A stretch of DNA of 64,000 nucleotides from a virus, in IMG/VR virus record IMGVR_UViG_3300025131_008220, positions 1 to 64,000 of that record; one strand, written 5' to 3'. The notes beneath the pieces were generated by a model that ran no database searches, was not told where the DNA came from, and saw nothing but the letters and a program-made list of their open reading frames with translations. The number at the start of each line of letters is the position of its first letter. The first letter of the stretch is position 1. Made by a program: the position numbers and the translations under genes. This document shows positions 1-64,000 of this stretch, one piece after another.

Positions 1-334
1 ATTTAAACACGCCCACACCCTTAACGTATGGAAATAGTGGAGATTTCTTCAACCACCTTGCTCTGCCTGCGTACTTAGAGATATTTAAACTACCGGATAT
101 CCATGCATAAGGCGCACACGATTCGTATTTCCAAGCGCTTGAGTATAGTATCTTGTCACCGTGGTCATCACTGAACATTGTGTGAGCCATTTGTAATTGT
201 TTTTGATTGCTGATACACACTGCTTTTTGTCCGACTGATTTTGCCTTACTAATTGTCGGCAGCATTAAAGCCGCTAGGATCGCAATAATAGCAATCACCG
301 CTAGTAGCTCAATAAGCGTGAATCCTTTTTTCAT
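1..334 (-). CDS. Prepilin-type N-terminal cleavage/methylation (DUF1559-like) protein, 3' end outside window
   Basis: Manual translation from ATG at 334 gives [32 protein letters not shown]...CISNQKQL. It is a paralog of the upstream gene with a TGATG stop/start overlap and is not in the ORF track. Confidence 0.88.
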   Translation of the reverse strand, partial: MKKGFTLIELLAVIAIIAILAALMLPTISKAKSVGQKAVCISNQKQLQMAHTMFSDDHGDKILYSSAWKYESCAPYAWISGSLNISKYAGRARWLKKSPLFPYVKGVGVFK

Positions 335-1281
335 CAATAGGGGTTCCAAGTTGGATGGCTACCCCAACTGTCATTCCAATACCAACCCCATGAAGCATAC
401 ACCTTGCCGTCTATAGTGCGCTGATTCCCAGTTCTATTGTATCTACCTATACCTCCTCCTTGTCCTCCATACCATCTGTGATTATTGGGGTCTGGTACAA
501 TTGCTCTTTGTCTAAGCCAAGCTAAGTCTCTGTTATCAGGGCTTACTATTTTATCGGTATTAGTTGTAGGGTTCATTGCTTCGGATGATATATTTATCGT
601 ATCCTCCTCTAGCCATCTTCTAAATTCTACATGCGCATCTACAAAAGAAACAACAGAACCGTTATTGTGATAAACTCCGGGCCAGTCTTGAGAGAAAAAA
701 CTCTCACCGCCTTTGAGCGTTGGCGCTACTCTAAAGTTTCCAGCGTTAATAGATTGAGGTGGCATTTCGATAAAGGTAAACAACTGGCTAGCGTTGCGTA
801 CATCATCATATTCATGATGAACTTTATATTGGGTATCTGACAGCCAAGGCCACCCTGACCACCCGCCAACAAAAAGATTTATACTATAAGAACGAGGTCT
901 GTTTATAATCTTGGAATTAACCGTGACAGTTGATTTGTCGCCCGGGCAATGATATATCCCCATGCCCGCGTAAGGCTTTAAGGGAGAAAAGAAAAGGGGT
1001 CTACGAGTTTGACCCCATGGGCCGTTACCGCTCATACTGTCAGCAACCCACGCCCACATACCGGTAGGCTCCCCTGCCCAAGCTGATGCGTAAGGAAACC
1101 TGTTTTCGTGATCACCCGCAAACTCTACGTAAGCGAGGTTAAGTTGTCGTTGATTGTTGATACATGCGGCCTGCCATCCGGTCTGCTTAGCAGAAGAGAG
1201 AGCGGGCAATAGTAACGCAGCTAGGATCGCAATTATCGCTATGACTACAAGTAGTTCGATTAAAGTAAAGCCTTTCTTCAT
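334..1281 (-). CDS. Prepilin-type N-terminal cleavage/methylation protein with H-X9-DG-like motif (DUF1559-like)
   Basis: [30 protein letters not shown]-terminus, [12 protein letters not shown], and [13 protein letters not shown] (H-X9-D). This family is typical of PVC bacteria. Confidence 0.9.
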
Positions 1282-1811
1282 ACTTTGGTTGTTCCGTAGG
1301 GATAGTCGTAACGAGTAACTTTACCTCGTGCTTTGTTGAGTAACTTATGTAAAATTTTAAAAATGAAAAAATAAATCTTATACTTAAGAGTCTTTTCGTA
1401 TTTGAGCTGCCTTTTTCGTGCGTCTTTCCATTTTCTGTCCTCCTCTTTTATTTGTCCAATAGTCCGTTGAATATAAAATTCCTCTAAATATTTAGCGTCA
1501 AGTTTGCCTTCTAAGAATACAAACCGAAACTCTACCCAGTGGCAGTTGCCTTCTTTGTCTTTTATATTATCGTAAAAAAAGACTTCTCCCGAATAATCTA
1601 AAGAAACCCACTTGCTGTCTTTGCTTTCTTGAAGAACAACGTCTGTGTCGTTTAGGAAAAGCTTCTGCTTGTAGACTTTATATCGGCGTAGGGCATTATC
1701 CAAGCTTTTAGTCTGGTAGTAATGATTGCCGTGAATCAGCTTCTCCTGCTCTTTTGTGAGCAAGTCTTTTAAATAAGACTTTGGAACCATTATGTCATCA
1801 AACATTCCCAT
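1278..1811 (-). CDS. Conserved phage hypothetical protein (paralog of 40939..41523)
   Basis: Motif order MGMFD..., YQTKSLD, V.FY, WVEF...F..GKL is shared with 40939..41523. Confidence 0.75.
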
Positions 1812-2007
1812 CGGTATTCTCCTTATTATATACTACTCCGCATCCATCTAAACTGGTTGTCACTGTTTCTCTTACTATTAAGGTTGTTCTATCTGATAGT
1901 GAATGCTCTCTTCCTAGCATTTTATCTACTTCAGTTAAGGCTTCGTATTCATTTGCGTTTCTAACCTCTATGTTGCAAATACAGGTTATGGTAGCTGTTT
2001 TTTCCAT
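1798..2007 (-). CDS. Hypothetical protein
   Basis: 69-aa ORF packed between co-oriented neighbours. Confidence 0.6.
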   Translation of the reverse strand: MEKTATITCICNIEVRNANEYEALTEVDKMLGREHSLSDRTTLIVRETVTTSLDGCGVVYNKENTDGNV

Positions 2008-2013
2008 TTTAAA

Positions 2014-2355
2014 TCACGGTTTATTGTATCTGTTTAGTTCTTTTTTCTTCAACCATTTTATTGATTTTACTTTGTAGCCAGCGGACTTTACAATTTTACG
2101 AATTTGAGTAGGGTGTATTTCCGGACCCCAATACTCTATGAGAAGAATCTCTTTCTTCGTGTTCATTTGTAAATTTTTAATAAGCTTAGTTTTATTCAAG
2201 CCAATTTTGATGCCGAGAGCACAAGAGGGGCAGACCATGCCCGGAATTAAGACCTCTACATCTGGATCGACCACTTTATCTGCTCCCGATAGAGAAGTAA
2301 CTAGCAGCCAACCCATCAATAGGCCAACAATTGCAATTATTAGTGTTTTTTTCAT
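2014..2355 (-). CDS. Secreted heavy-metal-associated (HMA/MerP-like) domain protein
   Basis: Signal peptide MKKTLIIAIVGLL, GMVCPSC metal-binding motif and terminal AGY typical of HMA folds. Confidence 0.8.
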   Translation of the reverse strand: MKKTLIIAIVGLLMGWLLVTSLSGADKVVDPDVEVLIPGMVCPSCALGIKIGLNKTKLIKNLQMNTKKEILLIEYWGPEIHPTQIRKIVKSAGYKVKSIKWLKKKELNRYNKP

Positions 2356-2549
2356 TCTCCGCTTTTAAAAACGCTAATCACTTCTTCCAGCTCTTTAATA
2401 AAATCAGCAGCCATCTCAATTTTTATGCAATCTTCGTCATTCACTATCACAACATTGGCAACCACATCTTTGTATTTATTAATTAGCCTTTGGATCGCTT
2501 TGTGAGTTTTACGGGGTTTATTTCTTTCAAATAAGGATACAGAGCTCAT
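2352..2549 (-). CDS. Hypothetical protein (start moved to ATG 2549)
   Basis: ORF 2352..2582. A consensus promoter lies inside its annotated 5' end, which favours the MSSVSLF start. Confidence 0.6.
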   Translation of the reverse strand: MSSVSLFERNKPRKTHKAIQRLINKYKDVVANVVIVNDEDCIKIEMAADFIKELEEVISVFKSGE

Positions 2550-2560
2550 GTCTTTTCTAC

Positions 2561-2589
2561 AGTCTACCATATACTTACACAAGAGTCAA
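2561..2589 (-). promoter_or_regulatory. Sigma70-type promoter
   Basis: TTGACT-N17-TAGACT, 11 nt before ATG 2549. Confidence 0.65.
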
Positions 2590-2590
2590 G

Positions 2591-2630
2591 AAAAAAAGGG
2601 GGGAGAGCACATCGAAAACTCTCCCCCCCT
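2591..2630 (-). terminator. Intrinsic terminator
   Basis: G-rich/C-rich stem AGGGGGG(G)AGAG...CTCTCCCCCCT followed by a T-run on the minus strand. Confidence 0.8.
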
Positions 2631-2842
2631 GTGGCATTAGCCCTCTCCTTGTCGTCTAACAATTATCTTATTACAATATCCCCGCCGCGTGACTCAGGTC
2701 GCCTTATTATAACCGTTCCTACTTTACTTCTCGGTATTCTTAATTCCCAGTTTATTTCTGGGGTAGACTTAAGATTCCTATCCGCAATGCTTGACGGTAT
2801 ATAATAGGGTTTATGATATTGTATAACAATGTTCTCACCCTT

Positions 2843-3394
2843 TCATTCACCCGGGTCGTTTCCGTCAATAACCTTATCGCGGTTATTCTTAAACTCCTCG
2901 CGGATTTCCTTTATGCGTTTACCGACCTCTTCGCGATGGGTTTTCATCTTCTCATACCATTCTTTTCTCCCAGCAGCCATTTTCTCTCTAAGAGCCTTCT
3001 TTTCGTCGTCTGTGGCATCTTTCCATGCTTTCCGGTCAAAGCCCTTGTGGCCCTTCTTAGCGGCCGCAGCAAAGGCCTCCTTTAGCTCTTTGATTTTGGC
3101 GTCGTCTCTTACGAGTTTTCCAAAGGCTCCCCCCTTCTTAGAGTCACCCTTTTTTCGATCATGTACTTTGTGACCGCGTTTCTTGGCGTCACCGCGCTTT
3201 TTCTTGCGTTGGTCAAAAGCAGCCTTGAGGCGCGCCTTAACCTTTTCAGAGTCCCACTTCTTTCCGCCACGCTCGGGCTTTTCCTTCTTAGGCTTATCTG
3301 GTTTAGGCGCAGGTTGGGGAACCTGACCTGTAGCTGTTAACGCTGACGCCATGACGGCAACCAGCCCAATCTTAAGAATTCTTTTAATGAACAT
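2843..3394 (-). CDS. Secreted Lys/Arg-rich helical protein
   Basis: N-terminal signal peptide followed by a highly charged low-complexity body. Confidence 0.8.
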   Translation of the reverse strand: MFIKRILKIGLVAVMASALTATGQVPQPAPKPDKPKKEKPERGGKKWDSEKVKARLKAAFDQRKKKRGDAKKRGHKVHDRKKGDSKKGGAFGKLVRDDAKIKELKEAFAAAAKKGHKGFDRKAWKDATDDEKKALREKMAAGRKEWYEKMKTHREEVGKRIKEIREEFKNNRDKVIDGNDPGE

Positions 3395-3408
3395 AATGTA
3401 TATTACAC

Positions 3409-3424
3409 TGCAATTATCGTGCCA
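3409..3424 (-). promoter_or_regulatory. Sigma54 (-24/-12) promoter
   Basis: TGGCAC-GATAA-TTGCA is an exact match to TGGCAC-N5-TTGC, located just upstream of ATG 3394. Confidence 0.7.
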
Positions 3425-3513
3425 ACTATAAAAACGTTTATTCCTAGTGTTTCGTTACTTTTTTATTTATTTAAAAAAATGTTGGGGGATAGAACCCAAG
3501 CTATTGGGGGATA

Positions 3514-3858
3514 TTACCCTTTAAAGGCTCTAATACCGAGTATTTTTCCTTCGTCAGTAAACTCAATAATATCAACTACTGCCAATCTTTCTAGCCCATT
3601 GGTAACAATGTCGAGTTCTGCTACGACAGTCACAGGTTTGCCAGTGAACCCGGCTACGAAGCTGCCCATATTTACGGGCTGAACATTTATCGACTCCACA
3701 GAATCAAATATCTCCTTCATTGCTATAAAAACATTTGGTTTGCCAATTGCTTCTATTTCCCAGTCTCTGAGTGTTGCATCGGCGTCAAACAGTTCATCCA
3801 ATCCTTCGAGATCCTTTTCGGAAAATAGCTTAAAATATTTTTCTGCTATATCATTCAT
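3514..3858 (-). CDS. SnoaL-like / NTF2-fold protein
   Basis: YFKLFSEKDLEGLDELFDADA...DIIEFTDEGKI pattern. Confidence 0.75.
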   Translation of the reverse strand: MNDIAEKYFKLFSEKDLEGLDELFDADATLRDWEIEAIGKPNVFIAMKEIFDSVESINVQPVNMGSFVAGFTGKPVTVVAELDIVTNGLERLAVVDIIEFTDEGKILGIRAFKG

Positions 3859-4004
3859 TTATCTTCTTTCTTTGCTTGAGTAAAAGCTCTTTCTATAATT
3901 CTAAAAAATTCAGCTTTTATATTTTTTGGAAAAGGCCAGTCTGCATCAAGCAAATAATATGCAAGATCTTCTTTAATTTTTTCTTCTAATTTATTTAAGT
4001 CCAT
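3855..4004 (-). CDS. Small hypothetical protein (49 aa)
   Basis: Manual translation MDLNKLEEKIKEDLAYYLLDADWPFP.... It fills the gap between genes, with an ATGA overlap to the next gene. Confidence 0.65.
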   Translation of the reverse strand: MDLNKLEEKIKEDLAYYLLDADWPFPKNIKAEFFRIIERAFTQAKKEDK

Positions 4005-4336
4005 TTTGGGTTATATCTTTTTTGTAAACTGACCCAAGCGTCAGTATAAAGTTTTTGGTACTTCTCTCTCATCTCGTCAGTCCAAGCGTTGTCGTCGCGT
4101 CTCCAATCAAACTGCTCTCTTGTGTCAATAACGCAAGGAAATTTGGGGTGAATAATTCGTTGCGCCCTGCTCGGAGAACATTTGATATGCTTATCATAAA
4201 TCAACCAGCGATGTATGCCACTTTCATCCAACTCTCCTGTTTCCATCCCCAAGTAAACTTGAGAATCCCACTTACCCTTTATAACCTTGTCACATACATG
4301 ACACTTTATATCTACGTACTTATTCAATTTTTCCAT
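3995..4336 (-). CDS. Hypothetical protein, possibly Zn-binding
   Basis: 113-aa ORF with CHVC and HIKC. Confidence 0.65.
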   Translation of the reverse strand: MEKLNKYVDIKCHVCDKVIKGKWDSQVYLGMETGELDESGIHRWLIYDKHIKCSPSRAQRIIHPKFPCVIDTREQFDWRRDDNAWTDEMREKYQKLYTDAWVSLQKRYNPKWT

Positions 4337-4375
4337 AATATCGGCATTAAGCCCTAAGAATATTTGAGTAGTCGA

Positions 4376-6310
4376 TTACCTTATCGGACATGCTCCGCCT
4401 TCACATTCAAGGTCTTGTAATACGTGGCCGTTCCCCACTTTTGTGGCGGAAACTTTTTTGACTGCCAGTGAAAGTTTTTTGTACGTTTCTGCGTCGATCT
4501 CTTGGTAAGGAGCCTGATCGAACCCGTGGTCTTGGTGGAGAAGAAACGATACGCTTTTAATATTATTTTTATAATTTTTTCGGAGCCACTCTTTTATCTC
4601 TTCCAGCTCTTCTTTCTTGTAGTAAACGGTGCAAGAGACAGCGTTGTCAGACCATTCTTTTTGTATTTTTTTGACAAGATCTAACTGATCTACCGCTTTC
4701 ATGTCTTTCGCGAGCTTTGCGTTTTTTCCAGACTGGCAGGGGAACTCGACAATCACCGTATCTCTGTTCAATGAGCCGTCAAAGTTCTTTACATATTCAA
4801 CATGGTAGTTCATTTCCCTGCAGGCTTGAACTAGAGCGTCTTCGCTAGACATTCTGACTCGACGAATGTAGTACTGCGAATAGGCCGGGTGAACTCCCGG
4901 GGTTGCTCCAGCGAGAAGGCTTAGGGTTCCGCTTGGTTTTACCGTTGTAAGTTTGATGCTTTCGGGCCAACCTTGTTTTTTGCTCCATTCTTGATCGTAT
5001 TTGCGGAGAGCTTTATAGCAAGGATCCAGCCATTCTAGTTTTTCGTTTTCGGTGGCTTGGCAGATACCTGTGATGCCTTGTCCGATCCGAAAATTTTTGT
5101 GGACTATTTTATTTGTGTCTTCGTGAATAAAGGGAAGAGCGCAGATTGCTTTTTGGGTTTTATAAAGAAGCGTTGCGCATTCAATCATTTCTTCTTTGGA
5201 TTCTATATTATTTAAATAAAGCTCGGCAAGGTTACAGCACTCCTTGTCAGCTAGGGATATTTCTCCGCAGGGGTTAGTTCCTTCGCAGTTTTCTCTCATT
5301 TTTTCCCCTGTTCTTCCGAATTTGGAGCTTAAAGCGACATTGAAAAAACCGTATGGTTCTCCGTTTCCTCCGTAGCCATCCCAGACCCCTTCCGCAATGT
5401 GGTCATAACTGTCGCAGTAAATGGTGTTGTTACTCATTGCTCTCCAGTTTGGGATATTGCCTAAATCCCATCTTTTGGCTTTTATATACAGATAATCGTC
5501 TGGGTCTCCTAGGGCTATTTCAGCAGAGCGTCGGACATTTCCGGCTACTACCACAGAGCCAATGATGTTGGCAATATCGAGGACGTCAATACTGCGAAGC
5601 TTTTTTCCTTCTCTTTCTTTTATTACCCCTCCTATTTTATTGATTCCCTCGATTAGAATTTCGGGGCCGCTTGCGGTGCCTCCAAATCCTTGGATGGGTT
5701 TGCCTGCGCTACGGATCAGGACAGTGGAATAATTAAAAGATTCGCCTGTTACAAAATAAGACTCTAAAGCCTTGGCTAATAATCGTACCCATCCTTCCCT
5801 ACTATCTGGTACGATAAAATCTGCATCGTTTGTGTTTTTGACGGTAACTTCAACGCTCTTTTTTATTCGAGGGAGTTCGTGGATGTCTTCACGGCGAATA
5901 GAGTAACCAACTCCTCCTCCCAGCATCAGGTTTTCAAAGATAAAACAGAAATCAGAAGGTTTTTTGATTGCGGTAAACCAGCAGTTTAAAAGACTGTTTC
6001 CGCCGAACCTATCTACTGTCGATGTGCCTAACTGCCATAACCCGCGACCAGCAAAATTGCATTTTAAATTAAAAACAAGATCAAATAATCTTTCCGCTTC
6101 TTTTTTGGTATACTTGGCTCCTATTTTTTGAGCGCCGTTAATGCATCTCGCAATGGTTTCGTACCATTCTTCTAGGTTTCCATCTTCCTTGACTCGCGAA
6201 TAGGTTCGTTTGTAGACGATGTATCCTAGGCCGTTAAATCCCCATTTGGGTTGTTTGTTCTTGTATTTTTTTAAAAAGTCGTTAGTGATGATATCGGTAT
6301 CTTGTTTCAT
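4376..6310 (-). CDS. nrdJ: Class II adenosylcobalamin-dependent ribonucleotide reductase (monomeric RTPR type)
   Basis: YKRTYSR, LLNCW, GNVRRSAEI, TNPCGEI, TTVKPSGT and C-terminal CEGGACPIR. Likely start is MKQD at 6310. Confidence 0.93.
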   Translation of the reverse strand: MKQDTDIITNDFLKKYKNKQPKWGFNGLGYIVYKRTYSRVKEDGNLEEWYETIARCINGAQKIGAKYTKKEAERLFDLVFNLKCNFAGRGLWQLGTSTVDRFGGNSLLNCWFTAIKKPSDFCFIFENLMLGGGVGYSIRREDIHELPRIKKSVEVTVKNTNDADFIVPDSREGWVRLLAKALESYFVTGESFNYSTVLIRSAGKPIQGFGGTASGPEILIEGINKIGGVIKEREGKKLRSIDVLDIANIIGSVVVAGNVRRSAEIALGDPDDYLYIKAKRWDLGNIPNWRAMSNNTIYCDSYDHIAEGVWDGYGGNGEPYGFFNVALSSKFGRTGEKMRENCEGTNPCGEISLADKECCNLAELYLNNIESKEEMIECATLLYKTQKAICALPFIHEDTNKIVHKNFRIGQGITGICQATENEKLEWLDPCYKALRKYDQEWSKKQGWPESIKLTTVKPSGTLSLLAGATPGVHPAYSQYYIRRVRMSSEDALVQACREMNYHVEYVKNFDGSLNRDTVIVEFPCQSGKNAKLAKDMKAVDQLDLVKKIQKEWSDNAVSCTVYYKKEELEEIKEWLRKNYKNNIKSVSFLLHQDHGFDQAPYQEIDAETYKKLSLAVKKVSATKVGNGHVLQDLECEGGACPIR

Positions 6311-6318
6311 TTTGCAAA

Positions 6319-6396
6319 TTATGGGGCACATTTGTTTATTTTTTCTACGTTGAATTCCTCTAGTTTTCCGTTTCTCTTCTTTACTCGAATGGGCAT
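6319..6396 (-). pseudogene. Truncated ATP-cone N-terminus (25 aa)
   Basis: MPIRVKKRNGKLEEFNVEKINKCAP* matches the V.KR.G..E.F...KI start of ATP-cone domains and stops 8 nt before the nrdJ ATG. Confidence 0.7.
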
Positions 6397-6480
6397 TGGT
6401 ATAATAATTACACTGTTAAAAGCTGGGTAGGCAAAAGCTATCTTGCTCTTTTCGTATTCTATACTAAACTTTCTCTTCCG

Positions 6481-9078
6481 TCAAACAATATCTTTCAATT
6501 CGGATAGCTTCGTGAAGATCTTTTGGCTTTGTATGCCAATGTTATCGATAAAGACTGCGTCATCCTTCTTTAGACCTCGGATTATTACGATGTCTTCTTT
6601 TGTCGGAACTCTGCCTCCATTAATTAACTTACTCTCCCCTATCTTAGCATTGAATTGGAGGGCTGTAAGAACACCCGTCTCGTCAGAATTGGTCAGCCTC
6701 ATGTATTGAGACCCTTTTTTAGACTTACCCTTATAGTAGTCCTCGACAGTGGAAACGAAAATAACTTTCTCTCCTACTCGGCGAGAGTTGACCTCTCTTA
6801 TGCTTTGTAGGCCCGGGATGCTTTGGCTAAACACTTTTCTGAGGGAATTGGCGTGAGAGTACCCTAACAGCTTCTTTTCGTAATACCAGTTAGCTAGGCT
6901 TTCGGACTTGCTATTCTGGCTGTATATTTTTTTATAAGGTTGGTACTTCTTCTTAATAGTCTCAAACCTAGAAACTCTTATGTATACCTTGCCATCCTCA
7001 TCTTTTCTATCTACCAAACCTTTAATAATTTTAATTAAATCAAAATCATGTTTTTCTCCTAGGTTGTAAGCTATCCTCTTCTCTCTTTGTGTTAAGATAT
7101 TCCATAGCTGAGCCTCTAATACTATTTTACTTCTAGACTGAGGGAATCCTTCAAACGCTCCGGCTTGAATCAAAGCGGATAGGACTCCTATTCCAACCTT
7201 GGCTTCGCTAGCGGCTTGGAACACTTCAAACTTATTAGCAAACTCTGCTCTAAAATTGTTGAGCTTCTCAATAGTTTTATCTGATATGCCTTTTATAGAC
7301 GTTAAACCATATCTTATATTATTACCCTCAATAGAAAAATCCATTTTAGACTTAGTTATATGAGGCGGAAGGAGTTTGATATCAAATAAGCTCAGCTCCA
7401 CTTGTATTTTATTGATTTCCGATAGAGGATCTGGCTCGTGCTTGGTCATTTTAAGCAAAGATAAAAAGAATTCTTTCGGGTAGTTAAATTTTAAATAAGT
7501 TGTAATAGCTGCTAAAGCTGCATAGCAAATAGAGTGAGCTTTATTAAATGAGTAGTTAGCCGAGTCCTCTAGAACGCTCCAGAGCACATCTCCAACGTCA
7601 AGACCGCTCTTGTCTCCCATCCATTCGCTAGACAGTCTATTCTCCTCTACTTTATCTTGGATTTTCTTCTTCCACTGCCTAACTTCTTTAACTTTCTTCT
7701 TGCCGACAATGCGCCTCAAAATTTCCGCTTCATCAAGCGTGAACCCAATCTTATGAGCCATTTGCATTAGCTGTTCTTGGTATAAAGCAACTCCTCCTGT
7801 ACTTTTGAGGATTTCATCAAACAATGGATGAATAGGCTCATATACGTCGTGGTTAGTATAGTTAGCGTACTGATCAACAAACGCTAAAGCTCCCGGTCTA
7901 CCTAAGGCTAATACAGCACTAAGTTCTTCCAAGTCCTTGGGTTTAACCTCTCGGCAAACTCTGTAGTTAGTATCTGCTTCAATCTGGAAGAGACCGTGAG
8001 GAGCTTCTAGGTCTTGTAGTCTTCTGTATATACTTGGGTCATCAAGTTTAATGTCTTTGACTTCTAGCCCTACCTGCTGGCAGACATCATCAACTACTGA
8101 AACGCTGCGTAAGCCAAGTATATCTAACTTAACATTAAATAAGGAAACCCAATTCATATCATAAGAAGATACGATAGATTTGTCGCTAGTAAGTTCAACA
8201 GGACAGCTATCCTCTAACTTATCATACGAAAGTAAAATACCTGAAGCGTGAACGCTCTTATTTTTAATCAAACCTCTTAGCTTCAAAGCTATCTTGTAAG
8301 CTTCTCTATTCTCGGGTTCATCGCACCAGTCTCTAAACTCTGAGACTTCGTTATAGGTTTCCTGTAGGTCTTTAACTTGACCAAATATTTTAGGTACGTA
8401 TGAAGAAACAGTGTTCATCTCTGTTTCGCTTTTACTGGCAACAATCTTGCCACACTCTTTTATCAAGAGTTTCCCGCTTAAAGTGTTGAGAGTAAGTATT
8501 TTGGCGGTTTTGCCTTTAAACTTGGTATCTATATATTCCAGTACTTTATGTCTATTATAGTAGCAGACATCGTTATCAATATCCACCATTAGGTTTCCAT
8601 CAAGATATGTGACCCCGTCTACTACCTGTTTCTTAGCCCGAATTTTAGATATAAACCTCTCAAAAAACAGTCCGTATTTGATAGGGTCTAGGTTCGTCAC
8701 TCCCAATAAGAATAGGACAAAGCTTCCTGCTGCTGATCCACGGCCAAGCCCGATAGGAATGCCGCTCTCTTTGCAAAAGTTGATAACGTCCCAAGTAAGG
8801 AGTATGTAGTCTACGAAACCAAGATCTTCCATAGTTTTAAGCTCATGCTCGGTTCTCTCCGTGTATTTTTCTGCAAGTTCAGCGTTTAGCTCGCCGCTGA
8901 GCATTTTAGCTTCGTAGCCTTCGTAACACAAACGCCTCAGCATTTGCTTATTATCTTCTTCGTCGCCAGCTTCTAGCCTATTCCTAAGCGACTCGCTGAT
9001 TTCGAAAGATGGTAGCCTTACTCCGTGAAGGGGCAAGTTTATGTTTTCAAACTTCTTGATGAATGTATCTACTGTCAT
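6481..9078 (-). CDS. dnaE: DNA polymerase III alpha-type (family C) catalytic subunit lacking the PHP domain
   Basis: GLGRGSAAGS, LFFERF, DIDND, KLDILGL, LYQEQLM, YSFNKAH and C-terminal OB fold. Confidence 0.95.
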   Translation of the reverse strand: MTVDTFIKKFENINLPLHGVRLPSFEISESLRNRLEAGDEEDNKQMLRRLCYEGYEAKMLSGELNAELAEKYTERTEHELKTMEDLGFVDYILLTWDVINFCKESGIPIGLGRGSAAGSFVLFLLGVTNLDPIKYGLFFERFISKIRAKKQVVDGVTYLDGNLMVDIDNDVCYYNRHKVLEYIDTKFKGKTAKILTLNTLSGKLLIKECGKIVASKSETEMNTVSSYVPKIFGQVKDLQETYNEVSEFRDWCDEPENREAYKIALKLRGLIKNKSVHASGILLSYDKLEDSCPVELTSDKSIVSSYDMNWVSLFNVKLDILGLRSVSVVDDVCQQVGLEVKDIKLDDPSIYRRLQDLEAPHGLFQIEADTNYRVCREVKPKDLEELSAVLALGRPGALAFVDQYANYTNHDVYEPIHPLFDEILKSTGGVALYQEQLMQMAHKIGFTLDEAEILRRIVGKKKVKEVRQWKKKIQDKVEENRLSSEWMGDKSGLDVGDVLWSVLEDSANYSFNKAHSICYAALAAITTYLKFNYPKEFFLSLLKMTKHEPDPLSEINKIQVELSLFDIKLLPPHITKSKMDFSIEGNNIRYGLTSIKGISDKTIEKLNNFRAEFANKFEVFQAASEAKVGIGVLSALIQAGAFEGFPQSRSKIVLEAQLWNILTQREKRIAYNLGEKHDFDLIKIIKGLVDRKDEDGKVYIRVSRFETIKKKYQPYKKIYSQNSKSESLANWYYEKKLLGYSHANSLRKVFSQSIPGLQSIREVNSRRVGEKVIFVSTVEDYYKGKSKKGSQYMRLTNSDETGVLTALQFNAKIGESKLINGGRVPTKEDIVIIRGLKKDDAVFIDNIGIQSQKIFTKLSELKDIV

Positions 9079-9713
9079 AGTTCAAGTGAGTATTTCAAAC
9101 GGTTCCAAACTTTTAAATTCAAATCCAAATCAACTAAGGCATTATGCAAATTAGCGTAATCGTGCTCAATGTCAAACTCTTTTCCTAGGTAAGTAAGATT
9201 GGATTTTACGCCTTTCCTTCTTGTGTTATATATTCTATATTGATATTCTGTGAAATCTTCTTCTGGCTTATATGGAATGTCCATTTTGATGCCTCGGGCT
9301 ATACAGTTTGTGTCGATAATTTTCGGTACAAGGTGCTTATAGTCTTTACCCGCTAACTTGTAAAGCTCCTTTATTAAATAAATATCAAAACCAAGTATGT
9401 TGTGCCCAACAATATAATCAGCCTCGTCCAACCATTTCTGTATAGTTGGCAAGGTTTGTTTAGCTGTCTTGCCATTCTTTTGAACAAAGTCATCGTCGTA
9501 TCGGGTTATTCTCGCCGCGTCTTCGCTAATCTTGAAGTCCGTGTCCCATTTAATGTAGTAATCTTTTTCGTCTAGCTTCCTCGTGCCGTCCGTCTTAATC
9601 ATTGATACTTGCCAAGCTACATTGTGGCAGAAACTAAGGCACAGGTTGTAGGTCTCGCAGTCAATGAAGACTACCTTCTTATCTTTTCTGAATCTGAGTA
9701 AATGTTCGTCCAT
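9075..9713 (-). CDS. DEDDh 3'-5' exonuclease (DnaQ-like proofreading subunit)
   Basis: FIDCET, GHNILGFD and LHNALVD motifs, adjacent to dnaE. Confidence 0.88.
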   Translation of the reverse strand: MDEHLLRFRKDKKVVFIDCETYNLCLSFCHNVAWQVSMIKTDGTRKLDEKDYYIKWDTDFKISEDAARITRYDDDFVQKNGKTAKQTLPTIQKWLDEADYIVGHNILGFDIYLIKELYKLAGKDYKHLVPKIIDTNCIARGIKMDIPYKPEEDFTEYQYRIYNTRRKGVKSNLTYLGKEFDIEHDYANLHNALVDLDLNLKVWNRLKYSLEL

Positions 9714-9728
9714 ATCTATAGTCCACTG

Positions 9729-10529
9729 TTAGGATACCTCTTTCGCGGATTTTTTTTTGGTTTTTCCGATTTTTTCTTGCTCTTGCCAGCTTTCAAAACT
9801 GAATTCATCTGAGCACAGGTGGTCAAACTTAGGGTTTTCTAAAGTTGTCCTCTTATTTATGCACTTGAAAGTTAGGTATGCTTTGAAGTCTTTTTTGTCC
9901 TCATAATATATAGACTTCACTGGTAGTGTGTTAAATTTATTTTCCTTGCAGTAGTTGCGCACTTTTTCTCTTACTAAATAATCAAAAGGCAGGTCGTTGT
10001 CTTCTAGAAAAAAGACCGGTTTAGTAAACTTGAAATCGGGCAGGCATACGGAAAAGGTAGTCGTATTTTTAAACAAGAAAGAGTCATAAAAGGGGATACA
10101 GAGCTGCAAGTCCTTATCGTTCCAAAAGCTGGACACTTTGTTTAAGTCTGTTCTGGGCTGATAGTAAAAGCCATCACAAGCCGCAGCACTGGATATTCTT
10201 ATCAATCTTTTGTATCCTTGAAGATTCCTAGCTAAGACGACATACTTACACTCCTTATCTAAGGATTCCTTTGTTTTGTCTTCGGCATTTTCGCAGATGT
10301 TTAACCTGAGACCAAAGACTAATTTTATGTTGTTCTCTTCGCAGTTTTTAAAAGCTTCTAGAAATCCGTTCATGCTATCTTCGACTAAGAACACGGTCTT
10401 CATTTTATTCCTCTTGGCTATCTCTATAATAGAAGAAGGGTTGTCAGGTTTCTTCTCTTCTTGGTCTTCTAGAGTCAAGATAGACTTACCTATGCTGTAG
10501 TGAGATTTAAATAAAGGAATAGACTTCAT
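9729..10529 (-). CDS. Stand-alone PHP domain of DnaE-type polymerase
   Basis: FKSHYSIGKSIL, KLVFGL, VLARNLQGYKRLIRISS and FYYQPR correspond to the DnaE N-terminal PHP domain. Confidence 0.85.
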   Translation of the reverse strand: MKSIPLFKSHYSIGKSILTLEDQEEKKPDNPSSIIEIAKRNKMKTVFLVEDSMNGFLEAFKNCEENNIKLVFGLRLNICENAEDKTKESLDKECKYVVLARNLQGYKRLIRISSAAACDGFYYQPRTDLNKVSSFWNDKDLQLCIPFYDSFLFKNTTTFSVCLPDFKFTKPVFFLEDNDLPFDYLVREKVRNYCKENKFNTLPVKSIYYEDKKDFKAYLTFKCINKRTTLENPKFDHLCSDEFSFESWQEQEKIGKTKKKSAKEVS

Positions 10530-10533
10530 CTTA

Positions 10534-11535
10534 TTAGGTGGCGCAACTTATTTTATGTACAAAGTAATCATTTAGTCTCTTACTCTCTTCTACGTTACGT
10601 TTTTTCTTTTCGTCGAGGAGATTTTCTCTCCAATTAAAAAACTTAGACACTTTCCCATGAAACATCCAGAATTTTTTAAGTTGGGACTCCCCATTCCAAT
10701 TAATTACTAATGGAGGGCCAGACTCTGTGTTTTCTAAATCATAGAAAAAGCGATCTATCTTTTCAACTGAATCAAGCTGGTCTCCATTGTTAATATGGAT
10801 TGCTCGCTCATTATTAAAAAACTCTTTGTATTTGTATTTCCAAAGAAGTACGTTTATTACGGACTCGTCACCAAAAAACTCGTTCTGGTTTCTAAACATC
10901 GCTTCGCTCGCTAAGATTCTAGCGGTTTCTTCCCAAAAATGTCTGGAATTTTTATTATAGTAAAAGAAGCATGACGTTTTGTAATGGTCTCTTTCGTAGC
11001 CTCCGTGAGTAAGACCCAACTCCCTAAGTAGCCACCATTCCAAAGTCCTTGTTTCGTCGTAGCCTTCTTCCCCTGTTATTGAGTCTCTAGTGAAGGGGCT
11101 ACCTTTTCCTCCGTACATCATATATTCCCAGTGGTATCTTGATAGTATGGGGTGGTCTACCTTCATGTTTTGAGCTGTTGAGAAAATGTTGTCTATGTTT
11201 TTAGTCGGGAACGTGTCTACATCTAAATATACAAACTCATCATAATGTGTATTTAGTGACTCACAAACGGCGGAGGCTTTCATAAAGCAGGAATACATTG
11301 TTTTATCCCAGTTGTTCTTAATCAAGTCGTTCTTGCCCGTAGCTTGGTATTCGAGTAAGTTGTAATCATTTATTCTCTCCCAAGTAACATTCTTAAAAGT
11401 TTCAGTGGGTAGAAAGTTGATAGTGTAGGCTATTACTTTGTGTTCCGAGAACTTATCTAGCAAAACAATAGCGTTTCTCATCAAGTAGTAATACTTTTCG
11501 TCGCAAAATAATATGTAGCACTTCTTACCGTCCAT
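10534..11535 (-). CDS. Putative GT-A fold glycosyltransferase
   Basis: FVYLDVD (DxD), GDESVINVLLWK and late FHG motifs. Likely start is MDGKK at 11535. Confidence 0.65.
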   Translation of the reverse strand: MDGKKCYILFCDEKYYYLMRNAIVLLDKFSEHKVIAYTINFLPTETFKNVTWERINDYNLLEYQATGKNDLIKNNWDKTMYSCFMKASAVCESLNTHYDEFVYLDVDTFPTKNIDNIFSTAQNMKVDHPILSRYHWEYMMYGGKGSPFTRDSITGEEGYDETRTLEWWLLRELGLTHGGYERDHYKTSCFFYYNKNSRHFWEETARILASEAMFRNQNEFFGDESVINVLLWKYKYKEFFNNERAIHINNGDQLDSVEKIDRFFYDLENTESGPPLVINWNGESQLKKFWMFHGKVSKFFNWRENLLDEKKKRNVEESKRLNDYFVHKISCAT

Positions 11536-11575
11536 GTCTCTCTTAAGGATACCTTGGACTAAGGAAGAAGTCAAG

Positions 11576-12553
11576 TTAAAACCCAGAAAAATCAAACACT
11601 GGCTTATTTTCTAACTGAGGAGAGTTGTTCCAAGCTGGGCAGCCTTCGTATTGTTTCATTACTATCTCTTGGCCTTTTCCTGCTTTAAGTTCAGCTTTCG
11701 TATGTGCTCCTTTTAATATTTTTTGTGAACGTTTATCTACTAGGGCGTAGAATTCGAAAGGTTTCCTTACTGGGCATATCCATTTTCCGGGCTTATCGCT
11801 TCCGCAAAGCCATCTGTATTTGTAGCCGTTTTTAGCCATGTTCTCTAGGGCTTTATCTTCATCATAATCGGAAAGCAGTTCGGCAAGTTCCGTAAGAAAC
11901 ATCTCAAACCCTTCTAGCTCATCTTCGGTTAACTTAGGAACGGCCTGCTCTGGGGAATCAGGAAACCTGAGAAAAAGGAATTTGATATTAGGTATCATCC
12001 CGTCGCTTTTGAGAGTGGCTAAGGAATACATTAGAGCTTGGTAGTTTGCTTCTATTTCTTCTTTATTAAATTTAGATTTACTGCTCTTATAGTCCCAAAT
12101 ATCTATTTTATTTTTATAAAAAGCTTTTTTATCAATGAAGCCGTTAATAATGAAATTTTCTCCTTCTATTTCAAAGTGTTCTTCCTCTTTTAAGTCTTTG
12201 CTTCCTTTGCAGTAAAAGTTATGGTTAAAGCCCACATAGAGCATCTGATATATTAAAGCTAGATTCTCTTTATCGTTAACGTTAAGTCTCTTAGCATGCT
12301 TTGTCAACAATCTGCTTAAAGGCCCGCATCTAAGTATCGCCGTTGGGCTTTTCTTTAGTTTATCAAAATATTTCTTTTTATGTTTTGGGTTGAGCAACAG
12401 TTCGAATATTAGGTGAACAATTGTTCCCCTTGATGCTCCGTCGTTGGATGTATCGGGCGTTTTAAGAAAATATTTCGAATAAAATAGCCAGCTACACGTA
12501 TCTAGAGTTTTAATCTTGCTTGCGCTAAGACGTACTTTTTCTTTTTTAGACAT
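11576..12553 (-). CDS. PD-(D/E)XK RecB/Cas4-like exonuclease
   Basis: LSASKIKT..C, RGTIVH, GFID, DYKSS, Q..MY and C-terminal cysteines. Confidence 0.85.
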   Translation of the reverse strand: MSKKEKVRLSASKIKTLDTCSWLFYSKYFLKTPDTSNDGASRGTIVHLIFELLLNPKHKKKYFDKLKKSPTAILRCGPLSRLLTKHAKRLNVNDKENLALIYQMLYVGFNHNFYCKGSKDLKEEEHFEIEGENFIINGFIDKKAFYKNKIDIWDYKSSKSKFNKEEIEANYQALMYSLATLKSDGMIPNIKFLFLRFPDSPEQAVPKLTEDELEGFEMFLTELAELLSDYDEDKALENMAKNGYKYRWLCGSDKPGKWICPVRKPFEFYALVDKRSQKILKGAHTKAELKAGKGQEIVMKQYEGCPAWNNSPQLENKPVFDFSGF

Positions 12554-13505
12554 TAAAAAAATTTTTTAAAAGTGTGGGTTCTTTAAGATGCATTTCGTTG
12601 AAATCGTTATGCCCTTGCGGTAGTTTTATTGTTATCTGATCTTCGTCGAAGAATTGCAAAAGCTTTTTTCTGGCTCCGTAAGCTGCTTTATTTCCTGCGT
12701 TGTTCTCCCCAGAGTCATTGTTGAAAGACACGAAAACTTTGTCTGGGTCAAGTCGTGTGAGCAGGCTCATTGTATCTGGGGACAAGCTGACCCCAAAGGT
12801 CACTATACAATTTTTTATGCCATGCTCCCAAAGAGACAACATATCCCCTATGCTTTCGACTAATATAGCCTGCTTGCTGCTTCTAATAAAATCATGGTTG
12901 ACTATTAGAGGAAACCTCCATCTAGACTTGTCTCCAATGAGTTTCCATTTAGGCCTATAGAACTTGGCGTCTTGTCCTTGTTCCGGCTTTAGGTCTCTAC
13001 CGGCAAAGCCTATTATTTGCTTCTTATGGTTAAAGATGGGGAAAACGTAACGATGAGCCATCTTGCCGGAACGAGTTATCCCGCCTTCAAAGATTTTAAT
13101 CGTGTCGCTAGATATGCCTCGGTTATTCCAGTAAGAGTCATCTGGTAAAAGTTTGTGAAGTAGTTCGTTTTTAAAAATTTTAGTCTGAGTTACTTTAGGC
13201 TCTATTTTCCTAGCCTCAAAATTGGGGTTTACTCCTTTATTAATCAGCCACTTGGTAGTATCCTCTTTTGATTTGAGTCTTAATGTTAGTCGTACTAAAT
13301 CTTCTAGCGTTCCTCCTATGTCTGCCCTAAAGTCTTTCCAAACGCCATCAGACTTTCTTATACTAAGAACCGTACTGCTGCTAGAGTCCCTATATAGGGG
13401 CTTGGCTCTAAAATACTTACCTTGATCACTTAGGCTGTAACCCATTTCGGTTAGTATATCGCTTATTTGGTCAGGATCTAAAGTCGTCATATTTTTTAAG
13501 GACAC
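12546..13505 (-). CDS. DNA primase (DnaG-like, TOPRIM)
   Basis: RGIS, FPI..IIGFAGR, LVESIGD, FNND..GN.A and DFNEM. Confidence 0.88.
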   Translation of the reverse strand: MSLKNMTTLDPDQISDILTEMGYSLSDQGKYFRAKPLYRDSSSSTVLSIRKSDGVWKDFRADIGGTLEDLVRLTLRLKSKEDTTKWLINKGVNPNFEARKIEPKVTQTKIFKNELLHKLLPDDSYWNNRGISSDTIKIFEGGITRSGKMAHRYVFPIFNHKKQIIGFAGRDLKPEQGQDAKFYRPKWKLIGDKSRWRFPLIVNHDFIRSSKQAILVESIGDMLSLWEHGIKNCIVTFGVSLSPDTMSLLTRLDPDKVFVSFNNDSGENNAGNKAAYGARKKLLQFFDEDQITIKLPQGHNDFNEMHLKEPTLLKNFFNV

Positions 13506-14248
13506 TCAAGTACAGCGTTTGAGTTTCCGTATTCAAGGCAGAATTCTTTTAATTTTTCTGCTTCCTCTTGAGAAACCTTAAACCATTCATGTCTCCAGTT
13601 GAGCTTTCTCTGGTACAGTCTGTTGTGAATCAAGTTCTCAGGCGTACTGGTCATAAACTCAAATTGAATACATGGATTAGCGCACGAGAGTTGTTGGTAT
13701 CTCTTTATGCAGTTGTTACTCTTGCCTACCTTACAGAGATCGGAGCCTTTCTGCCTAAGGAAGTATGAAAACTCTTTAAACTTCACAATGCTCTTACTAC
13801 TCTCCATAAATTCCCATTTTATATCTCCTTCTTTGAAGGGTCCATCGATCGTCCCCCATATGCCATGTATCGAGTAACACTCTCCTCTATCGAGAGATGC
13901 CATGTCTTCTTCAGAGACCACCAGCCCATTTATGTCGCCTTTTTGAATAAATTGCGGAACCGAAAATCCTGTATACGTTGCTCTTTCCCCAGCCGCACTT
14001 GTCTTTACGCTTTCAATCACGTGCTCTACGCCAAACTTTGCTATGAGCGAAGCATATAGTTTTTTTATTTTTTTTATTTGTGCGTTATATAATTCATATC
14101 CATCATCTGGAAAAACAGATTTATATATCTGCTCCAATGCGCGATGCCGCCGATAACAAGAATCATAAGAACCGGGCAAATCTGTGCGGTCAACCTTGAA
14201 TCCGTCTTCAGTAAATAAATCAGCATAGAGCTTATGTGCGTTTATCAT
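13496..14248 (-). CDS. T5orf172/GIY-YIG-like domain protein (putative homing endonuclease)
   Basis: C-terminal YFLR..CKVGKSNN..RYQQL.CANP...E..IH...EWF. Inserted between primase and helicase. Confidence 0.7.
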   Translation of the reverse strand: MINAHKLYADLFTEDGFKVDRTDLPGSYDSCYRRHRALEQIYKSVFPDDGYELYNAQIKKIKKLYASLIAKFGVEHVIESVKTSAAGERATYTGFSVPQFIQKGDINGLVVSEEDMASLDRGECYSIHGIWGTIDGPFKEGDIKWEFMESSKSIVKFKEFSYFLRQKGSDLCKVGKSNNCIKRYQQLSCANPCIQFEFMTSTPENLIHNRLYQRKLNWRHEWFKVSQEEAEKLKEFCLEYGNSNAVLECP

Positions 14249-15708
14249 AAAAGCTCTTCCCTTCCTTGCTCTTGGTCTTCTAGTGTCCCTTGTAGGGCTC
14301 GATTCTCAATTATGTCTTGTAATGTGCCGTTCTCGGAAACCCTAAAGTTATCTATATTATAATTTATAAAATTAGGAACGTACTTATATCTGTTGCCTTC
14401 TGCTACCCGCACTAAGTCGTGATGCCCTTGAGCGTCCCTACCTTGGAACCGCGTCGCTAACGGAATAAGTTTGTGTGTTCCATACTCTTGTCCTTCTTGA
14501 GAAATCTCTTCTGGAGTCTTCCTTCTGAAGATAGCAACAAAAGACGCGAACCATTGCAGTCTGTCCGACTGGGCAATTGCGCTACTGTCGTCTACCCCGC
14601 TCTCTGCTTGTCTGTTAAGCTGGCAGGCTGTCAGTATGGGTATGTCTAGTTCTAGGGTAAGCTCTTTAAGGGAATTTACTTTCTCTCCTATTAGCTCGTA
14701 CTCTTTCTTGTTGTAGTCTTTTTCTCCTGTTAGCTTAATGTAGTCATAAACAACAACACAGTTATTTCCTCTTCCTACTTGCGAATAATACCAACGCCTT
14801 ATTATGGAGCATATTTCTTCAGTTGGTTTACCTGCAACTGTCATATGTTGAATTTTTTCTTTTGCTAGGGCGAGTCTGGCTTTATTGTCATTGAACTTCT
14901 TTACCATTTCGTCGTTCTTCTTCCACATACCTGTCTCTAGGTACCAGACTGGTATCCCTGTTACTGAGGAAGCGATTCTGAACTGAACATCAACTGTCGC
15001 CATCTCTGTGTCTAATATTAAGGCAGGGCAGTCGTTAAGCACGGACATTCCTGTCGCAAGATGAGATAGAACCGTAGACTTACCATGTTTGGGCCTACTG
15101 ACCCAAGCATAGATGTTTCCCTTTCTTATTCCCCCAAACATCCTGTCAAAATTTCTATATGGAGTCTTTAGCCCCATTTCTTCCTTGGGATCATTTGCCC
15201 TTTCTTGTATAAGGTCCTCTATTCCGTGAAACAAATCCTCCGGCTCGTTGAGTTTAGAGTAGTTTTGTATCTTTTCATTATAGATTTGGTCTGCTTCGGA
15301 AATTATTGAGTCAGCGTCTCTGTGGCCATTTGTTTTAACAAAACCTTTTAATTTGTCTGCTGTCTCATCTATGTCCCGCCTTATCCTTATTTTACATAAC
15401 TCTTGGCACGCCTCTATGACGGCTGGTTTTTTGATTTGAGTAAAGGATATGTCCTCTATGTAGTTAAAAATGTCTACCTCACTTTTGAAGGAGACCCCTA
15501 GGTTTTTAATTTGATGCGCTAAAAGCGTTTTATCTAGCTTTTTGCCAGAAGAGAGGATGTCTTTTATTGTTGAGTAGATGATGTAGTGCTCTTTAGACAC
15601 AAAGTCTGAGGAGTTAATAAACCTGTCTACATCAAAAAAGACGTCTGGGTATTTAATTAAGCCACCCAAAACGTGCCTTTCTATTTTAAGAGAAGAAATG
15701 TTAGACAT
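14245..15708 (-). CDS. dnaB: Replicative DNA helicase (DnaB family)
   Basis: Walker A SRPKHGKS, DTEM, VYDYIKL and ACQLNR. Confidence 0.92.
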   Translation of the reverse strand: MSNISSLKIERHVLGGLIKYPDVFFDVDRFINSSDFVSKEHYIIYSTIKDILSSGKKLDKTLLAHQIKNLGVSFKSEVDIFNYIEDISFTQIKKPAVIEACQELCKIRIRRDIDETADKLKGFVKTNGHRDADSIISEADQIYNEKIQNYSKLNEPEDLFHGIEDLIQERANDPKEEMGLKTPYRNFDRMFGGIRKGNIYAWVSRPKHGKSTVLSHLATGMSVLNDCPALILDTEMATVDVQFRIASSVTGIPVWYLETGMWKKNDEMVKKFNDNKARLALAKEKIQHMTVAGKPTEEICSIIRRWYYSQVGRGNNCVVVYDYIKLTGEKDYNKKEYELIGEKVNSLKELTLELDIPILTACQLNRQAESGVDDSSAIAQSDRLQWFASFVAIFRRKTPEEISQEGQEYGTHKLIPLATRFQGRDAQGHHDLVRVAEGNRYKYVPNFINYNIDNFRVSENGTLQDIIENRALQGTLEDQEQGREELL

Positions 15709-15742
15709 TCAATTCAAAGTTTAACCTAAACTTGAAAAGAAA

Positions 15743-16051
15743 TCAAGAAGAAAAGTTCTCATCCTCGTCGTCGAAGTCGTGCCACCCTTCTTCAATATCG
15801 TCATTGTTTTCCGGGAGATCTATTGGCCCGCTAAGTTGCTGCTTAATGTTGCAAGCATTAATATCGTGAACTCCTTCTAGCCAATATTCGGAAGCTTTTT
15901 GTAGGCCCATCATGTTTAGTTCGTTATCAAATTGGGCATAAAACCTAGGGGAGCCTTCCTCGTCGAAAGTAAAAAGAAGAAACCCTCCATAAGAGAACTC
16001 GTTCAACTGGTTTAGTATACTTGAAGGCAAGGTAAAATTGCTATCCTTCAT
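15743..16051 (-). CDS. Hypothetical protein with acidic tail
   Basis: 102-aa ORF preceded by the AGTGTAAT motif. Confidence 0.7.
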   Translation of the reverse strand: MKDSNFTLPSSILNQLNEFSYGGFLLFTFDEEGSPRFYAQFDNELNMMGLQKASEYWLEGVHDINACNIKQQLSGPIDLPENNDDIEEGWHDFDDEDENFSS

Positions 16052-16064
16052 ACTCGTAATTACA

Positions 16065-16481
16065 CTACAAAACCACTTTAAATTTCTTTTTAAAAAACTC
16101 TTTTGAAAGAAGGTCTATTTCGTCGTGGTTTATTTCTATTAGGTTATAGCTGTTTTGCTCTAGCCATTCTAATTTTTTAAAATCTCTATTAATGGATTTT
16201 AGGTAGTTAACCCTTGAGTTTGCATGGAAAAACTTATTATAGTTGCTGTGTTGAGCGCCGTTCACTTCTACGGCCACTTTTTTTGTAGCATTAAGTATGT
16301 CCACTTTCATTCTACTTCCGTAGACAGGGAACTCCTCGTAGACAACGCAAGATTGCCAATATCTTTTAAGAAACTGCTTTACTTCGAATTGAATTTTAGA
16401 TCTACTTGGATCATCCCATTTAATTAAGTATTTATTAACGTTTCTTTTTTCAAGTCTGCCATATGTGTTAAGAAGCCTCAT
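16065..16481 (-). CDS. Vsr/DUF559-like endonuclease
   Basis: EEFPV, VDILN, AVEVNGAQH and RD..K..WL. Confidence 0.75.
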   Translation of the reverse strand: MRLLNTYGRLEKRNVNKYLIKWDDPSRSKIQFEVKQFLKRYWQSCVVYEEFPVYGSRMKVDILNATKKVAVEVNGAQHSNYNKFFHANSRVNYLKSINRDFKKLEWLEQNSYNLIEINHDEIDLLSKEFFKKKFKVVL

Positions 16482-17322
16482 TTCTAGCAATTATTTCTGC
16501 GTATCTTATCTTATTTTCCGGGGAAATCAGAATTGGGATTAGCTTGGTTCCTTTGTTCGCCGGGCCGTTCTCTTCCGCCCATAAAGGTTGAAAATTTGAA
16601 TAATGACTCAAGGCTCTGACCTCTTCTCCTGTTTTGGCTAAAGATAGGGGTACTATATGATCAAGTTCCCATCCTGATTTCCCGTGGTTTTCCCAAGACA
16701 TCCCTTCTTGAAATTGGTCTTCAATGTAAGCTTTAAACTCTTTGAAGGAACACTTTAGAATATCGGAAGTCTTGTCTGTTTTGGCGGAGCCTATTCTTTT
16801 CAAGCTATGACGAAGAGAGGTGGCTAGGATCATCCTGAGTCTATAAGTAGGGTCGCTAGCGTATCTTTTCTTTGCCCATCGGCTATGTTGAGAGTTAATC
16901 CTCTTCTTGTGGGCTTCGTACTGTTCTTTTCCTGTAGCCTTTATCTTCTTTATGTTTTCTTTGCGCCATTCTTTGCTATAATCCTTGTTGTTTTCGCGCC
17001 ATTTTTTGGATATATCCTTATTAGCTTCCCTGTAGATTTTTACTCTGGCTTTTACCTTCTCCTTGTTCTTTTCGTAGTAAGCTTTGTCTGCAGCCCTCCT
17101 CCTCTCTCTGTTGTTTTCGTAGTAAGCTTTTGTTTTAGCCTTTATCTTCTCTTTGTTGTCTATGCGGTAGGCTCTCGCGTAGATCAAGCGCTTTTCCTTA
17201 TTCCTTTCGTAGTAGCTCTTGCTGCTTGCGATCATTTTCTCCTTGTTGGCCTCGTAGTAAGCCTTTTGGTAAGCCTTGTGGTAAGCCTTGTCTTCTTCTT
17301 TGTTTTTGGAACAAGTTTTCAT
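16468..17322 (-). CDS. HNH homing endonuclease with N-terminal YYE.NKE repeats
   Basis: Repeated AYYE.NKEK units, GMSWENHG, WELDHIVP and HYSNFQPLWAEEN. Confidence 0.85.
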   Translation of the reverse strand: MKTCSKNKEEDKAYHKAYQKAYYEANKEKMIASSKSYYERNKEKRLIYARAYRIDNKEKIKAKTKAYYENNRERRRAADKAYYEKNKEKVKARVKIYREANKDISKKWRENNKDYSKEWRKENIKKIKATGKEQYEAHKKRINSQHSRWAKKRYASDPTYRLRMILATSLRHSLKRIGSAKTDKTSDILKCSFKEFKAYIEDQFQEGMSWENHGKSGWELDHIVPLSLAKTGEEVRALSHYSNFQPLWAEENGPANKGTKLIPILISPENKIRYAEIIARNEAS

Positions 17323-17489
17323 TTCCACTTACAATAGTTTGGGTTCTCTGCTCTTTTGCGGCGCATGTAATCTCTCTTCTGCTCTCGACGTTTTTCTGGG
17401 TTATCTTCGTCGTATTTTCTTTGGGCGCGAAAACGGGCCTTCTTACCTTTGGTTGTTTTAGAATACTTATCTTGGTGTTTGTCTTTCAT
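17319..17489 (-). CDS. Small basic protein (56 aa)
   Basis: Manual translation MKDKHQDKYSKTTKGKKARFRAQRKYDEDNPEKRREQKRDYMRRKRAENPNYCKWK with ATGA overlaps on both sides. Confidence 0.7.
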   Translation of the reverse strand: MKDKHQDKYSKTTKGKKARFRAQRKYDEDNPEKRREQKRDYMRRKRAENPNYCKWK

Positions 17490-18157
17490 GTGTCGTCCAC
17501 TACAAAATTTAACTCTTCGCGGATTATTTTTTGGTTTTTCCGATTTTCAAAATCAATTACGAATCCTTGCTTATCGTGTATTGGGGAGCGCTCTAGGAAA
17601 GTGATAGCTTTCTTAAGAATATCCTTACTGTCTTGGAGTTGGCCTAAGCCTATGTTGCAAGACTTGCAGAGCCAGCCTCTGAACTTGCCAGATTCGTGAA
17701 AATGATCGAAGACAGGAGCCTTGTATCCGAAAGCCCTATTTTTTTCAAATTCATCGCCGCAAAGCTCGCAGTGGTCTGGGCATGGGTAAGCTCTCTTCTT
17801 CCCTTCTTTTCTCTCTTTGGCATCTAGCCCTTCGCAAACTCTACATTTACAAAATGGGCTTTTCTCTCTTAATTTATTAAACTCCTGCAGTCTGAATTCT
17901 GATATAGGCAGGTCGCATTTACATTTATTACAGTGGGCTGTTTTTAATTCAAAATTTTTATCTGCTTTTAGGTGGTCTTGTCGAACATGGTTTCTAGGCT
18001 TATAGCGATAGTTTGATGCGTATGGATGCATAGCTCGCCATTTTTCCAAGAAGATTTCTCTTGCGGCTATTCCTGCGTCGCCCTTTCTCTTTGTGCGTGC
18101 TGCTTTTTTAGGCTTATTCTCTAACCCAAAGAGCTCAAATAAAAGAGTCTGTATCAT
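17486..18157 (-). CDS. Endonuclease VII-domain protein (homing endonuclease-like)
   Basis: CELCG, VFDHFHESGKFRGWLCKSCNIGLG and upstream Cys pairs. Confidence 0.85.
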   Translation of the reverse strand: MIQTLLFELFGLENKPKKAARTKRKGDAGIAAREIFLEKWRAMHPYASNYRYKPRNHVRQDHLKADKNFELKTAHCNKCKCDLPISEFRLQEFNKLREKSPFCKCRVCEGLDAKERKEGKKRAYPCPDHCELCGDEFEKNRAFGYKAPVFDHFHESGKFRGWLCKSCNIGLGQLQDSKDILKKAITFLERSPIHDKQGFVIDFENRKNQKIIREELNFVVDDT

Positions 18158-19293
18158 TAGGATAGAACTTCTTTAAACTTGTTGTAAAAATAGTCGGTTA
18201 CTGGTTGATTGTCTTCCAGAAAATTAAACAAACCGTTTTTACCTTGAAACTTTTCTGGTATATCTATTTTATTTGAAGCTAGCTCTTCCACAATATCTGG
18301 GGAGACTTTAATCCAAGCTCCTGCTTTGGTAACAAACTCATACTGAATTAAAAGATCAACGATCTCTAGCTCTTTCCAGATACTTGTTCCCCCTGTTCTC
18401 CCTCTTTTGATTGGGTAGGCTATTACAACATTAGTTTTTTCGTTAGGAGACTTCTTTACCGTAAGTTTAGACCACTGCCCTAAGATTTTATTCGTGACTC
18501 TGTCTGGTGCTTTTTTGTCATCTTCTAAAATGTAATCCTTTTTGTACCTCGCTTCGAACTCAAGAATCCAGTTAGCAAAATGAAGTAAGGCGTTGCCTCC
18601 TGTGGCCGAGGTTTGCCTAATGGGAGCTTTTGAATAAGGGTCAAGTTGTATGTCTGCTCTGACTTGGCTTATGAAAATAGCCATGTGTCCTCTTTTGGTC
18701 AGGGCCGTTGCGACCTTCTTCATGAAGACAGAGCTGATAGTAGCCCCTCCTGCGACCTTAGTGGCATCGTGAAGGGCTTTTTCGCTGTCGCCCTTGGTCT
18801 GGAGGCCATCAACTGAATCAAGTATAAAAATGTACCTTTTTTCCTCCTCGTTGAATTGAATCAGCATTTTCATCATATCGAAAACAGATTCGTAAATATT
18901 GCTCTCGTATATAAAACACGTTCCGTCTTTCCAGCTTTCCGGGTCTGCCGTATGTACAAAATCTACACCACATCTTTCTCTCATCTCAGGAGTCAGCCTC
19001 CCTTCGCATTTGAAGTACACCGCTCTGGAATTGGGCATTTCAAGGAAGTGCTTCGCTACTTCGAGGGCTTCCGATGTTTTTCCTCCTTCGTTTATACCAC
19101 AGAAACGATGTAGTCCCGGACCAAACCCTCCTCCAGTTTCTATGTCTAGAGTGAGGGATCCTGACGAAACTTTATATTCTATCGCCTCTTCGTAATTGTA
19201 ATGATCCTCTTTATGCGTCTTGAGGAAGGACGATAACTGTTCCGATGCTGTTAGAATATTATCCGATTGTTTTATCTTCTTTTTCGCTGCCAT
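18157..19293 (-). CDS. recA: RecA/UvsX-like recombinase
   Basis: SSGSLTLDIETGGG, GINEGGKT, ILDSVD, FISQVR, GGNALLHFA and KAGAW. Confidence 0.88.
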   Translation of the reverse strand: MAAKKKIKQSDNILTASEQLSSFLKTHKEDHYNYEEAIEYKVSSGSLTLDIETGGGFGPGLHRFCGINEGGKTSEALEVAKHFLEMPNSRAVYFKCEGRLTPEMRERCGVDFVHTADPESWKDGTCFIYESNIYESVFDMMKMLIQFNEEEKRYIFILDSVDGLQTKGDSEKALHDATKVAGGATISSVFMKKVATALTKRGHMAIFISQVRADIQLDPYSKAPIRQTSATGGNALLHFANWILEFEARYKKDYILEDDKKAPDRVTNKILGQWSKLTVKKSPNEKTNVVIAYPIKRGRTGGTSIWKELEIVDLLIQYEFVTKAGAWIKVSPDIVEELASNKIDIPEKFQGKNGLFNFLEDNQPVTDYFYNKFKEVLS

Positions 19294-19630
19294 ATCTTAA
19301 AAAATCAATAAGTGTTTTAGGTTTCTTTTCTATCTCTACTCTGTCTGCTTTTACTCCTTTGTCTATTGTAGCATGTTCTTTTCTAAAGTCAAGGCTAGAG
19401 AGCTTCTGCTGTTTTTTAAGATATTTTTTAAATTTTTCAGTGCGAAACTGAGCTAAGCTCTCCATCTCTAACGAGCTAAAATCTAAGTCTTTAAATATTT
19501 GCTCGCCAAAATCTTTAATAAGAGACTTACCTATTACAATTTCTTTGGGCCAGTTTACATTCTCTGGGTCTTTGCAAAACTTCCAGACAAGGTACTGGTA
19601 TATATTATTGATCTTTTTTTTCTTTTTCAA
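19259..19630 (-). CDS. Hypothetical protein
   Basis: 123-aa ORF with a TTG start, co-oriented with recA. Confidence 0.65.
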   Translation of the reverse strand: MKKKKKINNIYQYLVWKFCKDPENVNWPKEIVIGKSLIKDFGEQIFKDLDFSSLEMESLAQFRTEKFKKYLKKQQKLSSLDFRKEHATIDKGVKADRVEIEKKPKTLIDFLRYGSEKEDKTIG

Positions 19631-19658
19631 CTGAAAGTCCTGTGTTCATAGCTAGTTA

Positions 19659-19687
19659 ACTATAGCATAAACTTTAGAAAATGTCAA
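19659..19687 (-). promoter_or_regulatory. Sigma70-type promoter heading the recA/replication block
   Basis: TTGACA-N17-TATAGT. Confidence 0.75.
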
Positions 19688-20676
19688 ACCGGAGTACCGT
19701 CTGAATAATTCCAGCCAGTTGTTGCTAAATACTCTTTGAATTCGTCTGCTGTCATGCCTTTATAAAGAGGCCACTGGGATTGGAAATTTTTACTCCAGTC
19801 AATTTCGTGCTCACTTTTATTTAACTTCTCTTTATACTCTTGTTTGAGTTTGTATAGCTTCGTCTCGTCGTTATAGTTCCAGTATTTTGCCTCTCTCATC
19901 CTTAAGGTGGCAGTGTGTGACACGTCGCAGTTGTCGTGCACATCAGAGTTTAAGACAAGTTTGAGTTTAGAGTTGCTTTCTCTTAGTTTGTTGCTTACGG
20001 TAAGATGTGGAGAAGTAGGATTATTAGCACTGTCCTTGACGTATTTTCCCATATCTAAAAATACTTTAGAAAACTCATCAATCTGATCTGAACTAGAGAA
20101 AAACCAGAGATCGTTTATGCTTGTTGCCACAGTATAGCCGCTGACTCTCGTTTGCCATATAGAAAAGGGCGCATAAAAGTAACTCATGTCGTAGTCAGAA
20201 AAAACAAAGTCCTCGAAGGCAAGTAGGTCGTATCTGGTAATGAAGACACAGTCATATTTAAAGTTATTTTCTTCCTCGTATTTCCTTTTTTGCTCTACGG
20301 CTTTATAAAAAGAATAAAATCTACTCCACTGCGCTTTTGAGCATTCGCGCTGATGCTCGATATTTTGATCGCCTTTGCAGAACTCCTCCGTGTCGAAGTC
20401 TTTATACTCCTCGGATAAATATTTTTTAGGTTTGTATAGGTCTAGGAGCTGTTCTTCGTAGTCTAAGTCACGAATATGCAAGAAGGTGTCAACGTTCTCG
20501 TTTTTACTAAATATATGGTGATCATATTGTCGGTGCCCTAGTTGGGGGTCGATAGTGTTAAAGGGCGTGGCCGTAAGACCATCTGCCGCAGAGCCTTTGG
20601 TTACATCGTGAACACCTCTGCCCCATTTTCCGCTTTCATGGCCTAACATGCCAGCTAAACAAACAGCTATTCTCAT
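19684..20676 (-). CDS. Putative glycosyltransferase-like protein (paralog of 22077..22937)
   Basis: MRIAVCLAG, DTFLH, YKPK, YDCVFITRYDL and NDLWF. Confidence 0.65.
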   Translation of the reverse strand: MRIAVCLAGMLGHESGKWGRGVHDVTKGSAADGLTATPFNTIDPQLGHRQYDHHIFSKNENVDTFLHIRDLDYEEQLLDLYKPKKYLSEEYKDFDTEEFCKGDQNIEHQRECSKAQWSRFYSFYKAVEQKRKYEEENNFKYDCVFITRYDLLAFEDFVFSDYDMSYFYAPFSIWQTRVSGYTVATSINDLWFFSSSDQIDEFSKVFLDMGKYVKDSANNPTSPHLTVSNKLRESNSKLKLVLNSDVHDNCDVSHTATLRMREAKYWNYNDETKLYKLKQEYKEKLNKSEHEIDWSKNFQSQWPLYKGMTADEFKEYLATTGWNYSDGTPV

Positions 20677-21707
20677 ATGTAATCCTTAATGTCGTTGTCA
20701 ACCATATCTTTGACCATCTGATTAAATGAAATTTCTCTTTTCCAGTTAAGCTCTTGCTCCGCAATAGTTGGATCTCCGTGAAGAAGGGTTACTTCTGCTG
20801 GTCTGAACCATCTTTCATCAACCTCTGCTAGTACCGTGTTTTCTTGAAACACTCTGAATCTAGCCTCCTTACCTTCCCCGCTCCAAAGGCCTGCGATGCC
20901 TGCGTTTTGGAAAGCTAGAGAAACAAAGTCTCTTACAGAATGAATCTTACCGCTTGCTAAAACATAGTCTTTAGGCTTGTCTTGGTTGAGCATTAGCCAA
21001 ACGCCTCTCATGAAGTCTCTGCTGTCGCTCCAGTCTCTTTTAGAGTCAACGTTCCCCAGTTTGAGGGTCTCAAAGCTTTCTTTATTTTTTGTTTTATGGT
21101 AAATTTCTGCAACCTTTTGGGTGATTTTCCTAGTAACAAACTCGGCTCCCCTTCTTGGGCCTTCGTGGTTAAAGAGGATTGAATGAACTGCGTAAAGATT
21201 ATAAGAGTCCCTGTATACTTTAACTAAATGCCTAGCAGCAGCTTTAGACGCTCCATAAGGACTCCTTGGTTTGATTGGGTGTTTAATGTCTTGAGGGACG
21301 TAGTCTACGTCTCCAAACTCTTCCGAAGATCCGGCACTATAGAACCTACAGTCGGGCTTAAATTTTCTAATCGCTTCTAGGCATCTTATGACTCCTCCGG
21401 AGTTGACATCCATTACGCTTAGGGGCATGTCCCAGCTAACACCGACATATGAATTAGCTCCAAAGTTAATCAAATAGTCGGGTGTTATTTTTTTGACTAA
21501 TCTATCTATGCTTGCGCTATCAGACAGGTCTCCATCAACAAGCTCGAACCTGTCGTTGTTTTTAAAACTCTCAATGTTATCGTAATTAGGAGTGCCTGAA
21601 CGGCGCTGCATTCCATATACCCGATGATCCGTGCTGGAAAGCAGGTATTCTGCCATGTTGGCTCCGTCTTGCCCTAAGACCCCTGTAATCAATACTTTCT
21701 TGCTCAT
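20673..21707 (-). CDS. gmd: GDP-mannose 4,6-dehydratase
   Basis: ITGVLGQDG, SSEEFG, PRSPYGASK, LFNHEGPRRG.EFVTRKI, LGNVDSKRDW and RPAEV. Confidence 0.95.
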   Translation of the reverse strand: MSKKVLITGVLGQDGANMAEYLLSSTDHRVYGMQRRSGTPNYDNIESFKNNDRFELVDGDLSDSASIDRLVKKITPDYLINFGANSYVGVSWDMPLSVMDVNSGGVIRCLEAIRKFKPDCRFYSAGSSEEFGDVDYVPQDIKHPIKPRSPYGASKAAARHLVKVYRDSYNLYAVHSILFNHEGPRRGAEFVTRKITQKVAEIYHKTKNKESFETLKLGNVDSKRDWSDSRDFMRGVWLMLNQDKPKDYVLASGKIHSVRDFVSLAFQNAGIAGLWSGEGKEARFRVFQENTVLAEVDERWFRPAEVTLLHGDPTIAEQELNWKREISFNQMVKDMVDNDIKDYI

Positions 21708-22066
21708 AAATTAAGATCTCCTATTCCTTCGTTCCTTGTAAGGTTGTGAGCAAATGCTGTTAGTGTCCCGTCGGGTTTCTTGTCATTTACTAAATGCCTA
21801 ACTCCTCCGCCTACGCCCATAATAAGTTGATCGTAAAAGATATTCATATTCGCTAACTGCATTTCCGTAAAAAGCCTAGAGCTTTCTTTCCTTCCGGTCA
21901 TAAGTACTATGTTATAACCCTTACCTTCCCATTCGTCTATTTTTTCAATAGTAGATCTTAGGGGCTTCTCGTCTGATTTGTACTCGCTCGTTGCTTTGGA
22001 TAAAGTACCTCTGTGCTCTATCAGGGTTCCGTCAATGTCTAATATGATTGTTTTTACTGGTGTCAT
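21704..22066 (-). CDS. HAD-superfamily phosphatase (capsule-biosynthesis type)
   Basis: LDIDGTL, MTGR, YDQLIMG and NDK. Confidence 0.8.
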   Translation of the reverse strand: MTPVKTIILDIDGTLIEHRGTLSKATSEYKSDEKPLRSTIEKIDEWEGKGYNIVLMTGRKESSRLFTEMQLANMNIFYDQLIMGVGGGVRHLVNDKKPDGTLTAFAHNLTRNEGIGDLNL

Positions 22067-22076
22067 TTGAAAATAT

Positions 22077-22937
22077 TTACTTATTTTTAAAAATTAGTCT
22101 TCTAACTAAGGGAAAGTCGTCGTGAGTATGAAACTTAAAGTCTAACTTATCTAACAGGCCTTCTTTTTCAAGGTGAGCGGGAGCTAGCCTGTGATTAGAT
22201 ATGTTACCTGCCCAGTCTGTAACAGAGTTTTTCTTCTCTCCGTTCCATGATCGACCCGGTCTCGTGTACTCGTTTAAATTGTCGAATAGCCCGCAAAACT
22301 TATCCATGTACTCGGGGTTGCTTATAAACCAACGATCAATTACCCCTTCGTCGTTGTGAGGATAACCTACGAGCCTTGATCTGTAGCCTTTAGCTTTCTG
22401 CTCTTCGTTTATCTGGCCTCTAACTACTAAATCTTTTTCTAGATGGTGCCATTCATGATTACCTACATCTTTTCCATTTTTAGAAATTCTATTCCAATAA
22501 CCAGCATAAAATTTATTTTTGTCAAGTTCTTTAAAAATTACGTCAGTCTGCCAAGCAACATCGTACCTACCTATGTATACAAGATCGTATTTCTGCCCAG
22601 AGACTTTCTCGTAGTCTTGTCTAAGGTGGCTAGCTATCTTGTAGCTGAACCACATGTGATAATGCCCCTGTTTTCTTGCTCGATCTCCTGTCACATGGCT
22701 CGGTATGTTGAAAGTCGGCTCAGGTATGAACATATATCTTTTGGGCTTGTAGAGAGAAAGAATCTCCTCCGAAAATTGGACAGATGAAGTGTGGCAGAAA
22801 ATATCCACATCGTTTTTGTCCACAATATGTTTTTTATACTGCTTGAAGCCAGACTTAAGGACTTCTAAGGATTGGTTAAGGCCGTATTTACCGTCCTTAC
22901 CTCCCACCATCCCTATCAAGCACAGAGCAACTTTCAT
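22077..22937 (-). CDS. Putative glycosyltransferase-like protein (paralog of 19684..20676)
   Basis: MKVALCLIG, DIFCH, YKPK, YDLVYIGRYDV and DRWF. Confidence 0.65.
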   Translation of the reverse strand: MKVALCLIGMVGGKDGKYGLNQSLEVLKSGFKQYKKHIVDKNDVDIFCHTSSVQFSEEILSLYKPKRYMFIPEPTFNIPSHVTGDRARKQGHYHMWFSYKIASHLRQDYEKVSGQKYDLVYIGRYDVAWQTDVIFKELDKNKFYAGYWNRISKNGKDVGNHEWHHLEKDLVVRGQINEEQKAKGYRSRLVGYPHNDEGVIDRWFISNPEYMDKFCGLFDNLNEYTRPGRSWNGEKKNSVTDWAGNISNHRLAPAHLEKEGLLDKLDFKFHTHDDFPLVRRLIFKNK

Positions 22938-23916
22938 GTAATTCCTTTATTTTGTTCGACAATCTAAGCTTAATTAATTCCTGCAGCCCGCTTAACTCTT
23001 TGGTTACATCTCTAAATTTATCAGTATTAAAAATATAATGCCCGCAAACCTCAACTAAGAGTCTCTTTTCGTGCAAGTCCCGCGGAGAAAAGCCATCTGG
23101 TAACCATTTTAACCAAAACCTAGACAAATAGCAAGCTTTAAATAGTCTTTCAAACAAATCTACTCTTTCTTCTTCTTCTATTTTGTGTAAAGTGCATCTA
23201 GTTTCTTCTACTCCTGCCTCTGGTGCTATATTTATGGCGTCTAGGCCTAGTTCGAATCTTCTTCTTATTAAGTCTCCCTTTAGATAGTCACCATTATGTT
23301 CTTTGCTCAGTAAGCCAAAGTCTTTGCAGACAGAAATCATTTCTTCACATCTTTTCTCATTAAATACCCCCGTGTTTGTTGTCCCTGAAAGACCTACGCC
23401 AGACTGTATAACGGCAAACTTAATTCTATTAAATCTTTCTCCTAAGTCTTTTTTTAATTTATTTAAAAAAACTCCTAACTCGGAAGGGGAATACTCTCTT
23501 ATCGCTTGCTCGGTTCCTACTTCGAATTTACAATTATTATCGCTTGATTCACAGCAGGCATTAATGCTAAGCGTTGTAACTAGAACCGCCGAATCTATAT
23601 CTTCAAATTTCTTCCAAGGGTCAACGTGAATTAAATCTAAATTATTTCTGGCGTCATCTTGTAAAGATTCTAACCCGTCGTCATTTGCTTGTCCTTGTGA
23701 TGGCCCTCCGTGATCTCTTTGGATTAGGATTTTATCTGTACGCTCCCTTACGTAATTGGTAAATTCTTTAGTGTTCCAATTGTTAACATATCCTCTACTG
23801 TTGTCTATTTGTCTTCTAGAGGGTATGAGTCCTAGGTTCCACCCTTGGGTTGCTAGCTCAATAGTCGTATCGACTATATTCTTGCTCATCGGGCCTATGA
23901 ATAATTTAGGAAGCAT
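22897..23916 (-). CDS. GatZ/KbaZ-like TIM-barrel sugar-phosphate epimerase/aldolase-related protein
   Basis: RDHGGP, IHVDPW, FEVGTE, KEHNGDY and NIAPE.G. Confidence 0.7.
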   Translation of the reverse strand: MLPKLFIGPMSKNIVDTTIELATQGWNLGLIPSRRQIDNSRGYVNNWNTKEFTNYVRERTDKILIQRDHGGPSQGQANDDGLESLQDDARNNLDLIHVDPWKKFEDIDSAVLVTTLSINACCESSDNNCKFEVGTEQAIREYSPSELGVFLNKLKKDLGERFNRIKFAVIQSGVGLSGTTNTGVFNEKRCEEMISVCKDFGLLSKEHNGDYLKGDLIRRRFELGLDAINIAPEAGVEETRCTLHKIEEEERVDLFERLFKACYLSRFWLKWLPDGFSPRDLHEKRLLVEVCGHYIFNTDKFRDVTKELSGLQELIKLRLSNKIKELHESCSVLDRDGGR

Positions 23917-25447
23917 TATATTTATTTAAATAAAATTTACCAAAATAAAACAAAAAGGTTTTAAGCTCTCCTTCATGCAGGGGTGCCATGTTGACCCATA
24001 TCAAAGAGGTGAGAATCTCAACCTTCTTTATGTCATACTCGTATCGAGACAAAAAATCATACAAAACTTCCCTGCAACGACCCAGCTTATCGCTTCGGAA
24101 AATATCTACCTCCACTCCGCTAGAAGAAAAATCGACTTTATAATAATTAGAAGAAGCTATGTCAAACGTCAAGCCATGGTTCAATTTGGCAAGGTCATAA
24201 TAAACGTCGCCAACTTCGCTGCCTCCGAACTCCTGCCTCCAGTCTATTAAGGTAAATTTTCCATTTTTTTCTATTATATTATCTGGAACACAGTCTCCAT
24301 GAAACTTACAGGGTATGCCTTCTGTTAGTTTATAATCAAAATCAAGGTTTGATAAAATTTGTTTTACTGGAATGCAGTGCATCCCATTGATTCGTTCGTT
24401 TTTGTCCTCAATTCCTGTGGCCTCCTCTAATTTATCTATTCTTTCTATAGTCTTTTTGAAATAAAAACTACGGCAGGACTCCATAAAGAGCTGACTTGAT
24501 TCTCTAGGTTTCCATAGGTCGTCGGAACACCAGTTAAGAAAAGACCTCATCTTATCTTCGTTTATAGTTTTTGCAAATGCTTGGCCATCTACTTTTTCAT
24601 ATTTATAAAAATTATTTATATGCCCTGTTATTTCTGGCGCTAGTCCTTTTAGTTTGTTCGCTCTAGATACCCTTTTTTTAGATATATTTTCGTCATGAAA
24701 GAATTTGACTATAGAGCCGTCTATTAGATATATATTTTCTTCTGGCTTATCTAGCACTTCTAGCTCTGATTGAACTGAATTTCGAGTCGAGCTTAACTTT
24801 CTGGTATTCCCTATGTCTAGCCAAGTCTTGCTCTCGATGACTTTAAAGTCACAGTCATCTTTAGACATTTCGTTTATAGCGTGGCAGTCTGACTCGCTTT
24901 CGGGCTTAAGTTTTTGCCAAAAGTTTTCAAAGTCTCTTATTCCGCAGAGGCCTATGTAAGATAAGTTCTTAGTGTTTGGTGGTGCGGCTCCTTTATCTCT
25001 GAATTTTATAAATTTAGATCCCTGTTTCTCTATGGTTCTATATTGGTCGTTGCCAGCCTCGTGGTAGCCGAACACCCAGTTGTGACTTGGTTCGGGTATT
25101 CTTTCTTGAGCGATTGTGTCGCAGGCATTAAATACAAAGGGGCACTGTAGGTGTTTTGAAGCTTCGAGCATTGAGAGCCCGAGACTGCTGCCTTCCCCTT
25201 CGAATTTTGAAACCTTTACAAAGGTAAAGTTTTTATTTGGGTAGACTAGGTTCAGAAAGTCATGAACATGCTGCCCATAGTGGCCTAAAGTCACGACAAT
25301 CTCTATATCGTCAGAATAGTTATCTAATATATGGCTTATGCAGGGCTTATCCCCTACTCTTACTAACGACTTGTTAGTAAAGGTAGTTAGATCTCCGAGT
25401 CTACTGCCTATTCCGCTGGTAGTTAGTAAAACTTTATACTCACTCAT
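23906..25447 (-). CDS. Sugar nucleotidyltransferase fused to an APH/choline-kinase-like phosphotransferase
   Basis: N-terminal SGIGSRL..NKSL and WLDIG, C-terminal HGD..PDNI, LIDWRQ and YYDLAKL. Confidence 0.85.
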   Translation of the reverse strand: MSEYKVLLTTSGIGSRLGDLTTFTNKSLVRVGDKPCISHILDNYSDDIEIVVTLGHYGQHVHDFLNLVYPNKNFTFVKVSKFEGEGSSLGLSMLEASKHLQCPFVFNACDTIAQERIPEPSHNWVFGYHEAGNDQYRTIEKQGSKFIKFRDKGAAPPNTKNLSYIGLCGIRDFENFWQKLKPESESDCHAINEMSKDDCDFKVIESKTWLDIGNTRKLSSTRNSVQSELEVLDKPEENIYLIDGSIVKFFHDENISKKRVSRANKLKGLAPEITGHINNFYKYEKVDGQAFAKTINEDKMRSFLNWCSDDLWKPRESSQLFMESCRSFYFKKTIERIDKLEEATGIEDKNERINGMHCIPVKQILSNLDFDYKLTEGIPCKFHGDCVPDNIIEKNGKFTLIDWRQEFGGSEVGDVYYDLAKLNHGLTFDIASSNYYKVDFSSSGVEVDIFRSDKLGRCREVLYDFLSRYEYDIKKVEILTSLIWVNMAPLHEGELKTFLFYFGKFYLNKYNAS

Positions 25448-26661
25448 ATCTTTGGGTTCCAACACATAAATATAACTCTGTATCCAGAAGAGTAGGCGTC
25501 ATAGGCAAAGAGGAATCTAACTCCATGGAAAAACTTACTGAAAAACTCTCTCATTTCTTTTAATGGTATGTTCATTAGTTTATGATTTGCTGTAGACTCA
25601 AAGCAAAGATACTCGGTCCTTCTAGCTATGTCAGCAATAAAGTTTTCTGATCCTTTCGTGTGGGGATATATTTGGTGCAGCACAGACGAGAGGAACGTAA
25701 GATGGTATTTGTTTTTATCATTCTTTACAAAGTCTACTGCGTCTGCTTCTATATATTCTATATTTTTTAAACCAGTTATCTCGTCTCTGATCTCAGAGGC
25801 TAACTCTATGTCGTGGTTGTATAAATCTATTCCGGTAACAGACTCGGCCCCGGCTAAGCTAGCTTGAGTAGAAAAGAAGCCTTCGTTACAGCCTAAGTCG
25901 AGGACTTTCTTGCCTTTAGCTTTATTCATATAATAGAAATTTAACTTTCTATAACTATCGAAGTTTTTGCCGTCGCTGCTGTACCCTTTGAAAGAGAAGC
26001 CGTTGTTGAATGTATGCCCTTGGTAGATTTTGCCTTTCCATTTGTTGTCTCCTTTGGATAGGTATCTCTTCACTGCGTTATTATAAATTTTCTGACAGTC
26101 TTCTTTACTTGCTTCTGTCGGGATCTCATACCTGTTTTTGTCAACCTTGAAGCGGTGAAAGTCTACTATTTTATCTCCTATAATATTGCCCTCCTTGCAC
26201 CATTCATCTTCTGGGACTATCTTCTCGTCTATGAAGGTGTTGTTTAATTTGTTCAACAAAGGGAGTGGTGCTTGTAGCTCTTTTTTCACGAAGGCGTGAT
26301 CATTCTCTGGAATCCAACTTGGTACCCAAGGGGGTAAGTCTTCTTCTTCTAAATGATTCACCTTCATTAGAAGATGATTGCCGTCTATATTGTGCTCTAC
26401 CACTTCTGGAAAAATATTTATTTTTTTATTTTTGAAGTAGCTGATATTCTCAAAAGCCTCTTGTAGTGTCCCATATCTAGCCTCATTATCTTTTATCATC
26501 TTGAGTCCTACGCCGTCTTCCAATTTAACATAGAAGGAGTCGTCCGAATTAATGCAATGGCCTTTGATGGGTACGTCGTCGAGCATAAATTCAACGTCTC
26601 CGTGGGGCTTTCCGTTAATGCGGCCCGGCTTCTTTTTGAAATTAAAATTATAAAGCTTCAT
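25444..26661 (-). CDS. Kinase-like N-domain plus class I SAM-dependent methyltransferase
   Basis: VLDLGCNEGFF..A..GA..VTGID. The N-terminal half has GLKM, GNI..KIVDF. Confidence 0.72.
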   Translation of the reverse strand: MKLYNFNFKKKPGRINGKPHGDVEFMLDDVPIKGHCINSDDSFYVKLEDGVGLKMIKDNEARYGTLQEAFENISYFKNKKINIFPEVVEHNIDGNHLLMKVNHLEEEDLPPWVPSWIPENDHAFVKKELQAPLPLLNKLNNTFIDEKIVPEDEWCKEGNIIGDKIVDFHRFKVDKNRYEIPTEASKEDCQKIYNNAVKRYLSKGDNKWKGKIYQGHTFNNGFSFKGYSSDGKNFDSYRKLNFYYMNKAKGKKVLDLGCNEGFFSTQASLAGAESVTGIDLYNHDIELASEIRDEITGLKNIEYIEADAVDFVKNDKNKYHLTFLSSVLHQIYPHTKGSENFIADIARRTEYLCFESTANHKLMNIPLKEMREFFSKFFHGVRFLFAYDAYSSGYRVIFMCWNPKI

Positions 26662-27670
26662 AAATATCTTGTGTTAAAGGGAAATGAGTTTTTGTTATGC
26701 TTGATGAGATATTATAGTCTTTTCCTTCTCCTAGGTTATATATCTTAAAGTTAAAAGACTCTTGTAAAGTTTTTATATACTCCCAAAATATAACAAATTG
26801 TCTGTCTTGGAATCTGTTTCCATATTGTAAGTACCAATCCGGGCTTTGTTTGTTGCCGTCGAAAGCATGCTCCATGTTTTCTGATACGAAGCCATCGTTT
26901 CCCACTGTATAAATCTCAGAGGCTCCAGAAAATATAGCTAATACTATGAGTTTATAACCTACCCCTAGGGTTGAGGAGTATCTAGTATAATTATAAGAGC
27001 TGTTTTCTTCGAATCTACTGGTTAGGTTTTCTATTCTACTGAGTTCAATCTTGTCATGTATGTAGTTGGTAACTAAAGGAAAAGTCAGAAGCGCCTCTGT
27101 GTTCTCTATGCTCTCGACTAACTGCTGGCTTTCAAAATCTACTATTGAAGATAGGTAAAGTAAGTCTATTTGCTTTCTTGAAAGATCCTCGTTTTTATAG
27201 AACTCGTTGACTGTCCATAAGTAGTCGTAGTCTATTTTGTCCCAGTTTACTTCTTTGCTTGATGGCCCTCCAGAGACTATCATAACTTTTTTATTCTTGA
27301 ATTTAGAATATTTCTCAGGCAGACTTATTACACAGTCATGGTTATTATGAACCAATGTCTCTTGTTTAGAAAAGACTCTTTCTTCTTTTATTTTGGTAAT
27401 ATAATCGCTATGCAAAAAAATCGAGGCTCCGTCGGTGGGGGGAAGGAAGAAGTTCTGCTCCTTGCCTGCGTTTCTTGGTAGTGTATATTGATGCTCGCTA
27501 AAGACCTTGTCGTTGTTTGGGGAGTACCAAAGGCTATTGACCTCTACCCCGTGGGGGATGTTACTTAGGTGAGCTTGGACTTTGTCTGGCGTAAGGCCAT
27601 CTACAGGAATGGTCTCTTTCCCATTGTAGAATAGAATACAGTTTTTTAATGTTGTTCCTAGCTCGAACAT
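26648..27670 (-). CDS. Maf/DUF115-like (sialyltransferase-fold) putative nonulosonate transferase
   Basis: IVSGGPS, TVNEF, A..SGASEIY.VG.DG and HAFD. Adjacent to neuA/neuB. Confidence 0.65.
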   Translation of the reverse strand: MFELGTTLKNCILFYNGKETIPVDGLTPDKVQAHLSNIPHGVEVNSLWYSPNNDKVFSEHQYTLPRNAGKEQNFFLPPTDGASIFLHSDYITKIKEERVFSKQETLVHNNHDCVISLPEKYSKFKNKKVMIVSGGPSSKEVNWDKIDYDYLWTVNEFYKNEDLSRKQIDLLYLSSIVDFESQQLVESIENTEALLTFPLVTNYIHDKIELSRIENLTSRFEENSSYNYTRYSSTLGVGYKLIVLAIFSGASEIYTVGNDGFVSENMEHAFDGNKQSPDWYLQYGNRFQDRQFVIFWEYIKTLQESFNFKIYNLGEGKDYNISSSITKTHFPLTQDIYEAL

Positions 27671-29121
27671 AGTATTTTTCTTTCAGAGAGGTCGTAAGAG
27701 TTAATGACCGGGTCTTCATAAACTGAGTCGTTCGGGTAATGTGTTGTGGAGATCTCTTCTATTACGCACCCTTCTCTGCTGTAAAAAGAATGTTTAACTC
27801 CACGGTTGATTAAGACTGGAGAACCTTTCTTTAGTTGGATCTCTTTGTCGTTTAGAACCAAGGAACAGTCACCAGATAAGAGCTCAAATGCCTCCTCTTT
27901 TTTAATGTGGTGGTGACATGGGTGGTGCTGCCCTTCTGATACTATGAGTAATTTTTTACAATACTCTCTATTTATTTTATTTATTATTACTACCCCATGC
28001 TTATTAAAGTTATCTAAACCATAGTGTGCTGATATTTCTATCTCTTCATTAGAATCTAAATTTATATTGGCTTCTTTTAGTCTATTTTTAGCCTCTGTTA
28101 TTATTTTAGACACTAGCTCCTCGTCAATTTTTTGTTGAAGGTCTTGTTTTGTTATTGCTGAATTAGATTTTAAATCTCTAGCTAAGGTGTTTCCTACTAT
28201 ATTGTCTACCTGAGAGGCGTCAAGTTGGTTCTCCTGCAAGGGCATAGCATAAAAAACGTCCTCCTCTCTTATCTTAGATCCTGTTGCAAGGTCAGCCCGC
28301 AAGTATGCTCCCCTCTTAAGGGTTTTTAGCGAAGAGGCTTCTGTCTCGTTTCGCTTTCTGTTGCGTAGGGTTGACTCAACAGATTGAACCTTTCCTATCA
28401 TTATTCCAATAGCTGATGGCGTGCAAGAGTAGTCGTTAAGATCATCTCCTATTCCAACATGTTTTTCGATCATAGTGCAGCCCATTGCTCTTGCTATAGG
28501 AGCTATTGTCTCGTGAGGGAGCATTGGACTTTCATGCGTAGATAGCCCTATCTCTATATCTGGAAAATTATTTCTTAACTGATTAATCCTATTTAAGTTG
28601 GAGCGCTCTATGGGTGTTGGGTATTCCGCCACACAATGCATAAAAGCAAAGTCTTTCTTGTTGAATTTAAATAAATCATAAACTTTTTGTAGCTCTGGTA
28701 TTGTTGCCCCCGCTGTAGAAATGATTATCTTCTTATTCTTTTTACAAATATCTCTCAATAAAGGCCAGTCGTCTATTGAACAGCTAGCAACTTTTATAGT
28801 AGATATGTTTAAATCGTCAAACCAATCTAGCGACTCGCTATCAAAGGGGGTGGACATAGATATGAAGCCGCTGTCATGAATGTGGTCTACTATTTCTTTG
28901 AAATCTTTTTTGTTAAGCTCCGTGCTTTTAAATCTTTTAACTAATTTTAAATCTGAATCAACGAAGTCTGGGTGGATGAAGGAGTCGAGCTGTCTAAATT
29001 GTAGCTTTATAGCCGCTTGTATGCGGTAGAGATCTTTAACCTCCTTGAATTCATCAATAATCTTTTTGGCATGCTTTACGCTGCCTTGGTGATTATTCGC
29101 CATTTCAAATATATATAGCAT
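27658..29121 (-). CDS. NeuB-family nonulosonate synthase fused to SAF and C-terminal cupin domains
   Basis: EMANNHQG, STPFD, KVASC, HCVAEYP, STHE, IEKH, SAF-like region and cupin HHHIKKEEAF...H.F..EIST. Confidence 0.88.
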   Translation of the reverse strand: MLYIFEMANNHQGSVKHAKKIIDEFKEVKDLYRIQAAIKLQFRQLDSFIHPDFVDSDLKLVKRFKSTELNKKDFKEIVDHIHDSGFISMSTPFDSESLDWFDDLNISTIKVASCSIDDWPLLRDICKKNKKIIISTAGATIPELQKVYDLFKFNKKDFAFMHCVAEYPTPIERSNLNRINQLRNNFPDIEIGLSTHESPMLPHETIAPIARAMGCTMIEKHVGIGDDLNDYSCTPSAIGIMIGKVQSVESTLRNRKRNETEASSLKTLKRGAYLRADLATGSKIREEDVFYAMPLQENQLDASQVDNIVGNTLARDLKSNSAITKQDLQQKIDEELVSKIITEAKNRLKEANINLDSNEEIEISAHYGLDNFNKHGVVIINKINREYCKKLLIVSEGQHHPCHHHIKKEEAFELLSGDCSLVLNDKEIQLKKGSPVLINRGVKHSFYSREGCVIEEISTTHYPNDSVYEDPVINSYDLSERKILCSS

Positions 29122-29807
29122 TATCTTACTCCTGAACCGTAAAGGGCTTCGCACATATCAAATTGCCATTGGTAATCTATATCCAGACACTCTTCCTCTT
29201 TCATTGGAAAAAGTTCTATGTCTCCCGGTTTATTAAAGTCCCCCATCCAAATACCTTCTCCTATTTTATCCATTCTCCCAGCATATAAACAGTGCGCCGC
29301 CTCATATGTTTCTTCCACAAACTTGGTGTTCATGACAGCTTGTCCTTCTGGCCAAGGTGATATTAGTTTAGAGTCTTTATTCCAAAAGTAGTTCTTTTTT
29401 TTCATTACCCCGAACATGCCTTCTGAATCTGAGTTCACGTAAGCTTCAGTAAAGCGTTCTATTGTCTCTGCTTTCATAAAAGGAGCGCAGGCGTTTATTA
29501 AGACACAATATTTAAACGGCAGCTTATTCCACCACTCGTACATAAGGCTCATAGGCGTACCCTCTGAGTCAGCAGACTCTTTAGATCTGTGAAAAATATT
29601 TACATCTTTCCTGTAGCAAATAGACTTAAGGTCGTCTTCATAGGCGGAGACGAAAAATTGAGAGCTTGGGATTTTCGAAAATGACATCTTATCTAGAGCT
29701 ATGTCTAACAGATTGGTTCCGCAAAAGCTTTTAATCATCTTTTGAGGGACTCTCTGAGAGCCAAGCCTAGCCTGTATTACGAAAACTATATCTTTTATAT
29801 CTTTCAT
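29121..29807 (-). CDS. neuA: Acylneuraminate cytidylyltransferase (CMP-nonulosonate synthetase)
   Basis: IQARLGSQRVPQKM and DIDYQWQF. Confidence 0.88.
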   Translation of the reverse strand: MKDIKDIVFVIQARLGSQRVPQKMIKSFCGTNLLDIALDKMSFSKIPSSQFFVSAYEDDLKSICYRKDVNIFHRSKESADSEGTPMSLMYEWWNKLPFKYCVLINACAPFMKAETIERFTEAYVNSDSEGMFGVMKKKNYFWNKDSKLISPWPEGQAVMNTKFVEETYEAAHCLYAGRMDKIGEGIWMGDFNKPGDIELFPMKEEECLDIDYQWQFDMCEALYGSGVR

Positions 29808-30538
29808 TTGTGAAATTTTTGTCCATCTCCTAGGTTGATGAATTCAGTATCAGGGAAGTGTTCTTTTGTGTATTCCCAAAAATATTTATACTCGGAGTCG
29901 TAAAGCTCTTCCGAGAAAACAGCTGGTAACAGTTTTTTCCCGGGCTCATGGGCGTGATCTCCTTTGTAAATGGGGTCGTAACCGTCAAGACCCACAAACT
30001 TTACCGTTTTGCATCCTAGGAAAGAGGCGAATAGAATCATTCTGGCGCAAGCGCCAAGCCTGCTATAGAACCTCGTGTGCATAGCAAAATATTTTTCATA
30101 ATCATCAAACTCATATTCAAACCAACGGTCATGTACCTCGAACCCTGAGTATGGCTGAAACCTCTCTCTGTATTCGATGAACTCCTTGGATTTTAGGTCA
30201 GGTTCCCCCATGAACATTGCTACATCTATTTTGATTGAAGAGAGCTTGGGGTTTAAATAGAAGTGATTACAAGACCATGTGAAATCTCTTTCTATAGTAT
30301 CATAGTCAAGTCTATTAGTTGACGGTCCTCCACCAATTATTAATACTATCTTATCTTTATATTTATTAAAGTGGTCTAAATCAGAATATACAATTTCGTT
30401 ATTTGCTTTAACTGACTTACAAAATTTTTTAAAGCTAGAGCGAAAGTCTCGCACTACCCATTGCGGGAATGGTTCTGTAGCTCGGTCATGTTGAAAACAG
30501 CTGTCCATGAATTTGTTTTCTTTAATCTCTAGTGCCAT
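29804..30538 (-). CDS. Maf/DUF115-like putative nonulosonate transferase
   Basis: IIGGGPS, SCNHF, A.FLGCK.V.FVGLDG and HAHE. Confidence 0.65.
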   Translation of the reverse strand: MALEIKENKFMDSCFQHDRATEPFPQWVVRDFRSSFKKFCKSVKANNEIVYSDLDHFNKYKDKIVLIIGGGPSTNRLDYDTIERDFTWSCNHFYLNPKLSSIKIDVAMFMGEPDLKSKEFIEYRERFQPYSGFEVHDRWFEYEFDDYEKYFAMHTRFYSRLGACARMILFASFLGCKTVKFVGLDGYDPIYKGDHAHEPGKKLLPAVFSEELYDSEYKYFWEYTKEHFPDTEFINLGDGQKFHK

Positions 30539-30834
30539 ATTTCATAGTTTTCAGTGAACCTATTCGGCCGTGCGTGCCAATGTAAGTGGTCGGGGACTTC
30601 CCTTTGGGTTTTATCGATATAGAACTTTTCTTTTCCGAATTTTATCTCTCCGACTCTCTCTAGGGCGTTTTGCATGTCGGTTGCGTCCTTTTCGGAGATA
30701 TCCATCGTGTGCAAAGGCTCTCCCCTCCAAACCACCATAGGAAGAATACAGCTCATGCAGTCCATAATGATCCATCTAGGATCAGAGTCGTCATAAGTAT
30801 GAAGAACTGTTTTTAGTTCACAAAGCGGGCACAT
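30529..30834 (-). CDS. HIT-like protein
   Basis: MCPLC start and PDHLHWHARP (HxHxH). Confidence 0.7.
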   Translation of the reverse strand: MCPLCELKTVLHTYDDSDPRWIIMDCMSCILPMVVWRGEPLHTMDISEKDATDMQNALERVGEIKFGKEKFYIDKTQREVPDHLHWHARPNRFTENYEIWH

Positions 30835-30835
30835 T

Positions 30836-31672
30836 TTATCCTCTAAGTTTTTCTCTAGCTGATTTTTCTGATTCAGCAACCTTGATTTTTCCGTCACCAA
30901 ACGCTTGCTCTAGTTCTCTTATTCCGCTGACTAATTTAAACAAACCTTGCGGCTCTATAGAGCTAAGATGGTCTGACCCCCACATTGTTCTATCTAAAGT
31001 TATGTGCCTTTCTATAATAGTAGCTCCAAGATAAACAGCGGCTACAGAAGTTCCTAGCCTAAATTCATGACCACTATAGCCAACTTCGCAAGCGTATTTT
31101 TCTTTCATTGTCTTAATGCAAGATAAATTTAATTCATCTATGGGTGCAGGGTAAGTTGAGTTGCAATGTAGTATGGCGTAGTCGTGCATCTCAGGCCCCG
31201 GTTCAAGAACACAGATTGCTTCATGTATCTCTTCTTCTGTGCTCATCCCCGTGGATAAAATCACCTTCTTGCCGCTTTTAGCAGAGGCTTTTATTAGCTC
31301 AAGGTTGGTTAGCATAGCAGAGGGAATCTTAATAAAGGGGACGTCGTACTGAAGTAAAAACTCTAAGCTGTCTAAGTCCCAAGGCGAGGCACTCCAAGCT
31401 ATGCCCTGCTGCCTGCAATACTTGTCAATAATGTCGTATTCCTTTTCCCAGAACTCTACTTTATATTTATATTCCAAGTACGTCATTCTGCCCCAAGGGG
31501 TATCTCGCGCTAGACTTTTCTGGTGCTCAGGCACACATACGTCAGGGTTTCTTTTTTGAAATTTAACTGCATCGCATCCAGAAGCGGCAGCTATATCAAT
31601 CAGTCTTTTGGCTGTATCTAGGGAGCCGTTATGGTTTATTCCTATTTCTGCTATAATGTAAGTCTTGTTCAT
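30836..31672 (-). CDS. neuB: N-acetylneuraminate synthase family protein (no SAF domain)
   Basis: IIAEIGINHNG, VKFQKR, ILSTGMS, HCNSTYP, GYSGHE and IERHITLDR. Start MNKTY at 31672. Confidence 0.93.
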   Translation of the reverse strand: MNKTYIIAEIGINHNGSLDTAKRLIDIAAASGCDAVKFQKRNPDVCVPEHQKSLARDTPWGRMTYLEYKYKVEFWEKEYDIIDKYCRQQGIAWSASPWDLDSLEFLLQYDVPFIKIPSAMLTNLELIKASAKSGKKVILSTGMSTEEEIHEAICVLEPGPEMHDYAILHCNSTYPAPIDELNLSCIKTMKEKYACEVGYSGHEFRLGTSVAAVYLGATIIERHITLDRTMWGSDHLSSIEPQGLFKLVSGIRELEQAFGDGKIKVAESEKSAREKLRG

Positions 31673-32334
31673 GATAAGATGTTTAATTTTATATTTTTGC
31701 TTTCTACCCACTCTTTTATACTTGGCACCGCTTCTGCATTCAAAATTATATCCCAAGGAATCTCGCATCCTTTATTGTCCATGAAGGCTTTATCTTCTTC
31801 TTTATAGAAGTGGCTCCCATGTTTATCAAGGTCCCACCCTATTGTGGTTATTGACTTAACTCCTACGTGGATTGCGGTATGTAAAACGCTCTCCAACATA
31901 ATACCGGGGCCTGTTTGCCTTTTCTCTCCTGTTTTCTTTAATAAAAAATCATCGTAATTTCTTTTAACGGCTAAAGTATTGTCTTTTCCTCCTATTTGTT
32001 CTATTAGGGGGACCTGAAAAAATAAATCAAAATCTTGGTCTAAGCTCCACCTTTGTCCTCTGGGGTAATTGCTGCTTGCTATAACAACATCTGGCCTACT
32101 ATCTATATACCTGTAAGGTATATTCATATAGTCAGGGGGTAGATTGGAGCAGTTCCAAAAATGAAAATCTGTCTCTTCTTTGAATTCATTGTAAGCTTGT
32201 TTGATGGAAAAGACTAAGCTGGTTTTGAGCCTGTCTCTTATTTCTTGGTTATCATACTTAGATAAAGATGGACCACAGGCTAAAATGTAACAGTCTCGGC
32301 CTTGTTCTGAATTATGTAAGTCTTCTATCTTCAT
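31669..32334 (-). CDS. Maf/DUF115-like putative nonulosonate transferase
   Basis: YILACGPSL, A.HVGVKSI..IGWD and HFY. Confidence 0.65.
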   Translation of the reverse strand: MKIEDLHNSEQGRDCYILACGPSLSKYDNQEIRDRLKTSLVFSIKQAYNEFKEETDFHFWNCSNLPPDYMNIPYRYIDSRPDVVIASSNYPRGQRWSLDQDFDLFFQVPLIEQIGGKDNTLAVKRNYDDFLLKKTGEKRQTGPGIMLESVLHTAIHVGVKSITTIGWDLDKHGSHFYKEEDKAFMDNKGCEIPWDIILNAEAVPSIKEWVESKNIKLNILS

Positions 32335-33302
32335 TCCTTTACATATAAGAAATCAGCTAACGCGATCTTGTTTAGGGGTAGGTTCTCGAAAGTCTCTCTT
32401 TTTATGCTCATCTGCTGCTTTGCATTCCAGCTATCGGGGTGACAAACGTAGTCAATGGTAAGTAACTCTCTATCATTCCTAATGCATTTCTGGCCTTTGT
32501 GAAAACCATTGGTCATGGCTAGCGCTACATCTCCTTTCTTTCCTGTTATATGTTTGATTTTATCTTTTCCATAAAAGGCTTCTATTTCATCATCTTCCCA
32601 CCTGTATTTCTGCAATATGTTGTCTGGTTTATTATCTACGCTGCCTTCTACGTAGGTAAACGGACCGTCCTCAGGCGATAAAACATCTTTTAGGTATACA
32701 AAAACTTTAAAAAAGTAAGGAGAGTTAGGGTCGATATGATACATCGTTGTGTTTTCGCTCTTCAAGTTATTAGCGAAACTTTTTCTTAGATTCAGGGTTC
32801 CTATGGCGGGCGCGCATCTAAAAAAGCTTTTAGCAATAGATGTTAGTCTATTGTCGAATATTATATCGCTTATTTCTGGTATGTTGTAAAGCGGCTCAGG
32901 TATAGAGAGGAATAACTCTGTGTCCCGTGCTTCTTTTTGGGTTAGTTTATTATTATTTTCTCCTACTTGTCTGCCTAGGTTGCTGTCTAATGGCATAGGC
33001 CCGCCGTCTAAAAAATAATTTAATTTATCACTTATTTTATTTAAAGTGTCGATTTTATGATCTAATCCTCCCTCTATTTTAGCCCATCCTTTTTGGTAAA
33101 GTTCTTTAACTATATCTTTTTCTTTTTCTATATCTTTGTCGAGTATATAATACTTTGACCTCCTGTCCTCTATGCATTTTAAAACAAGGTTAAGGTCTTC
33201 TTCTTTGAAGTGAGAAATCGTTCCGTCCTGCTTGACAGACAAGCCAGAGTTCTTCCTGTTTGGGAGTTTTGGTTTATTATTCGACCACATACATAAAATC
33301 AA
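32331..33302 (-). CDS. 2OG-Fe(II) dioxygenase (PhyH-like)
   Basis: YHID (HxD), KVFVYL.DV, GPFTYV.GS and GFHKG...R. Confidence 0.82.
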   Translation of the reverse strand: MILCMWSNNKPKLPNRKNSGLSVKQDGTISHFKEEDLNLVLKCIEDRRSKYYILDKDIEKEKDIVKELYQKGWAKIEGGLDHKIDTLNKISDKLNYFLDGGPMPLDSNLGRQVGENNNKLTQKEARDTELFLSIPEPLYNIPEISDIIFDNRLTSIAKSFFRCAPAIGTLNLRKSFANNLKSENTTMYHIDPNSPYFFKVFVYLKDVLSPEDGPFTYVEGSVDNKPDNILQKYRWEDDEIEAFYGKDKIKHITGKKGDVALAMTNGFHKGQKCIRNDRELLTIDYVCHPDSWNAKQQMSIKRETFENLPLNKIALADFLYVKE

Positions 33303-34185
33303 TCAAAGGTTCATTTCTTTGTCCTATTTTTCTGCAGGTCTCTGGTTTGATATCTATATATGATTTCGCACTCCAGTCTTCTGGGCCACAAACGAAGTTC
33401 AGGGTTAGCATTGTTCTGTCTTTGGATACGACTTTCTGCCCTTTATGGTATCCGGTAGTTACAGCCGTTAGAACATCTCCTTTTTTAGCGGTGAGGGGTT
33501 TTATTTTTTCTTTGCCGTATATTCTCTCTATATCCTCGTCTGGCACTCTATGGTTTTCCAACCATCCTTTAGGTTTCTCATAAGCAGACCCTTCAACATA
33601 GGTAAGCGGCCCATCGTCTATCTCTTCTACGTCATCTAGATATAGGAAGAACTTAAGCAGGTAAGGGGAGTTCCTATCGCAATGATACAAGGTTGTTTGG
33701 GCGTGTGGCAGGGTGTTGGCGAAGCTTTTTCTAAGATTTAATGTCCCTACCGCTGGCATACATTTAAAATAGCATTTCGCTATATCAATTATTCTGTCAT
33801 CAAATAGTATGTCTCCTATCTCTGGTACGTTATAGAGAGGGTTTACTACGCTCATAAAAAGCTCTTTCTCTCGCGCTTCTGATTGAGGTGGTTTAGTATC
33901 TTTAAGTAGGCCATACTTACAATGCTCTCCTCCTTTATCTAAATAAAAATCAAGCTTATCTTTAATGCTGTCAATTACGTCGATCTTATCCGAAAACAGA
34001 GAGTCTAGTTTGTACCAGCCTTTGTTGTTAAGAACGTCCACAATGCTTTGTTTTGAGCTCGACTCAGCCTCTGTCAGCGGGTATTTTGCTGCTCTAGTTT
34101 GTAGGGATTTTAAAAGAAGGCTTAAATCTTCCTCGCCTCTCTTCATGCAGAATGAAGAAGGAATCTTAACTGTTTTATTATTCAT
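33277..34185 (-). CDS. 2OG-Fe(II) dioxygenase (PhyH-like), tandem paralog of the preceding gene
   Basis: YHCD, KFFLYLDDV, GPLTYVEGS and GYHKG...R. Confidence 0.82.
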   Translation of the reverse strand: MNNKTVKIPSSFCMKRGEEDLSLLLKSLQTRAAKYPLTEAESSSKQSIVDVLNNKGWYKLDSLFSDKIDVIDSIKDKLDFYLDKGGEHCKYGLLKDTKPPQSEAREKELFMSVVNPLYNVPEIGDILFDDRIIDIAKCYFKCMPAVGTLNLRKSFANTLPHAQTTLYHCDRNSPYLLKFFLYLDDVEEIDDGPLTYVEGSAYEKPKGWLENHRVPDEDIERIYGKEKIKPLTAKKGDVLTAVTTGYHKGQKVVSKDRTMLTLNFVCGPEDWSAKSYIDIKPETCRKIGQRNEPLIDFMYVVE

Positions 34186-34194
34186 GCTTTTGTA

Positions 34195-34223
34195 ATTATA
34201 ACAAGAACATGATCAATTGTCAA
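34195..34223 (-). promoter_or_regulatory. Perfect sigma70 promoter
   Basis: TTGACA-N17-TATAAT, 9 nt before ATG 34185. Confidence 0.85.
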
Positions 34224-34277
34224 GGCAGAATAATTATTTACATGCTGCGGTCTCTGCCGTTTTAGCTGCACCTACTC

Positions 34278-35090
34278 CTATACACTAATTTTCTCTGGGT
34301 TGGGGTCAACTACTCCAACTTTTTCAAAGCTCGTTGTATACTTCTTGTTTATAAAATCTATTCTATTCAGAGAGGGCTTGACTCTTATATTAATTACATC
34401 TCGGTAGCCTTCTATGATAGGGTTAGCTCGATGGCCTATGTTATTATTAAATGAGAATGTAGTACCTTTGGGTCCGGTAATTGTTGTGGGTTCGTGTCCT
34501 ACGGCTTGAAGCTCTTTTACTTCTTTATTTACTCTGGAGCCATTCGGTGCGTTGTTCCATTTACCTGGCCCAACTCTAGTCCCATTGAACAAATAACCTT
34601 TACCGTCTGGCTTAACTAGATACTCAAAGGGAGAATTTTTTGCAGAAACATTATTTAAATATATAATATTTTTAACTATTTCATCTGGGTTGTTGTCGTA
34701 ATGCCATATATAAGAAGAGTCTCTCTCGCATTTGGTAGTTCTATATACATAAATTTTATCAACATATAGGTAGCAGCCGTACATAGTTTTTTCTAAATGA
34801 GGAGCAATGAAACTAGACATTGTTTCTAGTTGTTCTCTTATACTCCATATGTCTGGATGTTTAAGTATAATGCTTTGCTCGTTGCTATTAGAAAAATAAT
34901 CAAAGACTCTTTGGGCTGCGCTGTCTACGGCCAATTGGTAGTCTGCGCTAAAAGTGTTGGTGGGAACGGGTCTGGCGGGGTCATTATAAAAATTTTCAAA
35001 CTTAGGTGGTATCAGCTCCCTGTTTTCTTGCCTCCATTTCTCTCGGCATGCTATGAAGTATTCTTTATAGTTCATTATTAATTTTTTCAT
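34278..35090 (-). CDS. 2OG-Fe(II) dioxygenase (PhyH-like)
   Basis: WHYDN, IIYLNNV, GPKGT and GHRA...R. Confidence 0.78.
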   Translation of the reverse strand: MKKLIMNYKEYFIACREKWRQENRELIPPKFENFYNDPARPVPTNTFSADYQLAVDSAAQRVFDYFSNSNEQSIILKHPDIWSIREQLETMSSFIAPHLEKTMYGCYLYVDKIYVYRTTKCERDSSYIWHYDNNPDEIVKNIIYLNNVSAKNSPFEYLVKPDGKGYLFNGTRVGPGKWNNAPNGSRVNKEVKELQAVGHEPTTITGPKGTTFSFNNNIGHRANPIIEGYRDVINIRVKPSLNRIDFINKKYTTSFEKVGVVDPNPEKISV

Positions 35091-35093
35091 ACT

Positions 35094-35158
35094 ATTTGTC
35101 TTGCTTTACTTAAGCTAACAAAAACTTATCCACTTGTCAAGTCTTTTTTAAATCTTTT
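35094..35158 (-). repeat. 65-bp promoter cassette, copy 1 (inverted relative to 48245..48309)
   Basis: 61/65 identity by manual alignment. Contains TTGACA-N17-TAGCTT. Confidence 0.85.
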
Positions 35159-35207
35159 ATTGTATTACGCTTATTTGGTTGAAATAGTCGTGTTTTTTGT
35201 CCAATTA

Positions 35208-35975
35208 TTACAACATATGTAGCTTTTGCTTGGCGTGAGCTATCATCCATCTGTCTTTCTTGTCTAGGTGAGCCCTGAGATGGTCGTCTATTTGCTTAAG
35301 CATCTCTGGTTTCTCTCCCATATGTTGGTCTCTGACCTTTTGTATGCCCTGTACAACCTTCAGCAGAGTGGAGCTAGCTCCTCTGGATGGTATAGCGAAG
35401 GGGGCTATGGCTGAAACGATCTTCAACCCAATCGATAAAACTACTAAAAATATAACAATTCCAACTATCCAATAGACTTTACCCATTAGACTAGAATACT
35501 TAGTAGCGGCAAGGGCGTTCTCTTGGTTGACGGCTTTAAGTTGTACGTTCGCGGTGTTTAGCTGGCTGCTTAAGACCCTGTTCCGGTTCTGTATAGCTAT
35601 TAGTTCCTTGTCCATTACTGCTAGCTCGGCTTGCCCTTTTTCTACTACCTTTGGGTCATCAGAGAGAAGGTCTGTAATCATAGTGTCAGACTTTAACGCG
35701 TTTGCTGCTTGAGGTGGCCCTAGGGCTGTTATGCTGCGAGTAGTCATTGATTTAGCAACGTTAGAATGCTTGGATGGTTCCGGGTCTTTTTGAAGTGCTT
35801 GGTCTGCCGCGTATACAAAAGTCCTACCACTCTCGACTTGCTTGTTTTCGTTCTCGGTCTGCTTTCTCTCTATGCTCTGCACAACCGCCTCCTTCTTGTT
35901 GAACTTGCCTAATGGGGTAGCGCAACCACCTACTACCACTAAGCATAACGCTAGGATATAAAATACATCTTTCAT
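35208..35975 (-). CDS. Lipoprotein with coiled coil and C-terminal transmembrane helix
   Basis: Lipobox VGGC, heptad-rich middle and hydrophobic WIVGIVIFLVVLSIGL segment. Confidence 0.75.
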   Translation of the reverse strand: MKDVFYILALCLVVVGGCATPLGKFNKKEAVVQSIERKQTENENKQVESGRTFVYAADQALQKDPEPSKHSNVAKSMTTRSITALGPPQAANALKSDTMITDLLSDDPKVVEKGQAELAVMDKELIAIQNRNRVLSSQLNTANVQLKAVNQENALAATKYSSLMGKVYWIVGIVIFLVVLSIGLKIVSAIAPFAIPSRGASSTLLKVVQGIQKVRDQHMGEKPEMLKQIDDHLRAHLDKKDRWMIAHAKQKLHML

Positions 35976-36520
35976 AAATACTTCTCCTTTATCGTTTTAA
36001 GAGCTTTCATGGCCTTATCCAAATTTAAATCAATATTGCTGCTCTTGAAGCCTTTCTCTATGTAATCTAGGTATTTAACTCTAGATTCTTTATATGATGG
36101 TACCGAGGGGTCAGAGTCGCAGTATTCTTGCACGGCTTCGGAAAAGAATATTATTAAAATTAGACATAGTTTAGATGCTTCTTCTGAAGGCTTATCTGTA
36201 TTAAAAGATATGTTTTTTATATTTTTTAAACAGAAAAAGTATTTATAAAAAGCTCCAGATAGGAATTCACATTCTTTAGTATCTAACCCTTCCTTGGAGC
36301 CCTCTTTGAAAACCATCAATAAGGCGGACAGTTTAGGGTGTAGCTCTAGAAGCTTTTTTTTATTTAGACGCTTTTTTGCAGCGTGCTGGACGACTAAAAG
36401 GACATCTTCATGTTCGTCTGTGATCTTTTCGACCACTTTTTCTTCGACTTTTAGTAAGTGAGAAATGTAGTTGACTGCTACATTATCTATAATATTATCT
36501 TTTGTCCTTTGTTTAGCCAC
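35972..36520 (-). CDS. Hypothetical protein
   Basis: 182-aa co-oriented ORF. Confidence 0.7.
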   Translation of the reverse strand: MAKQRTKDNIIDNVAVNYISHLLKVEEKVVEKITDEHEDVLLVVQHAAKKRLNKKKLLELHPKLSALLMVFKEGSKEGLDTKECEFLSGAFYKYFFCLKNIKNISFNTDKPSEEASKLCLILIIFFSEAVQEYCDSDPSVPSYKESRVKYLDYIEKGFKSSNIDLNLDKAMKALKTIKEKYL

Positions 36521-36521
36521 C

Positions 36522-36863
36522 TCACATCTTATCTTTATGCTTGATGCCTCGTCTTTTTTTAGAGTATCTCTGCTCTGCTTTTTCTCTGACTGGGTCTACC
36601 CCGTTGTTGTCTTTTTTTCTTTTAGAGCTTAGCTCTGCAGAATAATCCCATATGTCCCCCATTGTCCCTTTCATATTTTTAGTTTTTTCTGTAAACTGCT
36701 GAGCAGAAAATGGATCAACATTGCTATCAATAGAAGCATTAGGGACCGTAAAGACCCTGCTAAAGACTTTGCCTTTTTCAGAATAAGCATGCTCTTCGTC
36801 TATAGCTTGAATTATAGATATTACTTCTCCTGTCTCGGGGTTTTCAAATAAATATTCAGGCAT
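36522..36863 (-). CDS. FmdB-like small protein (cysteine-less variant)
   Basis: MPEYLFENPETGE...RVFTVP resembles the FmdB MPxYxY start but has no CxxC. Confidence 0.6.
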   Translation of the reverse strand: MPEYLFENPETGEVISIIQAIDEEHAYSEKGKVFSRVFTVPNASIDSNVDPFSAQQFTEKTKNMKGTMGDIWDYSAELSSKRKKDNNGVDPVREKAEQRYSKKRRGIKHKDKM

Positions 36864-37938
36864 TACCTAAAAATTCTAAGATTTTATTAGTAGTCTTTTC
36901 GTAGGTAAACTCGTCCTGAAGTTTAAGTCCAGCCGAATTGAGTCTGTCGAACTCTACCTTTTCTATGGCTTTTTCGCAGCCATTAATAAAAGACTCTTCA
37001 TCAAAATCAAAGATCCTTCCTTGGTTATACTCAGCTCCGGCTTTAAAGAAAACTCCATCTTCGGATGGTATTTTGCCAGAAGGTTCAATTAATGTAGAAT
37101 TTTCTGGATTAGCCCATTCCTTATACCCAGTAGCATTCATTATGACTGAGTGTTTCCCTATCGCTACTGAATGAAACTCGGGTAGTCCCCAGCCCTCCGC
37201 TCCAGACATACCTACAACAATATCTCCAGAATTAAGAAAGTCATTGTAGACTAAATTCTTATCCATGAAGTCTAGAAACTGTATATTGAAATAGTTTTTA
37301 TCACCTAGAATCCTATTTATTAAAGCTGGCATCTCTTTTTTTAGGAAAGGATTATGGATGGCGCATTGTAGGTGGTACCTTTTGTCGTTGCCAAACTTCT
37401 TAGCCCAAGCCTTGATTATCTTGTTGTGTCTTTTTCTTTTTTCTAGCTTGCCACAAAGGTTGAAAACAATCCTGTTGTCATCGTAGTATTTTTTATCTAA
37501 TCTTTTAAAATGATATTTATCAAAGCCAAGAGGTATAAGGTCAGCTTTTAGTCCAAAGTTAGAAAAGACATCTACGGAGTGCTTGCTTGAGAAGATTAAT
37601 CGATCAGCATTAGAGGCTATGTTAACCTCTGATGGCGTAGGCGCATCTAATTCGTAAAAAGAAAAAAGAACTCTTTTAGAGGAAACGCTGTTTAGAGCTG
37701 AGGCATTAAGATGCCAGAGCATAAAGACGGGTTGTTCTTTCTTGTGAAATTTTGGCCCCTTAGCTATGCAGCTTTTAAGCCATTTAAGGAACTCTGGTTC
37801 AATGTTGAACGAAGAAACATCCTCGTTTATAGGAAAAAGGCTCGGCTCAAGCCCCTTATTGTAAATCTCTCTGAGAAGACAATGGGAAACTTGGCCGAAA
37901 CTTAAATTGTTAACCGGAAGCTGTAAGGCAAAATCCAT
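36856..37938 (-). CDS. GT4-family glycosyltransferase
   Basis: GKLEKRK, EGWGLP, IPLGFD and FTYE motifs. Confidence 0.85.
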   Translation of the reverse strand: MDFALQLPVNNLSFGQVSHCLLREIYNKGLEPSLFPINEDVSSFNIEPEFLKWLKSCIAKGPKFHKKEQPVFMLWHLNASALNSVSSKRVLFSFYELDAPTPSEVNIASNADRLIFSSKHSVDVFSNFGLKADLIPLGFDKYHFKRLDKKYYDDNRIVFNLCGKLEKRKRHNKIIKAWAKKFGNDKRYHLQCAIHNPFLKKEMPALINRILGDKNYFNIQFLDFMDKNLVYNDFLNSGDIVVGMSGAEGWGLPEFHSVAIGKHSVIMNATGYKEWANPENSTLIEPSGKIPSEDGVFFKAGAEYNQGRIFDFDEESFINGCEKAIEKVEFDRLNSAGLKLQDEFTYEKTTNKILEFLGNA

Positions 37939-38249
37939 TACAGCAACGTGTCGCCATCTTCATCTGCAACCGCTGTCGCAGGAGCCTCCTTTGTTTGTGG
38001 GGTTGTTTCCGTTGACATACCGCCTTGCTCTGAAGCCGGACGAGAAATATAAATCCTAAAATCAGGTTGATTCTCAGATTTCTTATCCTTGTTGTAGAAA
38101 GCTACAACTTGGACCTTCTTCTCTTCTCCGAACTCATTCTCCATCTTGAAATGACCAGAGAAATATTTCTTACCGCTACTCTGTGACGTCTTTGTCCAGA
38201 GGGCTCCGACTTCTCTCTTGTCCCAATCGTTATTTGTATTATCTGCCAT
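37938..38249 (-). CDS. DUF736-like putative single-stranded DNA-binding protein
   Basis: VGALW..S.SGKKYFSG, N..K..NQPDFRI and acidic tail. Confidence 0.65.
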   Translation of the reverse strand: MADNTNNDWDKREVGALWTKTSQSSGKKYFSGHFKMENEFGEEKKVQVVAFYNKDKKSENQPDFRIYISRPASEQGGMSTETTPQTKEAPATAVADEDGDTLL

Positions 38250-38259
38250 AACTTCCCTT

Positions 38260-38288
38260 AGTATAGATTAAACTTATCCAGCTGTCAA
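38260..38288 (-). promoter_or_regulatory. Sigma70-type promoter
   Basis: TTGACA-N17-TATACT, 10 nt before ATG 38249. Confidence 0.8.
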
Positions 38289-38297
38289 GCTTTTTGT

Positions 38298-38852
38298 TTA
38301 ATGTATTTTTCTTTTTAAAATTTCAGCACCTTTTCTATGCAGGTTTATGGCTGTCTGAGAACTGAAGCCTAAGAGATTTCCTATTTTGGCCCAAGTCATC
38401 TTGCCTCCCGAGAAGTATCTAAGAGAGTAGACTTTTTCAACTCTAGGGTCTTTCATTTTTCCTAGCTCGTTAAATATAAAAGACTTCATCTCTTTATTTG
38501 AGTAAGGATTTCCTTGCTCAGTTATTATGGTGTTCTGCCTGACTTTTTCGCTTAGTCTATTTATTTTAGCGGACTTACTTATTAAATGTAGGCATTTATA
38601 CTTAACATTATTACTAAGCCAAGTACAAAAACTAGATCCTTTTTCTAAATTAAAACTTTTCGCCGACTCGTAAATAATTAAATCCTTATCTAATAGAATA
38701 TCATTAGGGTCGGCCCCAGATTTAGCCATAGACGACGAGTACTTAGAATACATAGACAAAAAGACAGGAGAATACCTAGATATCACCTTAAGTAGAGACA
38801 GGTCACAATCTTTTTCTTGTATCTTCTTTATTTCCAGATAGAAGTTATTCAT
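38298..38852 (-). CDS. Phage sigma70-family sigma factor-like protein
   Basis: Region-2-like SF..EKGSSFCTWL..VKY and region-4 HTH LRYF...MTWAKIGNLLGFSSQTA.NLHRKG...LKR. Confidence 0.75.
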   Translation of the reverse strand: MNNFYLEIKKIQEKDCDLSLLKVISRYSPVFLSMYSKYSSSMAKSGADPNDILLDKDLIIYESAKSFNLEKGSSFCTWLSNNVKYKCLHLISKSAKINRLSEKVRQNTIITEQGNPYSNKEMKSFIFNELGKMKDPRVEKVYSLRYFSGGKMTWAKIGNLLGFSSQTAINLHRKGAEILKRKIH

Positions 38853-38867
38853 TTTTTTTTAAAATTA

Positions 38868-38894
38868 ATAAAAGAGGATTCCGCAAGCGGAATC
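38868..38894 (-). terminator. Intrinsic terminator-like hairpin ending the putative ncRNA
   Basis: GATTCCG-CTTG-CGGAATC followed by CTCTTTTATT. Confidence 0.6.
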
Positions 38895-39217
38895 GACGTA
38901 GCTTTTTTGCTGAGCACAGTTCACCCAACTTACAAAACACTTAAAACGACTACGAAAGGACGCTTTCGCTTCCACTTTAGTTCTATTCGCAGGGACTTTC
39001 TCCTTTTCGGCCCGCACATACGAGCCTAGCTAATGACTTTCGCAACCTATACCAAGTGTGATTAAAAATGGTAGAACTTTTTTAAATGATCACTTCCCTC
39101 ATACGCCGCCTGCACCCGCTTGTAGCGTACCTTCCAAGGTTCGAGAAGCCCCTTCGGGGTTGTTGGTCTCTCAAGAGTTACCAGACTCGCTTTCGCTTAG
39201 AACCATTCTTCACACTT
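38868..39217 (-). ncRNA. Putative ~350-nt structured non-coding RNA or leader, family not recognised
   Basis: Perfect promoter upstream, a 5' long-range helix, several GNRA-capped hairpins and a terminal hairpin. No convincing ORF. Confidence 0.65.
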
Positions 39218-39222
39218 TCTCT

Positions 39223-39251
39223 ATTATAAATTTTACTTGACTTTCTGTCAA
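39223..39251 (-). promoter_or_regulatory. Perfect sigma70 promoter (leftward)
   Basis: TTGACA (39251-39246), N17, TATAAT (39228-39223). Confidence 0.88.
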
Positions 39252-39265
39252 GTTTTTTTTAAAAT
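39237..39265 (+). promoter_or_regulatory. Sigma70 promoter (rightward, leaderless)
   Basis: TTGACT-N17-TAAAAT with ATG 39272 after a 6-nt gap. Confidence 0.78.
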
Positions 39266-39271
39266 TTAAAA

Positions 39272-39724
39272 ATGGACAGACTCAGCTGGGTAGACTATGG
39301 CATAGAACTAGCAAAAACAGCGGCCCTAAGAAGCGAAGACCCATTCATTCAGGTTGGCTGCTGCCTTTTTAGGCCAGATAATAGCATCGCATCTCTAGGC
39401 TACAATGGGGCACCTCCCGGAGTTGACATAGACTGGTCAGATAGAGACGAAAGAAGGAAAAGAGTTATTCATGCTGAAACAAACGCCCTAAAGAATATAA
39501 AACCCCAAGAAGCAGACAGAATGTTTGTAACCTTAATGCCCTGTGGGGACTGCATTAAAAACGTAGCTTCTTATGGAATAAAGCAAATATTTTATATTAA
39601 AACATACGACCTTGATAAAACAGCTATAGACCTAGCATCAGAATTTGGAATAAATTTAACACAACACAATAATGATCTCCGTATATATCAAAAAATTAGA
39701 AGAGTCGGCAGTGACGCCGACTAG
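39272..39724 (+). CDS. dCMP deaminase
   Basis: RSEDP..QVG, GYNG, HAETNA and PCGDC. Confidence 0.92.
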   Translation: MDRLSWVDYGIELAKTAALRSEDPFIQVGCCLFRPDNSIASLGYNGAPPGVDIDWSDRDERRKRVIHAETNALKNIKPQEADRMFVTLMPCGDCIKNVASYGIKQIFYIKTYDLDKTAIDLASEFGINLTQHNNDLRIYQKIRRVGSDAD

Positions 39725-40118
39725 AGCAACAGACCTAGACGCCGGGTACGACCTATATTCAATCAAAGACGGAGTAGTCCCAGCAGGAAGCAGGAAAGTA
39801 GTAGGGACAGGAATAGCTATAGCCATTCCAAATAGCAGAAATGTTTTTGCTCCATCTTACTACGGAAGAATTGCCCCAAGATCAGGCCTCGCAGTAAAAA
39901 AAGGCATTGATGTGCTAGCGGGAGTTGTAGACGCAGGGTACAGAGGCGAAGTAGGGGTTGTCTTACAGAACCTTTCTGACGAAGACTTTATCTATAAAAA
40001 AGGAGACAGAGTAGCTCAGTTGATACTCGAACAGTGTAATACAATAGGCTGGGTCGAAGTAGAAGAGCTAGAAGATTCAACTAGATCCGATGGAGGCTAT
40101 GGGAGTACAGGTAATTAA
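39672..40118 (+). CDS. dut: dUTPase (trimeric)
   Basis: AGYDL, PRSGLA, GVVDAGYRGE, RVAQL and R..GGYGSTG. Confidence 0.95.
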   Translation: MISVYIKKLEESAVTPTRATDLDAGYDLYSIKDGVVPAGSRKVVGTGIAIAIPNSRNVFAPSYYGRIAPRSGLAVKKGIDVLAGVVDAGYRGEVGVVLQNLSDEDFIYKKGDRVAQLILEQCNTIGWVEVEELEDSTRSDGGYGSTGN

Positions 40119-40452
40119 TCTAATAGCAGGCTCTCTGTCTGCTTGCGGGATTATGTTTTTATGGTTCGATACTAGTCTCGCCCTTGACTATCTAAAGCTA
40201 CTTAGGTTAGAAAAAAAATTTATAGAAGAATATGAAAAAGAGTTATTTGAAAATCCCGACATTAAGTTTTTGGAGTTTTCGTATTTTAAGAATCCCACCT
40301 TTTTCAATAAGCTCTTCTCCTGCCCTTACTGCCTTGGGTTTTGGGTGTCAGTATTTTGCACTATGATAGCAACACATAATATTTTTTTAATATTTGTTGG
40401 CTATATTTTTACCTTATCTTTTTATTTTATTTTTAAAAAATGGCAAAGTTAA
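40099..40452 (+). CDS. DUF1360-like membrane protein
   Basis: LFSCPYCLGFWVS plus hydrophobic segments. Confidence 0.6.
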   Translation: MGVQVINLIAGSLSACGIMFLWFDTSLALDYLKLLRLEKKFIEEYEKELFENPDIKFLEFSYFKNPTFFNKLFSCPYCLGFWVSVFCTMIATHNIFLIFVGYIFTLSFYFIFKKWQS

Positions 40453-40745
40453 TAGTAGTTAAAGCCTGTACTGAATTTTGTTCTTTACTTTTAGCCAAGC
40501 CTCTGGTAATATTAGATATACCTCAACTGAAAGAGGTTTTAGAAAAGTGCCAAACTTCTAATAGAAGTTGCTGTAGCTCCGCTAAGGACAGTTTAAGAAA
40601 GATAGCCGAACAGGATATTTTTAAACTAATTAAAGAGTTCAGCAATAAAGAAGTCAAACTTTTCAGGAAACATCTTTTAGAAGGTTCTAAGTCAGACGGT
40701 ATTAATATTATATTCGAAAAAATAAGCAAAAACATCATTATATGA
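40440..40745 (+). CDS. Hypothetical protein
   Basis: 101-aa ORF overlapping co-oriented neighbours. Confidence 0.6.
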   Translation: MAKLIVVKACTEFCSLLLAKPLVILDIPQLKEVLEKCQTSNRSCCSSAKDSLRKIAEQDIFKLIKEFSNKEVKLFRKHLLEGSKSDGINIIFEKISKNIII

Positions 40746-40939
40746 TTACAGACACAGATCAGAACAAGGTTCTCGAAATACATAAGAGAATGATAGACAA
40801 GACCGTGAGAGTGTTAGAGTCGAACACTAGCTGGATTGGAAGAGTTGTTGACGTTATAGATACTCAAAACTTTTCCGTTCGTAGAAGCAAGGACTCTGCA
40901 GCTCAAACTGTAAATATGTTTAACATAAGGTCTTTATAA
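40742..40939 (+). CDS. Small hypothetical protein (possible SH3/Sm-like beta fold)
   Basis: 65-aa ORF coupled to both neighbours. Confidence 0.6.
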   Translation: MITDTDQNKVLEIHKRMIDKTVRVLESNTSWIGRVVDVIDTQNFSVRRSKDSAAQTVNMFNIRSL

Positions 40940-41523
40940 TGGAAGAAATAAACACACCCCAACAAGCCGCCATGTTTGACCATATTCTCTTCGAAGCAGA
41001 CCTCCCTAGAAAAGGATTGCCTAACGAAATAAAAGAGATAGACATGTCTGACACAGAGTTTCAAACCACAGACCTGTCTAAAACCATGGACACTTGGTCT
41101 GTATCTAGCGCCGGAGAACTTTTCTTCCACGAGAGCGAGCCCTTCTTTGTCAAAGACGAGAACCACTCAATGGGGGGATACTTTAAAGAAAAGCACAAAG
41201 GTATAAAAAGGGAAGAAAAGACAAAGTCAATCCACTTTTATAACGTTTTTGAAGGAAAGGAAAAAGACTATTGGATTTCTTATGACGCTTTATTTAGAAA
41301 AGGCAACTTAGTATCTGTTGATTTAAATGAAGTAGAAGAAGTAGACCAAGAAACAAGGAAAGAAGCAAGAGCAAAAGCAAGGGAAATAGCAGAGAGCTTT
41401 AACAAAAAGATGAACAGAACCACCCACACCCTACTTAAGCCTATTAAGTTTTGCCTTGGTGTCTTTTTAATCTCCCTGCACTTTTGCGGAAGCAAGCTCT
41501 CGGAACTACACTCTAAGCTATGA
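40939..41523 (+). CDS. Conserved phage hypothetical protein (paralog of 1278..1811)
   Basis: MFD, FQTTDL, IHFY and WISY.A.F.KG.L motifs. Confidence 0.75.
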   Translation: MEEINTPQQAAMFDHILFEADLPRKGLPNEIKEIDMSDTEFQTTDLSKTMDTWSVSSAGELFFHESEPFFVKDENHSMGGYFKEKHKGIKREEKTKSIHFYNVFEGKEKDYWISYDALFRKGNLVSVDLNEVEEVDQETRKEARAKAREIAESFNKKMNRTTHTLLKPIKFCLGVFLISLHFCGSKLSELHSKL

Positions 41524-42146
41524 TAGGACTAAGCGGAATAGCAGGATCTGGTAAGGATTTATTTTGTAAACTCCTTTTAAAAGAGATAAAAGGAACAAGG
41601 ATAGCTCTAGCAGACCCCTTAAAGGAAGAGACTAGAGGATTTATATTACAAAAATATGGAATAGATATTTTAAATTGCACCCTAGAACAAAAGAATAAAG
41701 TCAGAGATTTTTTGGTTTTCTATGGAGGGATAAAGAGATACGAATCTAAAGGAACGTACTGGACAGATAAAGCACAAAAGAAGATTGACGCATCTAAACA
41801 CATCTCCGTTGTCACTGATATACGCTACGCCGAATATGAGAACGACGAGATACATTGGATTAAAGCTACGAACAAAGGGGTCTTAGTTCATATTAGAAAA
41901 TATTGCGAAATAGAAACCTTTGGCCCTCATATGAAAAGAGTTTATTTTGATCCTCCTAACGAAGACGAAAGAAGAAGCGATCCTAAGCTCATGGAAAAAG
42001 CAGACTACTCCATTGAATGGCCCCACGTAGAGGACGCCACCCAAGAGGAAATTAAAGAAACGCTAGCCCCTTACGCAAAAGAATTTGCCGAATGGTACAA
42101 TAAAAAGAAAAATTATGAAGCAAGCAAAGCAAAACGCAGCAAGTAA
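41520..42146 (+). CDS. Deoxynucleoside monophosphate kinase
   Basis: IGLSGIAGSGKD, ALADPLKE and VTDIRY..NE. Confidence 0.85.
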   Translation: MIGLSGIAGSGKDLFCKLLLKEIKGTRIALADPLKEETRGFILQKYGIDILNCTLEQKNKVRDFLVFYGGIKRYESKGTYWTDKAQKKIDASKHISVVTDIRYAEYENDEIHWIKATNKGVLVHIRKYCEIETFGPHMKRVYFDPPNEDERRSDPKLMEKADYSIEWPHVEDATQEEIKETLAPYAKEFAEWYNKKKNYEASKAKRSK

Positions 42147-42399
42147 ATGGTTTCCAGAAATAGAATGGTTATCTAATAATCTGGAAAAGTTCAACGCGGA
42201 TCACCTTAAATTAATAGTCCACGCTAAAGAAAAAGAAGCTATTGAGCCGAAATCAAACATCAGTAATATTTTGAGAAGCGCCGCAGCAGCGGGAATGATT
42301 GAGCCGATGGAATCTTATAGAAAATCAGACTGGAAAAACTCCACAAGAGTGCCGAGGCAATTCTGGAGAAAAGCAAAAAACAAAGTCAAAGGAAAATAA
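42115..42399 (+). CDS. Hypothetical protein
   Basis: ORF with likely start MKQAKQ. Confidence 0.6.
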   Translation: MKQAKQNAASKWFPEIEWLSNNLEKFNADHLKLIVHAKEKEAIEPKSNISNILRSAAAAGMIEPMESYRKSDWKNSTRVPRQFWRKAKNKVKGK

Positions 42400-42401
42400 T
42401 T

Positions 42402-42647
42402 ATGTTTTATAATGCATTAACAAAGAAGTACGAAGCGGAGGTTGAAGAATCCCTAGCTACACTCAAGGTGTATATGAGCAGGAGTGTTGGGATAGGCGAG
42501 CACTCAGACCTGTTAACAGAGTTGGATAAATATGTCTCAAAACTAGCGGCAGCAGAGGACAACTTAGAGTCACTAAAGAGACATAAAGGCACACTTACTG
42601 AGACGGAAAGTGAGACAGGCTTTGAGCCTCCCAGTCAAAGTTACTAA
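42402..42647 (+). CDS. Small conserved phage protein
   Basis: Helical-hairpin-like sequence with a VGIGEHSD motif. Confidence 0.7.
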   Translation: MFYNALTKKYEAEVEESLATLKVYMSRSVGIGEHSDLLTELDKYVSKLAAAEDNLESLKRHKGTLTETESETGFEPPSQSY

Positions 42648-42676
42648 AAACCTTAATGAATAAGCAAATTTTTAAT

Positions 42677-42692
42677 TGGCACGCTTGCTGCT
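42677..42692 (+). promoter_or_regulatory. Sigma54-type promoter of hsp20
   Basis: TGGCAC-GCTTG-CTGCT, 15 nt before ATG 42708. Confidence 0.6.
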
Positions 42693-42707
42693 ATTATATA
42701 TATTAAC

Positions 42708-43112
42708 ATGAGTACATTAACATTAACAAATATGGGACTAAGAAACGTGTCGAATCTTTTCGATTATGTAAACAGCAGCCTCGAGGATGACTACAAAGAA
42801 TGGGCTAGCTCTTGGAAGGGCTGGAGCTCAGATAACAACACTCACTTTAACGAGGAAGAGGACGGGTATTCTTTTTATCTAGCCCTATCGGGCTTGACTA
42901 AAGAGGACGTAAAGATTAACGTAGTGGACGACTATATCAGCGTCCACGCCGAAGGAACCTCTGCAGGAAGAGAGGTTAATTACAAGAAGAGCTTTAGCAT
43001 TCCAACTAAAGCGGACAAAGAAACTCTAGAAGCAAAAATGGAAAACGGTATGCTGAGTATCACTATCAGTAAAAGGGAAAAGGACAAAAATAAGACTGTC
43101 GAAATAAAGTAG
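42708..43112 (+). CDS. Small heat-shock protein (Hsp20/alpha-crystallin)
   Basis: GLTKEDVKI, KSFSIP, AKMENGMLSI and C-terminal VEIK. Confidence 0.92.
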   Translation: MSTLTLTNMGLRNVSNLFDYVNSSLEDDYKEWASSWKGWSSDNNTHFNEEEDGYSFYLALSGLTKEDVKINVVDDYISVHAEGTSAGREVNYKKSFSIPTKADKETLEAKMENGMLSITISKREKDKNKTVEIK

Positions 43113-43141
43113 GCAAATAGCAACCGAATTTTAGCTTCTTT

Positions 43142-43172
43142 AAGCTGCTCATTTTTTTGGGCAGCTTTTTTT
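43142..43172 (+). terminator. Intrinsic terminator
   Basis: AAGCTGCTCA-loop-TGGGCAGCTT followed by a T-run. Confidence 0.8.
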
Positions 43173-43173
43173 G

Positions 43174-43202
43174 TTGACAAGCGCATAAGACTAAGGTATA
43201 AT
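43174..43202 (+). promoter_or_regulatory. Perfect sigma70 promoter
   Basis: TTGACA-N17-TATAAT, 9 nt before ATG 43212. Confidence 0.88.
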
Positions 43203-43211
43203 TATTAAAGT

Positions 43212-43757
43212 ATGATTCAGTTCTATAAAGCAAACCCGAAGGTGTCAGGAACAGCCTGTTCTTTTTCTGTCAACCCTAAAGACAAGTCCGTATACGCCAG
43301 CTTAATTAAGCAGAAGAGTTGGGACGATAAAACGAAGACAGGTAGGTTTGATGCCGACAATAAGTGCATCACTAAGCTAAACACAATGGAGCTAGGCGCT
43401 CTAATCAACGCTATTGATACGAAGACAGACTGGTCAGCTTATCATGGAACTCAGACAAGAGCGACTAAGATGAATTTTTCCCCATACTCCCAAGGGGGCA
43501 ATGAAGGCTACAACTTCAGAGTAACCGCTGACTCTAAAGAAGACTCAGAAAAGAAATCCACCTTCTCGATGGGCTTTAGATACGGAGAAGCAGAGGTTCT
43601 GAAGAGATATTTTATCTTTTCTATGAACGCTATCTTCCAAGCCTCCCTTGAAGAGGTTCAGGCCTCACTAAGCGGAGCCAAGAAAGGCGGCTACAATAAG
43701 CCTCAAGCAGCCTCCGCGCCAAAAACAGAGGACTCGGACGAAGAGGTTGTTTGGTAA
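43212..43757 (+). CDS. Putative single-stranded DNA-binding protein (Whirly/PC4-like, tentative)
   Basis: Beta-rich body, flexible linker and acidic C-terminal tail EDSDEEVVW. Confidence 0.5.
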   Translation: MIQFYKANPKVSGTACSFSVNPKDKSVYASLIKQKSWDDKTKTGRFDADNKCITKLNTMELGALINAIDTKTDWSAYHGTQTRATKMNFSPYSQGGNEGYNFRVTADSKEDSEKKSTFSMGFRYGEAEVLKRYFIFSMNAIFQASLEEVQASLSGAKKGGYNKPQAASAPKTEDSDEEVVW

Positions 43758-44391
43758 AATCTCCGTGATTGACGACTTTGATAAGAAGGTACCTTTTCTA
43801 AAGTCCGGCGCTCCAAACAGAGCGCCGTATTATTATCTTTTCTCCTTAGCTTACGCTAGGAACAAAGGATTGTGGCTAGAGTTTGGTACCCATGACGGCA
43901 CTACACTAAACCTAATAGCCGAAATAATGCATAAGTATGGGAAAGCAAAGACACCTATGTACGGTTTCGATTCTTTCGAGGGGCTACCGGAAGCGTGGGG
44001 GAGTAAAGCGAAGAAAGGCCACTTTAATAAACAGGGAAAAATGCCCAACGTTGCATGGGATAACATAAGAATAGTGAAAGGCTGGTTTAACGAGACTATA
44101 CCTAAGTTTTTAAAAATAGAAAAAGCAGATGTAGCTATGGTTCATATAGATAGTGACCTTTATATTTCAGCAAAAACAACCCTAGAAGGACTAAAAGAAA
44201 GGATAAAACCCGGGACAGTAATAATGTTTGACCAGTTCCATAACGGTAGCGGGCATTATCCAGAGTATAAAGAACACGAATACAAAGCTTGGAAAGAGTT
44301 TTCAGAAGAATATAAAGTAAAATACGACTGGATAGCTTATGTCAAAGACTCGCTACAAGCCTCATTAATAGTAAGGGACATCCAAGTTTGA
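43747..44391 (+). CDS. TylF/MycF-family O-methyltransferase
   Basis: LEFG, YGFDSFEGLPE, KGWF.ET, HIDSDLY and MFD. Confidence 0.88.
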   Translation: MFGKISVIDDFDKKVPFLKSGAPNRAPYYYLFSLAYARNKGLWLEFGTHDGTTLNLIAEIMHKYGKAKTPMYGFDSFEGLPEAWGSKAKKGHFNKQGKMPNVAWDNIRIVKGWFNETIPKFLKIEKADVAMVHIDSDLYISAKTTLEGLKERIKPGTVIMFDQFHNGSGHYPEYKEHEYKAWKEFSEEYKVKYDWIAYVKDSLQASLIVRDIQV

Positions 44392-46316
44392 GAAAAAAGA
44401 AGATTTTATTCCAAAGTGATTCTGCCCTAGCAAAGACAGGGTTTGGAAGAAACGCTAAAGAAGTTCTCTCGTACCTGTATGATACAGGTAAGTACGAGAT
44501 CTTTCACTATTGCTGTGGAACAACCAAAGGAGAGCCAGCCCTAGAGAGACCCCCTTGGAAGTGCATTGGGACCATGCCCAAGGACCAAAACCTACTGGTC
44601 AAACTAAACCAAGACCCAGAACAAGGAAGGGACGTCAACTACGGAGGATATTTCGTAAACGAAGTAATAAAAAAAGTCCAACCAGATGTTTTTATAGGTG
44701 CTCAAGACATATGGGGAGTAGAGTCATGCACTAAAAAAGAATGGTACGATAAAATAACCTCAGCCATATGGACAACCTTAGACTCTCTACCCCTTTACCC
44801 AAATGCAGTGAAGATAGCCCCTAAAATAAAAAACTTTTGGGTTTGGAGTAACTTTGCCGAAAAAGAATTCGCTAGGTTAGGTTATGGACACATAAAGACA
44901 CTACACGGAGCAATTAACCATAAAGATTTTTGCAGACTATCGGATGAAAAGAGAGCAGAGCTAAGAAAAAAATTTAAAATAGAAGAGGATGCTTTTGTTA
45001 TTGGGTTTGTTTTCAGGAACCAGTTAAGAAAATCTGTACCTAACCTGCTAGAAGGCTACGCTAAATGGAAAAAGATTGCGCGACTTGGGGACAAAAAGAA
45101 GTCTTATTTGCTGCTTCACACCCACTGGAAAGAAGGCTGGAATATCCATAGGCTATGTGAAGAATACGGCATAGACAAATCGGAAATATTAACTACTTAT
45201 ATTTGCAAGAACTGCAAAGAGTATTGGGTAAAGCCTTATTCTGGACACGGCTTACAATGCGAATCGTGCAAAACAAAAGACTCTCAGGTAACATGTCATG
45301 TCTCCATAGGTGTCGAAGAACCCCAACTCAACGAAGTGTACAATTTGATGGACACTTATTGTCACCCGTTTACCAGCGGTGGGCAAGAAATTCCTGTTCA
45401 AGAAGCCAAATTTACAGAGTTAATTACCTTAGTCACAAACTACAGTTGTGGAGAAGAGAGCTGCGAAAAAGGCTCAGGATCCCTTCCTCTCAAGTGGTCT
45501 GAATACAGAGAGCACGGCACTCAATTCAGAAAAGCTTCAACATGCCCAAACTCTATAGCTGAGAACCTAGATAAAGTATTCCACATGCCACTAGAGGAAA
45601 GGCTTAAAAAAGGCAAGAAGGCCAGAGACTGGGCTATCAGCAAATTTTCAACAGAAGTGACAGGCAAGTTTCTGGAAGACTTTATAGACTCCGCCCCTTA
45701 CGCTACCTTTGACTTCGATAAACTAGACTGGAAACCTAGAGACCCTAAAGCAAAAATTCCGGAGATACAAGATGACGCCGAATGGCTGATATATGCATAC
45801 AAGCATATATTAAATATGCAGGTAGATAGAGGAAATGACGGGCACAAATATTGGATGAACCAAATGGCCAATAAAACACCCAGAAAAAACATAGAAGACT
45901 TCTTTAGAAAAAAAGCTCAGGAAGAGAACCAACAGAACATACCTTTTAAAATAGAAGACTACCTAGATGAAGAGGACGAAGGTAAACGTATATTAGTAGT
46001 CATGCCCGGAAGCATAGGTGATGTGTTTTTAACTACTTCTATACTAGAGTCTATAGCAGAAACATACCCAAGCCCAAACTACAATATCTATTTTGCAACA
46101 GACCCCAAGTATTTTGAGGTAGTAGAAGGCAACGAGAACATATATAAAATAATCCCCTACAACCAGAAGATGGATGACCTGCTCTGGCTAGAAGGAAGAG
46201 GCGACCATAAAGGCTTTTTTGAAGTAGCCCTGCTACCTCACATAGGAACACAAAGAATGTTTAACTATCAACATAATGGTAAAGATAAGATAGCGTTAGA
46301 CCTTACTTGGAACTAG
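44388..46316 (+). CDS. GT4 glycosyltransferase fused to a helical linker and the N-terminal half of a GT9
   Basis: TGFGR, RNQLRK, SGGQEIPVQEA and a CxxC..CxxC insert. The C-terminus contains RILVVMPGSIGDVFLTT. Confidence 0.82.
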   Translation: MRKKKILFQSDSALAKTGFGRNAKEVLSYLYDTGKYEIFHYCCGTTKGEPALERPPWKCIGTMPKDQNLLVKLNQDPEQGRDVNYGGYFVNEVIKKVQPDVFIGAQDIWGVESCTKKEWYDKITSAIWTTLDSLPLYPNAVKIAPKIKNFWVWSNFAEKEFARLGYGHIKTLHGAINHKDFCRLSDEKRAELRKKFKIEEDAFVIGFVFRNQLRKSVPNLLEGYAKWKKIARLGDKKKSYLLLHTHWKEGWNIHRLCEEYGIDKSEILTTYICKNCKEYWVKPYSGHGLQCESCKTKDSQVTCHVSIGVEEPQLNEVYNLMDTYCHPFTSGGQEIPVQEAKFTELITLVTNYSCGEESCEKGSGSLPLKWSEYREHGTQFRKASTCPNSIAENLDKVFHMPLEERLKKGKKARDWAISKFSTEVTGKFLEDFIDSAPYATFDFDKLDWKPRDPKAKIPEIQDDAEWLIYAYKHILNMQVDRGNDGHKYWMNQMANKTPRKNIEDFFRKKAQEENQQNIPFKIEDYLDEEDEGKRILVVMPGSIGDVFLTTSILESIAETYPSPNYNIYFATDPKYFEVVEGNENIYKIIPYNQKMDDLLWLEGRGDHKGFFEVALLPHIGTQRMFNYQHNGKDKIALDLTWN

Positions 46317-46318
46317 TT

Positions 46319-47530
46319 ATGCACTTAGTAGAACAATACGCACTCTCCTGCGGTGCAAAAATTACTCGGGCAAAGATAAGGGACAAGTACTGCCCCCTGC
46401 CAACAGATAGGTACATAACCTTCTCTCCTTTCTCTAAACCCTCAAAGAATTACGACTACTGGAAAGAAGTTTTAGCTATGGCTATTCCCCCTTTAAATCA
46501 ATTGAAGATAGACTTAGTCCAACTAGGAGAAAAGTCTGACCCAGCCTATGAAGGCTGTATCGACATGAGAGGCAAAACGTCTATAACACAAGCAGCCTAT
46601 TTAATTAAACGAGGAATAATGCACCTTGGCACAGACTCCTTTGCTACTCATATTGCCTCAGCATACGATAAGAAAATGATAAGCCTTTATTCCCATAGCC
46701 CCATTCAGAACTGCGGGCCATTCTGGTCTAAAAAGGCCGATATCATACTCTTGGAGTCAAACAGAAAAGGACTGAAGCATTCTTACGCTACAGAAGAGAA
46801 GCCTAAGACAATCAACACAATAGAGCCAGAGAAGGTGGCCTACTCTATCTTTAAAATGCTAGGCATAAGCACTAACATAAAACACAAGACTGTCCACATA
46901 GGTCCCAAATGGAACATGGAATTCCTTGAGGTTGTCCCGTCTGCAGTTGCAAAGTTTAGCCAAAAAGCACCGAAAGACAGGCACGTTATAAGAATGGACT
47001 ATCACTTCAATGAAGAAGTTATGATAGAGCAACTAAAGACTAACCCCGGCCTGATTGTCACAGACAAGCCCCTATCCTTAGACAAGTTAATAAAAGTAAA
47101 GGATCTAATAGATCAAGTTATTTATTTAATAGAGGATGATTCATTTGATGTTGAGTTCTCGAGGGGCTTAGACAGGGCAAATATTAAAAACTCAGTTTAT
47201 ACAAACTTAGAAGGAGAGTTTTTAAAAAAGCTTAAATATGATTTGTTAAACTTAAACAAACCCATAGCAACATTGGAGAAAAAGAGTAAAGAGTTAATAT
47301 ATAATCACGAAAAGTATGATGTAAAGAATCTAAAATTTAGAAGCCGCAAGTTTGTCATAGAGGGAGACAAGATATTCCCCGGGAAAGCAGCTTATTTTAA
47401 CAACGTAACAATAGATAATTTCAACGCAGATCCAATACCAATCATTAACAAAAAAGACTTTTGGGATGAAATGGATTTCTTTTGGATAACAGAAGATCAA
47501 AATCTATCCTTGACTCAGAAGGTAGTTTAG
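46319..47530 (+). CDS. GT9-like glycosyltransferase C-terminal half plus an unknown domain
   Basis: KNYDYW, VQLG and DMRGKTSI..AA.LI....HLGTDS...HIASA..K..ISLY. Confidence 0.75.
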   Translation: MHLVEQYALSCGAKITRAKIRDKYCPLPTDRYITFSPFSKPSKNYDYWKEVLAMAIPPLNQLKIDLVQLGEKSDPAYEGCIDMRGKTSITQAAYLIKRGIMHLGTDSFATHIASAYDKKMISLYSHSPIQNCGPFWSKKADIILLESNRKGLKHSYATEEKPKTINTIEPEKVAYSIFKMLGISTNIKHKTVHIGPKWNMEFLEVVPSAVAKFSQKAPKDRHVIRMDYHFNEEVMIEQLKTNPGLIVTDKPLSLDKLIKVKDLIDQVIYLIEDDSFDVEFSRGLDRANIKNSVYTNLEGEFLKKLKYDLLNLNKPIATLEKKSKELIYNHEKYDVKNLKFRSRKFVIEGDKIFPGKAAYFNNVTIDNFNADPIPIINKKDFWDEMDFFWITEDQNLSLTQKVV

Positions 47531-47538
47531 GGTATCAT
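47510..47538 (+). promoter_or_regulatory. Sigma70 promoter (leaderless)
   Basis: TTGACT-N17-TATCAT with ATG 47545 after a 6-nt gap. Confidence 0.72.
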
Positions 47539-47544
47539 TAGTAT

Positions 47545-48255
47545 ATGTCTATAGATCAAAAAACGTTTCAAAGAAACGAAGCAGGGCTTTTAGTTAAACC
47601 CCCAATTGACTACGTATTCAACGAAGACGGCTCCGTTGATTGGAGAAAAATGGTCAGGACAAGCTTTTTAGTAGCCAATAAACAAAGGACAAACCAAACC
47701 GATGTATCTCAACTGGAAGACAAAGACCTACTTATTCTGCTGGGAGGCATTAAAGAGCTGGCTCAAATTAGAGGTTTTACCCAAGTGAGCTACAACGTGG
47801 TAGCCGCAAGCCAAGAGTATTTTGCGACTAGCTGCACTATTGAATGGTTACCCAACTACGAAACTAATAACCTCTCTTCGACGTTCTCTGCTTTAGCAGA
47901 CGCACACCAAGATAATACGTATAGCTTTGCCTGCAACTTCCTAGCAGCAACGGCGGAAAACAGAGCTTTTGTTCGGTGTGTAAGGAACTTTCTCAGGATT
48001 AACGTCGTTGGCCAAGAAGAGATGGGAGGAGGCCAGAAACAATCAACCTTCACTCAAAAATCTTCTGCCGCAAAGACAGACTCCAATCCCGCCACCCTAT
48101 TAGAAAAAGTTATGGACACAAAGGGGGTATCTTTTGATATGGTCAAATCTCGTTTGCTGGAAGAAGGCTTTAAGAAAGCAGAGTCGTATGATTCAATTAA
48201 AGACATACCTAAGACTAAAACTTTTGAACTCATAGCTAGACTAAAAAAGATTTAA
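47545..48255 (+). CDS. Putative Rad52/Rad22-like single-strand annealing protein
   Basis: AATAENRAFVRCVRNFL.I......EEM resembles the AETRA..RA.R helix of annealases. Tentative. Confidence 0.5.
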   Translation: MSIDQKTFQRNEAGLLVKPPIDYVFNEDGSVDWRKMVRTSFLVANKQRTNQTDVSQLEDKDLLILLGGIKELAQIRGFTQVSYNVVAASQEYFATSCTIEWLPNYETNNLSSTFSALADAHQDNTYSFACNFLAATAENRAFVRCVRNFLRINVVGQEEMGGGQKQSTFTQKSSAAKTDSNPATLLEKVMDTKGVSFDMVKSRLLEEGFKKAESYDSIKDIPKTKTFELIARLKKI

Positions 48256-48309
48256 AAAAGACTTGACAAGTGAATAAGTTTTTGTTAGAATAAGTAAAGC
48301 AAGACGAAT
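48245..48309 (+). repeat. 65-bp promoter cassette, copy 2
   Basis: TTGACA (48263), N17, TAGAAT (48286). 61/65 identical to the reverse complement of 35094..35158. Confidence 0.85.
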
Positions 48310-48500
48310 TTCCTCTCTCGACGGAGAGAGGTCGGTGTGACGGAACAATCCCTCCCAAAGGGGTAACGTAGCGACTGCGAGAAGTACAGAGACCAATCGG
48401 TTGAGAAAAATCGCGGGTGAGTCCGAAGTAAGTAGATCTGAAACATTTGTTTTCTGGGTACTGAAAAGGTGCGGGTACACAAATACTCCCGCCACCATTT
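48297..48500 (+). ncRNA. Putative ~200-nt structured non-coding RNA or leader, family not recognised
   Basis: Follows a consensus promoter, is GC-richer than its flanks and has at least five hairpins. Confidence 0.55.
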
Positions 48501-48508
48501 ATTTTAAT

Positions 48509-48772
48509 ATGGATTATGAAGAGCTGTGCAAAGCATTTAGAGAAGAAGAGAAGATGAAGACAAAACATTTACAAAAGAAGGCCGCGAAGAAAAAGGTCAC
48601 GCGAAAGGTAAAGCATGATAAGATTGTCATGCGGGATCATGTTCGGCGTCAACTGATGAGGGACGTCGAGTATCAAATCAAACACCTTCGGCAAAGAAAC
48701 GCAGCCGATTGCGATGTTGTTGCATTCATCAACAAGAAGTACGCGCAGATACGACAAATAATGTCAGAGTAA
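48509..48772 (+). CDS. Small basic protein (87 aa)
   Basis: ATG 48509 MDYEELCK..., with a Lys/Arg-rich N-terminal half. Confidence 0.65.
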   Translation: MDYEELCKAFREEEKMKTKHLQKKAAKKKVTRKVKHDKIVMRDHVRRQLMRDVEYQIKHLRQRNAADCDVVAFINKKYAQIRQIMSE

Positions 48773-49132
48773 CTACCACTTACCAATAGGGCAAGACTCC
48801 TCAGCTAAATAAACCTTCAGTGGAACAACACAACCGCACTCAGCGCATCTTTGGTTTTCTTTAATAAACCAAGCGCACCCGTGGCATATAGCGGTCCTTT
48901 TCTCTATTAGGGACATTTCCGCTTTTATCTTCTTTCCGGCCACTAAAGCCTTTGCAGTTTTAGAGAGACTCTTAGCTAAGTTAGCCGCCATCTCCTTCTT
49001 GCTGGGGAGCTTCTTTTTGTCCAGCTTTATAAAATCTTTTTTTAAAGAACCCCTTTTTCTTCCAGAACTATTCGTTTGAGTAGACCCAATTGGTTCGATA
49101 TAAGACCCTCCTGAAAAATTTTTTAAACTCAT
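48773..49132 (-). CDS. Cys-rich DUF6171-like protein
   Basis: R..IC..C...C.ECGC...K......CP.GKW. Confidence 0.7.
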   Translation of the reverse strand: MSLKNFSGGSYIEPIGSTQTNSSGRKRGSLKKDFIKLDKKKLPSKKEMAANLAKSLSKTAKALVAGKKIKAEMSLIEKRTAICHGCAWFIKENQRCAECGCVVPLKVYLAEESCPIGKW

Positions 49133-52100
49133 TTTTTTAAATCAAAAACCAGAGGATCGTTGCTAACTTTTAATGTTTTTATTTGTCCCGGGTAGCAGTA
49201 ATGAATACAAGGCCCCATGTATGCCGTCTTTCCGTACCCCTTTATGCCTTTTCTAACGGCATACAGATACTCGTTAGCGCCGTAAACAGCCATAGCCAAG
49301 TCAAACTCAGGCTCAACCTTAAAAGTTCCTTTCGCGGGAACTTGTACAATAGAAGATGACTCCGCATAAGTCTCTTGAGGCCCTATGACATCATCTCCCT
49401 CACTTAAATCAAACAAGTCTTCATAACTATGGGTAACATTGTAGGTGCTTGAAGCTCCACCTTCGCAAAGGCTATGCCTTCCATTTCTTTTATAAACTTC
49501 CCCTATTTTAGTCTCTTCACATGTAGACCTACCCTCTACAAGGGAGCACCTTAGCTTAGATTCCTCTGGTCTATATTTTTCCTTTAAGCCAACAGGCAGA
49601 CTCCTAGTGAAATCTGGAGAAGCAACAACTTCATACTCAGTCCAAACCTTTACTGTTCTTAAAAACGCGGATAAGAAAGGCTTATCTCTGGTCTGACAAC
49701 CAAAAACTATTTGATTGGAGTACCCAGCCCTTATATATTCAGAGCCCCTTATATCAACCAACACGCCACCTTCAACCGGATCAAATTGGGTGCCATCAAC
49801 TGTAGAATTTCCTAAAGAGGAGTCTTTAACAGGAGGGCGTAGAGGCCAAAGCTCGCTGCTTACATCAAATACCTCACTTTTGTAAACAAGCTCTCCCCCG
49901 TAGGCGTAAGCTCTTCTGTTAATTGGGGTAGGCAAAGGGAGACCTTCTGTTTTAATAGGGTGATCGCCATACTCCATGGGAGGATTACAGTAGACACCCA
50001 ATTTCTTAGGTATATTTACATTATTTGGCAATCCAATACTCTTAGGAGTTCTAGGGTCATCCTCATCTTTTTTGAATTTCTTGGCCTCTGGAGTATCTCT
50101 TAACTCTTCGTCTACATCTTCCCATATCGGGCTTCCGAGATCAGCGTCGTAGTCTGTTATATTCTTAAGATCCCCTGAATTACCCCCATCACTTTCGAAC
50201 GCAGAAAAATGAGCCACTTTAACTTCATTGGAGTCGGGATCAAGATAAACTATATAATTTATTCTAGACTTGTTCTCATAAGTTAAATAATCATATTCAT
50301 CATCCCCCATACCCCAGCTGGAATCGGCATCCCCTGCAGAATCGAGATTTGGAAAGGTCAGTCCAGCCATATCTGGATTATTTATATATCTATATTCAAC
50401 CTGACTGAACCTCCTTACCTTTGCATATAAAGGAGCTTCTACTCGTATTTTATGCATAAAGTTAACAGCTCTAGCGTAAGTATTGAAAACCTCTGCAGTA
50501 ATAGCAGCTCCCGGCAATATACCAAAAGACTGAGGCAAGGATGGGTTATCCTCCCTAGAGAAAGAACTTATCCAAGGAGTCGTCTTACTAGCTATTTCGT
50601 TGTTTACGACCCTATACTCTACTATAGATGAGTTATTCGCTAAAGCCCAAGCTTCTCCGGGATCAACGTCCGGATAAACCTCATACTGAATGAACGGCTT
50701 ATCACTTCCGGGCTGATACTTAACCTCTACAGACCTGTTGCTAACAGAAGAAGAGTCCGTCTGGTCCTCCTGAAACAAGCCATCTACATACTCATTCTCT
50801 GTCCCCTTTATTTCCGAAATCTCGTCGGGCATAGATCTTCCATAATTCTGAGAACCCTTTATTTGTTCTATAGAGGAAGTAGCAAAGTTTTTTATTTTTA
50901 TAATCCTGTCGGCCTGAGCCTGTATGTCTCCCCATTCTTTATCATCTTCCGAGGAACCCTTCATAAAATCAACAGAGCCCCTGTTGACACTTTCACTCAA
51001 CTCCTCGTACTCTGTGTAATCAGCTATTTTCTCTGTGTCCTCATAAGTCAACCCGAACTCTTCCTGCTCTTCCTTAGGTAGCGAAGACTCGTTTCCTGTT
51101 ATAGTTGCTTTATACAGCTGCAAACCGGGCACATCGGTAATTGATATCCGGTCAAGACCCCTTTCTTTATTAGGGGAGCCAGCAAGATTAGCTATCTTTA
51201 AGTTATGTATAATGATAGGAGTCACATCAGATCTATACTGCTCTACTTTAACTGTCTTAAGTCCATCAACATCGGCATAGCCAGTACCAGCATTGATTAC
51301 TTCTATAAATTTTAATTTTCCGTTTTCTATTATGGAGCTAGCCTGAGCTTTCCTAAAGTGAGACGGCTTTTTATCTGGTTCTGCTATTGAGATAGTCGGA
51401 GGAGTCCTATAATTATCTCCGGAATCACTTATCATAACCTTAGATATGCCCCCTCGATTAATAGGGTCTTTATAGTTAGCCCTCATATTATGTTCTAAGT
51501 TAAACATATACAGCCTCGAGCAAGGAAGGGTTAAGTCTACGTTCCTATTATGTTTTTTAAAATCAAAGGTTCCGAACTTAACCAAACCACTTTCCGGAAA
51601 AGATACCGACTTCTTGATGTCAGGATTTTCAACCATACTCAAAGAGTGCTGGTATAGATCTATTTCTTCGTTAAGTACACCGTCTCCAGACAAGTCTGAG
51701 TCATATATAATAGACCTCCACTTGAAAGGTAGCCTCATTGGAGATATTTGTTTTTCTTTAGACTGCCATAACTCTTGGCTATCTTTGTCTTTATAGCTTA
51801 TGTCTACGCCAGTTATGACTATCCTATATTTCTTACTGGCGTCTATGCCCTCCCTTTCTATGGAAAATTTGTTCCCTTTATGGCTTAAACCCTCCTCTAC
51901 ACTGCTCCAACTTACCCCATCAGAGCTATTTTCTAAGTCGTAGCGAATGCGAACTGGTTTAGTTCTCTGCTTCTCTTCTAATCCCCCAAAGCCATCTGCA
52001 AAGCCATCCCAAAAATCAGTAATATGAAAATCTAAACTACTGCGCCCCGGAGCGACATTAACATAAGGATATATATATTTACATACCGCAGGCATACCCA

Positions 52101-55100
52101 TATCGAAAAACAAATCTGCAGTAAAATCTTTACTAGAAGATATAGGAGCGACATGTTCATCAAGCCTTGAAAGCCCTGAAGCAGTAAGTTGTTCACCCTT
52201 CTGGGAGTTAGATAGAAGTGAGGCGTGACCTTCTGTGTCGTAAGACTCATAGACTTGTTTAAATTGGTCTCTGAACCCCTTATTTAACATAGGTATTTGA
52301 TAATCAAAGTAAGGGGAGCCAACTAAATCTTCCCCATTGTCCCCATCTGTCTCGGCAGGATAATCAATGATACAATCCGCTTCCTCAACTATACATAGAT
52401 TTTCAAAAACTTTATTTCTCAGAAAGTTTCCGGCTGCCCCCACTGATTTAGATGTTCGGGCCTCTGGCCCAAGCGTTTCTGGTGTATCTTCGGCAACATC
52501 ATAATTTAAAACAACCTTCAGATCCTCATTTGTATTAAAGATCACGCCAGAAGTACTAAGGTTAAGCAGAGGATCATCTTCATTGAATATAACGCTACCA
52601 TTTAAAGTAATAGATTTAATATCACTACTCTTCTTATATATGTATCTGTATCCTTGTTTAGTATTTAACTTTATATTCAATGTTACAGTTTTATCAGAAT
52701 CAGAATTTGTATAGCTAACTCTTTCTATTTGAGTATTAGATCTATATAATAAATTTTTCCAAGAAGAGAATATATTAAAACTTTCACTTGTCCAATGAGA
52801 CGCCGGAATTGCTGTATAATCAGGATCCAACCCTGTTACTGTTCCGTAGCCGAGGCCGCCGTAAGTTTCTCCATGCCAGTGCTTAGCTGCGGTAGAGAGT
52901 TCTAAATTAGCCCTTATCTTATTCCCATCTAAGACATTATTAGTTGCCCAAGAGTCTACCCTCTCGCTGGATATTTCACTAAGCGGTGGCTCTAGATAGA
53001 AAGTCCTAGACCCTATCACAATTGGGGAATTTAATGAGGTTACAGGGCTGTCAGAATCAGGTTGTCCGTAAACGGAGTCATCACCAAGGCAAGATTTTAC
53101 AGATCTATAAGTCCCATCGTCTTCTGTTTCTAGATCAAAATAATTTACCACCTTAAATACTTGACCGGGTAATTCATTATTTGGATCAGCAGATGACACA
53201 GTATCCTCTATATCCGCATCCACCTTATTAAAGGAATCAAGATTTGAGTCTGAGCTAAATATTTTTAATAAAGTTATAGTATTTTTTGTTTCGTTACCGC
53301 TAGTGGCCTGACTAGTAACCCTAGCAAAATAAGGCTTACCGCCAACTATGGAGCCTTTGCTATTTTTAAATACAATTGCGTCTCCATTTGAAATTGCTCC
53401 CCTAATTACAAGCTGGTTACTACTTAAATAGGCGTCGCCTTTATCAGAACTAGTAGCACCTATGGTCCTCCAATTTCTATTTTCACCAGAGAACCTCAAA
53501 ACCCCTCCCGGCCTATATATATCGTGGTAAGATATAGAGCTAACCTCTGTGTCTAAATAATATTTTAACCCAGCAGTCTCGCTCTCATTAGTTAGATACG
53601 AACCTATCTGATAATCTTTCTTTAGATTTTCAAATACAAGCTTCCTCTCCGTAAGCTTTTTAAGCCTAAGCCTGATAGCCTTGTAAGCCTGCTTCCCCTT
53701 GGATGTGTTATAAGAAAGGCCAAGTTGCTCCCTCGTGTCACCACCGTTGATGCCGAAAGGAATAAAAGAATAGCCTTGATGATTTTTTAAACTTTTTCTT
53801 CTGTCTCTTTCTGCTATAGCGAGAGTCTTTGTTATACCTGAGTCATGAGTACCCCCACCTTCTCTCATCGCATATTCCTGACCCTCATTAGTGTTAAAAT
53901 CAAGATTTAAACTGCTTATAGTTCCATCTGCTACAAAAGGCAAAGAGTCTCTGGCTCCTAAAGAGATAGACAACACGACTTTACCTGTATTATTAGTAAA
54001 AGACAGGCTGCTTTTTATTTCGTATTCGTATCCGGGGCTATCTATCTTGTTGTCTTCAAACTTTACCCTAAGCACGTAGTCTTTGTCAGTAGAATTATCT
54101 TTGTTTGTCCACGTGACGTCAGAAAAGCTTTCAGAAAAATCCAAGTCTGGATCTTTTGGTATTTTAAATTCAAAATAATCCTTCTTAAAAGCGCCTTCTA
54201 TATCTTTTAATTTTTTGCCTTGTATTAGTTCATAAGAGGCTCCATTAGCTACTTTGTTACTAATCCTGCCATTTAAGAAATTCTCTTTTTGATAATCTTC
54301 CGACACCTTGGTCCAAGTAGGATCAACGTAATCATCATCTTCAGTCTTGTTAGCTATCTCCTCGTTTAGAGCTTCAGTCTCTTTTTCTACTATATCTTTT
54401 ATAGCCAAATCCGACTCATCAACTCCTTCTGCTTTAAATAAAGAAGCTTTCACTACTGCGAAATAATTATAATGTATTTGATAGTTTTCCTTACCTGCGA
54501 CTCCTATAAATTTTTCTCCGGGCCAGTAGCTTTTGCCATTATACCAAATTACCGGAAAGAATTCCTTAGACACTACATCGGTGTACTTATGTGAGCCGTA
54601 AGCAGTGCCGCCCGGTGCACCCCTTACGGCTGTTGGAGCAAAGTCGTACTTTACAGGAACAGTCTCATCCCCAATCTGATAATATCCATCGAAATCTTCT
54701 AGTATGTAATACTTGCCACTCTCTATACCAGAGACGGTAACTAACCCTGTTCTTTCGTTAAACTCCTTGGAGTAACAGATTCTTTCGTGTCCAGTACTAA
54801 TGGAGTAGCCTATTGTTCTTGCTGGCATATCCCAAGAGATCTTAAGGCCATTTAATATATAATCAGACGAGTCCTTATCGTAGTAAATCTCCTTGCGTTC
54901 GATGCCATAGTCTAATAGACTGGAAGCAGAGTCCTTCTTATCTCCATATAAGACCACGCCAAATTTATAGGGATTGTCGAAATTGCTAATAGACTCGTAG
55001 CCGGAAAGCCCATCACTCTCTATAAACGGCGGGGAAGGCCAGTGAAGATTAGTCCTAAATATGTTGGAAAACTTATATCTAGTCCCAACATAGTTAACAT

Positions 55101-58100
55101 TAAAAGACTCTTTCTTTTTAATAATCCATTCTGCGTTTTGTTCTTCTTCATTAAAATAATTTGGATCTTTTTGTAAATGAGGAATATGAACATCTTTCAA
55201 GCTAATAAACCAATCTCTTCTATTAAACCTTGGACATAGATTATAGTCAAGCTCCTCTGAATTGGTAAACGCAGTTTTTTCTGATGAGTATATTTTATTG
55301 ATTTTTCCGCCAGCTGTAATATTGACGGCTTTACTGGAGGCATTTATTATCTTTAGCCCATCAACAGTTCCCGTATACTCTATGTCTGCTGGCTGAGTTA
55401 TTACGGTTACTTTGTTCTTAGTGCTTATAAAATGTTTTGGCCTAAGCATGTCTATCTGCCGTCCCTCTAGCTCATCTTCAGTTAGATCATCAACCATCAG
55501 AGCTCTCATAGATTTATTAGCAGGCAAAGACCCCACTCCATCGGATTCAAAATCCTCTATTCTTAATTTATTTTCAAATATCCGGCACTGACTATTAGAT
55601 ATGTTACCTATCAGAGTGTTATCTTTTTTAGCCGAGTATATGATATCAAAGGGATCTTTAAATATTACTATTTTGCCGTCATAAAATGGTTTATTTAAAT
55701 AAAAGTTTTTATAAAGAGTCGTCTCTTCAAAGGCTGCATCTCCTCCTTTCGCTACCTCAGTATAGCTTTGTAGTTCTGTTACGGTTGGATCACCTGTTCC
55801 TTCCTGAGCGCACGAGATCATGATCTTGCATTTAGTGGAGCCAGTTAATAGGTCAACTTCGTAATCGTTTTCATCCCCTCCCATGTCTTTGAAATTATTA
55901 TCATTTGAATCTAATTTTCTTAAATTGACAGGGCTCCTGTCTTTATTGTACAGACAAAATTCAGTTCTCTGATCGTGCTTAAAGATATAATCATAATATC
56001 TATTAGATAAAACAACCTTGTCTTTAACAGACTCATCTAATATAAACTCAAACATGTTGCAAACAGGAATCTTTATTTCCATTTTGCTTGATAAAGATGG
56101 ATCAAATTTTACTGGTTTTGAATGAGATATATCTATCCTATCATCATACTTATTATATAGAGCATAATTAGTACTCCATTTTTTGAGCCTAGATAGATCC
56201 GGAGTAAAACCACCTCTTTGAAGCTTTGAGTCAACGCTTGACCAAATGATAAGCGGCACAAAAGTAGTAGTAAAATAAGCATCGTCCGTTACGTTGAATG
56301 CTTTTACGTTTTCAGCGTCAAAAAGAACGACTTTATCCTTGTGAATTGAAGCTGATATCTCCACAGCTCCATCTTTTAAAGTGTGCAGCTTCACGTTTCT
56401 GTTGTCGCTATCTATAATATAATTTTCTGACGAGTCTACTTTAAAATCACAGTAAGCATAAGCAGGTATAGCATAGGTAGATGCCCCTTCTATTGTCTTT
56501 GAGGCATTATAGTTTTTAACATGGAAAGGGGACTTGCTGTTGTTTATTATTTTTATAGAACCAACATCCTTATGTATAGCTAAAGCCCCTGAAACTGAAT
56601 TTTGCTTCGAAGTTATGAAAACCCCAGAGTCAGAGGAGAAAATAGCATTACTTAAAGTAACCACCTCTACACCATCATCGTCACCAGTCACATCACTAAA
56701 GGCACCATCGCTATACTTGATCTTTTTAGCTGCCCCCGCAGCAATAGTAGCATTAGCAAACACAGAGGCCCCCTCAGGACAAGAGAGAACGGATGAATTT
56801 CTAGAAGCATTCACTACCGTAAAATAGATATTATTAAGTTCGAGCATATCCTGCCTAGAAGGTAAAGAGATGTTTTGTTGATCAGCAAAGACATGTTTAA
56901 ACGTTGACCCTTCTGCGACGCCGATATCCAAAGACACAGACTTCTCTTTTAAAAGACGGACATTAGAGCCTATCTTTCCGTTCTCGTCTTTTGTATCATT
57001 TAGCGTTATCTGATACGGGTTATACTCATTAGCTAGCGGCTGCATCTTATTTTCGTCATCAAAGAAAAACCCAAAAGGCCCGGTAAAGCTACCTAATTCG
57101 GAAGTCATAACATCTTGTATGCCAAGACTCAAGACTTTATTTTTATTTAAGTAGTTAGCAGTATCAGTCTGCGATATATATGGCGAGCCAATGCCAAAGT
57201 CGGCATCCCCATCCAAACTTAACAAATAGTAACCCTCTTCCTCCGTCTCCTCAGGAAAGTACGATAAAATTTTAGCAGCTATTGAGTTTTTCTTATCGTC
57301 ACTCAGATTGTTAGAGCCAGCATCTACAGCAACGACAGAAGATATTTTGATGTTTTCATAAACAGTATTTATTATATTTATGTTGCTAACGTTTTCTGCA
57401 CCAAACCCAACAATCTTATAATATTCACTATCAGAAGTCAAATCTATCTCTTCGTTTTTAGATAGCGTATAGGCTTCTTCAACAAGAGACTTTAGGTTTA
57501 TCTCTTCTGCATCTGACGAGGTTATTTTATCATAATAAACATATAAAGATAAAGAGAGCTGCTTTCCGAACACATGATAGTCTATGGAGCTATCTAAAGA
57601 CGTAGAAGAGTGGTTTATGTTAAAGACTGACTGTTCGTCGTCTACAGCAGATATATGCCTAAAGTAATAAGGGTTGTCGTCTGGGTAAACACTAAAGTTA
57701 TCAAGCTCAACAGAATACGCTACCATGGGGTGAAGCTTGCCGTCCCTATAAAGTTCCGACTCTTCGTTAAGGTCACTAACAATTCCCGGATTATATGAAT
57801 TATCGTCTCCTTCCACGGAGATTAACAAAGAAGACGTAGATATATTTGCTATTTGAAAATTAAAATATTCTGAGGCGCTGATTGGCCTAAAGATTTGATT
57901 TTCTCCAGTCCCATTTAAATAATGCCCTGATCCATCCGCCTTATATAAGTAAGGACGCAAGAAATTAGGCTGGCTATCTACAACTATCTTCTTTCCGTTG
58001 TGAGTATCGTAGTCAAGAATTATATCTCCCTCTCGGGATATGCTGTACCTATCTCTCTTACTTTTTGTTTTTTCGTAATTACGATATAACTTTCCGTCGC

Positions 58101-61100
58101 TAACTATAACAGAATCAGAACTTAAATAAAATCTATAGCCAGATACAGAATGGTACAAGCCGTCGTCTTCGTCTTCTTTCAAACTACCGTAAAGGGAGTA
58201 GGCAGTATTAGTCGTTGATAAGTCAGCATTAGATATAACTAACATAGCGTTAGCGTTAACCACCACAGAAGCCGTTCTAGAGAAGTTCCTTGCCGTTATA
58301 GGCATGTTGGTCATGTTAACAACAGCAACCTGCTTTAAATTAGTATAAGCGTCAGGCAATATTATTTCTCTATCTTCATTATATTCTTCGTCTTCGTTTG
58401 GAGTATAAAATACAAAGTTTAACGCTTGCTTAGTTCCCCCTGCAGGGGTATACGTGAATTGACTTTGAGCGTTATCTATTCCTAGATTTGCTCTATCTGG
58501 AATATGTATTTCGTTTTTAGGGTAGTATATAACATCTCTATTTGCTACGCTTTGGTCTTGCAAAGTGAAAGCGCCATTACCGTCATGTTTGTAGGCTCTA
58601 TTTTTAAGTAAAGTATCAGTGCTGCTATCTTGTGTGTTTTTAATGGTAACTGAATCTAAACCGCCATTAATAAAATAATCATTATCAAAGTCATTGTCTG
58701 TTAAAGCAGCTTGAGCAGTAAACACTCCACTTGTTATAATTTGATTTTTACTAGCTGCCGCAGCTGTTGCTTTATTTATATCCAAACTATCAACTGAGCC
58801 ATCTAAACCAATCAAAGTATGGACCCCAGAGAAAGCTAGACCTCCTTGAGTATAAGAGCCGTCAGAGGCACTGAATAGCTCCACAGACTCTTTGTTGCCT
58901 AAAGAGCTGACAATAGTAGAGTCGTCAGAGTAAGCTTTTATATTTTGAGAACCGCCTAAGTTTATTATTGAAACCTTACCATAGTCTAAGGCATCTGTAT
59001 AAAAGGTCTCTGAGAAGAATGTATAGTCAGAAACACTGGCATAAGTAACTGGGACAGATAGAGCCTTATCTGAGTATAAAAGGAACTCGTTTTCATTTAC
59101 TACTTTGACAAACAAAGTTTGAGTCATTAAGTCTGCTTCGTCTACGTCTGCATCCAGAGCCGAGCCAGCAGCAAAAGTAAAAGGTATAGAATTTGATGTA
59201 GTCTTTGCAGTAGCGGCGCTGAGACCATTAGAGTATAAGTCGTATATATTTCCAGCCCCTACAGGAGTTCCCCCCGACTCCTTGTTAGAACCCACTCCAA
59301 TCCTTATAAACATTTTCCCAGCTTCTAATGGCCCATTCGTATCCCACTGAAAAGTGTAATAATACTCATTAAAAGTACCAATTAAAGGCTCCGGTATAGT
59401 AAAATAGTCCTCGACCAAGTACCTATAGCTTCCATCGGTCCCATTGTCTACATATCGAAAATATGTATCTGATTGAGTGTCATAAACCAATAAAGTATCC
59501 CCTTCTGCTATGCTGTGAGAGCCTATAGTTCCATTAAAAGTATCCTTCGCTGAGTCCCAATCAGAAGTTTCAAAATAATAATCAACCAAAGTCAACCTAT
59601 CGCACGGGAAGACCATTTTATGATTTGTAACAAGACCATGATTACTTAAATTAAACTTATTGCTCCCAGTAAGAGAAACCTTAGAGAGCTGGAATGCCTC
59701 ACCTTCTGATGCTGGCGCATATTTATTAACCTTACCCTCGGAAAAGAAAGATCGCAAGGCCACGTTACTTAAAGAGCCGTCAAGAACAAGAAAGTCCTCA
59801 TCACTCAAAGCAGGGGAAGAGAAGCTTTCAATAGGGGTGGTTCGAAAGTTATCGTAGTTAGTAGCAATCTCTACGTCTTCGTCTTCAAAATAATCATAAG
59901 TTGACGCGCTAAAACCCTCCAAGGAGTCCATGGTAACGCTAGTTATATCACTGTTATCACTTATAGCCGCAGCTGGGTACAATACGTTCGACAGGCTTTC
60001 GGCCGCGTTTACAAACGTTAAAGCAAAGCCCCTGTTGTAGTCAAAATCAGTTAGGTTTGTCTTCAAAGTAGGTAGCTCGACAGCAAATTCTTCATTTCTA
60101 CTTATCAAAACTCTTTCTTTTGCATCACTTGGTTGATTAAACTTATATTTATTAGAATTTTTATTCTGTGGGTCGGCCCCAATAAACTCTACATAGAACT
60201 TGTTTTCTCCCCCTGATCCTTGCCCTATGATATGCGAGCTTTTACCAACCCTCACCAAGTCTTTATTAGATAAATTATCTACTACATACCTATGGAAACC
60301 CGAGTCCTCTTGGTCATTAAATTTATATACATTGTCTTCTGACTCTAGGTCATACGCCAAGGTAGTGCTAGGATGAGCAGAGATAAAGAAAAACTCAAAG
60401 TTAGTTGGGTAAGTGTCTTTTTTAAATTTAAGTTGTATTTTTTCTGAAGAGCCAGAGTAGGAAAAGATTTTTCCGTGTGACCGAGAGTCTATTATAATCT
60501 GAGAACCAGTTATAGCACTTATGTTAGTAAAGGACCACCCATAGGATTTCTTTTCCACCCTTACTCCAATAACACCCGGGGGAGCGCTATACTCTAGATG
60601 GCCGTCAATAAAAATTCTCATTGTAGGGGTCCTTTCGTCCCTTAGAAAATCAAAGCTTATATCGTTAACCTGAGATCTTACGACGCTGAAATTAAAACCC
60701 TCGGTAGTGCTATCAGAATTTACTCTAACATCCACATCCTCATTATGAATAAATACCTCTTTATTGTCTGATGACTTTACATTTAATTGATTATATCTGA
60801 TCACCTCTATGTTGCTAGTTGACCAGTTTCGTATAGTTTTTCCCCCGGACTCAGACTTAGAACAAGTAAATTTTCTAGTAGTTTGCCTAGGTATATAGTC
60901 AACTGATTTTGAATCTATTTTATAGCCCGACTCAGATACAACCTTTATCTCGTCATCTGTAGCGTTTAAAAACGATACATGCTCGCCTCCTGCAAAGCCG
61001 CTAGGCAATACAAGAGTGGAGTTAGTATCTATAACGCCTGTTATGTCGACATCGTTTTCGGTTAATACTATCTTGTCATGATCAATAACTATAACACCAG

Positions 61101-64000
61101 AATCAATATGATTGAGCCTCTGGGCAGACGCATTGTAAGACACTCCAGACAAAGACCCTAGGCCATCACGGCCAGCTATACCATCAACCAATGAGCAATC
61201 CCCAGTAGAAATATTTACCAAAGTGCACGCGCTATCTATATTTGAGTTTGATACAGAAACCTTGCTTACGTCCTCCACTAAGACCAGACTTTCATCAATG
61301 TCTTGTCCTACTTTGGCATCTGGCAGAACTGTAATAACGCCAGAGACTTCGTCCCCAGATGAATCAAAAGAGCCATCAGAATCAACTCTAATGGTTCTTG
61401 CTTTTTCTGTACTAGAAGTAAGAGCCGGTGAAGAGTAAGCCGCGTCTGGGCTATCAAACAACTTAACAGTTGAGGAACCAATATTTACAATATCAAAATG
61501 ATAATTGTTCCCAATAAATATGCCGCTAGCATTTGTACCAGAAACTAAAAAGGTCTTACCTATATCATCAGCAGTAACAGTAAATTCGCCAGTCATCACA
61601 GGGGAATTTAAGAAGTCGTAAGCTGGCTTATAGGAAACACCACTGACCCCTGTCTCAATAGACGAGTCTGATAGGCCCGTAGTAAAGGACGAGCAAGTAA
61701 AATTGATAAGAGACTCGCTAGGAGCAGTATCGTTCGCTGTATATATATCAAAATTTTCTAGCTCGTCTAAATGGCTACCTGTTATAGAAGGGTCATAGAG
61801 GACCTTCGTCTGCCTCGCATCTAAGATTACATTTTCTCCAGTCTTAATTGAACCATGAGATTTCTCGACTCTATTTATTGAAAGACCACTAGGCTTAGGC
61901 CCTATAACACTTTTTACAGTCTCTAAAGAACTAACGCTGCCTCCGTATACCCTCAGGCCGGTCATACCCGCAACCTCATACGGTTTTCTATCTTCTATGT
62001 CAGTATAAGTAACCGTAGAAGTTTTGTCTAGAGCCATAGTTACATTCTCTACTTTAAGCGTGTCACTAACATCGCTGCTAAATAATATACTCTCGTTAGG
62101 GTCTTTATATACTACATATGTGGTATCAGAGTCTAAATGAACAGCTACTTGGTTAGCTTGGTCATAAACAGAGTAGTGTTGAGAATCTAAAGGCGAATCA
62201 ATAGCGCCCTCCATCTGCCCTTTGTCGCCAGCGGCTTTCTGCGTTAAGTCTAGAAGGGTACCAGAAGTAGGTATAGTCACCTCCATGGGCAATAAATTAA
62301 CCTTTTTTAGCACCTGTGTATTAAGAGAGCCATCGGAGATAGATATATTCTGCTTTTTCTTTATTCTAATCTCTATATCCTCAGGCTTATACTTATCCGT
62401 TATGTCGGTTTTTATTATTAAAGTCGGCAGCAGCGTAACATTATCTATGTTGTCGAAAGAGTTTGGTCTTAACCCTTCTAAATCATTATAAAACATTGGA
62501 TAGCCTACATGGCTTTCTGTAGAATCTACATCTGTCCAATTAGAACCTTCATCAATTGAATATTGGAGTTGATAGTCCCAACCAGATTGAGATCCCCTTG
62601 ATTCTTTATGCCCAACATCGCCGACAACAACAGCGTGTTTTGTATAAAGCCTATAAACATATCTAGTTATCCTGAGCCTAGAGGCGCTAGAGTAGGACGC
62701 GCTGTCACTAGATACAAGCGGAATTGTAGACGTATCTTCTCCGCCCTTTTTAGCGAAGCGCATAGACCTCATACTTTTACCTCTATCTAGGAACTCATAC
62801 AGATAAGGAGCCCTTCCTTTATTAAAGTTATCTGTACTACGAGCCTCATCCCTAACGTTGAAAAAATAATTATCCAATACGATTCCGTCAAAAGCTGAGA
62901 TGTTACCGCTAGAGTCTCTGAATATAGGCCTACCTTCATAGTTTTTATTTATATGGGGGTTATTAGGCGCTCTATAGGCGTAGCCCTGCAGATAATTAAC
63001 TAAAGCCCTCGTCCTTGAATCTGTCTCAAGTTTTCCATATTCGTTGGTGCCCTCAGCCAGAGCATCTTGCAGCCATTCATATGCATGAAAAGTGGTCTCA
63101 TCAGACATATCAGCTATATGATCCAGATAGTTGTCAGGAGGACCAACGTTATCAAACTGATTCCTGTTAATGATCCAGTCATTTTTAGCAGACTTTGCTC
63201 TATTGTATTTTAATTTTAAAACTCTGTACCTTATCTTTCCGCTATCTACTTTAAAGTCAGTCTTAGAGTCGTCTGTTGTCTTCCCCTTATGCAAAGATTT
63301 TCCAACATAGAACCTTACTTGATAAAGCTCAGCATTCAGCCCTTTTCCTATTGTTAAGGCCTTAGTAGAATCAAAAGAGTAGTCGTCGTAACCGCATTCT
63401 ATATATTTGAATTTCTCATTAGTTTTAGCATCTGTTTTTAAAACTTGAGCTTCTCCATCTACATATAAACACAATCTATATTCATCCTTACCGGACTTAA
63501 CTTTAGCTAACGCTATATGCTTCCAGCTAGATGTAGCTCCAATATCATGATCCCCTATGACAACTCCAAACGAGTCCCCCTTAAGCCTGACTGTCAACTT
63601 AGCAGAGCTGGGAGTTGAGGCGTCTATGGATAATTTTATTCCATTTTCTCTCTCAAATATAGTCCCAGTCTCAGATGCCGCCTTTATCCAAAACTCTAAA
63701 GAAAACTCTCCGTTCTGTATATTAAAAGATCTATGAGAAGGGATAGATAAGTACTGATCATCTTCACCGGGAAAACTAAAAGCTTTTATATCATCATCAC
63801 CATCCCCATCCCAATCTTCATCTATTAAAGCAATGGCTCCTGCTGATTCCGGATTCTTATTTATGGAGTGCTCTGTTTTTGATGCATCATAAATTCTGTC
63901 TGTAGTAGTGTTATCTATGCCACCTGTGCTTTTAAGTACTAAGCTGTCTGGAGATTCATTAGACAATCCTATTCCTTCGTAGTCGTCTACTATAGCTCCC
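49129..64000 (-). CDS. Giant putative virion (tail/baseplate/fibre) protein of at least 4,945 aa, 5' end outside window
   Basis: Uninterrupted ORF, and the frame stays open upstream of 63966 (GAIVDDYEGIG). LamG-like domain (FSLEFWIK, WKHIAL, LYVDG) and an ISKVMI.DSG..Y..PPTI.I...INAGTGY motif typical of phage structural proteins. Confidence 0.85.
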   Translation of the reverse strand, partial: GAIVDDYEGIGLSNESPDSLVLKSTGGIDNTTTDRIYDASKTEHSINKNPESAGAIALIDEDWDGDGDDDIKAFSFPGEDDQYLSIPSHRSFNIQNGEFSLEFWIKAASETGTIFERENGIKLSIDASTPSSAKLTVRLKGDSFGVVIGDHDIGATSSWKHIALAKVKSGKDEYRLCLYVDGEAQVLKTDAKTNEKFKYIECGYDDYSFDSTKALTIGKGLNAELYQVRFYVGKSLHKGKTTDDSKTDFKVDSGKIRYRVLKLKYNRAKSAKNDWIINRNQFDNVGPPDNYLDHIADMSDETTFHAYEWLQDALAEGTNEYGKLETDSRTRALVNYLQGYAYRAPNNPHINKNYEGRPIFRDSSGNISAFDGIVLDNYFFNVRDEARSTDNFNKGRAPYLYEFLDRGKSMRSMRFAKKGGEDTSTIPLVSSDSASYSSASRLRITRYVYRLYTKHAVVVGDVGHKESRGSQSGWDYQLQYSIDEGSNWTDVDSTESHVGYPMFYNDLEGLRPNSFDNIDNVTLLPTLIIKTDITDKYKPEDIEIRIKKKQNISISDGSLNTQVLKKVNLLPMEVTIPTSGTLLDLTQKAAGDKGQMEGAIDSPLDSQHYSVYDQANQVAVHLDSDTTYVVYKDPNESILFSSDVSDTLKVENVTMALDKTSTVTYTDIEDRKPYEVAGMTGLRVYGGSVSSLETVKSVIGPKPSGLSINRVEKSHGSIKTGENVILDARQTKVLYDPSITGSHLDELENFDIYTANDTAPSESLINFTCSSFTTGLSDSSIETGVSGVSYKPAYDFLNSPVMTGEFTVTADDIGKTFLVSGTNASGIFIGNNYHFDIVNIGSSTVKLFDSPDAAYSSPALTSSTEKARTIRVDSDGSFDSSGDEVSGVITVLPDAKVGQDIDESLVLVEDVSKVSVSNSNIDSACTLVNISTGDCSLVDGIAGRDGLGSLSGVSYNASAQRLNHIDSGVIVIDHDKIVLTENDVDITGVIDTNSTLVLPSGFAGGEHVSFLNATDDEIKVVSESGYKIDSKSVDYIPRQTTRKFTCSKSESGGKTIRNWSTSNIEVIRYNQLNVKSSDNKEVFIHNEDVDVRVNSDSTTEGFNFSVVRSQVNDISFDFLRDERTPTMRIFIDGHLEYSAPPGVIGVRVEKKSYGWSFTNISAITGSQIIIDSRSHGKIFSYSGSSEKIQLKFKKDTYPTNFEFFFISAHPSTTLAYDLESEDNVYKFNDQEDSGFHRYVVDNLSNKDLVRVGKSSHIIGQGSGGENKFYVEFIGADPQNKNSNKYKFNQPSDAKERVLISRNEEFAVELPTLKTNLTDFDYNRGFALTFVNAAESLSNVLYPAAAISDNSDITSVTMDSLEGFSASTYDYFEDEDVEIATNYDNFRTTPIESFSSPALSDEDFLVLDGSLSNVALRSFFSEGKVNKYAPASEGEAFQLSKVSLTGSNKFNLSNHGLVTNHKMVFPCDRLTLVDYYFETSDWDSAKDTFNGTIGSHSIAEGDTLLVYDTQSDTYFRYVDNGTDGSYRYLVEDYFTIPEPLIGTFNEYYYTFQWDTNGPLEAGKMFIRIGVGSNKESGGTPVGAGNIYDLYSNGLSAATAKTTSNSIPFTFAAGSALDADVDEADLMTQTLFVKVVNENEFLLYSDKALSVPVTYASVSDYTFFSETFYTDALDYGKVSIINLGGSQNIKAYSDDSTIVSSLGNKESVELFSASDGSYTQGGLAFSGVHTLIGLDGSVDSLDINKATAAAASKNQIITSGVFTAQAALTDNDFDNDYFINGGLDSVTIKNTQDSSTDTLLKNRAYKHDGNGAFTLQDQSVANRDVIYYPKNEIHIPDRANLGIDNAQSQFTYTPAGGTKQALNFVFYTPNEDEEYNEDREIILPDAYTNLKQVAVVNMTNMPITARNFSRTASVVVNANAMLVISNADLSTTNTAYSLYGSLKEDEDDGLYHSVSGYRFYLSSDSVIVSDGKLYRNYEKTKSKRDRYSISREGDIILDYDTHNGKKIVVDSQPNFLRPYLYKADGSGHYLNGTGENQIFRPISASEYFNFQIANISTSSLLISVEGDDNSYNPGIVSDLNEESELYRDGKLHPMVAYSVELDNFSVYPDDNPYYFRHISAVDDEQSVFNINHSSTSLDSSIDYHVFGKQLSLSLYVYYDKITSSDAEEINLKSLVEEAYTLSKNEEIDLTSDSEYYKIVGFGAENVSNINIINTVYENIKISSVVAVDAGSNNLSDDKKNSIAAKILSYFPEETEEEGYYLLSLDGDADFGIGSPYISQTDTANYLNKNKVLSLGIQDVMTSELGSFTGPFGFFFDDENKMQPLANEYNPYQITLNDTKDENGKIGSNVRLLKEKSVSLDIGVAEGSTFKHVFADQQNISLPSRQDMLELNNIYFTVVNASRNSSVLSCPEGASVFANATIAAGAAKKIKYSDGAFSDVTGDDDGVEVVTLSNAIFSSDSGVFITSKQNSVSGALAIHKDVGSIKIINNSKSPFHVKNYNASKTIEGASTYAIPAYAYCDFKVDSSENYIIDSDNRNVKLHTLKDGAVEISASIHKDKVVLFDAENVKAFNVTDDAYFTTTFVPLIIWSSVDSKLQRGGFTPDLSRLKKWSTNYALYNKYDDRIDISHSKPVKFDPSLSSKMEIKIPVCNMFEFILDESVKDKVVLSNRYYDYIFKHDQRTEFCLYNKDRSPVNLRKLDSNDNNFKDMGGDENDYEVDLLTGSTKCKIMISCAQEGTGDPTVTELQSYTEVAKGGDAAFEETTLYKNFYLNKPFYDGKIVIFKDPFDIIYSAKKDNTLIGNISNSQCRIFENKLRIEDFESDGVGSLPANKSMRALMVDDLTEDELEGRQIDMLRPKHFISTKNKVTVITQPADIEYTGTVDGLKIINASSKAVNITAGGKINKIYSSEKTAFTNSEELDYNLCPRFNRRDWFISLKDVHIPHLQKDPNYFNEEEQNAEWIIKKKESFNVNYVGTRYKFSNIFRTNLHWPSPPFIESDGLSGYESISNFDNPYKFGVVLYGDKKDSASSLLDYGIERKEIYYDKDSSDYILNGLKISWDMPARTIGYSISTGHERICYSKEFNERTGLVTVSGIESGKYYILEDFDGYYQIGDETVPVKYDFAPTAVRGAPGGTAYGSHKYTDVVSKEFFPVIWYNGKSYWPGEKFIGVAGKENYQIHYNYFAVVKASLFKAEGVDESDLAIKDIVEKETEALNEEIANKTEDDDYVDPTWTKVSEDYQKENFLNGRISNKVANGASYELIQGKKLKDIEGAFKKDYFEFKIPKDPDLDFSESFSDVTWTNKDNSTDKDYVLRVKFEDNKIDSPGYEYEIKSSLSFTNNTGKVVLSISLGARDSLPFVADGTISSLNLDFNTNEGQEYAMREGGGTHDSGITKTLAIAERDRRKSLKNHQGYSFIPFGINGGDTREQLGLSYNTSKGKQAYKAIRLRLKKLTERKLVFENLKKDYQIGSYLTNESETAGLKYYLDTEVSSISYHDIYRPGGVLRFSGENRNWRTIGATSSDKGDAYLSSNQLVIRGAISNGDAIVFKNSKGSIVGGKPYFARVTSQATSGNETKNTITLLKIFSSDSNLDSFNKVDADIEDTVSSADPNNELPGQVFKVVNYFDLETEDDGTYRSVKSCLGDDSVYGQPDSDSPVTSLNSPIVIGSRTFYLEPPLSEISSERVDSWATNNVLDGNKIRANLELSTAAKHWHGETYGGLGYGTVTGLDPDYTAIPASHWTSESFNIFSSWKNLLYRSNTQIERVSYTNSDSDKTVTLNIKLNTKQGYRYIYKKSSDIKSITLNGSVIFNEDDPLLNLSTSGVIFNTNEDLKVVLNYDVAEDTPETLGPEARTSKSVGAAGNFLRNKVFENLCIVEEADCIIDYPAETDGDNGEDLVGSPYFDYQIPMLNKGFRDQFKQVYESYDTEGHASLLSNSQKGEQLTASGLSRLDEHVAPISSSKDFTADLFFDMGMPAVCKYIYPYVNVAPGRSSLDFHITDFWDGFADGFGGLEEKQRTKPVRIRYDLENSSDGVSWSSVEEGLSHKGNKFSIEREGIDASKKYRIVITGVDISYKDKDSQELWQSKEKQISPMRLPFKWRSIIYDSDLSGDGVLNEEIDLYQHSLSMVENPDIKKSVSFPESGLVKFGTFDFKKHNRNVDLTLPCSRLYMFNLEHNMRANYKDPINRGGISKVMISDSGDNYRTPPTISIAEPDKKPSHFRKAQASSIIENGKLKFIEVINAGTGYADVDGLKTVKVEQYRSDVTPIIIHNLKIANLAGSPNKERGLDRISITDVPGLQLYKATITGNESSLPKEEQEEFGLTYEDTEKIADYTEYEELSESVNRGSVDFMKGSSEDDKEWGDIQAQADRIIKIKNFATSSIEQIKGSQNYGRSMPDEISEIKGTENEYVDGLFQEDQTDSSSVSNRSVEVKYQPGSDKPFIQYEVYPDVDPGEAWALANNSSIVEYRVVNNEIASKTTPWISSFSREDNPSLPQSFGILPGAAITAEVFNTYARAVNFMHKIRVEAPLYAKVRRFSQVEYRYINNPDMAGLTFPNLDSAGDADSSWGMGDDEYDYLTYENKSRINYIVYLDPDSNEVKVAHFSAFESDGGNSGDLKNITDYDADLGSPIWEDVDEELRDTPEAKKFKKDEDDPRTPKSIGLPNNVNIPKKLGVYCNPPMEYGDHPIKTEGLPLPTPINRRAYAYGGELVYKSEVFDVSSELWPLRPPVKDSSLGNSTVDGTQFDPVEGGVLVDIRGSEYIRAGYSNQIVFGCQTRDKPFLSAFLRTVKVWTEYEVVASPDFTRSLPVGLKEKYRPEESKLRCSLVEGRSTCEETKIGEVYKRNGRHSLCEGGASSTYNVTHSYEDLFDLSEGDDVIGPQETYAESSSIVQVPAKGTFKVEPEFDLAMAVYGANEYLYAVRKGIKGYGKTAYMGPCIHYCYPGQIKTLKVSNDPLVFDLKK

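Follow-up and report, generated by a model that had tools for sequence, protein, structure and literature searches.

A conserved, intricately folded RNA of a new family lies ahead of a sigma factor-like gene in uncultured marine phages

In an uncultured ocean phage, the gap upstream of an ECF-like sigma gene codes for a genuine RNA with an intricate fold, about 310 to 340 nt long (conserved core, ~310 nt; ~340 nt when counted to the end of the final hairpin), and this RNA is a new structured-RNA family. The window analyzed here is the whole 64,000-nucleotide stretch, positions 1 to 64,000 of IMG/VR record IMGVR_UViG_3300025131_008220, with the RNA and the sigma gene both on its minus strand. 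Along that strand the order is promoter, 165-nt 5' domain, 3' domain, P13, short linker, terminator-like hairpin, and sigma ATG, and the fold comprises 14 helices with GNRA loops and near-invariant cores. A sequence-only reading of the same DNA had proposed an unrecognized large structured RNA transcribed toward a sigma-like gene, and the proposal is now borne out by conservation, covariation, a strand-specific G-U excess, and zero Rfam matches. The elements of the region are as follows.

39272..39724, plus strand: dCMP deaminase gene, divergent (Pfam dCMP_cyt_deam_1, E = 9e-17)
39235..39253: palindrome ACTTGAC-N5-GTCAAGT, the sole perfect copy in the window, kept in aligned relatives
39223..39251, minus strand: host-type promoter TTGACA-17-TATAAT, 12/12 matches, predicted start at ~39218-39217
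39054..39217, minus strand: 5' domain, P1-P8; 91-93% of cells paired versus 39-49% with partners slid; match to model R1 in the window, 196.8 bits
38948..39047, minus strand: 3' domain, P9-P12
38911..38923, minus strand: P13 hairpin of UGAAC/GUUCA type; two pairs with two-sided changes, 79.9% paired (MAFFT alignment)
38895..38910, minus strand: hypervariable linker, ~16 nt in the window and up to ~60 nt in relatives
38853..38894, minus strand: terminator-like hairpin GAUUCCG-CUUG-CGGAAUC (38894-38877) plus a U/A-rich tail to the ATG
38298..38852, minus strand: ECF-like sigma gene, divergent, 184 aa, predicted to share its transcript with the RNA

The fold was evaluated on 33 sequences with 90 proposed pairs (2908 pair cells), using slid partners and 500 shuffles as controls. 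Overall, 92.2% of the cells were paired, versus 39-49% when the partners were slid, and two-sided changes occurred at 36 of the 90 pairs (203 cells), while slid partners gave 8-15 pairs and 21-44 cells; none of the 500 shuffles attained the observed pairing and covariation values. The covariation test on relatives that the sequence-only reading had suggested thus came out in favor of the RNA. Because the excess of G-U (327 cells) over A-C (62 cells) fits the minus strand only, the strand of the RNA is also fixed. The RNA was more conserved than the sigma coding sequence in 21/21 loci and than the deaminase coding sequence in 20/21, with mean identities of 86%, 77%, and 80%, respectively.

It is scarcely credible that the region holds no RNA element and is a degraded or unusual coding region or a set of chance hairpins. 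The single-sequence fold gave z = 0.02 (minimum free energy, with 45 of 100 shuffles at least as stable), it is possible to draw spurious ORFs of 47-70 aa there, and the substitutions showed a slight phase bias by position modulo 3 (590, 755, and 582). However, the RNA contains no conserved ORF, since in each of the six frames the longest open stretch shrinks to 23 aa or less among the relatives, and 197 of the 218 indel runs break the frame, their lengths not being divisible by 3, for which reasons the protein-coding reading was dropped. The same phase test, applied to genuine coding sequence ahead of distant sigma genes, gave a bias of about 4:1, and the strong compensatory changes together with the strand-specific G-U excess further argue against this explanation.

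The 5' domain is built from eight helices, all on the minus strand.

39217-39210 with 39061-39054, minus strand: P1, 8/8 pairs compensated (model-fitted alignment)
39209-39202 with 39072-39065, minus strand: P2, 6/8 pairs compensated (model-fitted alignment)
39196-39189, minus strand: P3, GNRA hairpin
39176-39167, minus strand: P4
39159-39150, minus strand: P5
39149-39143 with 39098-39092, minus strand: P6
39140-39129, minus strand: P7, variable hairpin
39126-39105, minus strand: P8

As had been read from the sequence, a long outer helix closes this domain of about 160 nt: AAGUGUGA-AGAAUGGU (39217-39202) pairs with ACCAUUUU-(UAA)-UCACACUU (39072-39054), and RNAduplex recovered the helix in 33/33 sequences (partially in L052, owing to slice limits), in keeping with the compensated pairs of P1 and P2. 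Re-aligned to model R1, the domain showed 93.3% of cells paired and 22/38 pairs compensated, and GCGGGUGCAGGCGGCGU forms a near-invariant core within it. The hairpins described as GC-GAAA-GC, CCCC-GAA-GGGG, and CCUU-GG-AAGG are present among relatives as GC-GNRA-GC, CCC/GGG, and CCUU/AAGG; the last covaries at 4/4 pairs and is deleted in 5/33 sequences. The local hairpin CGCU-ACA-AGCG did not hold up in the same way, being indistinguishable from a longer-range GCU/GGC pairing.

The 3' domain and the pairings that may tie it to the 5' domain are listed below.

39047-39037 with 38958-38948, minus strand: P9, 11-bp helix, 99.2% paired, 6 compensated pairs
39026-39009, minus strand: P10, 6/6 pairs compensated
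39003-38993, minus strand: P11; its third pair is GC in 14, AU in 9, and CG in 8
38972-38959, minus strand: P12, GNRA-type hairpin
39073..39078 with 38984-38979, minus strand: PK1, AGUUCU with AGAACU, 198/198 cells paired over six scored pairs
39162..39166 with 38929-38925, minus strand: PK2, CCAAC with GUUGG, RNAalifold prediction, 165/165 cells paired
39110..39114 with 38992-38988, minus strand: PK3 (possible), UGCAG with CUGCG, 165/165 cells paired, one G-U to A-U change

The earlier description of the 3' hairpins was largely reproduced, GGCUCG/CGGGCC covarying at all six pairs and both GGA/UCC and GGAAGC-GAAA-GCGUCC being present, but its CUGCGAA/UUCGUAG stem was only 76.6% paired with zero compensation, and UUCGUAG sits in P9 with GGUUGCGAAAG instead. 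Two or three long-range pairings probably link the two domains; none of them shows a two-sided change. In PK1, which corresponds to the proposed complementarity of UAGAACU (38985-38979) with AGUUCUA (39078-39072), 13 cells have changed, every one from A to G opposite U with the pair kept. The second partner suggested for the same segment, GGUUCUA (39204-39198), was 84.9% paired without compensation and was not borne out. PK2 is consistent with the data rather than proven, because its pairing is nearly invariant, and PK3 is inseparable from a competing pairing of GUCUG (39186-39182) with CAGGC (39112-39108), which is 97.6% paired.

Transcription of the RNA is predicted to start from the perfect TTGACA-N17-TATAAT that the sequence-only reading had pointed out and that scores the full 12/12 at 39251-39223. 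The motif TTGACA-16..18-TATA[AC]T was present in 32/32 related loci searched, 334-422 nt upstream of the sigma ATG, and in 33/33 sequences the outer helix begins 1-2 nt past the predicted start, so that the coincidence of helix and start seen in the window extends to the relatives. This promoter is the sole site of at least 9/12 upstream of sigma, with weaker sites below the threshold possible, and the following consensus promoter (38288-38260) sits past the sigma stop codon. Likewise, the stretch between the hairpin and the ATG contained nothing of at least 9/12 (a scan that a weaker site would escape), in agreement with the earlier view that sigma has no separate promoter. The route through the RNA therefore appears to be the only way in which the sigma gene gets transcribed, which would make the RNA an obligatory 5' leader. 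Among the other promoters of at least 11/12 within 30-50 kb, 3/4 end 9-10 nt upstream of an ATG, so that a leader of 368 nt is exceptional in this phage.

The product of this gene matches TIGR02937 over residues 37-182 with 29.3 bits (under the cut-off of 42.9) and Pfam Sigma70_r2 with E = 0.008 (under its cut-off). Among its relatives, TIGR02937 matched 26/28 and TIGR02985 matched 28/28, and the profile of the family matches FliA structures at E = 5e-4. Taken on the consistency of these sub-threshold matches, the gene is probably a distant member of the sigma-70 family.

Given this arrangement, we consider that there is an even chance that the RNA is a cis-acting leader or attenuator setting the output of sigma. 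Host sigma-70 RNA polymerase would start at the consensus promoter (~39218-39217), and the transcript would fold into the 5' domain (P1-P8) and the 3' domain (P9-P12), clamped by the two or three long-range pairings and followed by P13. The polymerase would then meet, 24 nt short of the sigma ATG, the conserved hairpin of terminator type, and the RNA fold, alone or with a ligand or protein, would set the number of transcripts that pass the hairpin or are translated and thereby how much phage sigma factor is made and when. Transcripts that terminate might persist as a discrete RNA of ~340 nt. An attenuator or switch had been among the functions suggested from the sequence, and it remains the best fit to the sole consensus promoter, the same-strand leader with a conserved structured domain, and the covarying hairpin, although several of its parts are not general.

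The final hairpin GAUUCCG-CUUG-CGGAAUC is present as described, was flagged as terminator-like in the scan of the window, has 4/7 pairs compensated, and occurs in 30/33 sequences. It is missing in L051, L054, and L068, where the RNA runs directly into the ATG and must therefore be part of the sigma mRNA. The tract behind the hairpin is only moderately U-rich in many relatives and not U-rich in the L045/L047/L052 clade; with several clades thus having a poor U tract or none, termination is not assured. In the L053-L061 clade the linker carries a copy complementary to the 5' arm of the hairpin, and the antiterminator form is the minimum free energy structure in L053 and L058 (2/33 sequences); outside this clade, the window included, no such alternative pairing was found among the 33 sequences, and a mutually exclusive antiterminator is thus not a conserved feature. 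P13 is weakened in the window sequence and takes clade-specific forms among relatives.

These irregularities bear on the main rival to the leader model, in which a stand-alone, trans-acting ncRNA of ~340 nt, for example one that binds host or phage RNA polymerase or sigma or acts as a decoy against host defense or host factors, is followed by sigma through incidental read-through. We regard it as possible, though less likely than the leader. A simple attenuator would require much less elaboration and conservation than the fold shows, the hypervariable linker uncouples the fold from the hairpin, and RNA genes have just this arrangement of a perfect promoter and a terminator-like hairpin. However, 3/33 sequences do without the terminating hairpin, and the RNA was never found away from sigma: 8/8 viral contigs with the core motif have the sigma gene as well, and every close sigma homologue with enough flank is preceded by the RNA, a linkage that is biased in the metagenome loci because these were all retrieved via sigma. 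Pieces of 151 nt in two RNA libraries from two studies are identical to 38899-39049, 38925-39075, and 39172-39322, which all fall on the RNA region and suit the leader as well as a stand-alone RNA; the last spans the predicted start, the contigs carry neither strand nor end information, and DNA carry-over is possible. In the same two libraries, no contig fell within the sigma ORF or the greater part of the deaminase ORF, an absence that carries no weight.

Model R1 matched 40/55 close sigma loci, the 15 misses being incomplete contigs or the L072 chimera, but gave no convincing match in 74 loci of distant sigma relatives; a marginal hit in L161 (21 bits, E = 0.016), located inside the sigma ORF, was taken as chance. 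In these distant loci sigma overlaps an upstream kinase-like ORF (median gap, 0; gap of at least 250 nt in 0/74), and the Rfam gathering threshold returned nothing in 20 distant sigma loci. Since the distant relatives lack such a leader, the sigma gene itself needs no RNA control, which again suits a stand-alone RNA. Searches of cultured phages gave no match to the RNA by blastn and none to sigma by tblastn. The 22-nt core motif had 3 matches in 185,579 species genomes, each of 22-32 nt and taken as chance, and two scans of viral contigs with less strict motifs yielded 5 and 1 new loci, likewise chance matches lacking wider similarity. On these searches, the RNA does not extend beyond one clade of uncultured marine phages. 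This restriction, set against relatives in which sigma simply comes second in an early operon, offers a natural comparison for the contribution of the RNA.

No known family accounts for the RNA. Rfam 15 (4227 models) gave 0 matches in the whole window at the gathering threshold. At E <= 10, region 38700-39400 had 5 matches of at most 19.9 bits, far under the thresholds and none on the minus-strand core, and at E <= 1 six relatives had 1 irrelevant match; the comparison with Rfam proposed earlier thus found no family for the window region or these relatives. ARAGORN reported no tRNA or tmRNA. Likenesses to RNase P, group I introns, and T-boxes were dropped because their motifs are unconserved (GGAGAAAGUCC becomes GGGCAUAGACCC) or lie in other covarying helices. 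A T-box leader combines a Stem I carrying a specifier loop with the T-box antiterminator sequence. The GUUGGGUG segment may loosely resemble the T-box sequence but pairs instead with CCAAC in 165/165 cells, and no T-box match was found at E <= 10 in 38700-39400.

Like attenuation leaders and riboswitches such as the T-box and cobalamin types, the RNA is promoter proximal, lies on the strand of the gene, and places a folded domain and then a hairpin before the ORF; as with the long structured leader of rpoS, the controlled gene would be a sigma factor. Unlike them, it has a hypervariable linker, an antiterminator in one clade only, and no match to an aptamer or T-box model. A second comparison is with 6S RNA, an ~180-nt rod whose large central bubble mimics open promoter DNA. 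The present RNA shares with it a sigma-70 promoter, an abundant look, and the theme of RNA polymerase and sigma, but its fold is branched, with two multihelix domains and long-range pairings rather than a rod with a central bubble, and the 6S models of Rfam gave no match.

In lambdoid phages, a short constitutive transcript from PR' ends at tR' before the late genes, a step that involves Q. The present locus resembles PR'-tR' with Q, and HK022 put, in having a strong promoter, a short noncoding transcript, a terminator-like hairpin, and a key regulator or late function behind it, and in that read-through would decide a developmental step; it differs in the large size, intricate fold, and strong conservation of the RNA itself and in that a sigma gene stands behind the hairpin. 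Neither a Q-like or N-like protein nor a binding site for one was identified. An element of the put type, acting on its own polymerase so that host polymerase passes the hairpin and further terminators, would agree with the promoter-proximal position immediately upstream of the hairpin and with the need for sigma to be read through it. Still, such an element is improbable here, as known RNA antiterminators, at ~70-120 nt, are far smaller than this RNA, and long-range antitermination would have little target, because one short gene precedes the next promoter (38288-38260).

Complex folded RNAs of at least 300 nt are rare, and most of those known are ribozymes, riboswitches, or ribonucleoprotein scaffolds. 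The ornate orphan RNAs of bacteria and phages include GOLLD, ROOL, OLE, raiA, and HEARO, which are multihelix, pseudoknotted, and sequence-conserved RNAs that have GNRA-type loops and run to several hundred nucleotides, as does the RNA described here; it also shares with this group its phage-borne state, its orphan status, and discovery by comparative analysis only. In contrast to them, it is smaller (core, ~310 nt), always the leader of one gene (sigma), restricted to a single clade, and without a meaningful Rfam E-value in the window and six relatives. A 2025 cryo-EM paper covers GOLLD, ROOL, and OLE (PMC12286853). The literature searched and Rfam contained no description of our RNA and no comparable sensor or polymerase- or sigma-binding RNA for a phage sigma factor. 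The word "sigma" is absent from the main text of a paper on 10,000 viral RNA candidates (PMC10690425), where candidates of 29-151 nt are given and whose supplementary alignments might list a fragment of the RNA.

Tentatively, the RNA may represent a new class of ribozyme or riboswitch grade, either as a large sensor of a cellular or phage signal that gates read-through into sigma, in effect an RNA timer of development, or as a direct binding partner of RNA polymerase or of the new sigma factor. It would occupy the single entry point to the phage sigma factor, that is, the switch from host- to phage-directed transcription. If the RNA gates this switch, phage development would have a new form of RNA-based control, and the unit of promoter, RNA, and hairpin would be a compact part testable in Escherichia coli without phage culture. 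Should the RNA instead act on its own, its case for structure determination and for a new Rfam family is still well supported.

The dCMP deaminase gene is the constant upstream neighbor of the RNA, with a homologous N terminus in 21/21 loci examined. The sequence-only reading had also raised a replication primer or origin-associated RNA at this point, where the gene blocks diverge, which would suit a strand switch between divergent promoters and a local minimum of cumulative GC skew near 39.6 kb. However, the skew tracks the coding strand, switching at ~40 kb and ~47-50 kb, and gives no independent origin signal; because it follows gene orientation only, the origin reading from GC skew was rejected. 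A primer would also leave the linkage to sigma and the conserved pre-ATG hairpin unexplained, and we hold it to be very unlikely. At the point of divergence itself, the palindrome holds two back-to-back -35 boxes, the TTGACA of the RNA promoter and the TTGACT of a plus-strand TTGACT-17-TAAAAT facing the dCMP deaminase gene.

The divergent dCMP deaminase and sigma-like genes are separated by a 419-bp gap, and the structured RNA lies within it on the minus strand.

Features of the sigma-deaminase locus (window coordinates)
39272-39724, plus strand: dCMP deaminase gene (Pfam E = 9e-17), divergent from the sigma gene
39251-39223, minus strand: promoter of the RNA, TTGACA-17-TATAAT, opening the gap
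39217 to 39054, minus strand: 5' domain of the RNA, closed by helices P1 and P2
39047 to 38948, minus strand: 3' domain, closed by the 11-bp helix P9 and holding P10, P11 and the GNRA-type hairpin P12
38894-38877, minus strand: terminator-like hairpin GAUUCCG-CUUG-CGGAAUC, flagged by the scan, closing the gap and followed by CUCUUUUAUU
38298-38852, minus strand: sigma-like gene, 184 aa

The promoter that the sequence-only reading had called perfect matches the consensus at 12/12 positions, and, in agreement with that reading, no separate promoter was recognised for the sigma gene, with 0 further sites of at least 9/12 matches between the hairpin and the ATG 24 nt downstream of it. A promoter of the same form stands 334-422 nt ahead of the sigma ATG in 32/32 loci searched. 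The 368-nt leader is exceptional in this phage, because three of the four other promoters with at least 11/12 matches in the 30-50 kb region end 9-10 nt ahead of an ATG (promoter to ATG, 34223 to 34185, 38288 to 38249 and 43174 to 43212). On the plus strand, the deaminase promoter (TTGACT-17-TAAAAT) ends 6 nt ahead of its ATG. The palindrome ACTTGAC-N5-GTCAAGT at 39235-39253, the sole perfect copy within the window and conserved among the aligned relatives, supplies two back-to-back -35 boxes, so the RNA and deaminase promoters overlap there and probably exclude each other.

Several lines of evidence showed that the element is an RNA and not protein-coding. In each of the six frames, the smallest longest-open stretch among 33 sequences does not exceed 23 aa. 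Of 218 indel runs, 197 have lengths not divisible by three, and the substitution phase bias is weak (590, 755, 582), while genuine coding DNA gives about 4:1 in the same kind of test. The proposed pairs contain 327 G-U cells versus 62 A-C cells, and the transcript therefore fits only the minus strand. With frames closed, indels frame-breaking and the G-U excess strand-specific, we rejected a protein-coding reading of the region.

The window sequence alone folds no more stably than its shuffles (z = 0.02), so no weight can be placed on the fold of this one sequence. RNAalifold on a MAFFT alignment of 33 sequences predicted 52 pairs, 20 of them compensated. A curated structure of 90 pairs in 17 helices, scored on 33 sequences, has 92.2% of 2908 cells paired versus 39-49% with slid partners, and two-sided changes at 36 pairs (203 cells) versus 8-15 pairs (21-44 cells); 0/500 shuffles match the observed values for paired cells and two-sided changes. 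P1 and P2 differ considerably in sequence between clades and were found by RNAduplex in 33/33 sequences, partially in one locus (L052) owing to slicing; 8/8 and 6/8 of their pairs, respectively, are compensated in the model-fitted alignment, which leans towards the model. They enclose a GNRA hairpin (variants GAAA, GUAA, GGAA and GCAA), two small hairpins, the 7-bp helix P6, the variable hairpin P7 (deleted in 5/33 sequences) and the nearly invariant stretch GCGGGUGCAGGCGGCGU. In the 3' domain, P9 is 99.2% paired with 6 pairs compensated, and all six pairs of P10 are compensated. P9 prevails over the CUGCGAA/UUCGUAG stem of the sequence-only reading, which is 76.6% paired with no compensation. 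Three long-range pairings (AGUUCU/AGAACU, CCAAC/GUUGG and UGCAG/CUGCG) are paired in 528/528 cells; they are consistent with the alignment but unproven, because their 15 changes are all one-sided and none is two-sided. The first of them is the UAGAACU/AGUUCUA pairing suggested earlier, which thus keeps every cell paired but gains no two-sided change; its proposed alternative partner, GGUUCUA, reaches only 84.9% paired, uncompensated.

The sigma protein has 66 relatives at 56-97% identity in a large protein collection, through which 8 viral and 51 metagenome loci were obtained. Wherever a locus extends far enough upstream, blastn finds the intergenic element, at 72-95% identity. R1, a 174-position covariance model of the 5' domain, matches 40/55 close sources; the 15 that it does not match comprise L072 and contigs that break off within the sigma gene or no more than about 190 nt from its start. 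Over aligned positions, mean identity is 86% for the RNA core, 77% for the sigma CDS and 80% for the deaminase CDS, and the core exceeds the sigma CDS in conservation in 21/21 loci and the deaminase CDS in 20/21. No Rfam 15 family matched the window at gathering thresholds, in line with the unrecognised RNA of the earlier reading; at E <= 10 there were five sub-threshold matches of at most 19.9 bits, none on the minus-strand core. Six relatives at E <= 1 gave nothing relevant, and 20 distant-sigma loci gave no match at gathering thresholds. ARAGORN found nothing in the window, scanning 185,579 species genomes for the core motif returned just three matches, all chance, and literature searches yielded no description of such an RNA. 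A survey published in 2023 (PMC10690425) covers over 8,000 candidate RNAs from IMG/VR, with motifs of 29-151 nt only, and sigma is nowhere mentioned in its main text; a fragment of the RNA might stand in its supplements. We conclude that the element is almost certainly real, and it is unclassified. On the L072 contig (1,174 nt), a 346-aa ORF at 82-1122 shares just the C-terminal 54 residues (region 4-like) with this sigma family, behind an unrelated N-terminal part rich in Gly, Lys and Thr; this may reflect either chimeric assembly or a genuine fusion.

The 3' end is more variable. An unconserved linker of about 16-60 nt separates the small hairpin P13 from the terminator-like hairpin, whose 5' arm GAUUCCGC becomes CACUCCGC, CACUGCGC, CACCGCGC or CACUUCGC in relatives while the 3' arms change to match (4/7 pairs compensated). 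The hairpin is missing in L051, L054 and L068, where the RNA continues directly into the sigma ATG, and the L045/L047/L052 clade has no U-rich tract after it. In the L053-L061 clade, the linker contains a second sequence complementary to the 5' arm and loop of the hairpin, located about 60-30 nt ahead of the hairpin in L053, L055, L058, L060 and L061; this sequence could form an antiterminator, and for L053 and L058 minimum-energy folding predicts that form. No equivalent was found outside that clade among the 33 sequences. We infer, at roughly even chances, that the RNA acts in cis as a leader or attenuator setting sigma output. The main rival reading, a stand-alone RNA, seems less likely. 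The sequence-only reading had also offered a replication primer; GC skew tracks gene orientation, switching near 40 kb and near 47-50 kb, so an origin or primer RNA at the divergence point receives no support.

Consistent sub-threshold matches suggest that the 184-aa protein is a distant ECF-like sigma factor: TIGR02937 aligns to residues 37-182 at 29.3 bits (cut-off 42.9), 26/28 relatives match TIGR02937 and 28/28 match TIGR02985, and the family profile matches FliA structures (E = 5e-4). A full HMMER scan returned 854 sigma relatives at E <= 0.001, in which scores fall from E = 2e-96 in the own cluster, through a few part-profile fragments, to E = 1e-46. Of these relatives, 236 lie in viral contigs, and 80 loci were taken; there R1 matched 5 already known contigs and, marginally (21 bits), one site within a sigma ORF, and nothing else. 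The stretches upstream of distant sigma genes are coding (phase bias about 4:1, open frame), and the gap ahead of sigma has a median of 0 and reaches 250 nt in 0/74 loci. In L120 (939-2091) and 73 other loci within L084-L163, sigma and the end of a dNMP-kinase-like gene overlap, so in these relatives sigma comes second in an early operon. The own clade instead has sigma alone behind the RNA, which is a lineage-specific addition. The L120 sigma is 35% identical to that of the window and its overlapping kinase-like ORF, which begins at 939 behind a stretch including a TTGACA box, is 35% identical to the window gene at 41520-42146; the latter lies in a plus-strand nucleotide-metabolism block, and a rearrangement therefore separates the two layouts.

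In 18/24 of the sequencing runs listed, half or more of the sampled words occur; the 18 are marine, seawater or hydrothermal-vent metagenomes of DNA type, and the source sample may be among them. Identical 151-nt pieces (38899-39049, 38925-39075 and 39172-39322) occur in two RNA libraries, which come from two studies. They are a weak hint of expression, because the contigs give neither strand, ends nor level and the third piece extends across the predicted start. This piece comes from an oligo-dT library and covers the two divergent promoters; DNA carry-over, read-through or an unpredicted start could each explain it.

The phage has no relative in culture: cultured phages gave no match to the RNA or to sigma, and the DnaE-like polymerase is at most 31% identical to that of any deposited phage. 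The viral record, of which the window is part, is 83.9 kb and rated about 54% complete. The phage encodes the four proteins listed below itself.

Phage genes, all on the minus strand
6481-9078: DnaE-like polymerase
4376-6331: ribonucleotide reductase
14245-15708: DnaB-like helicase
18157-19293: UvsX-like recombinase

An 11/12 promoter at 48263-48291 (plus strand) has no ORF start close behind, the next plus-strand ORF of at least 50 aa starting at 48401 with TTG; its direction leads into convergent genes of the minus strand, so its product may be a second transcript that is non-coding or antisense. Beyond it, a giant minus-strand ORF of at least 4,956 aa (49129-63999) continues past the window end.

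Follow-up and report, generated by a model that had tools for sequence, protein, structure and literature searches.

What is the role of the approximately 210-nt leader that separates a promoter from the gene of an 87-aa basic protein in the viral record IMGVR_UViG_3300025131_008220, of which positions 1 to 64,000 (the window) were analysed? The initial annotation, made from the sequence alone, had read this stretch as a structured RNA that either functions with an RNA-binding protein encoded next to it or regulates that gene as a cis-acting leader. A genuine structured RNA of approximately 190–200 nt occupies this stretch, and both its existence and its kinship to the phage manA RNA are held with high confidence. 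A selected RNA structure and a strong coupling to the downstream ORF are borne out, a non-coding RNA with its protein is the likelier of the two proposals, and the binding of the protein is putative.

The 65-bp promoter cassette is located on the plus strand at 48245–48309, with TTGACA at 48263–48268 and, after a spacer of 17 nt, TAGAAT at 48286–48291. In agreement with the initial annotation, the promoter scan matches 11 of the 12 consensus positions in this element (48263–48291), and a TG is situated before the -10 box. Four strict promoters (TTGACA-N16-18-TANAAT) exist in the window, compared with 0.15 expected. At two of the other three, an ATG lies 9 nt past the -10 box (34195 to 34185 and 43202 to 43212); hence, a leader of ~210 nt is unusual in this phage, as had been pointed out at the outset. 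Transcription would start near 48298, and the RNA begins approximately 14 nt past this predicted start. The cassette is repeated with 94% identity at 35094–35158 on the minus strand, directly before the ATG of another gene. One RNA-library contig, X3 (48307–48573), spans the RNA and the start of the ORF, and another, X4, ends at 48504; the depth is 2–6, DNA is possibly present in these libraries, and the uncovered parts, contig ends and depths are unreliable as indicators of transcript ends or abundance. An Hsp20 gene is located 5 kb upstream, not downstream, of the RNA.

Among the 4227 Rfam families searched across the 64 kb, the sole match is manA (RF01745), which aligns over its full model to positions 48314–48502 of the plus strand with 42.1 bits and an E-value of 1.8e-7. 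A known-family match, listed by the initial annotation as a refutation, therefore occurs, and the family is not raiA, of which the annotation had been reminded. Neither raiA, tmRNA, GOLLD nor ROOL gives a match at E-values up to 10 in 48100–48900, and raiA gives none at E-values up to 1 across the whole window. OLE, ROOL and GOLLD have no Rfam match in the window, and neither tRNAs nor tmRNA were found. The manA model gives no match in 14 control genomes. A candidate isrD overlapping the promoter on the minus strand (17.4 bits, E-value of 1.1) was judged to be noise.

The score of 42.1 bits lies below the RF01745 gathering score of 55.2, and the relatives of the subtype (39.4–49.7 bits) are likewise below it, while the model covers the subtype RNAs over their full length with E-values from 1e-7 to 5e-10. 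Compared with the canonical cyanophage manA RNAs used as controls, which reach 121–175 bits, the low score points to a divergent manA subtype and, since it falls below the catalogue threshold, to an uncatalogued one. Judged by sequence comparison, the subtype is thus a divergent, uncatalogued variant of the phage manA RNA. The junction strands around P2 read GUGaCUGAAUAA and UAAgGU in the consensus, and GUGACGGAACAA and UAACGU in the window RNA; the GUGAC.GAA.AA and UAA.GU junction sequences and the P5 loop are common to the subtype and the manA consensus. Thermodynamic stability is uninformative as support for the RNA: the folding energy of the plus strand (z -1.05) does not rise above chance, with 34 of 200 shuffles folding equally well, and the minus strand has a z of 0.06.

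The subtype was gathered as 108 loci from viral and marine metagenome contigs, comprising 55 distinct RNA sequences; many of the loci are closely related, a number of contigs are present in both collections, and the distinct contexts number 97. A pattern of the junction strands and the 3' end gave 53 stretches in viral contigs, for a rough chance estimate of about two. An exact 15-mer search of viral contigs gave 33 stretches, six of which are D-type loci already caught by the pattern. Three of the other 27 (L179, L189, and L196) were later matched by the protein family profile, and the remaining 15-mer stretches are not all chance, because L189 shares a contig with the RNA-bearing L212. Over the same 55 loci, the mean pairwise identity is 93.4% in the RNA versus 70.7% in the adjacent ORF, and the 190 nt upstream of the RNA have 64.5% (54 loci). 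By these aligned identities, the RNA is a conservation island within its locus. At the DNA level, the phage has no close relative among 50,697 catalogued phages. The single genome-collection match is a MAG contig labelled Enterobacterales that bears phage-like genes; hence, the label is a weak host hint at most.

The manA-type fold is supported by covariation. Compensatory (double) changes exist in 14 of its 47 base pairs among the 55 sequences, whereas shuffled controls give 5.3 ± 1.1 such pairs, none of 500 reaching 14, and sliding the partners out of register leaves 0–3. In this fold, 96.4% of cells are paired, and the compensatory pairs are distributed across P0, P2, P3, P3a, P4, and P5. 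The covariation on which the initial annotation had proposed to rely is thus present, although in a fold that differs in part from the stems it had drawn. The CGGUU/AAUCG stem has two positions unpaired in 38 and 45 of the 55 sequences. The AGUAC/GUACU pairing, described as enclosing, is broken in 12 of 55, and the partner with which its U48459 covaries is A48434. Four of 55 sequences disrupt the CCCU/AGGG register but keep UCCC/GGGG paired. When these unsupported stems and the long final stem are pooled, they contain no compensatory changes, and all 500 shuffles are equal or better.

At the 5' end, P0 is a hairpin of 8 bp with a GACG loop at 48312–48331 (plus strand, as are all elements below). 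This hairpin, CCUCUCUC-GACG-GAGAGAGG, had been recognized from the beginning, and three of its eight pairs (alignment pairs 3:22, 6:19, and 7:18) are compensatory. Its UCUCUC-GACG-GAGAGA portion aligns to positions 1–16 of the manA model, and a 5' hairpin with a GA(C/U)(G/C)-type loop immediately before P1 is itself a manA feature. The following multi-helix core (48334–48496), supported by the full-length manA match and by covariation, is closed by P1, in which GGUG (48334–48337) pairs with CACC (48493–48496). P1 of the subtype contains 4 bp of GGUG/CACC with C-A as the first pair and is invariant in 58 sequences; it is the counterpart of the GGGaG/CuCCC helix of the manA consensus. Across the family, P1 covaries, with GGGAG/CUCCC in 36 members (31 by script pattern and five shifted matches re-assigned by eye), GGGUG/CACCC in 11, and CGGUG/CACCA in seven; the fourth pair flips from A-U to U-A in step among 54 manA family members.

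Inside the junction, P2 (48340–48369) is followed by P3 (48372–48380 paired with 48411–48419), which has four pairs with double changes and encloses one inner hairpin, P3a (48391–48402). The GGUGGUG element of the canonical P3, an arm with several inner hairpins that Weinberg et al. 2010 mark as a questionable pseudoknot, is absent from the window RNA, and the inner P3 of the model is skipped or mismatched. The long arm P4 is located at 48423–48469. In the register of the manA model, five of its seven pairs are non-standard; an alternative long arm at the same site, formed by CC/GG, AGUA/UACU, and GAAAC/GUUUU, covaries at two pairs. The GAAAC-AUUU-GUUUU hairpin (48440–48453) of the initial annotation is retained here, paired in 99.7% of cells with changes that are one-sided only. 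Convincing covarying loop–loop complementarity was not found by eye in the alignment. The column pair 50:146 (A-U in 50, G-C in five), considered as a loop contact, falls inside the tip helix of P4; the five G-C carriers probably represent one lineage.

P5 (48471–48492) consists of UGCGGGUACACAAAUACUCCCGC, which aligns to the GGGUA...A.UA.UCCC-type model hairpin with high posterior probability, and two of its pairs shift from GCGGG/CCCGC to GUUGG/CCAAC in three relatives. In the final stem GGUGCGGG/CCCGCCACC of the initial annotation, the inner 5 bp (P5) covary, and the outer GGUG/CACC is invariant and vies with P1 for the same CACC. In this extended form (48468–48508), the hairpin contains one bulged C and is followed by a U-rich tract at 48498–48508, which none of the 58 aligned sequences lacks. 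Folded alone, the extended hairpin has -12.6 kcal/mol (z -2.17), and the relatives have -8.7. The alignment contains no covariation separating the extended hairpin from P1. The hairpin and the U-tract could be a weak intrinsic terminator or an AU-rich translation start region lacking a Shine-Dalgarno sequence.

The constant partner of the RNA is the gene of a basic, all-helical protein of 87 aa (48509–48772 on the plus strand, including the stop codon). As had been described, a CCACCA, the last base of which is at 48497, is separated by 11 nt from the ATG of this Lys/Arg-rich ORF at 48509. No Pfam or PHROG family matches the protein, and only 17 matching clusters are present among 1.84 billion representative proteins. 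The AlphaFold2 model contains four helices with a pLDDT of 85; no solved fold matches it with an E-value of 0.001 or better (the best Foldseek E-value is 2.3), and the Atlas look-up gave no usable match for the fold. No relatives of P0014 were confirmed in viral contigs. The invariant residues are concentrated in a basic N-terminal segment, KTKH..A.K.K.TR..K, at residues 17–35.

Co-occurrence with this ORF, which the initial annotation had suggested examining, is strict. The protein family profile matches 100 of the 108 RNA loci, and the eight without the protein are on contigs that end at most 77 nt past the RNA, which makes the linkage 100/100 at evaluable loci. In the opposite direction, the RNA is located just upstream in all 4 + 10 loci found through the protein, including distant relatives of it, and linkage persists while the protein diverges to approximately 42% identity. 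The same RNA–protein arrangement is present on the MAG contig L213. At 47 other manA loci, a protein of this type is found in none. Between the RNA and the ATG lie 11–16 nt in 87 of 104 scanned loci, with every value from 11 to 16 observed, and 125–152 nt in 11 further loci; in five of these cases, a zinc-ribbon-like ORF of 52–65 aa is situated between the RNA and the protein gene, in six there is a spacer of 147–150 nt, and the RNA is unchanged in both. From these comparisons of loci, the RNA and the basic-protein gene appear to be a fixed two-part module with reciprocal linkage. Furthermore, a conserved ORF-free region of approximately 100–510 nt lies upstream of the RNA in 75 + 26 of the 108 relatives, and these upstream modules are absent from the window and from the entire 83.9-kb record. 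Such a minimal form is found at five of the 108 loci; hence, the manA-like RNA and the protein are the indispensable core.

In the best explanation, which as a whole mechanism is held with about even confidence, the RNA is a functional product that works with its partner protein. A sigma-70-type promoter of its own would drive transcription of the RNA, and some transcripts would read through the weak 3' hairpin and U-tract, so that the partner protein is proposed to be made from the same promoter. The invariant basic segment of the protein (residues 17–35) would then bind the RNA, probably yielding a small ribonucleoprotein. We infer the transcript ends, the read-through, the protein–RNA binding, and the assembly in this scheme. 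Canonical relatives exist as genes of their own: tRNAs flank L067 and L046 at 0–2 nt, and other canonical manA relatives have their own terminators downstream. As a caveat, the terminator-like hairpin is weak, at -12.6 kcal/mol here and -8.7 in the relatives. By analogy, the particle may be multimeric, because canonical manA RNAs are reported to form closed oligomers in vitro, namely RNA-only 60-mer, decamer, and octamer assemblies (Ren et al. 2026 preprint, 10.64898/2026.07.01.735769, as far as its available text goes). The canonical assembly behaviour is not transferable to the subtype, which scores below the gathering score, lacks GGUGGUG, and has a different P4. It is an unlikely, speculative extension that the subtype is a natural RNA–protein nanoparticle, in which closed pentamer-based oligomers would form in the infected cell with the protein docked on or in the shell via its basic arm.

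A cis-regulatory leader is possible and rather less probable. Here, the RNA would act as a sensor through which the downstream gene of the small protein is controlled at termination or translation, either as a riboswitch for a metabolite, as proposed for manA in 2010, or as a site to which the protein itself binds, in the style of a ribosomal-protein leader. The switch would lie in the CACC strand, which pairs either with the 5' GGUG (P1) or with the GGUG before P5 in the terminator-like hairpin; these two pairings are mutually exclusive, none of the three strands varies among 58 sequences, and the U-rich tract lies directly past the hairpin. The position of the RNA, 11 nt before an ORF lacking a Shine-Dalgarno sequence, is the one expected of a cis-regulator (87 of 104 loci keep 11–16 nt), the RNA is strictly coupled to a single gene family, and manA is classed as cis-regulatory and a probable riboswitch by Weinberg et al. 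2010 (PMC2864571, in the portion available). However, the RNA is 93% conserved and the gene that it would regulate 71%, which is usually the opposite in autoregulatory leaders. In the 11 loci that interpose another ORF or a spacer of ~150 nt before the gene, direct start-site masking is ruled out. In addition, canonical manA RNAs are situated between tRNAs and lack a gene that they could regulate, and the leader reading has neither a covarying expression platform nor a known ligand.

That the RNA stands alone, functionally unconnected to the protein, and travels with it only as part of a compact mobile or late-expressed cassette, is quite improbable. The module does occur in three or more unrelated 5' contexts, and its position shifts relative to the neighbouring genes. 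In none of the 15 loci found through homologues of the upstream 236-aa gene is the RNA within 3 kb of that gene, which indicates that the neighbourhood is not conserved, and at least five of these 15 contigs carry the RNA module elsewhere. The 47 other manA loci, moreover, do without the protein. Against this, no exception to the linkage is seen at the 100 RNA loci that are evaluable or at the 14 reached from the protein, and the linkage survives both ~42% protein identity and DNA insertions, where chance hitch-hiking should break somewhere. That the stretch is instead protein-coding, as a TTG-started 123-aa extension or minus-strand ORFs of 65–110 aa with an incidental structure, can be dismissed almost entirely, for although open frames exist at 48401–48772 (plus strand, 123 aa) and 48236–48568 (minus strand, 110 aa), the RNA-to-ATG spacing covers all three frames in 87 loci, which excludes the TTG-started reading that the initial annotation had raised, the spacings of 11–16 nt and 125–152 nt together leave no single frame running through the RNA, substitutions come as compensatory pairs, and the covariance-model match is significant and full-length.

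The manA RNA has been of unknown function since 2010, and its invariable linkage in the subtype to one small basic protein is a concrete and cheap handle on that function. The window provides a minimal natural construct of promoter, 190-nt RNA, and 87-codon gene, free of the upstream modules of most relatives. It also extends the range of manA-type RNAs beyond T4-like cyanophages. If the nanoparticle reading were true, a cage-forming RNA would for the first time have a dedicated protein partner or cargo, and manA RNAs would gain a biological role; the available text of the 2026 preprint assigns none to the manA cages (10.64898/2026.07.01.735769). The available portions of PMC2864571, PMC9964418, and 10.64898/2026.07.01.735769 make no mention of the partner protein, and the supplements of PMC2864571 and of the preprint may list the subtype or tRNA-flanked copies.

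Compared with canonical manA (RF01745), the subtype has the same GACG-loop 5' hairpin followed by a P1-closed multi-helix junction, and its P5 follows the canonical pattern of hairpin and loop. Both are phage-borne, marine, approximately 190 nt long, and situated before a gene. The subtype differs in the absence of GGUGGUG from P3, in a P4 that is built differently, in the C-A first pair of P1, and in the small basic protein that is always alongside and that the 47 other manA loci lack; its carriers are phages not close to the catalogued ones at the DNA level. In the available part of PMC2864571, manA is placed in potential 5' UTRs of mannose/fructose, nucleotide, ibpA, and photosynthesis genes of cyanophages or gamma-proteobacteria. 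The subtype keeps the 5' UTR position, but its downstream gene encodes the unclassified 87-aa basic protein, and it has no association with any of the gene types just named.

The module can also be compared with systems outside the manA family. In ribosomal-protein autoregulation, as in the S15 and L10 leaders, a basic RNA-binding protein is encoded just behind a structured leader; in the same way, under the leader alternative, the 87-aa protein could bind the RNA and limit its own synthesis. Unlike in these leaders, conservation in the subtype is much stronger in the RNA than in the protein, the protein belongs to no known family, and other manA family members precede no such gene. The OLE RNA is a structured non-coding RNA with the partner proteins OapA/B/C, a dedicated partner being encoded adjacent to it, and ROOL and GOLLD are phage-associated, self-assembling, cage-forming RNAs. 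The comparison of the subtype with OLE, ROOL, and GOLLD concerns the mode of working only, with no sequence or structural relation; in the subtype, the RNA is much smaller, and the partner is a soluble-looking, basic protein of 87 aa.

The RNA encoded at 48314-48502 of the window (+ strand, ~190 nt) exists, has a manA-type fold, is homologous to manA and is reciprocally linked to a small basic protein, conclusions that we hold with confidence. At Rfam gathering thresholds, nothing in the window is matched; in E-value mode (E up to 1), the sole match across the whole 64 kb is the manA RNA (RF01745) at 48314-48502 (+), covering model positions 1-192 with 42.1 bits and E 1.8e-7. The search for known families proposed in the initial annotation thus returns one, below its gathering score of 55.2. 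The manA model gives 0 matches in 14 control genomes. None of tRNA, tmRNA, raiA, GOLLD and ROOL is matched, and the earlier impression of a raiA-like element gains no support. The RNA and the manA consensus have in common the 5' hairpin with a GACG loop, the junction strands GUGAC.GAA.AA and UAA.GU, the P5 hairpin with its loop, and a P1-type closing helix. Its folding energy by itself does not distinguish the RNA from shuffled sequence (z -1.05; 34/200 shuffles fold equally well), so the case rests on comparison with relatives.

A pattern derived from the shared junction and the 3' end, run on viral contigs, yields 53 stretches, comprising 44 canonical cyanophage-type manA RNAs, 3 RNAs of a group C and 6 of the window's own subtype. 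As controls, 10 of the 53 received an Rfam score: 9 canonical loci reach 121-175 bits and 1 group C locus, L048, reaches 49 bits. Group C (contig loci L043, L048 and L071, matches of 146-147 nt) possesses a short P3/P4 region and represents a second sub-threshold manA subtype; the small basic protein is absent near these three RNAs. On metagenome contigs, a subtype-specific pattern gives 102 stretches, 1 of them by chance (L078). Including the window, the subtype comprises 108 loci in 97 distinct contexts, a set in which some contigs are present in both collections and many loci are closely related. The 105 loci with complete cores contain 55 distinct RNA sequences.

The tested fold, written from the manA alignment, consists of P0, P1, P2, P3 with the hairpin P3a nested inside it, a P4 arm in three parts, and P5. 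Across the 55 aligned sequences (94% mean column identity), 96.6% of the cells are paired in this fold, and both-sided changes occur at 9/47 pairs versus 3.6 +/- 0.9 after shuffling (0/500 reach 9) and 0-2 pairs in controls whose partner columns were slid by 1-3 positions. With three more divergent relatives, found via the protein, the alignment grows to 58 sequences and the covariation analysis suggested earlier gives compensatory changes at 14/47 pairs (0/500 shuffles reach 14; slid versions 0-3), a count in which several double changes are single events, the shuffle control leaving relatedness in. These pairs are distributed over P0 (3), outer P2 (1), P3 (4), P3a (2), mid P4 (2) and P5 (2). 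Among the paired alignment columns, 70:103 and 84:91 each change in one sequence and 71:102 in two, and the changes at 7:18 (five pair types), 83:92 and 125:152 recur across backgrounds. Within the subtype P1 is invariant, and in a comparison of 54 family members both sides of its fourth pair change in concert: 36 have GGGAG/CUCCC (31 by script and 5 re-assigned by eye where the script pattern had picked up a shifted match), 11 have GGGUG/CACCC and 7 have CGGUG/CACCA.

Four helices drawn in the initial annotation contain 0 compensatory changes in the 55-sequence alignment, and 500/500 shuffles do at least as well. The CGGUU/AAUCG stem leaves two positions unpaired, in 38/55 and 45/55 sequences, and CCCU/AGGG is broken in 4/55, where a UCCC/GGGG register remains paired. 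The enclosing AGUAC/GUACU pairing is broken in 12/55; its U covaries instead with A48434 of the P4 arm (A-U 43, C-G 11 and U-A 1 of 58). The final long stem survives in part: its inner 5 bp are P5, and the outer GGUG/CACC is invariant and rivals P1 for the same CACC. Folded alone, the extended P5 hairpin has -12.6 kcal/mol (relatives, -8.7), and the U-rich tract on its 3' side is kept in 58/58 sequences; this hairpin and tract could serve as a weak terminator or instead as a switch element.

The window covers the opening 64 kb of a record from an uncultured virus; the record is 83.9 kb long, with an estimated completeness of 54%. The promoter TTGACA-N17-TAGAAT is present as claimed at 48263-48291, with 11/12 consensus positions and a TG ahead of the -10 element in the promoter scan. 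The strict promoter pattern has 4 copies in the window against 0.15 expected, and 2 of the remaining 3 have an ATG 9 nt past the -10; the ~210-nt leader is therefore indeed unusual in this phage. The consensus-grade TTGACA-N17-TATAAT promoters at 34195-34223 (-) and 43174-43202 (+), each with the next gene's ATG at that 9-nt distance, imply leaderless or nearly leaderless mRNAs. The 65-bp cassette at 48245-48309 (+) that contains TTGACA-N17-TAGAAT recurs at 35094-35158 (-), directly before the ATG of another gene, and we therefore infer that the RNA starts ~14 nt past the presumed start of a re-used promoter cassette. The two copies, inverted and 13 kb apart, have 94% identity; the (-) copy stops 4 nt short of the ATG of a 270-aa gene at 35090, and the (+) copy runs into the RNA. 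Another structured-RNA candidate from the initial annotation, at 38869-39217 (-) behind TTGACA-N17-TATAAT at 39223-39251, resembles neither an Rfam family (E up to 1) nor the upstream modules of the manA-like RNA's relatives.

The 87-aa Lys/Arg-rich ORF (48509-48772, +) begins 11 nt past CCACCA, as first described, and closes a plus-strand block with Hsp20, a methyltransferase and two glycosyltransferases. A DUF6171 gene (48773-49132, -) abuts it with adjacent stop codons (48772, 48773), and together with a single 4945-aa ORF (49129-63966, -) converges on its end. Neither Pfam nor PHROG has a family matching the protein, and a profile built from 56 distinct family members retrieves just 17 clusters among 1.84 billion representative proteins. 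The AlphaFold2 model from the family alignment (pLDDT 85) predicts a long helical hairpin preceded by two short helices at the N-terminus, and no solved structure matches it at E 0.001 or better. The lowest identities to the window's protein in the set are 41-43%; invariant positions are K17, T18, K19, H20, A25, K27, K29, T31, R32 and K35 in the basic segment, and R46, N64, A65, F73, R82, Q83 and S86 outside it.

The proposed co-occurrence of RNA and protein holds in both directions. The protein-family profile matches 100/108 RNA loci, the 8 misses being contigs that end 5-77 nt past the RNA, and matches 0/47 other manA loci and 0/15 loci centred on the neighbouring 236-aa gene. Conversely, the RNA lies just upstream in 4/4 loci found with the window's protein and in 10/10 found with two distant protein relatives taken from the search of representative proteins; in these ten, the RNA scores 41.3-49.7 bits. 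In at least 5 contigs with the 236-aa gene and no RNA nearby, the module is located elsewhere on the contig; hence, RNA and protein move as a unit. The sole match in 185,579 species genomes is L213, a GTDB MAG contig labelled uncultured Enterobacterales, in which the complete module lies among genes of phage type (clamp loader, PHROG families). This contig probably comes from a phage and was binned with bacterial DNA, and so gives at most a weak hint of the host. Contigs from four RNA-library studies (depth 2-6) also contain the RNA core of relatives; 1 of them spans the junction of RNA and ORF start and 2 reach upstream into the relatives' module. With DNA carry-over possible, these contigs document presence only, not the ends or levels of transcripts.

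In 75/108 loci, a conserved, hairpin-rich region of ~150-480 nt without ORFs (for example L005:2170-2647; also L003, L004, L213 and most of L074-L175) lies ahead of the RNA, and one of its hairpins covaries (CUGCUG...CGGCAG and variants). In 26/108, another conserved block (..TTGACCGCCATTCAAATCAATTT) takes this place; 5/108, including the window, have the promoter alone, and 2/108 are of other kinds. Neither block matches an Rfam family (E up to 1) or occurs anywhere in the 83.9-kb record. The window contributes the minimal, promoter-only form of the module.

We favour, with evenly balanced confidence, a stand-alone RNA that would act together with the presumably co-transcribed basic protein, because conservation is much higher in the RNA than in the gene that follows, insertions between the two are tolerated, and the canonical relatives are independent genes. 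Averaged over all pairs of the same 55 loci, the RNA is 93.4% identical (minimum 81.7%) and the ORF DNA 70.7% (minimum 47.6%); the 190 nt upstream are 64.5% identical (54 loci). Between RNA and gene, 5 loci contain a cysteine-rich (zinc-ribbon-like) ORF of 52-65 aa, and 6 an ORF-less spacer of 147-150 nt. The cysteine-rich ORF (CCECD...CDDCG) is found at L059:10826-11023 and also listed for L074, L096, L163, L165 and L141. A cis-regulatory leader, either a riboswitch or autoregulated by the protein, is a serious if rather unlikely rival, to which the invariant CACC with its two competing pairings and the fixed short spacing in most loci lend weight: the ATG lies 11-16 nt past the RNA in 87/104 scanned loci (11, 12, 13, 14, 15 and 16 nt in 1, 22, 21, 25, 1 and 17). 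The two readings are not mutually exclusive. Since these distances occupy all three frames and insertions occur, the alternative 123-aa TTG-started extension raised earlier, and the minus-strand ORFs, are artefacts.

Weinberg et al. (2010, PMC2864571) describe manA from marine, cyanophage and gamma-proteobacterial sequences, where it occupies potential 5' UTRs of genes for mannose/fructose, nucleotides, ibpA and photosynthesis, and rate it a probable riboswitch; a cyanophage genome paper only annotates it (PMC9964418). Cryo-EM in a 2026 preprint (10.64898/2026.07.01.735769) describes RNA-only 60-mers, decamers and octamers, built of pentamers joined by kissing loops, and assigns no biological function; its available portion mentions no protein partner. 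Canonical manA RNAs at L067:563-908 and L046:2597-2955 (123-126 bits) lie between tRNA genes with gaps of 0-2 nt and would be freed from the array in the same way as the tRNAs; others have terminator hairpins of their own behind them. Such arrangements fit a stand-alone RNA better than a leader. As it scores below the Rfam threshold and departs from manA in two structural features, we regard the window's RNA as a divergent relative of manA and not as a member of the family as catalogued.
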